Shown: one piece after another, positions 1-64,000 of the stretch
Layout: each line of letters starts with the position of its first letter
Numbering within the stretch: the first letter of the stretch is position 1
Origin: Sphagnum compactum
Lineage: Eukaryota
Assembly: GCA_965153455.1 (NCBI GenBank)
Contig: OZ234493.1
Span: forward strand, 23,302,213 to 23,366,212
DNA length: 64,000 bases
Reading direction: 5' to 3'
Notes under the pieces: generated by a model
What the model was told of the DNA's origin: nothing
What the model saw: only the letters and a program-made list of their open reading frames with translations
The model's database searches: none
Program-made: the position numbers and the translations under genes

Positions 1-3000
1 CCATCATGCAAGAATGGAATCCAAATGTGTACTGCAAAAAGGATACAGCAGTGGTAAGTCACTACACATTAGTCTTTGAGACATCGGAGTGCTGAAAGCA
101 TGTTGAATTACAGAGACATGTGTCATTGTTGTTCTTGCAATCAAATATATCTTCATAAGTACTGAGAGTTTCTCTCAATCAGAACATTTGATCATCAGTG
201 AATGTACACTTGACAAGAGATGTGTTCAACTACCATCAGGTACTTCAAATCTCATTTGGAAAAGTCAACAGAATGCTTACCAGAAGCCAGAAGAAGAATG
301 CAAGCTCAAAGGCATTCTGCAGGATGGTCAACCATGATCAACATCATTCCATGAGACAAAAAGTGAATGTGTGTTCTTGCAGGCATTGGTAACAAGATGG
401 CATATTACTAATATCAATGTAAGATGATAGGTCTACTTGAAGCCAGATTCTAATCCTGCAACATCTGTGATGCATTCCTAACCTGGAAAAACCTTACATC
501 CCTCACCTGCTTGCATACAGTGTGTTTGATATTTTAACATGAGTCCGGTGATTGATAGATTACCTGGAAGAGGACAAAATGAATGAGGTACAGCATGACT
601 CTTGGCCTTTTGAACCAGAACAGGTCATCCCGAAGTCGAACAGGAGTGCAATGGTAGGTTTGTCCCCTGTGGGCATGAGCATTATCACACTGAACTTGTG
701 CATTCTTGAACAGCCTCACTGGTGTATCAACAGCCTTTACACAGCCTCGTACTTCAAGTGTCAGTTCACAGATGATCTTTTGTAGCTTAGCTCCCATTAT
801 TAATACCATCTGCATGCAGAGCACAGAAAAACCTTAGACATCATACATCACCTGCCTGTCCAACTGCATCAAAGGCCATAGGTTGAGGTTTTGAGAAAGT
901 TTGCTGACATAGCATTCAAACCCAAAACCACTACAACTCAGAGCTTGGCTGTTCTTATCAACCTCCTGAAATAGGTAGGTAAATAGCTAAACAAAGCTAG
1001 AGAGGTAGGTAGCAACCTAGACTATGTATGGTATTTGTCACCTTTGGCCTCCAACTTAGGCTGTAACATGCCATCTACTTAGTCAAGGCACCTAAGGAAG
1101 AAGCTAAAGAGCGGAAACAGGAAAACAAAAGACCTAATAAAAACAAGGGGGAAGAAGAATGAGAGAATTGGAGGGCAAGAAAAGTAGAAGTTAATTATTA
1201 GTGTGCTTACAAACAAAGGTAAAAATGCTATCCAGAAGAATATAGACCAACCTGCAAGGAGATAAAACCACAAAATCAGTGTGCAGCACAGTCGAAAGCC
1301 TTAAACCCTAAATTCCGCTGTTCTGAGATAGATACCTTGTAAAACCTTGCTTGAATTGTGAAGAGGTGCATTGAAGAAGAGAAGTGAGAACCAGTGGGTA
1401 GACAGGAAAGGCAGCAGACAACCCACCATGGACATCAAGGAGCAAAAAGATGACAACAAATACCCACAAATAAAACCTGTAAAGGCAAAGCCACATATTA
1501 GGATACACATTATGGCAGTTGGTTTTTTTCCCTTGCAGACATTACTGAACTTTAATCTCTGCAATGGTAGCATTGCACTACTAGAACCCAACTCAATAGT
1601 GTATGGGCAAAAGTGTCGCAGATTTGGGATGGATTAGACAAAGCAAGCAAGCTGAAAAAAGTTGAGAAGAAGTTGAGGTCAACCTGATCCCTACTACAAC
1701 TTTGAAGTCAGCTTCCACGGTGCGCTTTATGTATTTGTGGAAATCATAGTTCTTTGATAACCTATGAGTCTACACCACAAGCCAATCCATATTTTATAGA
1801 AACAGTGTGTTAGGGGGGACAAAGTGTATCAAAGGAAAACTCAAGCAGTTAGCACTCAAAATCAATTGCTGACAATATTGTATTGTGAAGGAAGCTGTTG
1901 ATCAGAATTGAAGAATGAAAGATAGTTGAGATAAACTCACAGCAAGAAAACCAACACGAAGTGTCAAGTAGTCGGTCCTTGTGACAGATCTGCTAAACTG
2001 GTGGAACAAACTCCCCTGTGAACAAGACAATGACATTAGAAGTTTACTCTGCTGCACTTGGTGTAACAGAAACTGCTTTTCTCATGGATCAAGTGCCAGA
2101 TAGATGGAGGTTTCACAGATTAAGAGAGTTGGTAACATAAAATACCCAAATTAAGAATTCTTCTCTATAGTCACACATGAACTCATAAACTGCAAAAAAA
2201 TGTTTGAGTGTTACTGGGACTCACAGCCCACAAGTAGACAAAACATGCAAAATCTCTGAGTGGTTTTGGGTATTTGATGCCAGCTGAGGGAAAAGCTGGA
2301 CTTGGCTCCAAGGCTTGTGCATCCTTCATGACTGCAGTACAAAACAGCTTGATTAACTAACTTCACATACATGGGAAACGTAACTTATAACCCATCAAAC
2401 TGCTTTACTTCTGTGTCACTTGTTGCTTTCATTTTGTTTGCACTGGCAGGAGGATCACAGAGGAACCACCCTGACTTACCTTCTCTGGCACAATCAAAAT
2501 TCTCCTGACGGGTTTCCTCCTCCCATTTCTTCCAAGCATGCACCTGATCACACATGCCCAGTCTCACAACACATTAACTGGCTCTGTCATCAAGAAATAC
2601 TTAGGAACACATCCACTATATGTCATCAAAGGCTCTGTGTTGTTGAAGAGCAAGATGTTGTTAACCCCTGAAGCATGTATGTACATTTTGGTTTTTTTCT
2701 GGTCTCAAAATCTCCTCCTCCTTACCCTCAAGGTTTCAGCTGAGATGTAGGAAGAGGAACTCTCTACTGAAAAGGATTGAAGCCTTTCAGAAGAAGCTTA
2801 CAATGAGAACCACATCTGACAGATGGTGAAACAACTCTTAACAAAAAACCAGCCTGGGTTACTGCCAAGGAGATTGCAGTAACAGTGTAATATATATGTC
2901 AAGCTACAGTTCATCCTTTTGGGTTATGAACTGTGTGTGACAGCATACCCTAAAACAAAGAAGCAAAGAAACTGATGCAAAGAAAAGTCCAGTTGAAACT

Positions 3001-4304
3001 TCAATCTTCACCTTCAGGAAACCAAGAAGGACAGTGATGCAGCTGTAGCACACATGGACTATTGCGAGCACAAATATGAACAGGTGTATCTGATGTAAGC
3101 TCTCCACTGAGATGATTTGGACCTCGCCCTGCAGATTGTGTTCTTTTCCCAATGAGCAACATTCTATAGTATAAAAGCCAGGAAAAGAAACATGAATGAT
3201 TGAGAACAAGCAAATAAAACACACACACACACACACATCCACACAACATCAGAGACAGAATCTGTACCGCTGCACAAGTTGATGTCTCATTTGCATTTGT
3301 GTCATAAGCACATGGCAGCATGCTCTTGTTCAACCTCTCAGGCATGCAAAGTGAAGCCACGACTGGCTGAAAAACCGTGAGCAGCAGAGAGATGAATCCA
3401 AGCACCATCAACTCTATACCACCCCCCAGAAAGAGGTCACACTGAGAGCCTTTGCACACACGATTCTTGCATTCAATCACATAAAATGAAACCAGAGCAC
3501 AGCTAATTCAGAGTTACTGACACAGGGGGATCAATCCCTTCACCATAGTTTTGCAACCAGAGATGCAAAAAGTAGGGGTGGGTCAAGAGGACATAAGTGC
3601 ACCATCTTTTATCTTCTCCAAAGTCTGGACGAGTGGTCTCATGTTTTTCTTCTTCAGCCACTGCCACCAAATCAAAGAAAAAAAGCATCCCACAAAACAT
3701 TGCTTCATCAGTCAGTGAAGAACATCACCAACAAAATGGATCTAATCAGGTTTCTCCACAAGAAGGAGCCAGAGAAACAGAAAGTAATGCTATTTTGCAA
3801 CTACATAAGGCATGTCGCAGCAGCAGCAGCAGGGGTGTACTTTATCTATCACAATAAAGAAGACCAGTTCAGCAAATCACCTTATGTGAGCAGGGGAAAC
3901 ACCAAAACTAACAAGAACTGGTTGGCAGAGAATCCTAGAGTGTCAGAATCAGAAGCTCAAAATTTAAAACACAAAGTTACTTGCAATATCTCAACGATGG
4001 GGGAGCTTGCAAACAGCAATTGAACGAAACCAAGCTCCTCAAAGCTGCTCACTGCTATTTTGAATCCATAGATGGATTGAGAAAATACTGATTGCAATAC
4101 CTCGGGAATTCTGTTTCGCAGTTAGATCTACCATTCTCTTGGTTGATGAATCTGTTCAAGAAGGTGAGAAAGACACACAGAGACGGAATCAAGCCAACTC
4201 ACTTTCCCCAGTTGATTGATGCCAGCCTCCACTAGCAGAGATGCCACCACGAAGATAGTACAGACGGTTGCCACAGCCCATGTAGGCGTCTGCTCCAGTC
4301 CCAT
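1..4304 (-). CDS. MLO: MLO family seven-transmembrane protein, multi-exon; 3' part lies beyond the left edge of the window
   Basis: GT-AG exons translate to hallmark MLO motifs. 4304-4203 MGLEQTPTWAVATVC; 3660-3603 WLKKKNMRPLVQTLEKIKD; ~3413-3268 ELMVLGFISLLL; ~3129-3011 SLHQIHLFIFVLAIVHVCYS; 2543-2480 HAWKKWEEE; ~2016-1942 FHQFSRSVTRTDYLTLRVGF; ~1771-1684 YDFHKYIKRTVEADFKVVVGI; ~1472-1425; ~1251-1211; ~809-564 GAKLQKII...DDLFWFKRP...IHFVLFQ; 317-282 NAFELAFFFW; 32-1 FGFHSC. Confidence 0.95.
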
Positions 4305-7300
4305 CTCTATCTCTCTCTCTCTCCCTCTCCCTGTGTTTCTGTCTCTCTCTCTCTCTCTCAACTCTCCTTCCTCCTCCTCCTCACCCCAACGTTCTCACTC
4401 CCAATATCCAGAGCTTCCAACTGTTTCTGATCCGCACCCATCTGCCACCTCTTCTGTCATGTGCACATAGCTCCTTGAATTTCCTCCACCAAGCTTACAT
4501 CACCCCACTTCCTGCGCACCTCTCCAGCACCAACCCACTCCTGTTACAATTTCACTCCCCAAATTTCCAGAAACTTTACAGAGCTCCCCTCTTTCACAAG
4601 CATACAAGGTAGTACTAGTTCAAACCATGAGCATCCTGAAAGTATGTTGTAGTAGTTAGAACCTATGGCTGCAATCAATCAAACGGACGATACAAGCTGG
4701 ATCCTTTTAGTTTCAAACCACGGATTCGAGTTTGAGCTCGCAACCTTGCACACTTCTTCACAGTGATTGCAAGCCTGGGTTTGCCGCTGCGCTTCCAACC
4801 TGTTTGGAAAACTGATTTAGAAAGCTGTGTTTGTGACAAGAACCCGGAAAGAAAAAACCGGCCAGCTTTAAGAGGAAGCTTTCCGCCAGTAACCTACCTG
4901 ATTGATTTTCCTGTCCAGAATCATGCTTTTGCGAGATTTATGAGGCCAGCCGAAAGCGAGGGCGCATGAAGAAGACGCGACGGGAGCTGCTGCAAGTGGA
5001 TTTGTTGTTGTTAATTCCCATTAAAAAAATGCCCACGACCTCCACGAGAGATGGTTTTTGGGGTGCAACATCTCCGGATAACCGGGACAAAAGGTTCTCT
5101 TCGGTGGTGGTTTCTTGACCCCACCATCTATTTGCTGCGAACTCGTCACATTATATTGATAATATTGATTATATTGAGCCGACATCTACGATTCGTTCTT
5201 CGGGAATAATGCTGAAATGGCATCCTTCCACAATGCACCCCAGAAACGGCACGGGGAGAGAATTTCAACAGAAATTTACAAAACTCATTCTTTTTTCCCT
5301 CTTTTTTTCGGGGGGTTTTGGAAGAATACTGCGAAGCTGGGAACAGTGGGTGGACGACTGTTCCGTGTCCCTGAAGGTGGACCACTCACTCAATCTCCGT
5401 CTACAATTGCGACAAAACATCAGGAAGTTATTTGTTGTTGTCAGAAAATCATCATCTGCAGTCCGGTCCCATCGTTCAGGTAGTTCCTGGAGACAGTTCC
5501 TCCGAAGAACGACCGACGAACAGTGTAGAACAACAAGAGGATGCTGAACAGGCGTCGTCGTAAGTAATCCGAAACAGCTGCTGCTACTTCCCAGACGGCA
5601 TTCGGATCTAGTATTGTATAACCCATTCTTTACTTCTTTTTTTTTTTGAGCAGAGTTTTCGTGGCCTCTTGTTGATCGGCGCAGTTTGACTTTGGGTTTT
5701 TGCGGATTAGGCCCTGAAAGAGTTACATATATGATCTGAAGAGCTGACAGTTTGAGATCAGAAAGCTGATTTATCTTGAAGTTTCCTTTGCATTTGCAAT
5801 GGTAATGAACATCAGCAGCTAGCAGGGGTGTATATTTTTCTATTGCCATGCCATTTTCTTTGCAATGGAGCTTTCTCTTCGGTTTCATCTGAAATGTTGA
5901 GAAGCGAGAGTTGTGTGAGTCGAGCTTGTGAAATGTAGGGCGGCTGACTTTGCTACCTCCTTCCATCATTCACAGAAAAGAGAAAATGAGACCCGACGAG
6001 ACGAGACGAGAATCATGCGGCTTTCACTCCAGAACTGGGGACATGGTGCTCACGGAGTGAAATGCTCTGAATCCGTATACATGGTGTTTGTTCGCTGCTC
6101 CTCCTCCTCCCTCCTCCGTGGTCATGGTGAAATCGACAACCTGCTGCAACATGTACATCGCGCGTTTTCTTTTCTTCGTGTGATTTAGAGATTGCTCTTC
6201 GTCGTCGTCATCGTCGTCTTCATCTTCTTGTCTGGTGCTTCCCGAACTCCGTCGCGCACTGGAAGTCTCTCTCTTCCATCGCTACACCTTCTCTTGGGTC
6301 GCGCACATGAGGGAAGAAGCGCGGCAGACTGCCGCTCGAGAAGCAGATCGCCCCGCGATCGGCCACAAAACCTGGCAGGCAGAAAATCCCGACGTCTGCC
6401 CGGCACTGTAGCTCCCCTTTCGGCCTGCCCACGAACTGCGGCGCTCCAGTTAGCACTCTGCCCGAGTCTCTCACGAGTTTCACCGTTCACCTTCGTGCTC
6501 ACCCGTGCTCACCTGCTTGCATTCCATAGCCATTTTCTCACTGCACACAATACAGGCACTGTGTTTCTCAATTTTTTTTCTTTGAATCACATTTTCTTCT
6601 GTCTTTCTCACCATGGAACCGTCTTAAGAGCCAAGTTTCCTGTCCCTGATGATGATGGGTTCAAGCTCTTCACTTCCCTTGTTCATTGTGCCTCACACAG
6701 CACATCCAGCTCCACCCAAGTCCAAGAGAGATTGAAAAAATGATTCTACAGCATTGTTGATGGACTTTGTTTGAGGAGAAATTTCTTGCCAATAGCATGA
6801 ACAGCTTGACAGCAGCAGTGGCAAGAAATTTTATTGAAGATTGAGGAGGCATTTTCCATTGACCCCTCCGCGCACTTGGGCTCAAGTTCAATCCAAAGCA
6901 CACAAAACGCGGAAGAAATTTAATCAGTTGAAACAGGAGCATGGAAAATCTGCCCACCTGCCTTTCTGCCAGCGAATTTCAAGGAACAGGCAGGCAGAAG
7001 CCAAGGTTTTCACAATCATGTGCGCGACCCATCTCTCTCCTCTCGTTTTCCCCCCGCGACCCCCTCCCCTCCGCCCCTCTCTTTCTGTCTCTCTCATATT
7101 TTCTCATCCATGATGAACAGATGTCATTCATCCTTTTATCTATTTTTGACTCTGTCTTTTTCTGTACTGTGTAGTATAGAGGCAGCTTCAACACATGTCT
7201 GTCGAATAACAAATTAATTAATTAATTAATTTCGAATATTCCATGTCTAAAAATAGATTATCCCCTCAATATTCCATAATATATCTTTGGAAAAAATATT

Positions 7301-7681
7301 TTGTGAAAGTTTCAATTTTTTTTGCAAATTTCTTTTCTATTTTTTATTTTTTAATTTCTTGGTCTGTTTGTATCTTATTCTTTGTCTGCACTCATTCAAT
7401 GTTTGTCTATTTGTATTTTGTTGTTTGTCTTACACCCTTTTTTGGTTTTTTATTTATTTTTAGTTTTTGTATCTTATTGTAAACTTTTCTAATAAATTGA
7501 ACTTTCATTGGCATTTTGCCTAACAAATCAAGAATGTAAAAAATATATTAATGAAACAAAATGACATATAATAAAAATAATGAATTAAAATAAAATTATT
7601 ATGTCCACACAAAATAATTTAATCATCGTCATTAGTAGTGCAAAGGAACACAGAGCCCAAATATAATTAGTTATTTGTGTG

Positions 7682-8055
7682 GAAGCTATCAAGGTATTAC
7701 GATGGTATGGAACCAATTTAGTTTTCATTTGGTCCCACATTTTGAGGAGTGTTTAGGTGTTACTGTGATGAGTGGGTTCATTTTTGGAGAGCATTTAATA
7801 TTTCCTATTTTAACTATGGCTGGTTTGAAGTTTGAACTTGCCATAAAATAAATAATACTTTTTTGCAGATAATATAATTAGTGTCAAAGCTGCCAAGGCA
7901 CTATGGTATGGAACAATGTAACTATAGTCTCATTTGGTCCCACATTATGGAGAGTGGTCAGGTCAGGTTGTTATTGTGATGAGTGAGTTCTTTTTTGGAG
8001 AAAATGGAATGTTTCCTTATTTTAAACTCCTACCTCATTTGAACTTGCCATAAAG
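7682..8055. repeat. Two diverged direct copies (~170 bp, ~205 bp apart) of a dispersed repeat
   Basis: 'atggtatggaac...catttggtcccacatt...gtgatgagtg.gttc...tttggaga...tttgaacttgccataaa' occurs twice. The core 'atttggtcccacattttgagga' recurs at ~50388. Confidence 0.75.
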
Positions 8056-10918
8056 GCCAGGCAGAGCCATTAGACAATTATGCGATTTATTTTTATTTTT
8101 ATTTTATTTTATTTATTTATTTATTTTCATGATTTCTATTTGTTTAGAACACAAAGTGGTTTTGAAAATTCAAAGCTATATTATCTGATCAGAATTATGG
8201 GATTGCTGTTTTTTTTGTTTTTTTTTGGTGGAGAATTTTGGCTATTTTGTGGAAAGAAACTTTGAGGGAAAAAACTTTGAGACATAAAATAATAATAATA
8301 ATTTAGTGTAAAATATGTTATTTCAAAAAAAAAATTGCCACATTTATAAAACATAATCCCTTTTTTTTGTAATGTATGGTGTCCAGCACCAACAATTTTG
8401 TGGATAACTCCAAAATAATACAAAAAAGGATAATGCAAATAGGGCTCTAGTGGCAGGAAAATATTGAGAGGAAGACAGCAAAAGGAGAGAGATTATGTTG
8501 GCTTCTAGGGCAGGAAAAAAATAAGAGGTAGATAGCAAAAGGAGATTGAGTACTTTGCTGTCTACAAATAAAGGAAAGCAGCTGCCATAAGAGATTTGAA
8601 AAATCCAAAAAGCAAAATTTGTAGTTTCTTTGCCCAAGAGAAGGAATTGTCTATCTTTAGGACAGGCCACAAAATGATCCAAACATAAACACTTCTCTGC
8701 TATGAATTGATCTTAATTAAACTAGGCCCTTTTCCTATACTATGAGGACCGTAGCATGTAGGAGACGGGCCTAAGTACATGCCCTTCCGTGATTTGAGAT
8801 CTGCACTGTAAGTCTAGCATCCCAACTTCCCTTCAGGATGCTCAAATTGTGTGTCTTGTTATCCTTAGGTTTAGCATTTTCATTTGGATTGTAGAATTGG
8901 GTTAGCCTAAAGAGCATTTCAAAAGTTGCAGAGTTGCCAAATTTGAGTGCTTATGGCAAAATTTTGTTTTCTATTGTACGTTGGTACTTTAGTATACAAA
9001 TCCACCTTTGGCATCTTGTTTGTTATTCCCCATAAATTCATCTTCTTGACTTGGTACTTTTTAAGTGTTAGAATTCTTTAAAGTACATTTTCTTCTTTAG
9101 TCTCCCATTGTGGAAGGATGTCTTGACATACATCCATGTGGTGACAATTCTTGTCTCTTTGAGTTCCTCCTAGAACTCCAAGGGTTGACCCACTCGAACA
9201 GAATTCAAAAGGGTGTCATCATCTCTCTTTTTTCAAGATTTTGCTCTTAACCTGTTACAACTAGTTAGGTTTGAATTTCATGTCTTTATTTGGTCTTTAC
9301 TTGATGCAATGGACCCATTTTCTTTGTAGATGTTACTTTCTCTCTTTATTGTAATAGATTGCAATTTGCATCATGTTGATGAAGAAAGACCCTGTATATT
9401 CAAAACCCAGGGATGGGAACCCATCACTCGAACTACAAGGCAAATAAATGTCATGTCATGCTTGAGAACACATGTCATGAAAGAAAATAACAATCTGGAC
9501 ACCCCTAATACACTAATAAAATTAAAGACCATAGACATTTCCATTTTAGTGACTTAATAGAGTTTTCCTTAAAGTAATCATGTCGTCACCTTGTCTGTGG
9601 GGCCTGTTTTCATCCCTATCCATCGTTTTTTTTTTTTGTAAAAAATCATCGAAAGGCGAAAAATTATAGGTCAGTGTAACAAGCCTTTGTAAAGTCTAGG
9701 GGTAAAATCAGAAATTTTTGCCTAATGCGGTAAGTGCCAAATGGTTACATCACCACTTTACATCACAATCAAAACCCTAAATCGCTTATCACTATCACAC
9801 CGTTAACCACTATTCGTCATCGCTGCACCCTGCCAACATGAGTTTTTTGTCACCTTTGCTGCTTGTGTCCTATGTACATTGTCAACAATGATGATGCAAG
9901 AGGAGGAAGAATTCGCCAACACTATGTTTAGAAATTAATAGTACTAAAAATTTCTAGGGATTCATGATGCATTATAATGAAATTTTATGATATTAGACTT
10001 TTCAAAACATTTACAAGTGATGACTCGCCCACTGCAACGATTCTAAACCCAATAAATTCGCCAAAGTGGCTTCACCTTAGAAAAAACAAATAGCCACCTT
10101 TGTTATTTTATGTCTAAGTTGTGTGACCACATTGGCAACTACTTGGACCTTTAAAAGAAACATTGTCACTATCCCCTCTTTGAGTGAGGTCTGCAAAATA
10201 AGGAAGTTTTATATCATCTAGGTATGAAATGCTGAAAGTCAACATTTAACGCACAAGGTTCGAAGTAATTATAGTAGTTGTACATGTAGGAGTAGTGAAA
10301 ACATATGTAGCAGCAGTGGAAGCACTTGGGAAAAAGGAAAGACAGGTGAGAACCGGATCAAACTCAGTTTGGCACAAAAAGTGGTGCATTTCTGACTTCG
10401 ACACCCCCTTGAAGGCTAATGTACTTTTTTACAGGTTTCTTTAAAAATCTCATCTAGTTTTGGACCAAACTCAGGCTACTGGTGCCGTGTTGTCCAGACA
10501 TTACGAAAAACTCTAACATATTTCTTATTTCTTAACTCGTACCCAACAGTGATCATGAACAATTGTTGCATAAATACAATCAATGTGTTGTTGATCAATT
10601 ATGCAAATCTGTAAAATTTCAGATTTCAAAACGCAATGCAGAGAGGATCTCTTAACACCATCCTAACATCTCCTAACTTCCATCTCCACTTGAGCATAGT
10701 ACGTAGTAACAACAAGAAATCTATTGCGTAACTAATACTATTTTGTATGAAACAAGCATACCAGGCCAGAGTTGTCCATTTAAAGTACACTTTCCCCAGC
10801 GAGCTTCAGTCAAGACCCTTCCAAAGCATGCACTCAGGACTCAGCTCCCTCACTGTTTGTAGGTGACTGAGTAGTGCTCTTTTCAGCATCCTCCAAATTG
10901 AGCTACCGTGATATGGAT

Positions 10919-11967
10919 TCATGCATCCCAAACTTCTTTGTAGACTGTTTTGAACCTTTTGAAATATTCATTGTCCAAACTACATAGAGCCAGCACTTGC
11001 TTTCCAGAAACAACCACATCCAGTACCTGAAGTGAATCACACCACTGTGTAGCATCCACTACAGTCTAAATATGCAACCTTGATTGGAAAGGTACTTAGT
11101 ACCATGGTTCCTTCCAAGCTTTATCCCTACCCTGAGTTGGTGGCCACAAAATTGAAGATAATTGTTTAGCCTATGGTGCTCTATGTGAGTGTACAGGGGA
11201 AAATGAACTCACTTGGATGCATCATCAGATTCTCATAATAGATATCATGCAGACCTATAGAAACTCGGGCTTGACATAGAACTCTGAGCAATGCATCCAA
11301 TCTGTCATAACACACAACTAGAAGTACTTCTGAAGCCATTAGTACACTACATTCCAGCTGTCTATGGTACATGATGGCCTTCTAGAGTGCTGCACAGATT
11401 TGCATGAGAAGACCATATTGACGATCACTTTACTATCCATCATGGTTGGCCACCACCAAGCTTTCGAAGGTAAAACACTACCGCACAATATCCACTCAAC
11501 TCTCAAACAAGTTGGTTGCCGATGTCCATAACATAGGCCCAGGCACAAAATACTTAATCACAACAAAGGGCTTCCCTGGCACACAATATTACATGGTTCT
11601 AGGTTTTTCAGCATTTTCTAGAAGCTTCCTATCCATCCAAGAAGCTCAATAAACTAAAGAAGAAAAGATGTATCCAACACAATCATTTAACAACGCTTTG
11701 TGTTCATCAAAACAGAAAGACACTTCAAAAAAGAAATTTGCAAGGGTGGCCTATGAGGTAACCAATAAAACACAAAGGAGAGAGGGAGGGAAGAGAAAGA
11801 CAAATCAATTCCTTGATAGCATACAAGAGGATTTCGGACCTCCACAAAAGAACTCAAAAGTGATCTTGCAGCCTCTACTTTGGTACTGTCCAAAGAGGCT
11901 TGGCAGAAGGTCCTTCATCGTGTAAAGTAGCATCTCCACTTTAGATTGCATATCCATATATGTGCGG
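10919..11967 (-). pseudogene. 3'-terminal exons of an unidentified gene (disrupted fragment)
   Basis: Exon-like segments 11967-11840 and 11026-10919 have canonical splice sites and join in phase (..STKVEAARSLLSSFVE|VLDVVVSGKQVLALCSLDNEYFKRFKTVYKEVWDA*). The upstream exon has a stop or frameshift in that frame. Family not recognised. Confidence 0.45.
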
Positions 11968-12606
11968 CTGGGATGGAACATTGGACTTGTATGGTATGTG
12001 AAAACATAAAATTCACATTGAACTCATTGCCTACTACCTATCATGCATCTGATACACACAATTTATCTCAAGTTGCAGTTTTATGCTACATACTCCTATG
12101 TGTTTGCATAAGGAACTACACACTGGAAGATTTGTTATGGACTAGCTTGGTTTACATCACAAGCAAGTCCACAACTGTATAGATCTAGCATAACTGTCAA
12201 AAAGCAATTTCAGTTCAAATTCAAAGAGAAACTACACACCACGAATTAGAAGCACCCCTTCCTTCTCACTTAGTCACAATTGGAATCCCAGCCAACAGGA
12301 ACAATATGACATGCACTTGATACATGAGCAAGATTTAAGATATAATGATTGATCCATTTGTAGGTGCAAGAAAACATAGAAAGGCCCCCTTCACCTCAAG
12401 AAAAAAGTTATCATTCCACACAGCGCAAGAGTCAATTCATACCAACCTATCGGTGACATGCATCAATATTAATTATTGGTTGATTGCAATGCTTTCACAA
12501 AAGAAATAGAGAAAAAAAAAATGCAATCATAAGGGGGAGGAAGGCAGTTTATCCTTGCTCGTTGTTTGAAGGAAAGTCGATGTTACACTGATAACTTCGG
12601 ATTAAA

Positions 12607-12975
12607 TTGATGGCCGAAACATTTATCAAATTCTTACCCAATGAGATAGTAACAGAAATTATATTTCCTAAAATCATCCGTCATGCAGCTTTGATAAATG
12701 GAAGATATCAAACTCAGGAAAAAAGAGAGAGACTTGATGAAATATTCGTTATGAGAATGTTCAACAAATTATGGAAAGAAATTATAGATAACACGATTGA
12801 ATGGTTGGCATTCTGCCTAGCAAATGAAGAATGCCAAAAATATGAATGGAACAAAATGACATATAGTGAAATTTGCACCATTTTATCTTTTGAAAAAAAC
12901 TTTCAATTATTGAATCTGATGCACATTCAAGATTCAAAATTAAACCTAACATATTATTCAAAAAAACAAATTTGA
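12607..12975 (+). CDS. Intronless AT-rich ORF with an F-box-like N-terminal motif (probably repeat-borne or pseudogenic)
   Basis: FLPNEIVTEIIFPKI...RMFNKLWKEII resembles the F-box LP-x-E-I...V-x-K-x-W pattern. It is followed by (AATTC/GAATT)n repeats at ~13110-13175. Confidence 0.35.
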   Translation: MMAETFIKFLPNEIVTEIIFPKIIRHAALINGRYQTQEKRERLDEIFVMRMFNKLWKEIIDNTIEWLAFCLANEECQKYEWNKMTYSEICTILSFEKNFQLLNLMHIQDSKLNLTYYSKKQI

Positions 12976-13255
12976 TTACAATAAAATTATTATCTCTACA
13001 TTTAATGACATGACGGTTCCAAACTAAAATTTATTTAGCGCATTCCCAAATGAAAAGGCACTAAGATTTTGAATACATTCTCTAACAATTTGCATCCCAT
13101 TTGTCTTTGATTAAATTTGAATTCAATTCAATTCAATCTGGATTCAATTCAATTGTTGAATTGAAATTGAATTTAGATGAATTTTTCCGTTGAAATTTTC
13201 CTTTCTGAGCAATAGCAAGCACCAAGAAGTTGAAAGTTCAAGAATAATGACACAC

Positions 13256-15852
13256 CTTTCAGAGTTGCCATTGCATGATCCATGCTTTGAACAACGTCCT
13301 CGAGCAGGGGCACCCCCATGTGATAGTTGAGAGTATCCCCATACCCCTTCAAGTGATGCATCTGCAGGTCATCTGCCCACTCCAGCAACTTGATCTGTTT
13401 GTAAAACAAACAAATATTACAGTGAGTAGCTCTGTGAAGTTCCCGATGCGTCAAATACACTTTCAATCACATATGAATGTAAGCCCAACATCATTCAGTT
13501 GCCAAGATTTGACAGTCACCATTCATTTGTGTGATTTGAGCGATCCAGGGTGGACTATTTGTTGGCAAAGCCTCCAAGGATGTCCTCCATTGTGACAAGA
13601 AAGATCATGGCATAGCCCCCCATTATAAGCATGTGAAGGTATCTGAGGGAAAGTTAAAGAAAATTACTTTAGACATGGATTTCCTCTTGAGAACACTGTG
13701 ATGGATTACCCTGTACAGTGGAGTTGTCAGGTCTATTGTGAATTCCTATAAGATTCTTTAGAGGAGAACTTTTAACAACCTTCCAATTGATTTTTAGGAT
13801 TCCAGACCAAATCTAGTTTGCCACACAGCAACAGAATATGCACTGACAAAAACAACAAAAGACCAGAGTCATCCACCTAGTCCGTCTAGAAACATTTTCT
13901 TTCTCATGTCAAATTGCAGTACAAAATTGAAGGATACCTGTTGTCACACAAATCAACACCAGCAGTAACCGCCTGCAGCATCTCCTCTGAACAGATTCCC
14001 AGAAAAAACAATCAGTATTTTTACTTTGATAACCATAACTTGAAAAAACTGACCAGGATATAGTACTACAACATACAATGCTACGAAAGCATAGCAGTTG
14101 CAATAAAGGAATTCAGCCCATATTTGCAACCATGACCATGTCAAACTAAAGTACACTATGAACTAAAGATGCACAAAATTGGACATCGGAAGGTCAGTAC
14201 CTGGCATTCCCAGCCCACTAACATGGCGAGGCTTTTCCATTGGTAAGCTTGCCTTTTACATCACCAGATAGAATTTAATTGCCACTTTTTTCTAGAAGAA
14301 AAAGGCTGCTACAACAATGACATAGAAGCAGGTGACTGATGAATGAACTTAGAAAAGAAAGAAGCATGTGTGAGAGAAGTGAAGGTGGATCATATAACAA
14401 AGATAAAGAACTACAGTGATAGCTTCTAGAACAGGGCGTTGGTCCTCTGTAGCTTCACCAAGACCAAAGCCACCCAAAGAAAAACCTGCAAAACCACATG
14501 CTCTGTCACTTACTGTTTATCTCAAAGTGGTTGGCTCACAACCTCATCAGAAGACTCATTAAGAAAAAAATTCTCTTGATTTCAAGGATTTGACAACTCA
14601 TCCACACAGAATTAGCCAGTTGGGGTTCATGCACTAAAACAGAACTCAGAATGTGGTTTCACAGCTTGGCAAGTGATACAACAGTTCATGACAAGGAGCA
14701 ATATATCATGCTTAGACATTTTGGGAAATATGGAAAGGAAGAATGAAGCAGGCTTGTTCCCTTGTTGCTAATGTTATGGTAGACAAAAAACAAGTAGTGC
14801 ACCTGCTACATTGGGAGTTGCCATTTGTTGAGCAGAGCGTGTTCGCTGCTCAACACTGCTTCCTCCAACCACAACACCCAGACACCAAATGTCCTGCTTT
14901 GCCCAGATTATGAATCACATCAGTCGGCTTCAATCTACCCAAAATAGGTCATGATACAAGTCATGCAAGATAAAAGGCTCTGAAGGAGTAAAGCAAAGTA
15001 ATATGATATACAATTGACAGAGAAAGGCAATGGTCTAGCCATTGTAAGGTGCAACCAATTGACATGCGGTTTCGCTTTTCCAAGACCCATACAAGAACCT
15101 CATCAAGTAAGCTAGCCCATAAATTAGGTTTGCATGTATTGATGACTTCCATGTACTTGACAGGCCCAACCTGCAACATATTCACCCATATAGAGAGTAA
15201 GTACTTAAACAAACAGCAAGACTTGCAGAGCACAAACTTTTATGTTCCACTTCTTTGAAGCACTAAACTGTTGTGTAACTTGGGATGGTGGGACTGCAAT
15301 GCCTTCTAACCTTGAGAATCTCAACCAGTTCATCAGGTAAACCATAAGGACGAGAAACATTCTTAATAATAATTGCCTTCAAAAATCTGGTATCTGAAGG
15401 AAATAAATCTCTCAAACAAAAAAGATCTGCACCTGAAATTAATGGAGTTGGAGAGAGGGGGAAGAGATCCTCCTACGATTCAGCAACCAAAAGAGGTCTT
15501 GAAAGAGGCCCCAAACTTGGTGGTCCCCTATCTATCTGCTTCATCCATGATCAAGTCCTGCCCAACTGCGAACAATCCATGTTCAGGTAAACACAACATC
15601 TTATGTAAGCTTCCCACCTCCGCAACCACCTCTGGAAGTGGACTGTCCAAACTACGACCAGAGTGTTATGAAGACCCATCTTCAGTCTCCAGCAGTTTTG
15701 AAGTTAGCAACACAACCACAAACAACTCCTTTCAACTAATTCCAGACTGAAAAAAATTGGAAGCTTCTTATCAAAGTCAGATAAGCCAAACCCACCTCTC
15801 CAGAAGTGAAAATTCCACAAGCATGATCAACAATGTCCAACAAAGATGCCTC
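13256..15852 (-). pseudogene. Two consecutive exons of a MINPP1-like histidine acid phosphatase (multiple inositol polyphosphate phosphatase), fragment
   Basis: Exon 15852-15796 (EASLLDIVDHACGIFTSGE) and exon 13394-13256 (IKLLEWADDLQMHHLKGYGDTLNYHMGVPLLEDVVQSMDHA) join in phase 0. They match the recalled plant MINPP segment QEASLL...C.LF...E.VALLEWTDDLE...LKGYG.SLNY.MGVPLLEDV. No other MINPP exons were seen. Confidence 0.8.
13600..15651 (-). pseudogene. QTRT2: Queuine tRNA-ribosyltransferase accessory subunit 2 internal fragment (about 7 exons), pseudogene
   Basis: Exons give SPLPEVVAEVGSLHKML..TKFGASFKT (15651-15477, in-frame TAG 15528-30 and TGA 15480-82), KYMEVINTCKPNLWASLLDEV..EKRNRMSI..TLQWLDHC (15170-15012), GVVVGGSSVEQRTRSAQ, FSLGGFGLGE, SLPMEKPRHVSGLGMPEEMLQAVTAGVDL and YLHMLIMGGYA, followed by a frameshift. 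N- and C-terminal exons are absent. Confidence 0.85.
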
Positions 15853-15897
15853 CTGTGAGGACCACAAAATGTAAATAGCAGCAAGAGCACCAAATAT

Positions 15898-17215
15898 GAG
15901 CAACCCTCTGATGCTTTTTAACAGAGGGTAGCCTTTATTCTTCAGACAATAAGATTGGCCATCTAAGAGACAAAGAAAGCTTTAGAACTACAAAGCCTCA
16001 AAAACCTGTAAAATGGACTATCGATAACTCCAAACTTGGTAGTAATAGAAATATTGGAATGACCATGAGGCATACAAATCATGTTGATACCTGCATACTC
16101 TGGTTGAGAACTTTATCAAAGATATCACAGGATATACCTTGATGAATTTGCTTGACAGCTAGATCCAAGGAGTTACAAGAGAAGCCTTTAGAAGTACAAT
16201 TCAACTCACAAGATGTTTTTGGGGATATGCCACCACCAAAAGAATCTTGTTTAGGTACATAGAACTCTCAGAGTCTGGAAAGTCAGGAACAAAAAGATCG
16301 TCCACAAACCTACAAACAAGGGATAATCTATGAAGAACAACAAGACAGGTGCTTCAAGAGGTGCTTGAGAAAATTGAACTCATAGAAAAAAGATATAAAT
16401 TAGCTAAATAGACAACACAATTGTCTAGAAGAACAAATTATGTAACAACAAATCCAGCTCAGAGATTATGTCTGAAGCCTCCACAACTTTAAAGCTATGT
16501 AGAGTTTCAAACAAATTTATTTCTTCTTTGTTCTTAAGCCACAAATACCCGAAGTTCAAAGCTGTGCTTTGAACCAACAAAAACTTTAAATGATGAAGTT
16601 TAAACATCTGATTAAACACTTTATTAATCAGAACTTTCATACAATCTTTAAGATCTGTCAGGTCTATCTTAGTGTATCCAGTTGAAAAATCAAACAATTG
16701 GAACAAGAATGGAGAAGCTTTACCAACTTTTGTTCTCAAAAGAGTAAGGAATTATATCATATCCAGTACTCCTGTAGAGTCATTAAGAATCCAACTACGA
16801 ATAGAAGGAACATGAACCTTTTTGAGTTTTGACACCCAAAGGTATTTAACTGTGGGAAAAATAGCTTTGTAGAAAGAACTAAGCCACTCAGAACCTTCAG
16901 TATGGGATGTGGAACTGGCTGCACAAATAAATCTTAGTTTAATCAGATTTTTATGAAACTTCCAGACATCACAAAGAAACAGAAGAGGAGGGCCACACTT
17001 TCCACCACTAAAATTATGAGCCTTATTACAAGAATGATGAGATTTAAGAATTTCTCCTTGGGCAAGATCTGAGATCACATATGTACCAACTGGGGAATTA
17101 AACTCAAAGAAAACTGAAGAAACGTAGAGCTTTTTACAAACAAAAACACAATTATTACTATACTTATCCATGTGAGTAATAACAAAAGAACAGACAATTG
17201 AGGAATGAGAATTCA
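15898..17215 (-). mobile_element. Penelope-like retroelement RT fragment (degenerate), same family as 38600-40620
   Basis: Broken ORFs [34 protein letters not shown] and FDFSTGYTKIDL, plus thumb region to KNKGYPL. Nucleotide-colinear with the plus-strand copy at ~38770-40205. Confidence 0.85.
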
Positions 17216-17809
17216 AGACAATTAGAGAACATATTTATTTGGTAACAAACTATCCAATTGTGTGGGGTTTATATACAAACACACAGGAAGACACACTCCC
17301 AAAATTAAGGGACACCAAATTGTTCATATAGAGTTACTGACCTGAAGAAGGCGATTGCCACCATTGTCACTCATGTTGAAAAGATGTAATTGCGGAGGTT
17401 TCCTATGGAAAGACAATGATTGAAAAAGAATTCCATATCCATGTTCTTGCTCCTCATTCATACCTGCACCTTCCTCCCAATCCTTCACCCCCCACAGACC
17501 ATCACCAAATAAGTTGCATATAACAGTGAAACTTCATTATTCAGTTATATGGCTCATAAACAAGATAGACAGGATGGATGAAACGATACAAGTGAGCAAA
17601 AATACTTCCACGTTTTTCTAACCCATTTCACTTCTCATTTACATCTTGTGCATGCTAATTATCCGTAGCATGGATTAAGCATGAAATCAGAGTCAGTATG
17701 ATATAAAACGAAAACACAGCATTGCAGACTCAAACTGCAATTGTTTGGCTGCTTATGTTCATGCAACTTAGGAGAACCAATCATATAGATATAGAAAGAA
17801 GGACATTAC

Positions 17810-17997
17810 CAGCAATAAAAAGCAAGGGAAGCTTCACGTAACTCTGCCTTCCATTCCTGTAGCATCTGATGCATTTGCTCCTCCAACAATGAAACATCTT
17901 CAACCAATTCTTCCGCCGTGCTTGTTGCAATTCCGACACTATGCCTTGAAGATCATCCACCCTGTTGATTGCTCTTGCACGAAAATGTTGTGATCCT
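17810..17997 (-). pseudogene. VOZ: VOZ (vascular plant one-zinc finger) transcription factor N-terminal fragment, frameshifted
   Basis: GSQHFRARAINRVDDLQGIVSELQQAR, then after a frameshift EDVSLLEEQMHQMLQEWKAELREAS. This matches the recalled VOZ N-terminus KNRVDDLQG...ARKE...DV.LLEEQV.QMLREWK.EL.EPS. Confidence 0.8.
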
Positions 17998-18624
17998 TTG
18001 TTGGCTTATGTTTTGCAGCTGCAATCATTTCCAGTCCCCCAAAACATCACTCCCAATTCCCTGACAAAAAAGTACTCATCATATTCACATCACACAAAAC
18101 TGACTGAACATGCAGCTCCAAGCAGTGGCCAATCCACATTCTTTCCCTCATGATTTCAGAACATAATGCAAGCCTACAAGGCATCACACTACAAACAGGT
18201 ATTTTTTGAGCTTTGCAGTAGACTTTTGCCTGAAAATGAAAGCACAGTATGAAGGATAGAAAACCTTTGCTCTGATCCATTGCAACCTACAGCTATCTTA
18301 ACTAAACCAGCTCCAATCAATGAAAATTATCATCACTAAAATTAAATTTAGACAATATGTTTAGCTAAAGTTTAATTAGTCATAAAATTTACAAAATTTA
18401 ACAATTAAGTTTATCAAATAAGTTCAATCACTATGTTTAACTTATTAAATTAAACTAGTAGGTTTAACCATTAAAGTTAAATCATTAAGTTTAGCCGTTT
18501 AATTTATGCATTAGATTTAACCTAATTTTAACCACTATGTGTCACCTAGGTTTAAGTATTGTGTTTAGTGATGTGAAATAAATGTGTGAAATAAAAAAAC
18601 TTGATACAGTTGAACACCTTCGAT

Positions 18625-18681
18625 GGTGTAGTTCATTTGTAAAAACTTGGATTATCATTGTGAAAGTTTGAGTTCAATTCC
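18625..18681 (+). repeat. Degenerate tRNA-like head (Pol III A/B box-like), possible SINE remnant
   Basis: 'ggtgtagttcatttgtaaaa' (A-box-like) and 'gagttcaattcc' (B-box-like). No closed cloverleaf. Followed by (taggt)-rich low-complexity sequence. Confidence 0.35.
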
Positions 18682-19149
18682 TTATACTTCTAACTTATGT
18701 GCATGTTTAAAAACCTAAAGTAAGTAGGTTAAGGTAGTTTGGTGAAGTTTGGTTACGTTAAGTAGTTTTAGTTAGGTTAGGTTAACACCTACCTAAATGT
18801 CTTTTTTTGACCTACTTAAACCTATTTATTATCAATTTAAATTTTTTTAAGTCAAAAAATAATTTTAGTTTAGTTATAAATTTGATCCAATCAAATGATT
18901 CATTGTTTATTAGTTAAATAATTAGTCACCATGTTAGTCAAAATGAAAAGGTCCAAATTGACTACCTAGTCACATTGATAGGTCCAAATTGACAATGTGG
19001 TCTTTTTTACACCTATCATTTTGAATTTTTTTTATTAGAAAAACCAATAAAAAAAACCATGAATTAATAGTGAATGGATTCTTTTTCAAGTTCAAGCACC
19101 TTTTCAAACTCTAATTTTTTTTCAAATGATGATGAAATCTTATATGACA

Positions 19150-19670
19150 TGGATGAAAAGGATATAATGTTCTTTTAATATGAATTTGTGGCATGTAATG
19201 TTGGAAACTTCTTCAACCCACATGAGATGGATGAGGGGAGTGGGCTATTAATGGACCCAATTGTGGATGTTCGATATGTGTTGATAACAATGCAAGCCAC
19301 CCCAATATTGTTCAAGAATTTGACAAACTTTATTGCCACAAAATCTAAAAAACTTCCATTCTTTGCAGTGCCTACCATCACCTCCCCTGTTAAGTCCATA
19401 AATGAAGCATGTATTGTTTTTGGAACACCTTAAAAGTTAAGCCCTTAACACAAGTATTTTGTTCATAAAACATGACAACATCACAAAGTATGATTCTTTC
19501 ATGTGAAATTGGTCCTAAAAAATTGTGTTTGATGATTTTTTTTTGATTCATGATGTGTTAATGTTTCAATTGTGAATGAGATCTACTCAACTATGGCCCA
19601 AAAGCGAGCTACCTTGGGCACTCATTTGTAGGAATTATTCAAATGCATAAGGTTCATTAAGGGAACCTTG
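19150..19670 (+). mobile_element. Degenerate DNA transposase remnant, probably PIF/Harbinger-like
   Basis: Broken frames LFKNLTNF..VPTI, KLSP, KHDNITKYDSFM*NWS and a GFI(D)GT-like 'ggttcattaagggaacc' near 19650. Many stops. Confidence 0.4.
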
Positions 19671-19989
19671 TGTCACGAGCATGAAAACAACCAAGACCAA
19701 ATTTTTTTAACCAAAATGAGAACAAAGCCAAGCCTAGTTCCAAATCCAATTTGTGAAACAAAAGAAATAAGCAAAAAAAACATGACACATGTGAAACAAA
19801 AATCTAACAAGATTTTATTACAAAGAGAAAACAATAAAACATACCCAAAATTGGTGTGAACATATTAGAGGTAATGGGGAATTATATCTCTATTTATACC
19901 TATTAGGCATTTATTTCAAGGAAGTTTTAAATTAAACTTTCAACCTACATGTGGCCCATGTGTACACATGTGTGGCCCATGTGTACCCT

Positions 19990-20380
19990 ATGAGTTAATT
20001 AAAAATGAAAAAATATTTAATTAAAAATGAACTGAAGGTGAACTAAGAGTTAACTAAAAATGAATTAAAAGTCAATTAAAAGGGAATTGAAAGCGAACTA
20101 AGAATTAATTACAAATGAATTAAAAATAAACTTAAAGTTAATTATAAATGAATTAAAAGTGAACTAATAATTAATTACAAATGAACTGAAAATGAACGAA
20201 AAATTAACTATAAATGAATTAGGATTTAATTAAGAGTGAACTAAGTGTTAATTGAAAATGAACTGGAAGTGAATGAGAACTTAACTAAAAATGAATTAAA
20301 AGTTACTTAGAAATGAACTAAAACTTAATTGGAAACTAACTCAAAAATAAACTGAAACTAAACTAGGAGTTAGGTATAAG
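19990..20380. repeat. Degenerate AT-rich tandem array (aaatgaattaaaagtgaactaagagttaact-like, ~30-33 bp)
   Basis: Repeated 'aaatgaatt/aactg aaa.gtgaactaa' motifs are visible throughout. Confidence 0.7.
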
Positions 20381-22089
20381 TTCATTACAAGTCATGGATG
20401 AACATTCAAATGAATGAATTTTATGACATTGGCATTTGTGACACCTTTGGCTGAGATCCAAAAACCATAAAATGACAAGGTTCATCGATCATAATTCAAT
20501 GAATAGAAAAAAAACATATGCATTGTGAACAACACAATTATTTTTGACCGCACGTGCTTATTCATTTATATAATTAATAAGGTCCCCAAGTTATTACCAT
20601 GATGTATACATCATTTAACATTTTGCATTTAAAAAGATTGGTGCCAATATTTTATTCATGAAGGTGATTACTTTAAGCTTCTACCAGTGGATCCAAGGTA
20701 TTTGAAAAAATAAATGTTCATGACAAAGGATCGGGAGATGGTAATTAGTTTCCAGTTCAAATTTAAATGCCATACAAACATACAACAAAATATATGTCAA
20801 ATATTAAGTGTAAGTGGAGTGGGGTACTAGTGGCTTGAAAAGAAAACAAAAGAGACTGAGTCATCAAAAGATTCAATAGCACAAAACCAAAATTCAACCA
20901 TCTTTTCCAACATGTTACCTTACCCTATTAATTTCTTACATAGGAGGAAAAGGGACCTCACATATGAGGTGATTGATGACCATCTTCCTAATCATCACTA
21001 TTAAAAATCTAGGTTTTTTATGCCTCTAGTATCATTATTACAATGACATATGTGATTGTGCATGTTGTCCAACATGACAGAAGGAGGTATTTTTTGTTTG
21101 TTTTGTCCCCACCCCAAAAGGAACAATGTCTAATTTAACTCTACTCATTTTCCATTCTAGTCAAAACATTCCTATTAATATGTGGACTACTCAATGCCCA
21201 TGTGGAATAGTGGTATCAAGTAGTGTGACTAATTTTAGTCACATCAATTAATTACATGTTTAAGCAACTACATGTTCTAACTTGTGCCATAAATTCATCT
21301 TTTAATTATTTTTGAATTGTTTTCAAGTTGGAAATCCTCATGTGCGTTGTTCTTATGTTCATGGCTATATATCCATCTTTGCAACTAAAAGTGCATCCTA
21401 GATCTTAGAACTCACTTAAACGTAGGATGTTGTTTGCAAGGCTCTTGGGAAATGGAGCTACAACATTTCCACTTTTGTTATTGGCTTGTCAATGGGGCCT
21501 AGCCTAGAACTTGGCAAAATAGATAGCCTACTATCATGATACTTATGTAGTTTTGGCACAAATGATTTCTTTTTCATTTTGCCAATTTTCCCAGAAAAAA
21601 TAAGACTTTATGTCAAAAACTTTGAAATTTCAATCAACATGTAATCAGTGTAGCCAAAGTTACACCCATGAGATGTCCAAAAATGTAATATAAATGTGAT
21701 CAATCTAAGCAAAAAAACAAAATGAAACTTGTGAGATATCTAATGATTTTATTTTATTTTATTATATTCCAAATTTTTCAAAATCTAAAACCTGAGAGGC
21801 AAATCAAAAATTTAAAATTATATTAATTATTTGGCACATTAATGTTGAATTTCCCCACTTTAGTTTTCAAAACACGTTTTTTTAATACAACTATGATATT
21901 GATTCTCAAGCATTATAACAAGACCCCTATGCACAAGGACATTGGATGATATCACACATGGACAAAACAACATGGTTGTTGAACAAATAATTACTAGTGG
22001 TAACCCGTGCCTGCAAGGCACGACACGGCACTGGGAAAAAACTGGGAGTCCAAAGGAGACCCCAAAGAACCCCATACTCACAAGAAAAA

Positions 22090-25000
22090 TCACTGCAGCA
22101 CTTCACGGTAGACCACATTACTGGTATAAACGCTAGCAAGGGCCCCATTCAGAGCCGCCCTGCTGCCACCCCGGACCAGCACCCAGACGCCCCGCCGTGA
22201 GCCGCACCGAGAGAAAGCCACATAAAGCTGCCCGTGGCAAAAAACAGGCTTGGGCAGGTACACCCCCACTGTCTGCAGTGTCTGCCCCTGGGCCTTGTTG
22301 ATAGTCATGGCAAATGCAGGCCGCAACGGGAACTGCCGTCGGCGGAGAGTAAAAGGCATCCTCTCCGTGTCAAAGGGAATGATGCTGAGGCGGGGAATGA
22401 AAACGCGCCTGCCCTTGTCCGGTCCTGTGGCAATCTCAGCATCAATTATGTGCTGCATCAGTTTGACCACAATAAGCCGAGTGCCATTTGCAAGGCCACC
22501 CGGCATATTCCGCAGCAAAATCACGGGGCAGCCTTCCTGCAAGGTCAAAGTGTGGGGTGGCACCCCTGACATGCTGAGGGAGTTTAGAAACTCGGTGGGG
22601 TAAACTCCTCTCTGTTCGCCTTGCACAACAGAATTAGCGCTGTAGTACATGCGGCGCTGTGCTGGTGTGCCGTCAGGTGTGGTGAGGTCAAACCGATTCA
22701 TGATGGCGGTGTTGATGCTGTCAACGTCCTCGTTCAAAGGAGTTAAAATGGCCCTTTGGATGATGTGCTCATTGCGTGACTGCGAGTCTGTGAAGAGGCC
22801 AAGGTCGCCGTAAACTTCATCCACCAAGTTATCAATGGTGTCACCTTGGCAACACATGTCTTCTGGGATCAAAACAGCCTCCTCCCCGACCTCAGGAGAG
22901 ACTTGTTCTGTGCCCTCCCCAATGCGCTGCAAGTAGTCTGCCCAAGCTTGTTGTTGCTGGGCATCGGCTGCGGCGTTGGCTCCGCCTTGTGCTAAAAGCC
23001 TTTGAACACGCATGTTTTCATGCAGGTGACACACTTTAACACGGTGCCAAAGGACTGCGGACCTCTTGAAACTGGCATCCACAATCTGGCCCGGGGAACC
23101 ACAGGCAATATCTGCCTAAAATCACCTCCCATGACAACAACCTTGCCCCCAAAAAGCATGTCCTTTAAGGCAGGGTCAACAGCACCCATAACATGCTGGA
23201 GCGTGCGGTTCACAGCCTCAAACACATGCTTGTGGGCCATGGGTGCCTCATCCCACACAATGAGGCGTGCAGCCCGAATCAAGGCCGCTTGTGGACTGTT
23301 CAGGGGAACATAGCAAGCAGAGGAGTCACAAAGGCCTGCTACAGGAATTTTGAAACGTGAGTGAGCTGTGCAACCGCCCTCCAAAAGCAGGGCTGCAATG
23401 CCAGAAGATGCCATCGACAACACTATGTCACCAGTAGAGCGCACCCTGCTGAGTAGGCACCCGTAGAGGAAAGTCTTGCCAGCCCCTCCCAACCCATCAA
23501 CAAAAAAGGTTTTGTCCAGCGGCTTGGGGTCATGGACCGCGTCAATGACATTGTCATAAATGGAGCGCTGGTGCTGATTTAGCAAAGGCACATCCCGAGA
23601 AAGCTGCTGAGCTTGCCGTGTCACATTGTACCTGGCCCGCTCTTCGGATACAGCGACGTCCCCCGAGGCAGCCAGCTGTGCAGGGATAGGCAGCTCAAAA
23701 TCCTCTAGGGTTTTCCCCCCTTGGGCCTGCAGCAGCAGCTCCACTTCCCGCAAGCCCTGGTCAAGGATGGCCTGGTCCAGCTGCCGGTTGGGCGTTACCT
23801 GCACGACGCAACGGGGGCGGGAGGGGGGGTTATAATCCAGAAGGGCACATTTATTCATGCTTACAACTTGCAAGGAAATCGACCATTCAATAGAGAAGTT
23901 TCCAGGCAGCAGTTCAAAGAAGACAACAGAGCACAACTTATACCATCACAACCCAACGAAAGGGAGGCTTGCAATATACACTTCCTTTGTGAAGGCCTTT
24001 TCGCCACTCACCTGGCGTGTTTGGTGCAAGAAATCCTCTGTAAGGGCTCCCTTATGCCTGTCCCACAGCCGCCCAGGATTGGTGACGTTGTTGAAAATCA
24101 GCAAGCTGGCAAAAAGCTGCCGCAAGCTTCTCGGCAATTGCACCCCAGCAGCTTCTGAAAGGCACTAGTCTCATTCAGTATCATCTTGCAGCAAGCCATG
24201 TGCAAGGCATGCAGCTTTAAAAGTGGGGTGCACAACTGTGGTAGGCATGTGAGGCCGGTGGGTAGTTCTAAGGTCCTCAAAGCATGTGGCCCCTACAATG
24301 TGGGTAAGCAAAATTCGCAGATAATACCGCTCGCCCTCTGAGGGTTGCACAAAGTACATGCGCCCCACAGTTCCTAATGTGACATGATTGTTTCGGCCTG
24401 CACCCCGTCGCCCCGTTGCCCTTTTTCGGAGGTGCCACGCCTTTTTGGATTTGCTCCACACAGCGATTTCGGGATAATCAGGGTATATTGTGGTCAGCGC
24501 AACAGGGAGTGGCGGTGCAGGGTCGTTGTTGTTGCAAGCCAAAGTGGCTGCAGCCGCGTATTCAGATTTGGCCTTTTGGTTGAAGTCACACCACCTAGTC
24601 AAAGTGGTGGAGTTGTTGCGCATCATGGCTTCCCCAACCGTGGTCCCCTCAAGAAAGTAAGTGGTCTGCTCATTAGGTAGATGAACAGCCAAGCGGTAAA
24701 CATTGGGGTGCATGTCGTGCAAGTCAAAGGCAAAAAACCGATGGCAAGCTTCGCTGGCACTGACATACCGCCCATCGAGGTAATTTTGGACTTCATCCTG
24801 GGCGGCAAGCACATTGTTCCCATCGGCCTCACCTGTAGCCGCCTGAGGCGCTACAGCCGGCAAAACCCCAGCTTCCGGCTGCACCACTGCCAAAACACGG
24901 TCGTGACCCTTGTAAACATACTTGTAGAGGTATTTCATAGCTGTGATGGAGCTGCAGACCTCAACATTGATGTGGCACTAGTACCGCATGGTCAGGTAGG

Positions 25001-27340
25001 GGTTATACGGGACGACCCAACGGTTGTCAAAAACAAAGCCCGAGCTGCAAGGGGGAGGGGGCAGCAAGTTGTTAGTCAAGGGGAAGCATCTGGTTTTAAG
25101 CTGGTTTGGTCTTAGACACAAACACTTATGGTCAGGTGCACATGACAACGACTCACTTGCCAAATTTCCAACAGCTGCACTTACGTGGGGTGGGTGAAGG
25201 TCCTGCCGTCGTCTCGTCGCCGGTAGGTTGGGTAGCTGCCGGTGGAGTCCTCAGTTTGGGGCTGGAAAGTCTTGGGATAACCCTTGCTACAAGCCCCATT
25301 CACCATGCAAGCACATGAGGGATGTAAGGCCCCACAGGGCCCATGCAACATGCGAGATGTCACAATGTTATAAAGCTCGGGGTGGGTGGATTTGTCTTGA
25401 AGTTCAGCACACACGATCGGGTCATAATCGCTGCTGTCACGCGGCTTGTCTTGGCTGCATAGAATGATCAAAATGTGACCGTGCGGCAAGCCCCGCTTCT
25501 GCCATTCTACAACATGGATGTCGGCCACCGCAGTGCCCAAAACACCATTCTGCAAAAGGTCTTTGAGGAGGGCATTGAGCTTCATCTTGAACACCCTGGA
25601 TGTCAAGTCAGGGCGACCGCTGGCTTCCTCTGAAGGCCTCAGCTCATGCAGGATCTCTGTCCAATTTGGGTTGCACATCATGGTTATGAATAGGTCAGGT
25701 TTCCCAAACTTTCTGACCAAGGCCATGGAATCCTGGTAGAGCTGGTTCATGTCACGGGGGCTACCAGCAAAAGTGGCTGGAAGGACCACCATGCGCCCAA
25801 AGTTGGTGCTATTAACCCCGTCTTGCTGCATGGCATCTACCATTCCTTTATATTGGTCAGCACGCAGGGTGGTCTGGTTGAGGCGCACCCACCGCAGCCG
25901 CTGGCCCTCAACCTTGGAGTACTGGTCAACCACCCACTCTTGATATAGCCTATTGCCATAAGTGAACGTGCTGTTGGTGGGAGGGTTGCGATCATGCATG
26001 AAGTAAGCCGCGTATTCCCTGGCAGTAACCTTGCGAGCGATGCGCCCTGCGGCAGCTCTTCTGTTTTGGCCCTTGCCCCTGCCCCTACCCCCACCCTACC
26101 TCCACCACGCCCGGGGTCCACTGCCGACTCCGCATCAGGCTGTTGTTCATCTTCAGATGGCTGCTGTTGCTCGTCCTCAGAACTTAGCCCATCCACAACC
26201 GCAGGGGTAGCGTCAGTAATATTTGGGTGCCAGCCGGGCTCTCCGTGTGGGTGGAACAGGACAAAATGCAAAGGGTCATAAGCACAGTGGGCATCACTAA
26301 TCCTCCATAACCCCCCACCCTTAGCCCGCACCCTGATGTCTCGTGGATTGCTATCACCATCGCCTGTGAGCAGGCACAAAAGGGAAGATAAATTAAGCAC
26401 AGCCGGGACAATTGCTTGCATGATGGAAGGAACGTGTTGTCGAGGAACGTAACAATTAGGACGGCCGGCACCATAAAAAATAGCACAAAATGGGGCACCA
26501 AAAAGCAGCCATGCAGCCACCCCATTCACTCACCAGGCATTAGGCCGGCCACCTAGCTGGATGTGGGGGCGTTGTATGTGCTTGCGAAAAGATACGGTGG
26601 CAGCGGGGAGGCGTGCACCAGGGGTAGGCTCAGAAGTGAGCAGGTCTCGCAATGGTTGAGGAGGAGGAATGGGGAAGAGGGCCTCACAGCTACAAGATCT
26701 GCCTTTAGCACAGTAAAGGTCTGCGTGTCCTCGGGAAGCCTCATCAGGCCAAATCATAGCTCGGCAATGCTGGCACTCGGCTATCCTACCCCCTATGTCA
26801 AGCACCGGAATACTGGCCTCATCAAATTCTGAAAGGGGGACGCAGGCTGTTGTGTGCAAATCTCGCTCACCCCGCGCCTGTCGGTGGCGCTCGCGGTTGT
26901 GGTCCCGCTGCTGCTGGCGCTACTGGTTCCGCTCCTGGTCTGTCAGTCGAGCACGGGCCTCTGCGTGCTGCTCGCGATTGCGGTCGCGTTGCTGCTCCCG
27001 CGCCACGTCGGTCAGCCGGGCACGGGCCTCTGCGTTCTGCTCGCGGTTGCAGTCGAGCTGCTGCTTTCGCTCCTGGTCTGTCAGCCGGGCACGGGCCTCT
27101 GCGTTCTGCTCGCGGTGGCGGTCGCGCTGCTGCTTCCACTCTTGGTCGGTCAGCCAGGCACGGGCCTCTGCGTGCTGCTCGCGGTTGCGGTCGCGCTGCT
27201 GCTTTCGCTCCAGGTCCGTCAGCCGGGCATGGGCCTCTGCGTTCAACTCGCGGTGGCGGTCGCGCTGCTCTTTCCGCTCCTGGTCGGTCAGCCGGGCACG
27301 GGGCTCTGCGTGTTGGTTGCGCTGCTACTGCCGGGATACA
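22090..27340 (-). pseudogene. Helitron RepHel (HUH Rep endonuclease + Pif1-family helicase), disrupted
   Basis: Zn-finger-like CQHCRA. HUH motif EWQKRGLPHGHIL. Catalytic Tyr motif KYLYKYVYKGHDR. Helicase motifs GLGGAGKTF, VWDEAPM, GGDFRQILPVV, RRQFPLRPAFAMTINKAQGQTL and HGQLYVAFSR. Introns 26533-26364, 25184-25045 and 24011-23799. Stops at 26553, 24978, 24171 and 24165; frameshift near 23085. Confidence 0.95.
26900..27310 (-). repeat. 69 bp coding tandem repeat (~6 copies, 23 aa unit) in the RepHel N-terminus
   Basis: A 'gcacgggcctctgcg'-like motif at 26951, 27020, 27089, 27158, 27227 and 27296. Unit TDQERKQQRDRNREQNAEARARL. Confidence 0.9.
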
Positions 27341-27526
27341 CCTGACCTTCCTCTTGATACATTTTCTGGCCTAAGCTGCATAAGTTTACAATTCAGAAGG
27401 CATCTAGTTCAGCATAGTAAAAAGCTGATTCAGTTTCCTATCTTAAGGCTTGTATTTTGTACTCATTGGGTTGGTGCGTCGGTGAAAGTTTGCTATGTAG
27501 TAGCCACTTCTTAGGCTGTTTTATTG

Positions 27527-27673
27527 TTGTTGGAACAACACAAAAAGTAATGATATTGAGCACTGCAGACCATTATAGTATTGGAAAACTTAGACTTTGT
27601 TGTTAGAACAGCACAAAAAGTAATGATATTGAACACTGCAAACCATTATAGTATTGGAAAACTTAGACTTTGA
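27527..27673. repeat. ~73 bp tandem duplication inside the Helitron 5' region
   Basis: 'aaaagtaatgatattga.cactgca.accattatagtattggaaaacttagactttg' occurs twice. Confidence 0.85.
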
Positions 27674-28602
27674 GGGGCTAGTACTTGAACAGAAAAGATC
27701 ATAGAAATTTGGCCTGCTTTATTCAAGTTCCAAGTTCTACCAATGCTCCTATATGCAGATATATTATGCAGAACCTACCTACCTTCACCTCCCTACCTAC
27801 CTACCCACTTACCTACCTTTGCTCATTGTGGCTGCAGTAGACTCCAGAGTCCAATAACCAATAGGCTACTACAACACAAGAACATGACCTATCTGCACCT
27901 ATTCAATGGCACAGGGGTTCCATTCCAATGCAAAAATTCTCCCAAAATGTTATATATTTTAATATACTTTACAAAGGGCTTTTTTGGAGAAACATATACA
28001 AAAGTTGTTGCCAGATTCATATCATTGCAGCTGGAAAAAAGAAAGCCTCTGGTTTGCAGATTTACAATAAGAAGCTTGATTTTTGAACCTCTGAAAACTG
28101 ACAAATCTTCTCTCTACCATTTTATTTTGAAAATAATATATAAATAATCCCATTATGCGAGAGAAAACTTTTTTTTCTGGAAGGGTTGTGGATTTCTTTG
28201 ATGACAGTATTGTTTTGTTGTTCATGGTCGATTCAGATGGTGTGTGTGTGTGTGTGTGTGTTTTTTTAGGTTATTAGAACAGTTTGCTGTTGGAGTTCAG
28301 AAGAAGATGAAACTGGAGTCAGAGAATGTGAGAACAAAGAGTACCATACCAAAATGAGTATAACAAAAACAAATATTTTAAATGATGACAAAAATATAAG
28401 TAGTTGTAGGATCACACGGAAAGAAAGGGAGAGTCAAGGGAGAGAAAAACAGTTTAGGTTTTCCGATGCATCATCAGAACCTCGAAAAGCCATGGTTGCA
28501 GCGTCCAAAGTGTAAACCTCTTTCCCTCCCTCCCGCTCGTTATGCTTCAAGCGTGGTCGACAATCATGACCGGCAAAAGCCACAAAACGAAAGCAAGCGC
28601 AA

Positions 28603-28770
28603 GGATCTAGGTTTGCATGAAAGTTGTCAAGAAGCAGCCATCTGCGGCCTCTTCGTCGTCTCTTTGCGCTTCGTCATCTCTTTGCGCTGGGATCTGGGTT
28701 TGCATGAAAGTTGTCAAGAAGCAGCCATCTGCGGCCTCTTCGTCGTCTCTTTGCGCTGGGATCTGGGTTT
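28603..28770. repeat. Tandem duplication in the Helitron 5' subterminal region
   Basis: 'ggatct.ggtttgcatgaaagttgtcaagaagcagccatctgcggcctcttcgtcgtctctttgcgct' occurs twice. Confidence 0.85.
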
Positions 28771-30226
28771 CCGGACCTCGGCGGACGAACAGTTGGGATC
28801 TGGGTTTCAGGACCTCGGCGGACGGACAAGACCTCCACTGTCAGGACCTCGACGCACGGACGCACACACGGACGCAACAAGTGACTTTATATATAAGATA
28901 TTCATTACACTCCAAAGCTCAAAATTCTTACAATCTTGAAGACAATCATCACAAAACATTGTTGGCAAAACAAACAAGTATAACTTTGTTGAAAGAAACA
29001 AAGAAAAAAATGATATTTTTGTTTTTTATTCCATTCTAAATAAAAATGATAATTTTGCCTTTTCTAAACTTCTCATTTTAAAGTTTTGATTTACAACCCA
29101 AATGCAAAAGAAAGTTATTCCACATGTCTTCTAGTTGTTTCATTAAAAAATACAAATACAAATACAAATCAAAAGAGCAACCCTTTCATTTATCATTCTT
29201 TTTCAATTCTTTGAAATTAAGCACAACAGAATGGTATCCCATCAATGTAAGCCAAAATTGATTAGCATATTGTCATGTGTTCTATGGCATTATAAATGTT
29301 CAATTTTTCACAAGTAATTAACACCTAGTTGCCTAAATATCTAGGTAATCTATGTGCATATCAATTTTCAAACTAATCACAAATTAATGAATGATTACAT
29401 GAATGACTTGGCAATGTGCATACCAATTAGCATTTACCACATAGGTGAAGTACAAATGTGGCATGTTCGTACAATGTATGTCATTGTCCCATGGAAATTG
29501 AAGTTACAGGTTGTAACTTTCTTGCAACAAAAGGACAAAATCAAATATTGTTGACCCAAACCTTTCAATTGATAATAGACGTTTCAAATTGGTGATCACC
29601 ATCAAATTACATTATAAGAAATCATGGCTTTTCAAGTTGTTCAACTTGAGTACTTTATTTGTTTTGATTAGAAATTTGGTCAATTGGATTTGAAGTTTTA
29701 GTTGTTGAATTGACATGCCTGTTCCAACTATTTCAATTAACTAAAGTGGCCTTTTTGAATACTTGGTCATATTTGACATTTAGTAAAATAAAACAAGAAA
29801 TGGACACCTTTAGTAAAAAAAGAAGTTATAACCAAATGAAATATTTCAAATTTGATATACATGATACTATTCATAATAACAATAAAGGTGTACATTGTTG
29901 TTTCATATACAATGTTCCCAAATATATATGTATTTGTGGACAAAGTTGTTAAAAGGGGTTAATCATAGTTTTTACTATAACACCATGCCAAAACATATTA
30001 CCAATGGTGGTACGTAGGGGATAAAAAATCATTGCCTCCATTATTTAGGAGAAATTACCATATTTATAAAGTACCAATTTATAGTCAATGTTTTAGGTTA
30101 GGTGACTTTATTAACCACCATTAATTAGGATTTTTGGGGCTTTGGTTGGGAGTTCCACCATTTATATAGTGGAAGGGATTAATGGTTTAACCCAAATCAT
30201 TCACCATTAAACCAAGTAGTTTCATA

Positions 30227-30637
30227 TCATATATATTAATTCAGTAAGTCCATATGTCTGTGACGGGGGTTTTGGGGGTGGGGGAGGGAGAGGCCGGTGA
30301 AGCAGCGGGCGATGCCCAACACTACGTCTGTCTGTCTGTGATAGGGCTTGGTCTGTCAGTCTGTCTTGGGCACGGGCGAGAACTGGGCACGGGCACGGGC
30401 GGGACTGAGCACGGATTGGGCACGGGACTAGACACGGACTGGGCACGGGCACGAGCGGACTGGGCCCGGGAGAGAGGCACAGCACGGACGAACTGGCACG
30501 GGTGGATTGGGCACGAGCGAGCACGGCACGGGCGGATTGAGCACGGACTGAGCACGGGCACGAGCATGGGACTAGGCACGGGCACGGGCGAGCTGGGCAC
30601 GGACAGATTGTGTCCGAACGTCACGAGTACCCACTAG
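30227..30637 (+). mobile_element. Non-autonomous Helitron (411 bp) with internal GGGCAC/GGAC repeats
   Basis: Starts A|TCATATATATTAATTC and ends ...tacccaCTAG|T, with a degenerate subterminal hairpin (gtgtccgaacgtcac). It forms a sharp GC-rich island in AT-rich DNA, with no TSD. Confidence 0.8.
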
Positions 30638-33600
30638 TGAAAGAATAATTCATAACTTTTTTGTTTCAAGTTTACACATACCAAAATAAGAAATCTTGGC
30701 ATGTGTAATTTTTCAAATTCAAAAGTTACAAAAAGCTATTTTAACAAACACATGGGCATGTGGTTTAATGGTAAAGGTCTTTCCAAATATTCAATTTAAA
30801 GTCAATCCTTGAGTGGTGTTCCTTGCTCTAGCCTTTTCACCTACCTTTTTAACCCCCTAGATTTGATAACTAGACCTGAATAGATATTAAATACCTCTTC
30901 AAATATTAGAAAATAAGACCCTTGATACCATACCCTATTTGGTTGTCATGGGCTAATTTTCACAATGAGGCAATTATTGAAATAGGTATCACCTAATGTG
31001 ATACCTATCAACTTTTAATTAAAAAATAGCTTGAAAATCGTTTGAAAATTTGGCCATTTTTGTGATACCCACCCAACATTGCAAATTATGTTCTTTTATG
31101 AATGTAAAGGTTTTCAAAAACAAATTTGTTATTTTTTTTTATGGTATTATTATTATTTGTTCCATTTTAATACTTGTTAATCACCATTTAAATCTTAAAA
31201 GCAATTGTGAGCCCCTTGTTGGGTATTATTTACAAGAGCCTTGAACTTTGCCTTCATTTTTCAAAATGTTTACGAGAACAGATGAATTATTTTAAAAGCA
31301 ATTCATTAAAGCATTAAATTGTTCATCATTGAACACTTTATGCATAATGGATTATATTATGTATTTGAAATAATTGATTATGGACTGTCACATTCAAAAC
31401 TATGTGATATTGAATCAAAATTATAGCCACATTTGCTTCAACATATTTAAACACAAGTGTCTATCCTTAAACCTCAATGTTGCAAAATTAAATTCGATTT
31501 GATGAACACCATTTTCAACTAGCAACTAAAATATTGATATCATTTTGATATGCACATTGTAACTCTAGCTTGTTCATGCTTTACAAGTTCATAGTTAGAT
31601 ATCCAAATATTGGACATACCATTGAAAGTTAGATCTTTAATTGAACCAATTTATTGGGGTTTTTAAAAAATATTATTTGAATTATCATTGCATTTTTGGG
31701 AAAATTAATCCATATATTGCATAACATATATTGATAAAATCACTAGTTATGTATAATAATTTTGTAATATATCAACTAGTTCCAATGTGACATACTATAT
31801 GATTGTAATTTCAAACAAAGTTCATAATTATTTAAAAGTTCCCATCACAAATTAATTTGGAAAAATTACTAAATTTATTTTAGGTCTTCATTTAAATTAA
31901 TTAATATAAATGATTGAAATGTTGGGAATTATTACATCTGTATTTTAACTTAAATGTTAATTATAGATTATAATTGAAATAAAACTTGTCAAGGTTCACT
32001 TTTAAAATACATATTTATTAATAGGTAGGTTAGAAATAAGTAAGTAAGTAGCTTAGTAGGTAAATAAAAGGTAAGTGGGTTGTAGATTTATATGTAGGTT
32101 GTAAGAAAATAGGTTAATAAATGTAATTCAAGTTATGTTCAAACATAATACTTTTGAAAGATATGTTTTGAACTTTAATTACAAAATTCAAAAACATTTT
32201 CCTTCAAATGACTTGGTGATTTGTCCAATTTTTTTACGAAATCAATTTTTGAGATGGATTTTTTGTTTTGCTCAAGTGAAGCAAATGACAATACACTACT
32301 AAAAAGTTTTTTGGGGAAGGATCATGATAAAAGTTTATTTATTAGGGGAAGATGTGGACCATATGCAAATTAGTGAGAATGTGAAGTTTAAGCTCTAAGA
32401 AGAGGGACATTCTTGGTGTAACATGATTGAGGAAAGTACAAACAAAGAAGGACATGCATGGAGAGTTTAAAAGAAGAAAACCATGTTATTTCTTAATTCT
32501 GAAATACATGGAGAGTTATGGAACTTGGTGTATACTTTCATTTTTATTGTATTTTGCTTAAACTTCTTAGATTTGTGAATATAAATATTATTTTTTTCTA
32601 AAATATTGTAGTTTTTTTTGTTTTGTGGATTATTTTGTTATTTTTTCCATTTAAAATGTTTTTGTAGAGGTTCTAGAACCTGATGGTGGTTGTAGCAAAA
32701 GGTAGTTGTTGGAAGGTAGTGTGCAAAAAGATGAAAGTAGCATGAAAGAGTTAATGTTCTATAGCTTCCAACTATTCTTCAAAGACTAAGATAACTACCA
32801 TCCAATATTCAATTTGTCTTGGGATTTTATTTTGTAAGTTTTTTGTTTGGGGTTAGATTGTTTTTAAGAAGGCAGCTCCTCCTTTCCTTTTTTCATGTTT
32901 TGATTTTATTTCTTTTGTTTTGTTTACTCGAATACTTTCCTTGGTAGCCAAGTCCACAAGTATACAATTGTCATAAGTTATAAAATAACATTAAAAAATT
33001 CGAATAAATTTTGAAGACATGTAAATTTTCCTTCACTAAAAGGGCAAATGTTTTTAAAAAAAAAACACTCACCTTTTTTTTTGATTATTCTCCCAAGGAT
33101 GTTTGCGAGATATTTTTTAATTTTTTTTTAATTGATGTTTTATGTTGGGTAAAGAGCAAAATGTTTTTGAAATGCCTGCCTTTGTAGCTTTACCTTGGGT
33201 TGGTGCTTACTTTGACAAACACCTTGCTCTTGAAGCATTATAGTACTTGAAAAAGCAATGAATTGCGATCTTGTAATATAGTCTAAGTTACAATCTTTTT
33301 GAAACTAGATTTTTAAAAAATATACAAAATCATGACATTAGGAATTTTGAAATTATTGCTTATTAAAGTTTCCATATTATGATAACATGGTTGAAAGTTT
33401 GAATTGTAGATCACGTTTATGATTTTTGAAAAAAAATTAATGTTATTTGATTACAAATCATAATTATAGTGAGTCTTTTTCAAATTTTAATAGGATTGTG
33501 ACATTACAATTTATATGTGTTTAAAATGTCTTGCATTTGATGTAAAACTTTCAATTTCAAATTACTCCACTTTTTTATCACACTAAATTATATAAAAATA

Positions 33601-33717
33601 ATATTAATAAGACTCTTGTCATAAAATTAAAAACACAATCCAACTCATAGAAGTGCATAAAAAATTAACAATATAACTTTCATTCATCAACACTCTAACT
33701 TGAAAATAATCATGAAG

Positions 33718-33880
33718 TTGAAGCATTATAACAAAAGGTGTTCTTGTGCGTCAAATGATTTCACTGGATTTTGAAGCATTATAACAAAAGGTGTTCCTGT
33801 ACGTCAAGTGATTTCATTGGATTTTGAAGCATTATAACAAAAGGTGTTCCTGTACGTCAAGTGATTTCATTGAATTTTGA
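33718..33880. repeat. 53 bp tandem repeat x3 in the XCT upstream region
   Basis: 'gaagcattataacaaaaggtgttc' at 33720, 33773 and 33826. Confidence 0.9.
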
Positions 33881-34125
33881 ATGAATTCACTAGTTGTAAT
33901 GAATGAGGAACAATGAAAAAGCAGTGAATTCATTGATTTAATGAATGAGGACTAATGAACTCCACCCACATCTTGTAATAATGAATGAGTGCTTCTTCAC
34001 CTTATGTTTACAATAGGTCTCTTACACCCTTAAAAAAGGAAATTTCATCTACAAATATTAAAAAAATTGGTAACACAAAACTATGTATTTTCTTGGATTA
34101 AAGTCTTGCAGGTTCACAACCAAAA

Positions 34126-34176
34126 CTAGGGTTTAGGGTTTGAGAGAGACTCTAGGGTTTCTAGGGTTTAGGGTTT
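34126..34176 (+). promoter_or_regulatory. Cluster of telo-boxes (TAGGGTTT) just upstream of the XCT start codon
   Basis: Five TAGGGTTT motifs 85-135 bp before the ATG. Telo-boxes are typical of plant housekeeping and RNA-processing gene leaders. Confidence 0.65.
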
Positions 34177-34258
34177 TCAGTTTTTCAGGTTTATGCTCTC
34201 GCACGGCTTCTGGCACTGAGAACGCAAGTTGGGGGGTTCTGAGACTGATGTGGTGGCG

Positions 34259-37200
34259 ATGTCGGGAATGGGAGATGGGTACGTTGGGACGGCGCAGGAC
34301 GCGGCGCGTATCCGGAGGTTGGAGAAGCAGAGAGAATTGGAGAGGAAGCGCATCCAAGAGTTGAAGAAGAAGTCGGCTGAAGGCCAGGGTGGTCTCCTCC
34401 AATTCGGTTCTGGTACTTCAGAAGTATGTTTTTTTTGTTTCTCACTCCCTCTCTCTCTCTCTCTGGCTGACCTCAAGGTTACTCAAGTGTCAGTGGTTCT
34501 CTTCTCTCGTAAGTTAGTCTTCCTGGAGTTCCAGAGCTTTGATTTTGTTTTTCCTTGCTTTGCTTCTGTTTTGGTGGGGAATTATGTGTGAGGAGCTGAG
34601 CAATATTTTCTCCAAGTCTATTTTCTATTTATCTCGTCTGCTCTCTTGTTCTGTGTGCTTTGTCAAGACTTCAATTAGGTCAACTGTCTTTAATGAAGCA
34701 TAAGGCGAAGGTCCTGAAGAGTGATTATAGTTTCTGTCACAGCTTGTGAGGTTAGGGTTAGGGTTGAGTCTGAATTGTTGTGAAGCAGGCAGAGGATGTG
34801 TATGCTGCTAGAGGAAAGAGGATGCATAATTATGAAAGGAAAATGACCTTCTTTCTTTCTCCGAGTCCTGAGACGAGACTGTTTCTGGACTTCTTCCCTG
34901 TCTTGTGGATGATTATATTGCTGATCACATGTGATGCAGTTGCTGGAGAGTGCATTCAAGAAGGAAACAGTTGGACTTGTCACTCGTGAGCAGTTTGTTG
35001 AAAAGGTTTGATCATTTGTGAGATTGTTTCACCTTACAAGTTTTGTAACAAGTAGTGCCATTGATGTTGATCTAGCATCATTGCATGTCACATGTAAGCA
35101 AGCACTGGAACTGGTAGGGCATTTGTATTGTTCAATTTCAGAAGTGAGTTAAGTATTAATGAAGACAAAGAGAAGCAGCCAGGTTCTTTCAACTTACAAG
35201 ATTCCAAAGAATGCCAATTACCTTGATCTATTGTCAATGTGGGGCGAGTGCAAGCAAGTACTTGAACTGATAGAGGCCTTTGCATTGTTTGGCTTCAGAG
35301 GGTGAATCTACGCAGTAAACTTGAAGAAGAAGAAAAAGAGAAGCAGCAAAAGCTTGCTCAAGAGTAAGCTTGCATCACTTTACTCTCTGAAGTAACCTAT
35401 CTATGCCTGCTCAAGCAACTGCTATCTATGGATTAGTAATATCATAGACCTAGGGATGCATCCTAAGCTTTTGCACAGTTGTAGTCTAGTCAAGAACTTT
35501 CCAATCTGGAGCGGTCTAGATCAAGGGCATCACTCTGTAGCATCCATCAGCAATCATGATTTATATGGTTCAGCAAATTGCTAATTGCCAACAATGTATG
35601 CTAGTTGAGTAATTTCATTTGTTTCCATGGTCAGTGCACACAGCTGTAGGATAACTTGGGTTGTGCAGTCCTGCTTTCATCGGTACAGTATAATAAGAGT
35701 TGGCATGTCCTGTGATCCTGATTACTATATTTTCACTTTCAGATGGATTTTGCATGTTGTCCATCTCTGGGTGTCACGTGCAGTTGATCTTATAGGGGGA
35801 AACTTGGGTCTGTAGAGAGGAACAAAGGCAGGTGCAAAAGCGCAAGAAGAGGAGGGCCAAAGGTCCATCTCGCTTGTCATTTGCTGATGAAGTTGATGGG
35901 GACACTGATGAGGATGACAGTGAAGCTTCTGGTATGATTGCTTAATTCCCATTCATCTTTCTATTCATAAAATGGCATGATTGTGATGTTTGAGTCTATT
36001 ACTGACCAATACTCTGTGGGTCCAAGTTCACCACATCATTTCTCATTTATCTCTTACTGTCTCCATGTATGTAGTTGCAGAAAGGCAAAGAGAAGAGACA
36101 AGAAAGCAGCAGAAGCTAGGAAAATTTGGAAAAAACCCTGCAGTTGAGACCAGCTTTTTACCTGACAGGTATGACAGTTTTAAATCCTTAAGCAACTTTC
36201 ACTTATTGACTCCAACTGCTTGTAGCAATTTCTCACACCATACTTGACAGCTGACTACCAAGCTAACTGTAGTGGTTTAAGAAGATTGCCCAATTCAGAG
36301 TCTAGCGTTTAAGTGGATCAGATCAGTTTGACTCAAAGTATCTTCTCACTATTGGATATTTGGTATGTCTTTTATGAGAAACAAAACCTGCTGGGCTCTG
36401 GCAGAATTGTCATGTATCTGTGCACAAGAAGTTGATTCCTGGCCTACCTTGAATGTGTAATTCTGATTATGCTGTGAAGGGTGGGGAGAGTGTAACTACA
36501 GGGAACGTGAGGCTCAGGAACAAGCAGAGAGGGAGCGGCTTCGCAAGCGATGGCTCCAGGAGCAGGAACGCATTCGCAGTATGCTTTCTTTTTCTTCCCA
36601 TTCTTTTTTGCAAGCTGTTTCATGTACGCAGGTCATCTGTATTTAGAATACAAGTGGGAGTAATGTAGCTGGGTGTTACTGGACATCTGGGTCTTAGGAG
36701 ATGAGGTTGCAGATTAGGTTGGAGACAACTTTTTGAAGGAACTGTCTTTCAGTGATGTGAGTGAAGCTTTATGGTTGAAACAAGAGTGGAAAGAAGATTG
36801 CTTTCATAATTTAGAAAGATTTCTTTTTTTTATGATGATGCGATGCTGTGATTCCAATTGAGAACATCATCTTTCTTTCAGTTTCTGATTCCATGAGAAC
36901 CATGTTTGTAGTTGCTGTTCAAGTTCTAAACTTGGGTACAATGTCAACACCTGACCATGATGCTCCAAAATCTTGAATTTCTCCATATTTCATATCTGCA
37001 GATGAACCTCTCGAGATAACATATAGTTACTGGGATGGTGCTGGTCATCGGCGTGTCCTTCAGGTTTCCCTGGCTCTTAACCTTGTTACTGAATGTAGTG
37101 CATTGCTTGCTTCAAGTTCTCTGCAGTCTTGTCTCTTGTCAGTTAGGTTGTCAAGTCAATCTGGTGTCCAGATTTTTCATCTATATGTCTACAGGTTGAA

Positions 37201-40200
37201 TGTTTCTGAACTTGGGTTGTTACCTTTGGGTTTGCAGGTCAGGAAAGGAGACTCCATTGCTGAGTTCTTACGAGCAGTGCAGCATCAATTGGCAGCTGAG
37301 TTTCGAGAAATCCGTACAGCTTCAGTTGAAAACTTGCTGTATGTCAAGGAAGATTTGATCATTCCCCATGTAAGTAGTAGCAGAGATATCTACTTGCTGC
37401 ACCTTTAATTTCTTCCCTTTCTGTTACAGTTCTGTGCTTGATTTTGCATCCATAATCATTGTGGATATTGTATGGCTGAGTTCCTTTTTCATTCTTGTTC
37501 AGAACTCTGAGCACTTCCCTTAACCATGGGCAGTGGGTTGGACATGAACTGACAAATGTTGCTTTTGAAATGTTGGATGTGTAGCAACACTCCTTTTATG
37601 AGCTTATCATTAACAAGGCAAGAGGTAAAAGTGGGCCGGTAAGTCAAGTTTGGATTGTAAGTCCTCTGGATAGTTTTTGCTAAGTAGTTTTCAGGCAGAA
37701 ACTTTTGGCTATCTGGAATGACATTCAATGTTCGTGTTGCCTAGTCAGCTGCAAGGTGATACCTTATTCAAGTCCATTTGAGTTTACCAGATTGATTAAA
37801 GCATTGAACTCTTCTTGAATCCTGAGGTATTGCATGTTTGCAGCTCTTTCACTTTGATGTTCATGAGGACATTCGGACAATTGCAGATGCAACAATTGAG
37901 AAGGATGAGGTATTTTCCTGTTTCCTTCGGTTTTGGAGTATGGACAATGTAGGGTAGAAATTGCCAATCTCATCCTTATTGTGCCATGCAAGAGACTGGA
38001 GCAAACAGCTTCAACTTCCAGATGAATGCATTTGGAGACATCTCAATCAACTTCTAGTTGAGCTGTAAAGGAACATTGACATTGTAAATTAACCTCTTTT
38101 TCTGTTGAACAGTCACATGCTGGGAAAGTTGTGGAGCGGCATTGGTATGAGAAGAACAAACACATTTTTCCAGCCTCAAGATGGGAGGTAATTTCTTAAA
38201 TCCAAAATTTTTAGCCCTAGGTTGAAAAGTTTTGTGGGTAAACTGGTCTGGCTTTGGTACTATTGTATCATAGTGGCTTGCAGTGCATGTTAGAGCTCAA
38301 GGAAAAATAGGAGTCTTCTGGCCTTTGATGCCAGTTTCATTGCCATTTCTTTCGAGTTGTAGTGATTCTTTCACCCAAACATGTAAACTTTTGAGCTTAA
38401 TCAAAGAAAGGTCAAAAATTCTGTGAGACTACAAAATACCTTAAGCTAACCGAAGACTGAAAGTGTCTCGCTTCTTAGATAGATTCAAGGCACACATCTA
38501 TGGTGTCTAGAGGATTCCATCTGATTATCACTTTACACCCTTAAGGTGGCCCCCTTGTGGTTTTGTTGTTCCATTTGATCATATATTTATTTCTATAGGA
38601 TTGAACTTTTTGTAGAGGCACAAAGTTGAGAAGAGCTTTATTGCCTCACTTAGTCTATTGAAGAAGCTACTGAGAAAGGTCTCAAGAAGTTTGTCAATAT
38701 ACATGAAGAACTTCTAGGAGTTCAAGGGATTTTGAGTGAATGGAAAGCCAAAGTTCTTTTGTTTGTGCTGAAGAGGACTCATTCTTTCTCTGTGGTTCAA
38801 TCCTCTTCTAAGTCATCTTTGTCAACTCCTTCAGGGGATTTGGATCACCCAGTGTTCCTTAGTTATTACTTTCATGGATAAATGTAGTAATAATTTTGTG
38901 TTTGTTTGTAAAAAGTTTTATGTTTCTTCAGTTTTCTTTGAGCTTAATTCCCTGGTTGGTATATATGTGGGCTCCAATCTTGCCCAGTCTGAAATCCTGA
39001 AATCTTATCTTTTCTATTAATAAGGCTTAGTGGTAAAAACTGTGGCCCTCATCTTCCGTTTCTTTGTGCTGTTTGGAAGTTTCATAAAAATCTTATAAAA
39101 CCTAGATCTATTTGTGCAGCCAGCTCTACTTCTCTTACTGAAGTTTCTAACTGGACAAGTTCTTTCTACAAAGCTGTTTACCCTACAGTCAATGACCTCT
39201 GGGTGTCAAAACTCAGAAAGGCAGATGTTCCTTCTGTTAGTAGTTGGATTCTCAATGACTCTACAGGAGTAGTGGATGTAATAAAACTTAATCTTTCAAG
39301 ATTGGAAGTTGATAAAACTTCTCCACTCCTGTTTCAGTCTTTTGATTTCTTGATTCTATAGACTAAAATTGACCTAATGGATCTAAAAGCTTGTATGAAA
39401 GTTCTGATCACTAAAGTGATCATTGGATGTAGAAGATCATTGTTTTAAGTTTTTGTTGGTTTAAAGATCTGCTTTGAACTTTAGGTTTTTGTGGCTGAAA
39501 AATAAAGAAGAGATAAATTTGTTTGAAAATCTTCATAACTTTAAAGTTGTGGAGGCTTCAGATTTGATCTCTTGGTTGGATTTCTTGCTAGATAATTTGT
39601 TTCTTTGTTTTGGTCATTGTGCTTATAGACAATGTATAGGTATCCCCATGGGTACTAAGTGTGCAGTCTATTTGGCTAATTTCTATTTCTTTTCCTATGA
39701 GTTTGATTTCCTAAAGCATCTCTTGAAGAATAACACATGTCCTGTTGTACTTCTTAGTTTGTCCCTTGTTTGTAGGTTTGTGGATGATCTTTTTGTTCCT
39801 GATTTTCCGGACTTTGAGAATATTATGTACCTAGACCAAGACTGGTTCAGTTGCAGCATATACCCAACAACATCTTGTGAGTTGAATTGTACCTCTAAAG
39901 GCTTCTCTTGTAACTTCTTGGATCTAGCTGTGAAACAAAGTCCTTGAGGCATATCCTGTGATATCTTTGACAAACATTCTCAACCAGAGTATGCAGGTAT
40001 TGAAATGATTCATATGCCTCATGTTTTCATTCCAATATCTCACTTACTGCTAAGTTGGGAGTTATCAATAGTCAATTTTACAGGTTTCTGAGGCTTTGTG
40101 GTTGTAAAGAGTTCTTTGTCTCTCAGATGATCAGTCTTATTGTCCTTCTGAAAAATAAAGGCTACCCTCTAACAATTCTATTAAAGAGCACTAGAGGGTT

Positions 40201-41090
40201 GCTCAATAAGGAAAACATCCTTTTTGGAATTGGAGTATTCCGAATGATTCTGTATAAAGTCTTGTAAGTGGGGAGCTTCTTGTAAGCCCACTTGGTCTTT
40301 GTTCTTCTCTGCTGTCCTTTTCTGTGTGTTTTGTCTATCCTGTTGTGTTTTCCTGTTTTTTGTTACCTCCTTGTGTTGTTTGTTGCTAGCCAGTAGTGTG
40401 GCGGAGTCTTCATGTTGCTTCCAGATTTGCAGCAGAAACTAGGTATGCAGGTTACTGTCTTCACTGGCCTTTACCCACTGTAGGGAGCTGATGAAGTCAG
40501 TGCGAAAGTTGTGATAGAGAAGTCACTATCATACACGCTACTGTTGATGGTACCTGAACAGGTGTGAGACTGTTGTTCATACTGCTTTTGTTTTTTTTTG
40601 TTTTTTGTTTCTTGGTCCTTTGTTTTCTGTTTTGTCTTTCCTTCTTTGGAAAATTCTGTGGCTGGTTGAAGAAGTGTTAACCTTGCTTTGCTGTTTCTTA
40701 ATTGTGAGAATGGGGATTTCTTGATTCTTGGTTGAAGAAGTGTTAACCCTGCTTTGCCTTTTCTTTATCGTGAGAACGGAGATTTTACAATTCTTATGAG
40801 GGATATTCCATCTTATGACCAATATGCACTCAGTGCTTATCTACATTTGCTAAAAGTCCAGGAACTTTGATGGCACTGACACGATGAATGTACATACATC
40901 TTCATGGTGATGGCAGAGTCTCTCTCGAAATCTATTTGTCATCTCCAGTATGAATGCAGCTTGGTTAGAAACCAGCTGGTCCTTTTTTGTTCCAAAAAAC
41001 AACAGTGCATAGTAACATTTTCACTGAATCATGTGACAGATATATGATCCAACAAAACGGTGGGAGCGGTATACAATTCATGGAGACTGA
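34259..41090 (+). CDS. XCT: XAP5 CIRCADIAN TIMEKEEPER (FAM50/XAP5 family), 12 exons
   Basis: Exons 34259-34423, 34940-35005, 35299-35363, 35816-35931, 36081-36168, 36502-36578, 37002-37063, 37238-37369, 37585-37638, 37844-37909, 38113-38187 and 41040-41090. Translation runs [15 protein letters not shown]...[13 protein letters not shown]...[17 protein letters not shown]...[13 protein letters not shown]...[10 protein letters not shown]...[16 protein letters not shown]...[41 protein letters not shown]. Confidence 0.97.
38600..40620 (+). mobile_element. Penelope-like retroelement (Naiad/Chlamys-type RT, degenerate) with 3' repeat, in the last XCT intron
   Basis: RT motifs [17 protein letters not shown] and RFVDDLF, then NFLDL and thumb [23 protein letters not shown]...NKGYP. 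The ORF ends at 40267 with no C-terminal GIY-YIG. Upstream remnants [13 protein letters not shown] and [14 protein letters not shown]. Confidence 0.85.
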
Positions 41091-41544
41091 TATGCCAACT
41101 TGTGGTAATTACATGTGTGAGCCCTGATTGGCTGTGACTGTAATTGCTGATAATTGTATAGCAAGTTGGTAGCTTGATGATAGATCTTATTTTATGGAAA
41201 TGGGATTCTCCTGTCTTACAGATTTTCTTTAGTATTGTGTGCATGAGTGGTTTGTTGATGAGTTTTCATGCCTTCACAAGCCATGCTTTTCAGCCTAGTT
41301 AGCACATCAATCTGTGTCTGAGTCTCCCACTCTTCTGTTCTGACTGAATTTTCAGTGAACATACATATTGGCATAGGAGGGGGAAGGTTCTTACACCTAC
41401 TACTCGATCTTGCACCTATAACCCTGCAACTCTTTGAGTGGGTGTGATATCTCTCCTCTTTTCTTTGACGTCAAAGAAAGACCTCCAGATAAGGACTTTC
41501 AGTTCTGAGAAGAAGGAACAACACAGAAGGGATGAACTTGAACC

Positions 41545-41780
41545 ACAAAACAATAAAAACAAGCAGCATGAACAAAAGTGATAGTCTCTCACCTGTTGAG
41601 GGACCATCAACAGTAACATGTATGATAGTGTTCAAACTAAAACTTCTCACTGATTTCATCAGCTCACTACAGTGGGTACAGGCTACAGGCCAATGTAATC
41701 ACTAACCTGTCATTGAGTTTCTGGTGTGATTCCAAAAGCAATGGGAAGACTAAGCCATCACACTGTCTAGCAACTAATGA
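41545..41780 (-). mobile_element. Solo copy of the Penelope-like element 3' repeat (pLTR-like), inverted relative to 40380-40600
   Basis: The reverse complement aligns to 40382-40600: gttgctag.cagt...cagaaact...tacccactgtag.gagctgatgaa.tcagtg...cactatcataca...ctgttgatggt.cct.aacaggtg.gagact. Confidence 0.8.
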
Positions 41781-42734
41781 CATGATAACATAGAAGGGGA
41801 AAAAAATAGAGAGAAGTAGACAGGAAAAAACACAAAAAAACCTTACAAAGTAAGAAGAAATAAACTGTTGGCATTAGTGAACCACATAATGCAAGACTCT
41901 GAGCATCTCTGAAACACTTTGGGAGTAAGGGAACTCCACTACTTGTACAGCTCAGGAATTTCTCGCTAAAGTCCCCAATCTAGAGGTAACTAAGAAAACC
42001 CAAATCTTCATACAAGGTATGCTAGAACTTCTCTCCACTTACATTTTTGCTAGAACTTCTCTCCACTTACAATTTATGTCAACCCAAACAGAATCAACAT
42101 CTGTCACGAAAGCAGCTGTGCCATTACTCTTGCTGGTTGAACAAAACCTGGAAAAGGAGGAGACCAAAACTAACCAAGAAGAAAGACTGCGCAAATTGAG
42201 AGAAAAAAGCTAACCAATCAAAAAAGGAGAAGAAAATATAGAGGAAACAAGACGGAGAAGATGATCTTTTGAGGACCTACTCTGATACAAACTCACATGA
42301 CCTTCCAGTATGTAGGCAGGTGGCTGAGCATTTGAATGATATGAAAGCAAGTAAATGAAGCATGAACCTGGAAACTGTTTGGGTGAAGCATTTCAAAAGT
42401 TTGTCATCCAGTAAATGCAAGCTGTCATACAATCTAAAACTATGTAGACCTTCAACACATGTTTCAACAATCAGGATGCACTGTTAACCCCAAGATGTTT
42501 TTTCTTGAAGACATAAACCCACCATCCATATTCATGATCTGGATGTCTGATAATCAACAGTATATCAAATGCCATGTACAAAATTGCCACTACCACACCC
42601 ATCAGCAAAGGAGTAAAACTGGAAACTGTAATTTGGAAGTTTGGCAAGCTGGGGAAATGATTTAATTGTATTTCCCAGAACAGGGCACACCATAAGATAG
42701 AAAAAAAGCTCCAGAGTAATTAGGAGAACATAGA

Positions 42735-49024
<6,290 letters not shown>

Positions 49025-49609
49025 ACTTCCCTTTGTTTCCACTGCAGCTAGTAGCTAGCAGCAGTAATGCTCAGAAACAACTTGTTGATGGCTGAAAGCG
49101 GAGAAGCTGAGCAGCCGCAACAACAACGACGACAACGACAACGGCCCAAGCAGCATTTTGACGATGTGATGATACTCATGAGTCTTCGTCATGAGTGAGG
49201 TATGGTTATTTAACTAGCTCCGTCTGAATCAAACAAGAAGGGGTTTGACTACCGCGTGGGGAACATGAACAACCTCCACGTGTGTGGTGTTGTGTGACGA
49301 ACAGATGCGGAATATTCCACCATTGCCTCTTTCGTGGTGGGGACAAATGGAAGACTTGAAGAAGAAGAAGAAGAAGACGATGGAAGACCAAGTCCAACTG
49401 CAACAAAAATGGCATTCTTCATCTTCTACTTGTTAACTGTTGCGTATGTATATATATGTATGTATGTTTCAATTACCGACAGTAGCAGTCGTAGTTGAAG
49501 AGACAAAAGGCTCGCTTGTTCTTGTTCGTTTTCTTCTTCCTTCTTCTCTCCAGCCCTTTTCTCTTTCTATCCTTCTGCTTTCGCTTTGCCCTTCCAAAGA
49601 GTTTTGAAT

Positions 49610-50900
49610 ACAGATGTTCTCAAGCCTTCTTTTCATTTTGTTTTACGAAGTTTTTGATTAGATTCTAGCTTAAGCCTCCTTCATTTTGTTTACAAACTTT
49701 TTGATTAGATTGTTAATTAAAGCCTTCTTCATTTTGTTGTTTACAAAAGTTTTTAGTTACACTCTTGAACCTTCTTCGTGTTGTTTACAAAGTTTTTCAT
49801 TAGACTGCTAAGCGTTCTAAAGCCTTCTCCATTAATAAGGTCACAATTTTTTTGTTAGAGTCTTAAACCTTCTTCGTGTTGATTACAAAGTTTTTTTTAT
49901 TAGACTGTTAAGCGTTCTTAAGCCTTCTCCATTAAGGTCACAATTTTTTTTGTTAGATTCTAAAGCATTCTTAGTGTTGTTTACAAAGTCTTTTATTAGA
50001 TTGTTAAGCGTTCTTACGCCTTCTCCATTAATAAGGTCACAATTTTTTTGTTAGATTCTTAAACCTTCTTCGTGTTGTTTACAAAGTTTTTTTTATTAGA
50101 TTGTTAAGCGTTCTTAAGCCTTCTCCATTAAGGTCACAATTTTTTTGTTAGAATCTTAAGCCTTCTTCATTTTATTTGTAAAGTTTTTTATTAGATTCCG
50201 AAGCCTAATTCCTCATTTTTTGGTTACAAAGTTTTTTATTAGATTCTCAACTTGCGCTCATCATTTTTGTTTACAAAGTTGTTGATTAGATTAATTCTCA
50301 AGCTTTCATGAACTCATGGTTTACAAAGTTTTGATGAAATTTCTCAAGTCTTCTTCATTTCGTCGTCTAGGGGACGATGTAGATGGAATTTGGTCCCACA
50401 TTTTGAGGAATGTTTCACCAGGTTTTAGTTTGTTTAGGTTCTCAAGCGTTCTTCATCCCTATTTACAAAGTTGTCTATTAGAATTAATCCAGTCTCATTC
50501 ATTTCTTCTTGTTTACATAGTTTTTTTTATTACATTTCTTTAGTCTCTTTGGTTTTTCATTACATTTCTCAGGCCTCCTCCTTTTATTTTGTGTCCCAAA
50601 AAATTTATTGGCTTTTTAGAAGCCTCCTTTCATTTGTGGACAAAGATGTTAAGTAGATTCTCAAGTGTCCTTCATTTGTTACAAAGTTTTAGATTAGATA
50701 CTCAATCCTTCTCCATTTTCGTTTATAAAAAGTTTTGATCAGATTTCTCAAGCCTTTTGATTTTCTTTAGAAAAGAGTTTTTGAATTTTCTCAAACGTCC
50801 TTCATTACCTTGACAAAAGTTTCTATTAGATTTTCAGTCCCTTTCATTTTATTAAAGAGTTTTAAGAAAAAAAAGATTCCCAAGCCTCCATTTTGCTATG
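49610..50900. repeat. Degenerate ~40-50 bp satellite-like array with a higher-order core, upstream of the kinase
   Basis: Monomer 'aagccttcttcattttgtttacaaagtttttattagattct'. 'aaggtcacaattt' occurs at 49837, 49934, 50033 and 50130. Confidence 0.85.
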
Positions 50901-52871
50901 AAGTTATGAGTAAAAAACTCTAGCTTTTGTTTTCGTACCAACGTTTTCTATTCAATTTTCAAAGGACAAACAACAAGGGAAGGACTTAGAGATTGATAAA
51001 AACAAAAAAATGGATTCCCCTATTTTGTGAAATACATCCCATTGGGCATGTCATTATAAAAACAAAAAGTTTCCAATGTTATATGAAGGATTGCATGTTA
51101 TTACATGTTTAAAAAATTCATGTTGCCACAAATACCACAACAACAATGTCAAAGGCATCAAATTACATGTAAGGGCACTCCCACACTTTGAAGGCATTAT
51201 TGAAAATTTGAATTTTTGTATTTTTTGAAAAAATCCAATGATTCTTGGCATGTATCACAATATTTTTTTTGGAATCCTACATGAAGTCTATTTTTGGAAA
51301 TGTTTGTCTCTAGCAAATGCTAAATGACATAAAGTTACATTATGGGAAGGTAATATGTACATTTTTATTAATGTCACAAGATGTCTTTTTTTTTATGTTG
51401 GCATGCAACAATCCACACTAAAATTATAATAATGTAATATATATTTGTTCTATTGTAGTCTCTTAAATTTTGATTTTTTTGGGGGTATTTGAATTGTGAA
51501 GGCACCCAAGTTAGAAATTTGAAGAATTGGGTTCAACACAAACACTCTAGAACTAGCCAATTTTATTTTTTTAATTTCAAAACCAGGACCAAAGGTTCTT
51601 TCAAAAAAATAAAAATCAAACAACATGAACCTATATAGGTCGAAGTGGGTAAATTTATTACTTAACCTACAATTAATTTTGTTAACATTTGGAATTTTAT
51701 TTTAAAAACTTTTGAACCACCCTTGAAACTAAAATTATGTGTAATGCACCCTACTTATGTTATGTGATTAAATAGTTGCAAATTGTAGTTTTTTGGGATC
51801 ATTTTTTATCTCTCATTAGATATCACAAAAAGACACCCATTCTCGTGAAGTTAACACATGGAGCCTTTTAACAACAAAGAAAATACAACAAAGTAATGAA
51901 TGGTCAATCTTAAATGGATTAAAATACGAATTACGCTAGTTCAATTAAATTTGAACATGCATTTTTTAATCTACCAATGTGTTTGTAAATTTTTTAACAA
52001 TGATATACATTTTCGTAAAATACATGTTGATTTGTAGATGAGATGATATTTATATTCATAAATTATTGGTTGATGTATCCGAAGAAAAATTTAATATTGC
52101 TAATTCTTTTAATAGTTAGAACATGAACAACATCTTGATTAAATGTCCCTTGACAACAATGAATACAAATATAATGTTTTATATCTATTTATTTCATTTT
52201 TTGTTTTCCATCTAGATTCCATTCCAAACTATTTTGGTTGGCAAACATGTTTTTATGTTGGATTCAAATTTAAATGTGGCAGATGTGGAATTTGAATCAC
52301 TAATATTCATTGCCAAAAAAGAAATTAAAAAAATAGTGCTCCAATTGGCAATGCATTTGTAAATCTAGTCTCATTGTCATATGTTGTAATAATGATCCAC
52401 TAATTGGTCCACATCACCTTCAAGATGATTAGTTGTTCATATATGTGATCAATGGGAGTTTAGGGCATACATTTGGATGAAAATAATCAAGGAATCATAG
52501 TTAATTGGACATTAGCATACACCATTAATTGAAATCGAGTTACAATTACATCATAACTAGAGAGCTAATAAAAGATGACATGGCAATTAAAAAATGTGTG
52601 TGAGATTATTCCATCATGGTTGCATGTGACAAGCCACTCCATTTGTTGCAAATTGACTAGTTGTACAAAAGATAATTTTTTTCTAATGTGAGACAATCTT
52701 CCACATTGTTATAATAATTATGTTATTCAAGGAATGTGAAATCATGTGTATTTATAATATAATTTTTCCCTAAAAATTCTTGACAAACAATAAATTTATG
52801 GTTTCATTAAGAGAGAGGATGAAATACATTCATTCATTGTTTGATGGATGCACACATTGTCTTTGAACACC

Positions 52872-52872
<1 letters not shown>

Positions 52873-52902
<30 letters not shown>
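52873..52902. repeat. C30 homopolymer
   Basis: 30 consecutive C. Confidence 0.9.
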
Positions 52903-52905
<3 letters not shown>

Positions 52906-55900
52906 TCATTCATTCGGTGTCCTCATTTATATTTTTTAATTACATGGTCATATATCAAATGTTACATATAAGCTCCAAGTTGTAGTGTTGGTAAACATGC
53001 TCAACATGGTTAGGATGATGGCATCATTAGGGTTGGAATAAATAATACAAAGAACAAATGAAAAGAGATGTGTCGGGGAAAAAGTAGGGCAAACACAACT
53101 ACCATATAGGTGGTGTTATTTGTTATGGGTTTCTTTGCCTACAAATTGATCATTTACTTGATTGGAAATACCCTAAGTTATAGGCAATAGATATAGTATA
53201 TATTTGGAATTATATCAAGAGTTGAATTATATATTAGTCTTCCACTTATCGTTTGTTTGTTTGCTTCAAAAAATAAATCACAACATGATTTGTGTAGTAA
53301 GAAGATAAAACCGGAACCATAATATTGTGAACGAAAAGCTCCAAAGCCCTTACATCCAATTTTCTCATACATCATTTTCCAGTGCACTTCAAAGTCTTGA
53401 ACTGGAAAGGATGGTTTAAGTTCCAGGAAATGCGGTGATTTTGAAAGACGAAAACGAGTTACTTACTAGAAAGCCGATGATGATGATGAAGAACCAAAAG
53501 GCAGTGATGAAGTACACTCCGTGCACCAGCAAAACACACATGCACATAGATATGCACCAAACACACGTGGTGGAAAAGGAACAAAGGTTGCACCAGCACA
53601 CACATGCACACACATATGCACCAAACACACGTGTTTGAAAAGGAAAAACAAAAAGTTGTGAAAGAGTTTTTTTTTTTTTGGGTGAATGATTGAACCACGA
53701 TTTGTTTGCCGTAGACTTTGAATAAACCAAACAAGCAGAGAAAAAAAATGTGTGATGTTTTTGCAGTGCAAGAAGCACTTGAACACAACAAATAGAGAGA
53801 CCAAAACTGAAGAAAACCATTGTTAAGTAAATGAATAAACAATAGAAGTTGTGTTGTTGTTGAAGATGTTTGAAGACAATAATTAATAATCAGAAAAATT
53901 AAAGCAGTTTTGTGAAATTCAAGAAGCACCCAAATTCAGTATTAACAAAAGATGAAAGCCAAAAAGCACAAAACAGCAATAGAACAAAATGTCTAGGATA
54001 TATATATATATACACCACCCTTCCAATTTCAATGGAAAACCCCAAAATTAAAGTGGGAAGCAAAATTTGAAAAACCTCAATTGTAGAGGAATGAACAAGG
54101 TGTTTTTTTTTGAGAAGGCTAAGGACATGAATCTTGGTAAAACTGACTTAGTAGGTCAAACCCAAGAAAGAAGCCAAAGTATGATCACCAATTAGAACTT
54201 TTTGAAAGAATGCATTATTAAAAACATTCTCTTAGTTCATGTTTCTTGATGTGAGGGAAAATGCATATAAGGGATCGACTCCAGCACTTGTATCTTGGCA
54301 TCACAAATTTTTCATAGGAAAATAAACCTGCATAATGGGCAGTGGGCATCTTCCATCAAGAGGGCCTCATCACAATAGTGGGTCATGGGTGTGGGCAAAA
54401 AAATATCCATTACATCCCCTTTGTGGGTGGCAAGCTCTCTCTCCACACTGCGGTAATATGGCTGGAAACAGGGTGCTCTGGAATGCTCTTTTGGTGAATG
54501 CACCCACTTGGGAAAATGCTCTTCCATAACTGGTACCACACAATTTATTTGCTACTATATCAAGCCTTGACAATACTATTGTCCCACAGATGGTGGCTTC
54601 ATCAAGGTTGGGCTTCTCTACTTGGGTCTTGACTATTATGATGGAAAAATAAATAAAACTACCCATTCAAAAGCACAATTTTTCCAAGTCTTCCACCAAC
54701 ATACATACATACATACATACATACATACATGGGTTTAAATCACATTCCAAAGTGTGCATTCTGATTCCAGTTAAAGGAGGATTTCTACTTCATGATGCTT
54801 GATGCTCTTTTGTACTTGGGCTTGCACGGAACAAAACAAATTTCTCAAAAAATATTTCTCTTGCCATGATGCTTGCACTTTCTTAAGTACTTGAATTGCA
54901 AAAGCCATAATTCTTACTTGTCATATGACAAACTCTTGCATGTACCCAAACACACAAATGCATATGGCTTAAATCTCACCAATAACCTCTCTAATTAGAG
55001 AACTAGAAACTCATGAAAATGAAATAAGCTATAAGTGGGGGAAACTTGCATCATTGGAACATAAGATCATACACGTGCAACATGTCTCAAGTTCAAGTTC
55101 TTGACTTTGGAACTTGAGTTTTGTGCTTGGACATCAATGTATATATGTTCATAGTTTTATGTTCTCTAAGTATCATATTTTGCATGTGAGTTTGGAGAAT
55201 GTTTTTTCACATCCTTATGATATAGGTTGTTTTGTTTGCCCTAGTTGTCATTTTATTAAAAGTGTTGAAGGATATTTGCATGCTACGATGTACACAATAT
55301 GTTTAAAAATTGAAACCACATATAATATGAAAAGTAGTAACACATAAAATTTTATTCATTTTGAATTATTTTGAAGATCACATATAAATGATTTGAACTT
55401 TAAATTAAATTAAGTCACAATAATCATGAATGTGAAATTGAGTCATAATTATGCATTTGCATAAATTTACATTAATAATTTAGTAAAGGTTTTCAAAATA
55501 TATATATTTAACAACAATTTTTTTTTAAATTTGAAAATTCAATTTTTTGGTCAAATGATTCTTTAAAAAATTAGCCCAAGTAAATTTTCAATGGAATAAC
55601 ATTTTCAACCTAAAAAAATCACAATTATTAGCAATATCATACCATAATGTATTGATGAACAATTTAAAAGCGTCTAATCTAAATTCCACATTCTTGAAAA
55701 AAATTAAAAACTTTTGGGGGAGATTTTTTTAATGGTTTTTTTTGTTATATGTAAAATTTCATGGACAAATTATTATTAAATGTGAAACTTTTTAGTCCTT
55801 TTGCTGGAATTGCAAAAATGTTTCAAGGTTTTGCAAATCAAAATAATATTTTTTTGGATTATTATATAATTCATATGTGCATTGATTTCACAATAATATG

Positions 55901-57700
55901 CAAGATTGAAACATAAACCATCATCTATTACAAAATTTTAACAAAAAATATTTTTCAGATTTTCATCATGATGCATGAAATTTAGATAGGTACTAAAAAT
56001 TGTCAAATTATAACAATTTTTTGTGTACACTATATAACATGCAAACCCCTTGCACTGTGTTTAAAGCATTAAAATAGCTCTAGGCATTACGAAAGGAAAT
56101 GTAGATTGTTAACTTAAAATTTGACCTCAAAAATGTTGTCCTAAGTTTTTTGTGTTTTATGTAAATTTTGTTTATGCATATTGTTATGTGCGCATAATAC
56201 AAAGAAAAATGGCTCTTTTTCATTTTGATTGGATCTTGTTAATTTTTTTGGTTTGTATGGAATTGGGAACACAATGGTAGAAAAAGAAGGTAGATGATAG
56301 GAAGATTTGTTATCATCATTGTCACCTGAGCAAAACAGTGTAGTAGGCAACAAAAGTTAAGTAAAAAAAATCACCTCTTAAAACGTTTTCCATATATTTT
56401 TTCATTCTTTTGGTTTTTTTAGAGGTGACTGCCTAAACGATAATTTTATTACATGGAAAATTTACCATTCTTGGATTTGGTATTCTTTCTTTAAAATTTT
56501 TGGGATATTTTTCTCATAATGTTTTTCATTATGATGGTCTGTTTGGTAGCTTAAGCAAGAGGTAATTTCGTTATGTGACAAAATAAACACCAACAGATTT
56601 ATTCAGTCCTTCTCCTTTATTGAATTGAATTCCACCTTATTATTTCAATGATAGTAGCATTAGAACATTGAAAACTAATTTCATTGTATAGTACTTTTTT
56701 AGTAAGTCTTTTGTGTGTATTCATTACATCGAACTTCATTAACTACTTTCTAAATAATTGTAATATAGTAACAAGGTAATAGAACCATTTTTTTAATTAA
56801 TTAATTATTTTCAGCATTACTTTTAGGAAGGAGGATAATTATCGAACCTTTTGTTTAGGCCTATTTATAGTCTTCATCGTGGTGATTATTGCCTATTGCA
56901 TATTGCAATAGGACTAACTACAACACACTATTACCTTCAAGTACAATTCAAGAAATAAAATGAAATGCAATAACAAAAACATTGAGTTCATCCATAATTG
57001 TCAAGACCTTTAAGCTCTTCCTTAAACCTCCAAGGTTTGAACTCAATTAAAGGTTTGAAAGTTTCAACATAAGCTTGGGATAAGGGGTGGATAGGGCTTA
57101 ATTCAAATTCCTTTTAATTTAATTTTTTTTTGTAATTTTACTTTTGAAATCAATTTTTTAAACTTGGAAGGTAGGTTTGAAACCAAATCAAACTTGCCAT
57201 GTGTCCTTAAATTATTTTTTCAAATACCAATACCAATACCATAATCAATGTGTTCATAGATCCCCATGTTTTTTTGCCTTGTGGAATGTTTTTATTGGGT
57301 GCACATGCATTGAATTAAGGTTAGGTTTAATCCCATAAGTTCAACATCTTTAAAAATTAGATTCTGAAACTTAAAGTTTAAAGATAAAACTCAATATGGA
57401 GGTGCCAAGGGATTCAAAAACATGGAACATGTTTGAATATAAGTGGTACTAATAAACCTTCTAGTACCATTAATACCACCATCATCACCATCATAAGAAA
57501 GGGAATTGTTATATTTGGATTCGGATTTTACTACCATGTAACTTTAGATTATTCCACCATTGTTGTGAGACACATATGAGATTTATGGAGTCACAAAGAA
57601 GCCCCATTGATATTTGGAAGTTATTGGCATCATTGAACTAAATGATTTCATCAAGGAATTTCACAACTAATGTCATATGGAACAAATGAATAATTCATTT

Positions 57701-57845
57701 CACTATGAGAAAACCATGTCTATTGCAACTTGTCCATTGCAACTAAAAAATGTCCGATGCAATTAAAATATAATTATTTTTAATTGCATCGGACATTTTT
57801 TGGTTGCATTTGACAAGTTGCAATGAACATGCTTTTCTCATAGTG
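57701..57845. mobile_element. CACTA-type MITE (145 bp fold-back) with 3 bp TSD
   Basis: Termini CACTATGAGAAAA and TTTTCTCATAGTG, with arms pairing almost to the centre. TTT flanks both sides (57698-57700, 57846-57848). Confidence 0.88.
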
Positions 57846-58699
57846 TTTGTTCACACATTTCATGGCATGGAAGAGATTATTTTAGCATTTGGAAAGGTTG
57901 TGATGAATGATTACCATAAGTTCAAGCATGTGCATGTAGTTGTGATTGAGGAATGGTCAATGTATTGTCATTCAATTATGTTTCCATCATTGGGGGTATG
58001 ATAGCCCCAAACATTGCTATGATTACAAGTGTAATTGAATAATTCATACTAGCATTTTGACTAATGGAAGTGGGAATGTTAGTGGCACATCCACCAAAAG
58101 TGGTGGTGTTAACCCTTCCACTAGTAAACATGCCTTCATCTTGACATTCACCGTTGTTGTGGAATTTTCCTAAAACTTGGGAAGGAATCACTAAGCGGTA
58201 CGAACGGAAAAGCTATGAAATTTGTAGGAATGTCAACATAAACTACATGAAGCATATGCACCGATGAAAATGTTGATCATTGTGTACACAAGGGGTCATG
58301 TCAAAGCCCATGTTGTCTAATTGTAGTATGGGATTTTGGACGAAGAGTTTTAAGCAACAAATTTGATATGTTTGTTACCTCAACCCACACAACCCACACA
58401 ACCCATATTATTGAGTGTGTTTTAGTTGTTAAAATGCATTGAATTGAACATGATGGAAGAATAGGTGGTGACTTTTGAGTTTAATAAGGATAACTTAAGG
58501 AATTTTTCAACATTGTTAGCTCAACAATTATATGGTTAGCCAAATAAAGTCATGCCACAAAAGATGAAAAGGACTAAATCGAAACTAGGCAATGTGTCCT
58601 CATCATATTCCATTGATTAAGGTGGAGAAAATAAGTTTTGGAGGTGTGATGGGCTTTATTGGGAAAAAAAGTGCCTTAATCCACCTTGAACCCCACCTC

Positions 58700-59720
58700 T
58701 AACCTTAATTTAAATCAACCAATTTCCCATTGTAAAGTTTATTGCCATGGCCCCATCCCTTTTTCTATTGAATGCAGTCTTGAATGGCTCGAAACATGAA
58801 ACATTTAGTGGTCGTAGAGCATGAGAGGTATGACTTGACAATGTTATCATGTTTAAGCTAAATTGTAGTGCTTATTCTATAACCTTTAATGTGACATGTG
58901 AACCGTGGCCATCTAAGATTAAGAGATGACAATTGGATTGAAATATTCCTCCCATAATTAACCTCTTGAAAAAGGATAGGAACTCTTTGAACAAGAATGA
59001 AGTCATCCATGTTTTTTTTTGCATCACCATACAACTCTATGGTTTGCAACTCTTGATGTAATTGTCACATAATCTTTTTTTCTTAAATATGTAAAATGTT
59101 GGTAGAACTCCTCCACCTATGTTCACATCACAATTCACTATTAATCACTCTTTAGATCTTGGAATTGTGTTACATACCTATTGGGATCTTCATTTTGCTA
59201 ACATTTTTGTTCCGCTTTGCTTGCCTGTTTGAACTCTAATCTCATCAAAGTTCCAAATGTGGTATGCTTTGTACTTGTGCTTATTGTACAACATTTCCAA
59301 GTTGTTGTAAAATGTTTACAACATGCATTACTGGTTAGCCTTCGGGTTCTACAAACCTCAATGCCTTCTGCTTGACAAATGTTAAGTTCAAGGTGGCGAT
59401 GTTTGAACCAATGCCACTAACTATTTTCAAACACTCCATTTCGAGATTGAATAGGCTTGGTTTGAGTCAAATTTTCCACTTTCAACTTCAATTGTTGCAA
59501 GTTGGTAAATAGTCCAACCTTTTGCATTGTGAATGTCTAAGTTATCATGGTAGCATCTTTTTCATCTATGAATAATCCTCCAAATCCCATTTTTGATTCC
59601 TTGTTTGCCTAATCAAATGATTTGAAAAGGAAGATATGGGTATGCTCCAATGCTTATTTGTTTTTTTTAGCGTGGTCATTCCCCTTTCCAATGCATCCAT
59701 TGTTCTTTCTAAATGTTTAT
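58700..59720 (-). mobile_element. Degenerate pogo/Tigger-like (DDE_1, CENP-B type) transposase remnant
   Basis: Broken frames give HTH-like AMDALERG..HWSIP, HIWNFDE, LILDGHGSHVT and SHTSHALRPLNVSCFEPFK. Terminal inverted repeats (TIRs) were not found. Confidence 0.75.
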
Positions 59721-60811
59721 TTGTTCACTTCCTTCTTTCATTAGTTGGAGGAGTTCTATTAACATTTGTTGCCAAATTATGTGTGGCTATTGGTGCATGT
59801 TGGACGTTTTCCTTGTTTGCATTTGATTGTCCTAAACCTCTATTGGGGTTTCATGTGCATGCGAGGCACATTGGGGTTCATGGATGTCCCCTGCTTTTTA
59901 GCCTAAACCTCTAGCAAGTAAAAGGTGTTTGATCTGGCCCTATAAGTGGTATAACCATGCGCCTCCTATGATTACACCAAGATTGCAAAAAAAATGTCAA
60001 ATCAAAGTACAGAAGTAACATGGGATTCTAATATATTGTTAGAATTGATTAAATTGTAAAATTCTTCAAAATCCTCCCAAATTAAATTGAGATCATTTGT
60101 TATGCAGGCCATTGGAGTGTATTTCAAAGTTTGTTAGACTATAACCTATTTTAAACCTCCCTCTTTTTGAACTTGATGCCCCATAGTTTGGAATCCCTAA
60201 TTTTTCTATCCAACAATAGAACAAAAATCTTTTATGTTTGAAGTTGTAAAGTCTATCTAGCAAGCAATTCTAAGCTTATCTCCTCCACCTTCCTCATCTT
60301 TTGCTTTGCATGCTACAATGAAATTTGCAGAGTGCAAGCCCGCAACACCTTCTACTATGACCTTGGGATGAAAAAGACTCCAAACTCCTTTCTTACTTCT
60401 ACCTTGACCTTGGAACAAAAAACAATAATCTTTTCTTTTACTTCTACCTTGCCCTTGCCATCAGAATGCTCCAACTCCTTTAGTGCTTCTACCTTTACCA
60501 AAGCTTTCTGATCCTTTATGTTTCCTCTCAAACTTCTAGCTATAAGGATTAGAATTTTTAGAAAGGCTTGCAATTCATCCTTCACCTTCTCAGCTAGACT
60601 AGACATGCGTGTAAAACAAAAAAAAGGTATGAATTCCAAGGAGAATTAGATTTGAGTTGTATTCACATTTTTTCCATGAACTTGCTTGTTGTATTTTTGG
60701 AGGGGATTCAATGTCCCCAAATTTGGGGGGAATTTGCATTTTATGGCCTTTAAGGTGACCATAAATGTCTTAATCTCTAGGATCTCTAGTTTGCTGTTGT
60801 GTTTGATAGCT

Positions 60812-61103
60812 GAACCCTAACAAGAGTTCTATTTCTTGCCTTTGTGTGTTCATATTCCCTTGTTAAAACCAAAAAATGAATACAACAATGGTGGTCGATT
60901 TGTTTTTGAACCCTAACAAGAGTTCTATTTCTTCCCGTTGTGTGTTCATATTCCCTTGTTAAAACCAAAAAATGAATACAACAATGGTGGCCGATTTTTT
61001 TTTGAACCCTAACAAGAGTTCTATTTCTTCCCTTTGTGTGTTCATATCCCCTTGTTAAAACCAAAAAATGAATACAACAATGGTGGCCAATTTGTTTTTG
61101 AAC
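60812..61103. repeat. 96 bp tandem repeat x3
   Basis: 'gaaccctaacaagagttctatttctt' at 60812, 60908 and 61004. Confidence 0.92.
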
Positions 61104-61399
61104 TGCACAAAATTACACCCAAAACCGAACAACAAAATCCCAATTCTGCCCCTGATCTCCCCAAATACCAAGCGACGGTATTTTTTATATCGTGCGTTCG
61201 GTCTTGGACTTGTGGATGCACAATGGCTCGATGTTGTGTGTGCGATTGTCGGCTTGGCCTTGACCTAATGGGGTGCTCGGTGGTAGGCCACTGAACGGTG
61301 TCGGGTGTCTCTACCATCGTGGAGCCATCGCACTTTTGCTTTTGTTCTATTTACGCGGGCGGAGTACACGAGAAAGTCCTCGAGTTTGCATTTTACGCT

Positions 61400-64000
61400 C
61401 GCTTAGGGTCCGCTCGCTCAGGGTCGCTCGCTCGCTCGCTCGCTCTTCCGCTGCCGCGCTCTCCCCACCATTCTGCTTGCCGTCGGTGATCTTCGCAACA
61501 CAGCCAACAAGAACGGCAATCTTTTTCCAAGGTTTATCTTCTGTCTAACCTGAAAGTTTTAATGTATCGCCACTTTGCAACCCTCCGTTAGTTTTGTCTC
61601 TTTTGCGAGTGTTCCTTGTGTTTCCCAACGAAATGAGTCGGAGATTGTGTCCGGGGCGAGCTTTTAGGGTTTTCCATTTTTAAAAATTGTGTTGTTGTTG
61701 TTGTTGTTGTTTTTTGGGCCTTCTTTCTGTATGTGTTCTTGTATCTGCCTTCGGATTTCCTTTTTGCCTGGAGGTAGGTGGATTTTATATGAAATCCCGA
61801 AAAGGGAAGGACTGAAAGCTTTGCACACCGAGAGACCGATTATCAGCTTCCCCGCTTGTTTTTCATTGGTTCCTTTCCTCATTTTTCGTCCACACCATAA
61901 AGGGATGTAGATCCTGTCACACCTAATTTTCGTGCCTCTTTGGTTTTGATATATACCACACTCTCAAAGTCACAACTGCGAGCAATTGAGTACGTGAGAG
62001 ATGGATAGTGAAGTCTTCTCAATTACGGTGCGTGTTGCATGGCACCTTGTGCGCTACTTCTAGAAGTCCTGCCTTGATGTTCGGACGCTCGATCTCTGCT
62101 TTGTACTCTTCAGGGTATAACCTAGTCACTGTAGGTGGAGCTGAACTACTTAGTACTTGTCATTTTAAGGTGACTTAGGCTTAGGTTTCAAGATGTGGCT
62201 TATTCTATGAAAATGTGTGGAGCGTTATGGCAATATTTTTTCAGTCTTTAGAGAGGAGGTTACAATGGAACCAGAACTTCAGATTTCTTCCTTTCTGGTC
62301 TTTTGTGGGGCACCACCTAGGATTTTGAGGTTCAGTTTCGATCCAGATGTTGGATCATGACATTTGTTGTAGAGCTGGGGATTTTGTTGGCTGGAAACAT
62401 ATGCAGCCTCTTCAACATCTTTGGTTCAACACTCACAAGGGACAATAGTTTGCTCTTGATGCACTGGCTCAGGTGGTCCCATGGCAGGTCCTTTCTGCAA
62501 GATTGACAATGTGATCTTACACCTTTTCCTGACACCTGCACAATTCTTTGATGCTAAAATGACTGGGCAGCTGCCATAGAATAGTTTGATCATCATGTAA
62601 AGGGTTTTTTTGAGAGCACATCTGGAAGATTCTAAAAGATTGCTCATATCAAGGTTAGTCAGATGACTTGTGTCAGCCTTGCACAAGGCTAGTCATGATG
62701 GTGATAGCCTTTCACTTTGCAAGTGCCATCCACAAGGTTATGACTATAGTCATTCTTGTCATGTTTCCTTCATGTTTCCTTCGCTGGAACTGAAGTTACC
62801 CTCACAAGTTTGTTGCAGCTTGAATAAATGATACTTTTGACTGTTTTTATTAGCTATGTCTTCTGAGTGATAGCCAACACAATGATAAGTCATGCTGTTG
62901 TTTCCAGAGATGTGACAGAAACCCAGGATGCAGATTCTGTAGATTAGTTTCCCTGAAATTTTGGGCTGTTTATTATATACAACACCCACCATTGTGAGCT
63001 GATGACATCAGTGGGTAGTCATGGCTGCTCAACACTGCCATTTATGATGCAGGTGCTGGTCTGATACTTTGTGAGCATCTCTCATGAGGTTATGACCACA
63101 CTCATTGTTGGGTTACCCCCAGAAGTGTCATTGTGGAGATTTCTCTGCAATCTCATAGATATATTGTGTAGTTGGAACTGATATGATGGTTATTTGTTTT
63201 CTCTTCTAGATGTTTTTGAGCTAGCCAACCTCATGGCTGAGTTTTCCCATTACTGCAGGTCTTGTGACAGAAATTTAGTAGTTGGTGAATGTTTGGCATT
63301 AACATACCCATTGCCAGGAACTGCTGAAGTCAATGGGGATGTTATGGTAGGTAGTTGATGCCATACATGTTGCTGTTAAAGGTCCCTGAACATGCGAATG
63401 ACCAGCGCTGTCATTCAAGTTGCACCTCCATTCTGTCTTGTGGTCTTGTTATCTCCTCTCTTTAGGGTGGGGTTTCATCTTTTGCATTCTTGCTGATTTG
63501 TTGTCAGCTCTGAAATATCCATATCCTTATTATACAGTGATCTCTTGGTTCTTTCCAGGTTGACTTAAATCATAAGTATGGAGAAATTTATCCATAAAAG
63601 TCCCAGCAATATATATGTGTGCACATAAGTGCTGAAAATTTCTCACTACTTATATTTATAATATTGCTGGGACTTGTACACTAACACATATGCACATGCA
63701 CACACATGTTGCTGGAACTGACAGAATGGTTACCTTTGTAGTTTTATGGTGGAGTTTTCTCTGCAATCTCATAGATATGTACATAATGCCTCAAATAGGT
63801 ATCAGATCTGGTTGTGACTAGGAGCAAGGATCTCCATTACCAAGAGAATCAGTGTGTATTACAGTTTTTTTGGCTTAGGCTGGGTGGCAGCTCTCATTGC
63901 TGGTGGGTCATAATCTTTGCTTGTAATTTGGTGTTGTCTTGGCTTGCATTCATGGGCACAGAAACTGGTCTGTCTGCACAATGCTTTTTTTCTCCATCAG
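61400..64000 (+). other. Probable promoter, 5' UTR exon(s) and leader intron(s) of a gene continuing beyond the window
   Basis: GC/CT-rich leader with (CTCG)n, candidate donor 'ccaag|gtttat' at ~61531, intron-like sequence and a possible exon at ~63259-63346. The window ends at a polypyrimidine-CAG acceptor. No recognisable CDS. Confidence 0.4.

Follow-up and report, generated by a model that had tools for sequence, protein, structure and literature searches.

The roughly 7-kb mosaic analysed here, which lies in a 64,000-nucleotide stretch of Sphagnum compactum DNA (hereafter the window), is, as far as its sequence can tell, a dead patchwork and not a working gene. We favour, with a probability of about 50%, the reading that it is an old assemblage of copied gene pieces and a retroelement, built by stepwise filler-DNA or template-switch joins and copied at low frequency, whose carrier was most likely a Helitron-type or other DNA transposon with eroded ends. 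Its pieces, namely a VOZ-like first exon, a reverse-transcriptase-like (RT-like) fragment, two MINPP exons, seven QTRT2 exons and a final ORF, all lie on the minus strand and keep their introns, and are thus genomic copies rather than cDNA. The original prediction of co-oriented, intron-bearing fragments of unrelated genes, the pattern by which Helitron or Pack-type cargo is recognised, is borne out by tblastn and nucleotide alignments, and the E-values place the fragment matches far beyond chance. The features are as follows.

17810..18028, minus strand: VOZ-like pseudo-exon, with an ATG at 18028-18026, GT after 17810, frameshifts and a stop
17193..17697, minus strand: 505-nt segment, first part of the block common with the related genome; no Pfam match
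15897..17192, minus strand: RT-like retroelement fragment, copy A, degenerate, lacking a stretch that includes the GIPMG motif region
15750..15902, minus strand: MINPP part a, an exon (parent aa about 253-290) and the first ~40 nt of the next intron
13517..15749, minus strand: QTRT2 fragment, seven exons (exons 2-8; aa 66-292 of 400) with introns
13240..13516, minus strand: MINPP part b, the last ~116 nt of an intron, the exon of aa 286-333 and about 17 nt of the next intron
12026..13239, minus strand: segment travelling with the QTRT2/MINPP joint in L009
10677..12025, minus strand: segment with the final ORF (11059-10922, stop at 10921-10919)
21994..28898, minus strand: autonomous Helitron, outside the mosaic (Pfam Helitron_like_N, E 8e-57; PIF1, E 1e-54)
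38853..40205, plus strand: RT-like retroelement fragment, copy B, inverted relative to copy A and better preserved, with GIPMG and FVDD motifs

Gene fragments and their nesting

The order of the pieces, which had been given as VOZ, RT, MINPP, QTRT2 and a last gene, has to be corrected, as the QTRT2 block sits within the intron between the two MINPP exons. In tblastn with the Sphagnum balticum MINPP protein P0002 (508 aa), part a is matched by aa 267-290 at 15858-15787 (E 9e-5) and part b by aa 286-333 at 13400-13257 (87.5%, E 3e-22), and the rest of P0002 is not found by tblastn in the window; the fragment spans aa ~253-333 only. At the nucleotide level, both parts are 92% identical to L004-L008, the loci of the parental gene. 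The proteins P0002-P0010 carry PF00328 (histidine phosphatase branch 2), to which the direct Pfam match of the window is weak (E 0.17); the window holds MINPP only as a two-exon fragment, the catalytic N-terminal part being absent.

For QTRT2, the reference was the name-annotated Sphagnum protein P0012 (400 aa), the exons of which were matched by tblastn, all on the minus strand:

15650-15471: aa 66-125 (exon 2), E 5e-24, two in-frame stops
15170-15015: aa 124-175, E 8e-25
14893-14801: aa 177-207
within 14516-14352: aa 206-233, E 2e-12
14252-14202: aa 231-247
13987-13922: aa 248-269
13641-13558: aa 265-292

By tblastn, aa 1-65 and 293-400 are absent from the fragment, which misses the C-terminal zinc-site region. 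QTRT2 is represented in the window by this fragment of aa 66-292, with its two stops, and the direct match to Pfam TGT (PF01702) has E 0.0065. Intact parental genes, which the prediction expected elsewhere, do exist: the MINPP gene is complete (aa 1-508) in the metagenome contigs L006-L008, and QTRT2 proteins of 400 aa are annotated in several Sphagnum species. A Pfam scan of 85 minus-strand ORFs of the mosaic returned only two relevant matches, both weak.

Neither intron loss nor a poly(A) tail, the marks of a retrocopy, was found: the MINPP and QTRT2 introns are kept, intron sequence aligns to the parental locus, and no A-tract stands at the MINPP 3' joint. We also considered and rejected serial 3' transduction by a retroelement, given that QTRT2 is nested within MINPP instead of being appended to it and that the joints are devoid of A-tracts.

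The first exon, whose N-terminal motif suggests VOZ (a name returned by none of our searches), is present and has relatives, and to this extent the prediction of a VOZ N-terminal exon stands; the name is tentative and the exon is broken. Seven short proteins, each an unnamed first-exon ORF, resemble its stretch 18028-17810 with 65-78% identity (combined E 6e-21), and one cluster member bears an unrelated label. The tblastn matches of P0013, P0014, P0016, P0017 and P0019 fall in two frames, at 18029-17898 and 17913-17821; P0013 had no usable Atlas match, and a literature search for the VOZ-like motif returned nothing.

As for the RT piece, said to be Penelope-like, it holds as an RT-like retroelement fragment, and its Penelope-like identity depends on weak matches of copy B, which shares 78.5% identity with copy A over 1366 columns and occurs at the same place in L001 and L002. 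Copy B matches Pfam RVT_1 at E 0.093, its sole PDB match is a telomerase reverse transcriptase (E 0.024), and its Atlas leads are reverse-transcriptase-like clusters, the nearest ones including rotifer RT clusters. Telomerase reverse transcriptase (TERT) is the closest cellular relative of the Penelope-like reverse transcriptases. The piece therefore resembles Penelope-like elements in its RT motifs and in having TERT as its only relative of solved structure, but differs from them in the weakness of its matches, in that Pfam showed no GIY-YIG domain among the scanned ORFs, and in that no full-length element was found. The label is plausible on sequence grounds; a literature search gave no paper tying Penelope-like elements to Sphagnum.

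At the other end, an ORF with a stop exists where the last exons of another gene had been predicted, but no gene matches it: the sole relative of this ORF is P0020, itself a read-through ORF from a different DNA copy, which aligns with 11059-10677, and the ORF has neither a Pfam nor a PDB match. A plus-strand ORF at 12595-12972, in the segment 12026..13239, is open in L001-L003 and has stops in L009, and is not conserved.

We regard it as very improbable that the mosaic works as a chimeric gene or as a regulatory RNA locus, with a transcript running from the VOZ-like exon to the final ORF and giving a protein, a long non-coding RNA or small RNAs. The co-orientation of the pieces, the ATG in the first and the stop in the last, and the keeping of the block in two genomes would all suit such a locus; however, the first exon is interrupted by frameshifts and a stop, the two stops of QTRT2 exon 2 are common to both genomes (window, L001 and L003), and exon-like positions are conserved no better than intron-like ones (95.5% identity, n=1083, vs 96.0%, n=1682). 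It is because of these disabled exons and this equal divergence that we consider the pieces dead. The predicted composite transcription unit accordingly fails as a coding unit, its first exon and QTRT2 exon 2 being disabled, and the VOZ-like exon does not serve as the start of one unit, since in the related genome it is not beside the block. Equally slender is the chance that this is a conserved non-coding locus, retained at one position in two moss genomes, whose co-oriented, antisense-free copies of QTRT2, MINPP and VOZ-like exons would be transcribed into small RNAs tuning the parent genes, or that the RT fragment at the 5' edge would mark an undescribed Penelope-like pickup of unspliced genomic DNA. 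The share of sampled words found was 0.10-0.12 in six metatranscriptome runs, which says nothing on expression, and, for DNA, 0.55-0.74 in eight runs of organism A and 0.36 in organism B, which says nothing on copy number.

Copies at other loci and the order of events

The comparison DNA comprised 11 loci (L001-L011) on metagenome contigs, across which paralogy and orthology were told apart by divergence and flanks rather than observed within one genome. L001 and L002 hold the same 7-kb block (17697-10677) at the same locus and stay collinear with the window to either side of it, their alignments beginning at window positions 17700 and 17697, respectively, and L003 is the same sequence with an inversion at 14663/14666. 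The recurrence of the same joints in other DNA, which had been proposed as a check, was indeed found, in L001-L003 and in L009. Chimeric joins made by the assembler, for which we found nothing in favour, deserve hardly any credence: the order and joints of the window recur in separate metagenome assemblies, including the inverted L003 and the two joints in L009, and for 17697-10677 mis-assembly is excluded by independent assemblies that read across the joints. The joint at 17698, between the VOZ-like piece and the block, is without such independent assembly support. The boundary at 10677 was considered as an element end and rejected, being the place where, compared with L001 and L003, the window has a deletion of ~437 nt.

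L009 is a diverged partial copy, with window 15416-12026 (3.4 kb) at 81-86% and two joints in common; within it, L009 4927-6427 aligns to window 13540-12026 at 86%. Its flanks have no match to the window, with no XAP5 or Mlo within 1.7 kb and 8.8 kb. That L009 is the orthologous locus of a distant species was rejected, as the neutral core aligns and the flanks do not. Neither P0011 nor P0020 has a close match in any of the 11 loci, which implies that single pieces exist in at least two more diverged copies. Apart from the parents, the 11 loci hold only three fragment lineages, and a Pfam scan of 57 ORFs of L009, L010 and the L001-specific DNA gave nothing relevant.

The MINPP 3' joint is common to the window and L009, an Arg-to-His codon change to all fragment copies, and the derived residues T and C to the QTRT2 copies of the window, L001, L003, L009 and P0011. 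In the tree, the fragment copies form one clade, with branches of L009 and L010 much longer than that of the window, and a single origin of the fragment copies is thereby weakly suggested (support only 0.79).

On the favoured reading, the data trace five steps. First, a MINPP piece of ~0.7 kb, exon-intron-exon, was duplicated; L010 represents this earlier, MINPP-only stage, and both L010 and L011 keep the 76 nt discussed below and run past both MINPP joints. Second, in one descendant, the 2.2-kb QTRT2 piece (exons 2-8) took the place of 76 nt of the MINPP intron, and the MINPP 3' end was joined to other DNA, both joints being present in the window, L001-L003 and L009. Third, the composite reached at least one unrelated locus (L009) as a copy. 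Fourth, in the window lineage, the RT fragment came to abut the MINPP 5' side, where GCTCA(T) is common to both sides of the joint (5-6 nt of microhomology). Finally, the whole block drifted neutrally, and two related moss genomes have inherited it at one and the same locus. To these steps we add by inference the dispersing carrier and a late juxtaposition of the VOZ-like exon, probably brought about by the insertions in which the window and the related genome differ, the intact Helitron among them.

The insertion of ~2.2 kb of QTRT2 in place of 76 nt of parental MINPP intron, with no target-site duplication, is a loss of acceptor DNA with a templated insert as expected of filler DNA. Microhomology is seen at the RT/MINPP joint; for the two QTRT2 joints there is no parental QTRT2 DNA to compare. 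The serial DNA-repair capture that had been proposed fits the deletion with insertion and the microhomology, and so does filler-DNA Helitron capture. Deletion, templated insertion and microhomology would be equally expected from break repair in which no transposon took part, that is, from repeated double-strand breaks at one locus mended from ectopic templates (filler DNA, SDSA or MMBIR), with the copies arising by segmental or whole-genome duplication and turnover of the flanks. Such a history is possible, though we give it less weight than the favoured reading. The missing element ends (see below) and the small number of fragment lineages speak for it, as do the joints just described; the 3.4 kb of neutral DNA in L009, with no matching flank, the further single-piece copies represented by P0011 and P0020, and the co-orientation of five pieces, which has a chance of about 1 in 16, speak against it.

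Transposon ends and the neighbouring Helitron

The carriage by a Helitron or Pack-type element that the prediction had put forward is not shown, and its own report of no element termini around the mosaic was reproduced in motif, hairpin and TIR scans. The Helitron terminal motifs (up to 4 mismatches; window and 11 loci) occur only at the Helitron itself. A minus-strand scan of 5-30 kb for a hairpin followed by CTRR-T returned 21994, the Helitron's own end, as its sole site; the scan required a perfect stem of at least 6, which eroded ends would escape. No TIRs flank the mosaic, there being only short AT-rich chance pairs in 6000-22500, and no target-site duplication was found. The proposed alignment of copies to define common ends (TC...CTRR, TIR/TSD) yielded none: on the metagenome contigs, the copies have internal joints in common but no common ends, with no Helitron ends at the homology boundaries with L009 or L001 and no CTRR or hairpin at the ends of the L009 homology.

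The autonomous Helitron adjoins the mosaic 4 kb upstream on the same strand. Its 3' end at 21994 consists of a CGTGCCT/AGGCACG hairpin, 8 nt and CTAG, followed by T, and its 5' end, the placement of which is less certain, is a TC after A. Searched against the 11 loci, its proteins gave nothing but weak PIF1-like matches, which lie in L006-L008 upstream of the parental MINPP gene; they had no matches in L001-L003, L009 and L010, and no Rep or helicase match was present in L001 and L002.

This arrangement invites the thought that the adjacent Helitron may have carried 3' cargo by read-through past its terminator, the cargo being either the whole mosaic or, at the least, the VOZ-like exon together with the AT-rich 4 kb above this exon. 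The RepHel lies directly upstream on the same strand, and the related genome lacks the stretch 36678-17698, in which both the Helitron and the VOZ-like exon lie, having 2.7 kb there instead; the exon is likewise missing from L001 and L002, and the 110 nt 3' of it, down to 17698, are window-specific too. Nevertheless, end bypass is very improbable, for the canonical 3' end at 21994 is intact and coincides exactly with a drop in G+C from 0.55 to 0.30, no terminator-like site was found at 17698, and the related genome has the block 17697-10677 but no Helitron there, which means that the block predates the Helitron.

Comparison with known systems

From maize, rice and some animals, chimeric arrays made up of copied gene fragments are already well known; among the papers listed by our literature search, none described such arrays for peat mosses. 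Pack-MULEs and other Pack-type TIR transposons carry chimeric arrays of genomic gene fragments, often transcribed and non-coding; the mosaic resembles them as an array of this kind, but differs in having no flanking TIRs or target-site duplications.

Filler-DNA insertion during non-homologous end joining in plants was reportedly described by Gorbunova and Levy in 1997, and MMBIR/FoSTeS is a replication-based form of template switching. With these processes the mosaic has in common an acceptor deletion with an ectopic templated insertion, microhomology, and no target-site duplication. Typical filler insertions are of tens to hundreds of bases, whereas one insert here is of 2.2 kb, and the composite recurs elsewhere, which plain repair leaves unexplained.

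For annotation, gene finders are likely to call false MINPP-like, QTRT2-like or VOZ-like genes in this region. The history of the locus is unusually readable, with three preserved stages (MINPP-only, QTRT2 nested, dispersed partial copy), and hence it could be used to illustrate how stepwise capture proceeds in a bryophyte.

From non-autonomous Helitrons that carry gene fragments, the mosaic and its copies differ in that no 5' TC, 3' hairpin with CTRR, or A/T insertion site was found, and in that there are about three lineages, with old copies (14-19% diverged). The reports on insects (PMC6544945) and maize (PMC3288121) set out a filler-DNA model of Helitron capture, with stepwise internal acquisition and short junction homologies. 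The likenesses to the Helitrons described there (PMC3288121, PMC6544945) are several: co-oriented, intron-bearing fragments of unrelated genes; pieces added one at a time, one of them internally, with short homology where two pieces meet; related copies set apart by additional captured pieces; and canonical Helitrons in the same region of the genome. Taken as a whole, the mosaic is a known kind of plant genome debris, neither a new mechanism nor a working gene.

Composition of the mosaic

All pieces of the mosaic were found on the minus strand with their introns kept, and therefore the core of the original prediction, namely that of co-oriented and intron-keeping gene fragments, holds. A Pfam search with the 85 minus-strand ORFs (stop to stop) of the interval from 10.5 to 18.5 kb gave only weak matches to TGT (E 0.0065) and His_Phos_2 (E 0.17), so reference proteins were mapped on the window by tblastn instead, i.e., the MINPP of Sphagnum balticum (P0002, 508 aa) and a Sphagnum QTRT2 (P0012, 400 aa). 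By its appearance the window is nuclear peat-moss DNA, from Sphagnum or a close relative: its best named protein matches were Sphagnum proteins, and some of the sequencing runs containing this stretch carry the label moss metagenome. The pieces, together with the second copy of the repeat to which the retroelement fragment belongs, are as follows.

18028-17810, minus: VOZ-like first exon, matching seven unnamed short proteins
17192-15897, minus: reverse-transcriptase-like retroelement fragment, copy A of a 1.35-kb repeat present twice
15858-15787, minus: MINPP exon (P0002 aa 267-290, tblastn)
15650-13558, minus: QTRT2, seven exon-like blocks with introns between them (P0012 aa 66-292, tblastn)
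13400-13257, minus: MINPP exon (P0002 aa 286-333, tblastn)
11059-10922, minus: final ORF with stop
38853-40205, plus: retroelement fragment, copy B, 78% identical to copy A and better preserved

The QTRT2 block actually lies between the two MINPP exons, which corrects the fragment order first proposed, and tblastn with all 508 aa of P0002 returned no further MINPP match in the window. Joints between the pieces fall at 17698, 15900, 15750, 13516 and 13240. Members of the P0012 cluster from several Sphagnum species bear the name queuine tRNA-ribosyltransferase accessory subunit, and in two Sphagnum species the QTRT2 locus is assigned to linkage group 4. Two in-frame stops fall within the first QTRT2 block (exon 2). 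The first exon, which we take to be a VOZ N-terminus, is broken, since its match is spread over two or three frames; the VOZ name was returned by none of the protein-cluster, Atlas or motif literature searches. In the VOZ-like first-exon cluster of P0013, one member, the 79-aa protein P0040, bears the source label glutamyl-tRNA reductase, which looks like a mislabel. For the final ORF, no parent gene was found by relatives search, Pfam or PDB. Reverse-transcriptase-like motifs are present in copy B, with weak matches to RVT_1 in Pfam (E 0.093), to telomerase reverse transcriptase as the sole PDB match (E 0.024) and to reverse-transcriptase-like clusters in the Atlas.

Joints and pieces at other loci

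Comparison loci were obtained by one scan of metagenome contigs, with the MINPP exon and the translated upstream intron as query. In total 123 stretches matched, 12 of them encoding a relative, and these yielded 11 loci (L001-L011) in four groups. The sequences of L001 and L002 agree to 99.9%, and in the MINPP part L003 equals L001; owing to this near-identity the three contigs were counted as one comparator genome. Its identity to window 17700-10677 is 94.5% with gaps counted and ~96% at aligned bases, and L001 and L002 are collinear with the window on both sides (39851-36679 upstream, to 6968 downstream). L001-L003 thereby establish all joints between 17697 and 10677 as real and inherited. 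Mis-assembly, foreseen in the original prediction as a refutation, is countered by these same contigs, and an assembly artefact is barely conceivable. The surroundings are these.

537-4394, minus: Mlo gene, flank
28898-21994, minus: Helitron, apparently autonomous, 6.9 kb, with Rep domain, PIF1 helicase and canonical ends
about 36977-37405, plus: XAP5 gene, flank

Where the window has 19 kb (36678-17698) separating the block from the XAP5 side, the comparator has 2.7 kb of unrelated DNA, in which neither a Helitron protein match nor a VOZ-like exon was seen. The stretch 17533-17327 is a candidate second VOZ exon and, if it is one, would link the VOZ piece with the shared block. Retroelement copies A and B, inverted to each other with the same end points and both present in the related genome, bracket the XAP5 side. 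L003 has the mosaic in two parts (2392-6299 and 10532-13539), broken at window 14663/14666 and with the upstream half inverted; either the inversion is real or this metagenome contig is chimeric. At 10677 the window lacks ~437 nt present in L001 and L002, a longer related insert stands there in L003, and the P0020 ORF continues into this additional DNA; the 10677 boundary, tried as an element end, was rejected as a deletion in the window. On the opposite strand within the mosaic, a 126-aa ORF at 12595-12972 (plus) is open in the window and L001-L003 (89% amino-acid identity), has stops in L009 and gave no family match; it is probably not a gene.

Intact parental loci, whose existence had been proposed as a check, were recovered for MINPP: L006-L008 contain the complete gene, all exons (aa 1-508), and L004-L005 most of it. 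The likeness of L004-L008 to the window is restricted to 15902-15750 and 13516-13240 (92%), and the parental intron measures ~230 nt, 76 nt in the parent standing against 2.2 kb of QTRT2 DNA in the window. Weak PIF1-helicase-like matches (25-43% identity, same strand) at ~4650-5527 in L006-L008, 1-2 kb upstream of the parental MINPP start, may represent what is left of a Helitron next to the donor gene.

Other copies of the same junctions, which the original prediction had proposed to look for, turned up too. L009, a diverged partial copy matching window 15416-12026 at 81-86%, has two joints in common with the window, that between QTRT2 and the MINPP intron and that at the 3' end of the MINPP piece, and its flanks (1.7 and 8.8 kb) contain nothing matching the 64-kb window, no XAP5 and no Mlo. 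Compared with the window it has two insertions, of ~630 nt (3384-4014) and ~744 nt (4183-4927), the latter exactly at the QTRT2/MINPP joint with flanking alignments that overlap by ~10 nt, possibly a target-site duplication. L010 and L011 hold the MINPP fragment alone, with 85% identity to the parent along 639 nt; they keep the 76 nt, extend past both MINPP joints of the window and have a frameshift of their own. Furthermore, two read-through ORFs from other contigs, P0011 (QTRT2) and P0020 (final segment), have no close match among the 11 loci, and hence there are further copies of single pieces. L007 (1954-3424), L010 (12489-14117) and L009 (13470-14119), the first a parental locus and the other two fragment loci, have in common a repeat without ORFs (68-79% identity) within 5-8 kb of their MINPP sequence; this repeat is not found in the 64-kb window.

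The neighbouring Helitron and the search for ends

The 5' end of the Helitron is placed, with less certainty, at a TC preceded by A at 28898; its 3' end consists of a 7-bp hairpin, 8 nt and CTAG at 21997-21994, followed by T. G+C falls exactly at this 3' end (0.53 in the element, about 0.35 around it), and the coding region is broken up over several ORFs. Neither in the 11 loci nor elsewhere on the window's minus strand do its terminal motifs recur; one further loose match, resembling the 3' end, is at 30637 on the plus strand. A generic scan of the minus strand between 5 and 30 kb returned a hairpin with CTRR-T at 21994 only; no TIRs flank the mosaic, and no terminal signals were seen at the ends of the L009 homology or at the 17697 boundary. 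With no element ends around the mosaic and ends of its own on the Helitron, the mosaic does not, therefore, belong to the adjacent element. That it was nevertheless cargo of this Helitron is improbable, given the delimitation at 21994 and the absence of the element from the same locus in L001 and L002: the comparator has the block without the Helitron, so the block predates it.

A short G+C-rich element at about 30232-30637 (plus), crowded with GGCACGG-like repeats, ends in a motif matching 14/18 nt of the Helitron 3' end (…CCCACTAG, then T) and may be a non-autonomous relative.

Order of assembly, decay and mechanism

An Arg-to-His codon change is common to all MINPP fragments and missing from the five parental loci, and a 282-column tree unites the fragments in one clade, with a support of only 0.79 and unequal branch lengths. 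Derived residues are common to the QTRT2 copies, and both stops of QTRT2 exon 2 are common to the window, L001 and L003. The reverse-transcriptase/MINPP joint falls at a shared GCTCA(T), carried by both L010-type MINPP sequence and retroelement copy B. In the simplest order, a MINPP fragment alone would have come first, followed by nesting of QTRT2 into the MINPP intron with a new 3' joint, duplication of the composite to a second locus, gain of the reverse-transcriptase joint by the lineage of the window (or, alternatively, loss of this joint from L009) and, finally, neutral decay of the block.

Identity between window and L001 is 95.5% at 1083 exon-like sites and 96.0% at 1682 intron-like sites; the block is under no coding constraint. 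A functional transcript from the mosaic is accordingly most improbable, in view also of the QTRT2 stops and the broken first exon.

The joints of the mosaic have the character of repair or template-switch joins. Together with their recurrence, this upholds part of the original interpretation, a gene-fragment capture or repair site; transposon ends around the mosaic, by contrast, did not emerge. Transposon-free break repair could give the same joints and, combined with duplication, is a tentative possibility, set against the fact that the composite and single pieces recur at unrelated loci without flanking homology and that all pieces are co-oriented. For these two reasons we lean slightly to a mobile carrier, and assign a probability of roughly one half to capture and dispersal on a transposon now eroded.

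The mosaic is, then, a decayed transduplicate or a repair patchwork, of a known kind and layered. The filler-DNA model of Helitron capture (PMC6544945) proposes such joints; this model and the work on stepwise capture in maize (PMC3288121) also predict that members of one family differ from each other through sequence added internally, as the copies of the mosaic do.

What the first reader, a model, noticed from the sequence alone, without database searches (positions are those of the whole stretch)
13256..15852. QTRT2 pseudogene block nested between two consecutive MINPP exons
Seen: exons 15852-15796 and 13394-13256 are adjacent, phase-matched and stop-free MINPP exons, yet ~2 kb of QTRT2 exons and introns sits between them on the same strand. 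Inference: one captured gene piece was inserted into another, which implies ordered capture or template switch-and-return rather than end-to-end concatenation. The MINPP exons could still splice across the block.
Basis: partly seen in the sequence, partly recalled or inferred. Interest (0 to 1): 0.72.

Follow-up and report, generated by a model that had tools for sequence, protein, structure and literature searches.

The report
QTRT2 gene piece inside MINPP fragment
In a peat-moss genome a dead 2.2-kb copy of part of one gene (QTRT2) sits inside the intron of a dead copy of two exons of another gene (MINPP); the patchwork is real, old, still transcribed and oddly spliced, but it is an ordinary kind of plant gene-fragment shuffling.

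Summary
Window 15852-15796 and 13394-13256 (minus strand) are MINPP exons that are neighbours in the intact Sphagnum gene, where a 241-nt intron separates them. Between them lies a 2233-nt piece of QTRT2 on the same strand: seven exon pieces (residues about 66-292 of 400) with their introns and two in-frame stops.

On the MINPP side the breakpoints are exact. 46 nt and 122 nt of the parental intron remain, 73 nt are lost, and 41 nt at the distal junction have no source I could find.

The intact MINPP gene has no such nesting (5 of 5 parental loci). Independent metagenome contigs carry the same junctions at about 94% identity. A second locus holds the same MINPP fragment uninterrupted, which favours insertion in steps.

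RNA reads show minus-strand transcription. The exon A donor is spliced to a cryptic acceptor inside QTRT2 (51 reads), not to exon B, and a stop follows after 4 codons.

The carrier is unresolved. The neighbouring RepHel Helitron ends at 21994 and is absent from the related contigs.

Earlier notes of this scan describe Helitron-borne gene-fragment mosaics elsewhere in this genome. Verdict: new member of a known kind, low to moderate interest.

The parts
15898..17197 (-). Block X. A fragment of a high-copy ORF family that looks reverse-transcriptase-like, lying directly upstream (minus sense) of the MINPP piece. An inverted second copy lies at 38853-40170.
   Evidence: Self-blastn and alignment of the two copies, 80-84% identity. 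DNA contig depth 600-3600 against about 25-50 for single-copy parts. 18 related proteins, most unnamed. Atlas leads to RT and HTH_animal clusters. No Pfam hit.
15750..15894 (-). MINPP piece 2: 42 nt of the upstream parental intron, exon A, and the first 46 nt of the parental A/B intron.
   Evidence: 94% identity to L008 9733-9877. The same piece is in L003, L004 and L005.
15796..15852 (-). MINPP exon A (E269-E287). Its GT donor at 15795 is used in RNA.
   Evidence: tblastn. Joint 15796 to 15565 with 51 reads. Splice-site letters.
13517..15749 (-). QTRT2 block of 2233 nt. It replaces 73 nt of the MINPP intron and holds seven exon pieces, their introns, and about 96 nt of the intron ahead of the first piece.
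   Evidence: tblastn with P0032. MINPP homology stops at 15750 and resumes at 13516. Contigs of a DNA run, taken as parental (inferred), match 15262-15728 and 13558-13996 at about 91-92%.
15477..15653 (-). QTRT2 exon piece 1 (residues about 66-123) with two in-frame stops. It contains the cryptic acceptor at 15565 that MINPP exon A splices to. The transcripts use another donor at about 15433.
   Evidence: Loose ends at 15651 in 36 reads read on into the preceding parental exon.
15015..15170 (-). QTRT2 exon piece 2 (residues 124-175).
   Evidence: 86.5% amino-acid identity to P0032. Weak Pfam TGT hit, E 0.0065. Joint into 15168-15170.
14803..14893 (-). QTRT2 exon piece 3 (residues 177-207).
   Evidence: Joint 14801 to 14483 with 99 reads; the cut may lie 2 places on.
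14415..14485 (-). QTRT2 exon piece 4 (residues about 208-230).
   Evidence: Read by eye in ORF 14349-14516 against P0032. The acceptor is fixed by the joint. The 3' limit is approximate.
14202..14252 (-). QTRT2 exon piece 5 (residues 231-247).
   Evidence: Joint 14201 to 13986 with 43+1 reads.
13938..13986 (-). QTRT2 exon piece 6 (residues 248-264).
   Evidence: Joints on both sides.
13558..13642 (-). QTRT2 exon piece 7 (residues 265-292). QTRT2 likeness ends at 13558.
   Evidence: 29 RNA reads leave the window at 13558 and read on as the next QTRT2 residues (my translation of the consensus). A 4803-nt DNA contig also stops matching at 13558.
13517..13557 (-). 41 nt of unassigned filler between the end of QTRT2 likeness and the return to the MINPP intron.
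   Evidence: Shared by L003, L004, L005 and L014, and its last 12 nt by L011. No other source in the window or the 17 loci.
13240..13516 (-). MINPP piece 3: the last 122 nt of the parental A/B intron, exon B, and 16 nt of the next intron.
   Evidence: 92% identity to L008 9951-10227. Present in 16 of the 17 loci, partly in L001, L002 and L016; L017 gave no DNA hit at the threshold used.
13256..13394 (-). MINPP exon B (I288-K333 plus one base).
   Evidence: tblastn, 87.5% identity, E 3e-22. 91% identity to S. balticum MINPP.
21994..27400 (-). Context only: a RepHel Helitron with a canonical 3' end (hairpin, then CTAG at 21997-21994, then T). It is not the carrier of the mosaic. The 5' limit is approximate.
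   Evidence: Pfam Helitron_like_N 8e-57 and PIF1 1.3e-54. 3' end and fall in G+C. The whole stretch 17701-36678 is absent from L003 and L004, and L005 shares their upstream sequence at the 17700 breakpoint.

Best explanation
A roughly 0.6-kb piece of the Sphagnum MINPP gene (exons 6 and 7 by my count, with intron between and around them) was first copied as DNA to another place, where it decayed. Later this dead copy broke inside its intron. The break was mended by copying in 2.2 kb of the unlinked QTRT2 gene, from an intron to the end of the piece for residue 292, in the same orientation. 73 nt of target were lost and 41 nt of unassigned filler were added. This is the signature of templated ('filler') break repair, or of the step-by-step acquisition seen in gene-carrying transposons. 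It is not the signature of a transposon inserting with its own ends.

The RT-like block X was joined on the upstream side in the same manner. The result is one part of a low-copy, co-oriented patchwork of gene pieces at about 10.7-17.7 kb.

The patchwork is transcribed from the minus strand. The MINPP exon A donor is spliced to a cryptic acceptor inside QTRT2, the QTRT2 introns are removed, and the RNA has no long reading frame. It is an expressed chimeric pseudogene.

Shown: the anatomy, the MINPP-side breakpoints, the absence of nesting in the parent, the presence of the same junctions in other Sphagnum DNA, transcription and the splice joints.
Inferred: the order of events, the repair mechanism, and that no transposon carried it.
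For: Anatomy and breakpoints. Of the 241-nt parental intron, 46 nt and 122 nt are kept and 73 nt are replaced by 2233 nt.

DNA-level copy: the QTRT2 introns are present, and 4 of them are removed from the RNA at GT..AG sites.

The parent lacks the nesting: 5 of 5 parental loci, L006-L010.

Not an assembly error, and old. L003 and L004 carry both junctions in order at 94.5% identity over 7 kb. L005 carries them with an inversion. L014 and L011 carry the distal junction. Organism A DNA contigs laid almost without differences cover 12849-13374 and 13451-13996; none of the listed pieces spans either junction.

No transposon ends or target duplication at the block's edges; there is a 73-nt target loss instead.

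Order of events. L012, L013 and L015 hold the same MINPP fragment uninterrupted (L008 9552-10190, 85%) at another locus. They share 5 differences from the parents with the mosaic copies, 4 of them transversions, and both that could be polarised with L016 are derived. The X|MINPP junction has a 6-nt overlap (TGCTCA) with the L012-like version of the fragment but not with the parental version.

Low copy number: about one own contig plus one contig taken as parental over 13.5-14.0 kb in the DNA run.

Transcription: in the laid bins from 10654 upward the first-mate-on-plus depth is 4.7-108 and the opposite depth 0-2.9. 773 of 2108 laid reads are at least 99% alike.

Chimeric splice 15796 to 15565: 51 reads in X22, and one contig in each of X15 and X16. 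A stop follows after 4 codons.

That break repair with copied filler DNA moves genes and gene pieces in plants is stated, citing Wicker et al. 2010, in PMC3445842 (passages).
Against: The order of events is weakly supported. The tree of piece 3 is unresolved, with 1 of 11 inner branches starred.

L012-type copies differ from parents and mosaic alike at 28 sites, and the mosaic differs alone at only 10. Two exon sites group parents with the mosaic when L016 is the outgroup. A clock-like reading would make the L012-type an older, separate copy.

L011 shares the distal junction yet is further from the window (about 86%) than the window is from the parent (92%). This needs unequal rates or gene conversion.

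No copy with block X plus an uninterrupted MINPP fragment was found.

I could not fetch QTRT2 parental DNA, so microhomology on that side is untested, and whether 13558 is an exon border or a break inside an exon is open.

Divergence from the parents is similar for both genes: MINPP 92-94%, QTRT2 about 91-92%. Divergence therefore does not order the events.

Co-orientation of all pieces and the many Helitron-borne mosaics noted elsewhere in this genome (unchecked notes) point towards a transposon carrier.
Confidence: 0.5

Rival explanations
1. Cargo of a Helitron or other gene-carrying transposon. The MINPP, QTRT2 and X pieces were picked up one after another inside a mobile element whose ends have since decayed or lie outside what I could recognise. 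The nesting is then a stepwise capture into the middle of earlier cargo, as described for maize Helitrons.
For: All pieces are co-oriented, keep their introns, and are read through into chimeric spliced RNA. A RepHel Helitron in the same orientation lies 4.3 kb upstream. Part of the mosaic (window 15416-12026) occurs at a second locus, L011, with other flanks, so it has been copied elsewhere. Insertion of a new gene fragment into the middle of an older Helitron is reported for maize (PMC3288121, passages). Helitron-like elements are reported in Sphagnum magellanicum (PMC11417382, passages). Earlier notes of this scan describe Helitron-borne mosaics in this genome (unchecked).
Against: The RepHel element has its own canonical 3' end at 21994, so the mosaic lies outside it. 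L003 and L004 carry the mosaic but lack 17701-36678, and L005 shares their sequence at the 17700 breakpoint. A scan for a G+C-rich hairpin followed by CTRR-T found 2 sites in the whole window, 21994(-) and 58124(+), and none on the minus strand between 7 and 17.7 kb. The last 18 nt of the RepHel element occur once in the window (up to 3 mismatches) and in 0 of 17 loci (exact matches only). The ends of the L011 copy show no Helitron-like termini. Copy number is low.
Confidence: 0.28
2. One complex event. While a single break was being mended, the copying strand moved from the MINPP gene to QTRT2 and back to MINPP 73 nt further on (switch-and-return). The nesting would then never have existed as separate steps.
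For: The return point lies in the same parental intron, in the same orientation, only 73 nt downstream of the leaving point. Divergence of both genes' pieces from their parents is similar. In L003 a third MINPP piece (L008 9620-9693) lies in line 4 kb upstream, leaving a 39-nt gap. The MINPP template therefore looks as if it was left and rejoined more than once.
Against: An uninterrupted copy of the same fragment exists elsewhere and shares 5 differences from the parents with the mosaic. The X|MINPP junction overlaps the derived, L012-like version of the fragment, which suggests the fragment had already drifted from the parent when it was joined. These points are suggestive only.
Confidence: 0.18
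3. The QTRT2 block is a transposon of its own that jumped into the MINPP intron, or the nesting is an assembly error.
For: None found.
Against: The block's ends show no inverted or Helitron-like termini and no target duplication, and 73 nt of target are missing. The same junctions stand in independently assembled metagenome contigs: L003, L004 and L005 for both, L014 and L011 for the distal one. RNA reads and metatranscriptome contigs join MINPP exon A to the QTRT2 block.
Confidence: 0.02

Closest known systems
Stepwise gene-fragment capture in maize Helitrons (Dong et al. 2011, PMC3288121; passages read)
   Same: Intron-bearing pieces of unlinked genes lie in one orientation. A later piece sits in the middle of earlier content. 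Related copies exist with and without the later piece. That Helitron-borne pieces are transcribed into chimeric spliced RNA I recall from Barbaglia et al. 2012, which I saw only as a reference.
   Different: No Helitron ends bound this mosaic. It is low-copy. The one Helitron nearby ends before it and is missing from the related contigs.
Gene movement by break repair with copied filler DNA (synthesis-dependent strand annealing; Wicker et al. 2010, as described in PMC3445842, passages; the paper itself was not held)
   Same: Kilobase-sized unlinked genomic DNA is copied into a break. No transposon ends or target duplication are present, sequence is lost at the target, and a short stretch of unassigned filler lies at one junction.
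   Different: In the passages I read, the break arises during transposon insertion, when target site duplications are filled. No such transposon is seen at the two QTRT2 junctions. Several pieces in one orientation are not predicted by that model.
Pack-MULEs and other Pack-type DNA transposons (named as gene-fragment carriers in PMC3445842; details recalled)
   Same: Chimeras of fragments from several genes that are often transcribed.
   Different: The only long inverted repeat here (X at 15898-17197 and 38853-40170) is a high-copy RT-like ORF family, not a transposon terminus, and the MINPP/QTRT2 part lies outside it. I did not test for a target-site duplication at its outer ends.

Membership tests
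MINPP (multiple inositol polyphosphate phosphatase, histidine phosphatase branch 2): origin of the two flanking exons | Sequence likeness to a MINPP protein and to the genomic MINPP gene, with the two exons adjacent there. | tested here: met
   P0003 is best matched in the PDB by MINPP1 chains (4.6e-11) and carries PF00328. Exon B is 87.5% identical at amino-acid level. DNA identity to L008 is 92-94%, with a 241-nt intron between the exons.
MINPP: functional gene | A complete coding sequence with the other exons, including the catalytic part. | tested here: not met
   Only residues 269-333 of 508 are present in the window. It is a fragment and not a gene.
QTRT2 (queuine tRNA-ribosyltransferase accessory subunit 2): origin of the inner block | Closer to QTRT2 than to the catalytic subunit QTRT1. 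| tested here: met
   P0032 scores 1.2e-54 against QTRT2 chains and 3.3e-34 against QTRT1. The block matches P0032 residues 66-292 at 68-87% per piece in 5 of the 6 hits; the hit 14252-14097 scores 41% overall, with its first 17 residues identical.
QTRT2: functional gene | A full open coding sequence. | tested here: not met
   Residues 1-65 and about 293-400 are absent, and the first piece has two in-frame stops.
Helitron cargo (gene fragments carried inside a Helitron) | The fragments lie between a 5' TC end and a 3' hairpin plus CTRR end of one element. | tested here: not met
   The only minus-strand 3' end is at 21994, upstream of the mosaic. There is none between 7 and 17.7 kb. The scan was strict (perfect stem of 6 or more, G+C at least 60%), so a decayed end could be missed.
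Helitron cargo | Copies at unrelated sites that share termini with an autonomous partner. | tested here: inconclusive
   The terminal 18-mer of the RepHel element occurs in 0 of 17 loci by exact match, and once in the window with up to 3 mismatches. The L011 copy has other flanks but no recognisable ends. No whole genome was available.
Processed (retro-copied) pseudogene | Introns absent, poly-A tail. | tested here: not met
   Introns of both genes are retained.
Templated break-repair insertion (filler DNA) | Copied unlinked sequence at a break, with loss of target sequence, no transposon ends and no target duplication. | tested here: met
   73 nt lost, 2233 nt gained, no terminal repeats.
Templated break-repair insertion (filler DNA) | Microhomology between donor and target at the junctions. 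| tested here: inconclusive
   A 6-nt overlap at the X|MINPP junction.

The most novel reading that the evidence does not exclude
The locus is a transposon-independent patchwork. On this reading it is a fragile spot that was mended several times by copying in pieces of unlinked genes and repeats (X, QTRT2, and perhaps others at 10.7-13.2 kb), each time with a small loss of the resident MINPP fragment. The resulting chimeric, spliced, non-coding RNA, which reuses the MINPP exon A donor, has been kept in several Sphagnum lineages because it does something, for instance acting on MINPP or QTRT2 expression through its likeness to them.
Probability: 0.1. Interest if true: 0.55.

Novelty: new member of a known kind. 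Interest (0 to 1): 0.3.

Why it matters
It is a cleanly mapped case, in a bryophyte, of one gene fragment copied into the intron of another, with several useful features:
- the parental MINPP gene is in hand;
- an uninterrupted sister copy of the fragment exists;
- there are structural variants among relatives: a form lacking the Helitron, an inversion and a large deletion;
- RNA shows that an inherited splice donor has been rewired to a new acceptor.

Such cases show how exon shuffling material arises and how quickly it becomes non-coding RNA. It does not change what is known. Gene-fragment mosaics, stepwise acquisition and their chimeric transcripts are well described in flowering plants, and other windows of this genome were already noted to hold Helitron-borne mosaics.

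Tried and rejected
- Whole-genome search: no genome is held for this window.
- Pfam on 150 long ORFs of the whole window gave the TGT hit on one QTRT2 piece (E 0.0065). Pfam on 150 short minus-strand ORFs of 7.4-22.1 kb added only His_Phos_2 (E 0.17) on exon B; the other pieces of the mosaic stayed unnamed.
- Pfam on ORFs of L012, L011, the L003-specific 2.67 kb and block X: nothing usable.
- PDB sequence search with an X-family protein: nothing.
- Source of the 41-nt filler: none in the window or the 17 loci.
- Helitron ends around the mosaic: none found.
- Ends of the L011 copy: no transposon features.
- Tree of MINPP piece 3: unresolved.
- 'QTRT2 block is its own transposon' and 'assembly artefact': rejected.
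- 'The neighbouring RepHel Helitron carries the mosaic': rejected.
- Shared amino-acid changes E to K and R to H in all fragment copies looked at first like proof of one origin. The DNA context shows a CpG at the R-to-H site, and CpG transitions recur easily (my knowledge), so I rest on the transversions instead.
- Wicker et al. 2010 (PMC2928501) is not held.
Full report
WHAT THE WINDOW IS

The window is plant-like DNA with introns. A note of this scan calls the genome a peat moss. In agreement, the best full-length match to exon B is a Sphagnum balticum protein (P0003, 91% identity).

Pfam on the 150 longest stop-to-stop ORFs shows:
- an Mlo gene at 537-4394 (minus strand);
- an XAP5 gene piece at 36977-37405 (plus strand);
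- protein-kinase pieces near 47-48 kb;
- a Helitron RepHel on the minus strand (Helitron_like_N 25184-26095, E 8e-57; PIF1 22995-23945, E 1.3e-54).

No whole genome is held for this window.

THE OBSERVATION

tblastn of P0003 (508 aa; PF00328; best PDB matches are MINPP1 chains) places residues 267-290 on 15858-15787 and residues 286-333 on 13400-13257. Exon A (15852-15796) encodes E269-E287. Exon B (13394-13256) encodes I288-K333 plus one base. They are consecutive and in phase.

The QTRT2-like protein P0032 (400 aa) is closer to solved QTRT2 chains (1.2e-54) than to QTRT1 (3.3e-34). It matches the stretch between the two exons, on the same strand, in pieces for residues 66-125, 124-175, 177-207, 231-247, 248-269 and 265-292. 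A seventh piece, residues 208-230, is visible in the ORF list. The first piece has two in-frame stops.

THE PARENT AND THE BREAKPOINTS

One scan of metagenome contigs with an alignment of exon B relatives found 235 pattern matches. Seventeen of them encode a relative, and these became loci L001-L017.

L008, L009 and L010 hold the whole MINPP gene, and L006 and L007 hold most of it. In L008 exon A ends at 9831 and exon B starts at 10073, so the intron is 241 nt with nothing nested in it.

The window matches L008 9733-9877 at 15894-15750 (94%) and L008 9951-10227 at 13516-13240 (92%). So 46 nt of the intron follow exon A, 122 nt precede exon B, and 73 nt (L008 9878-9950) are missing. In their place stand 2233 nt (15749-13517).

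The block's ends show no terminal repeats and no target duplication.

On the QTRT2 side, RNA reads and DNA contigs of the same organism give these limits:
- A 462-nt DNA contig about 91% alike reaches 15728. That is 75 nt upstream of the first exon piece, so the block starts in an intron.
- 36 RNA reads leave the window at 15651 and continue as the preceding QTRT2 exon.
- 29 RNA reads leave at 13558 and continue as the next QTRT2 residues.
- A 4803-nt DNA contig, 92% alike, also stops matching at 13558.

The last 41 nt of the block (13557-13517) match nothing else in the window or the loci. The other mosaic copies share them: L003, L004, L005 and L014 in full, L011 only the last 12 nt. I could not fetch QTRT2 genomic DNA, so microhomology at the QTRT2 junctions is untested.

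IS IT REAL, AND HOW OLD?

- L003 and L004 match window 10677-17700 at 94.5% over 7 kb and carry exon A, the QTRT2 block and exon B in the same order.
- L005 has the same parts, with the segment 10005-14663 inverted.
- L014 (a short contig) and L011 (81-86% alike, different flanks) carry the distal junction.
- L001 and L002 join window 40317 directly to 13420 with one shared base. This looks like a large deletion of a window-like arrangement.

The nesting is therefore not an assembly error. It predates about 5% of sequence divergence.

L003 and L004 also match window 36679-39851 but have 2.67 kb of unrelated sequence where the window has 17701-36678. L005 shares their upstream sequence at the 17700 breakpoint.

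THE HELITRON NEXT DOOR

The RepHel element has a textbook 3' end: a 7-bp G+C-rich hairpin, then 8 nt, then CTAG at 21997-21994, then T. G+C falls from 0.58 to 0.27 at that point.

The mosaic starts 4.3 kb further down the same strand, so it lies outside this element, and the related contigs have the mosaic without the element.

A scan of the whole window for hairpin plus CTRR-T found only this site and one at 58124 on the plus strand. The element's last 18 nt occur once in the window (up to 3 mismatches) and in none of the 17 loci (exact matches only). I could not show any transposon carrier.

Helitron-like elements are on record for Sphagnum magellanicum (PMC11417382, passages). Earlier notes of this scan describe Helitron-borne mosaics elsewhere in this genome (these are leads that I did not check). 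A decayed carrier therefore remains a serious rival.

THE SURROUNDINGS

Directly upstream of MINPP piece 2 lies block X (15898-17197). A second, inverted copy with the same limits lies at 38853-40170, at 80-84% identity.

X is high-copy: DNA contig depth is 600-3600, against about 25-50 for single-copy parts. It belongs to an ORF family that is mostly unnamed in the collection. The protein atlas places that family next to reverse-transcriptase and HTH_animal clusters (leads only). Pfam gives nothing.

The X|MINPP junction is exact. It has a 6-nt overlap (TGCTCA) with the version of the MINPP fragment seen in L012, but not with the parental version.

In L003 a third MINPP piece (L008 9620-9693, 96%) lies in line 4 kb upstream. 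In that haplotype the MINPP fragment is therefore interrupted twice, with gaps of 39 and 73 nt.

ORDER OF EVENTS

L012, L013 and L015 hold L008 9552-10190 as one uninterrupted 639-nt stretch (85%) at an unrelated locus, with no other MINPP exon detected.

I counted the sites at which parents (L008, L006), mosaic copies (window, L003, L005) and L012-type copies (L012, L015) are each uniform within their group. Of 44 such sites that vary between groups:
- 28 set the L012-type apart;
- 10 set the mosaic apart;
- 5 join the mosaic with the L012-type against the parents. Four of these are transversions, and the two that can be polarised with L016 are derived;
- 1 differs in all three groups.

Two further sites join parents and mosaic when L016 is the outgroup. 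The tree of piece 3 is unresolved.

Independent copying of nearly the same 0.6 kb of the same gene seems less likely than one origin. I therefore read the L012-type as the uninterrupted state and the QTRT2 block as a later insertion, with moderate confidence.

Divergence from the parents does not order the two genes. MINPP is at 92-94%. QTRT2 is at about 91-92%: 34 differences and 1 gap in 439 nt, and 42 differences and 7 gaps in 467 nt.

L011 is oddly distant. It is about 86% identical to both the window and the parent, yet it shares the junction. This needs unequal rates or gene conversion.

EXPRESSION

In a poly-A RNA run of the same organism label (X22, about 12% of the run read), 2108 reads were laid at 88% likeness or better. 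773 of them are at least 99% alike.

In the bins from 10654 upward, depth is almost wholly on one strand: first mate on plus 4.7-108, the opposite 0-2.9. In the usual stranded library this means a minus-strand RNA.

Canonical GT..AG joints on the minus strand:

| Joint | Reads |
|---|---|
| 15796 to 15565 | 51 |
| about 15433 to 15170 | 70 |
| about 14803 to 14485 | 99 |
| 14201 to 13986 | 44 |
| 13938 to 13642 | 63 |

The first joint links the MINPP exon A donor to a cryptic acceptor inside QTRT2 piece 1. It is also present in one contig of each of two metatranscriptome runs (X15, X16). It is out of frame with QTRT2 and meets a stop after 4 codons.

A joint from exon A to exon B appears only in X15 and X16 contigs (depth 182). 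It carries 4 letters at the junction that differ from the window and fit the parental exon B start as seen in L008. The listed row has 0 reads in X22. Forty-one weaker joints were not shown.

At diagnostic places about a quarter of X22 reads carry another letter (for example 33 of 132 at 14814 and 33 of 120 at 13276). I take these to be parental transcripts. This is an inference, because the DNA run X5 carries the other letter at some of these places.

Depth falls to 0.8 below 10654.

The locus is thus an expressed, spliced, non-coding chimeric pseudogene.

MECHANISM AND COMPARISON

The signature has four parts:
- kilobase-sized unlinked genomic DNA with its introns;
- a small loss of sequence at the target;
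- a short unassigned filler;
- no terminal repeats and no target duplication.

It fits break repair that copies a distant template. PMC3445842 describes this for plants, citing Wicker et al. 2010 (passages; the cited paper is not held).

It fits equally the stepwise gain of fragments inside Helitrons in maize, where related elements differ by one fragment inserted in the middle (PMC3288121, passages).

I put the stepwise break-repair reading, with no proven carrier, at 0.5. Transposon cargo gets 0.28, a single switch-and-return event 0.18, and other readings 0.02.

VERDICT

This is a new member of a known kind. Its points of interest are the exact parental map, the sister copy without the insert, the structural variants among relatives, and the rewired splice donor.

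Noticed in passing
window 21994-27400 (minus): A RepHel Helitron with long open frames and a canonical 3' end (7-bp hairpin, CTAG, then T). It lies in a 19-kb stretch (17701-36678) that L003 and L004 replace with 2.67 kb of unrelated sequence. I did not find the 5' end.
   Followed up: partly
window 58085-58124 (plus): A second Helitron-like 3' end (6-bp hairpin, 14 nt, CTAG, then T). It is the only other hit of the strict scan.
   Followed up: no
window 38853-40170 (plus) and 15898-17197 (minus): Two inverted copies, 80-84% alike and with the same limits, of a high-copy ORF family that looks reverse-transcriptase-like. Pfam does not recognise it. RNA reads show a 46-nt exon-like match at 16768-16813 with unlike sequence on both sides.
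   Followed up: partly
L001 1819 and L002 84 (window 40317 joined to 13420): Related contigs join two points that lie 27 kb apart in the window, with one shared base. This removes exon A, the QTRT2 block, X, the XAP5 part and the Helitron. An ORF in the protein collection (P0004) reads across this junction.
   Followed up: partly
L005 (window 10005-14663): In this contig the segment 10005-14663 is inverted relative to its flanks, which splits the QTRT2 block in an intron near 14664. It is either a real inversion variant or a contig misjoin.
   Followed up: no
L012 6770-7406, L015 5569-6205, L013 1-628: A second locus with a 639-nt MINPP fragment (intron, exon A, intact intron, exon B) and no QTRT2, 85% like the parent. 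L012 and L015 are 96% alike over 10.9 kb.
   Followed up: partly
L003 3524-3597: A 74-nt piece of the MINPP intron upstream of exon A (L008 9620-9693, 96%). It lies 4 kb upstream of the other MINPP pieces, in line with them, inside sequence the window lacks.
   Followed up: partly
L008 4650-4841 (also L009, L010): A PIF1-helicase-like fragment (43% identity to the window's Helitron helicase) about 2 kb upstream of the start of the intact MINPP gene. It may be a Helitron relic beside the parental gene.
   Followed up: no
window 34137-38500 (plus): An XAP5-type gene. Its start (my reading of ORF 34220-34588) lies in the window-specific 19 kb, while its 3' half (from 36679) is shared with L003 and L004. 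Either those contigs hold a truncated copy or the window gained the 5' half.
   Followed up: no
window 17820-17997 (minus): RNA reads match this stretch with unlike sequence on both sides (33 and 45 reads), as an exon of a gene elsewhere would. It may be a further gene piece upstream of X.
   Followed up: no
window 10856-12009 (minus): The mosaic RNA continues here with a further joint, 11212 to 10999 (16 reads, and one contig in each of X15 and X16). Depth ends near 10654. The origin of these 2.5 kb downstream of exon B is unknown.
   Followed up: no
window 19967-20368 and 26896-27378: An array of 11-nt tandem repeats, and 69-nt repeats just upstream of the Helitron's Rep-like ORFs (minus sense).
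   Followed up: no
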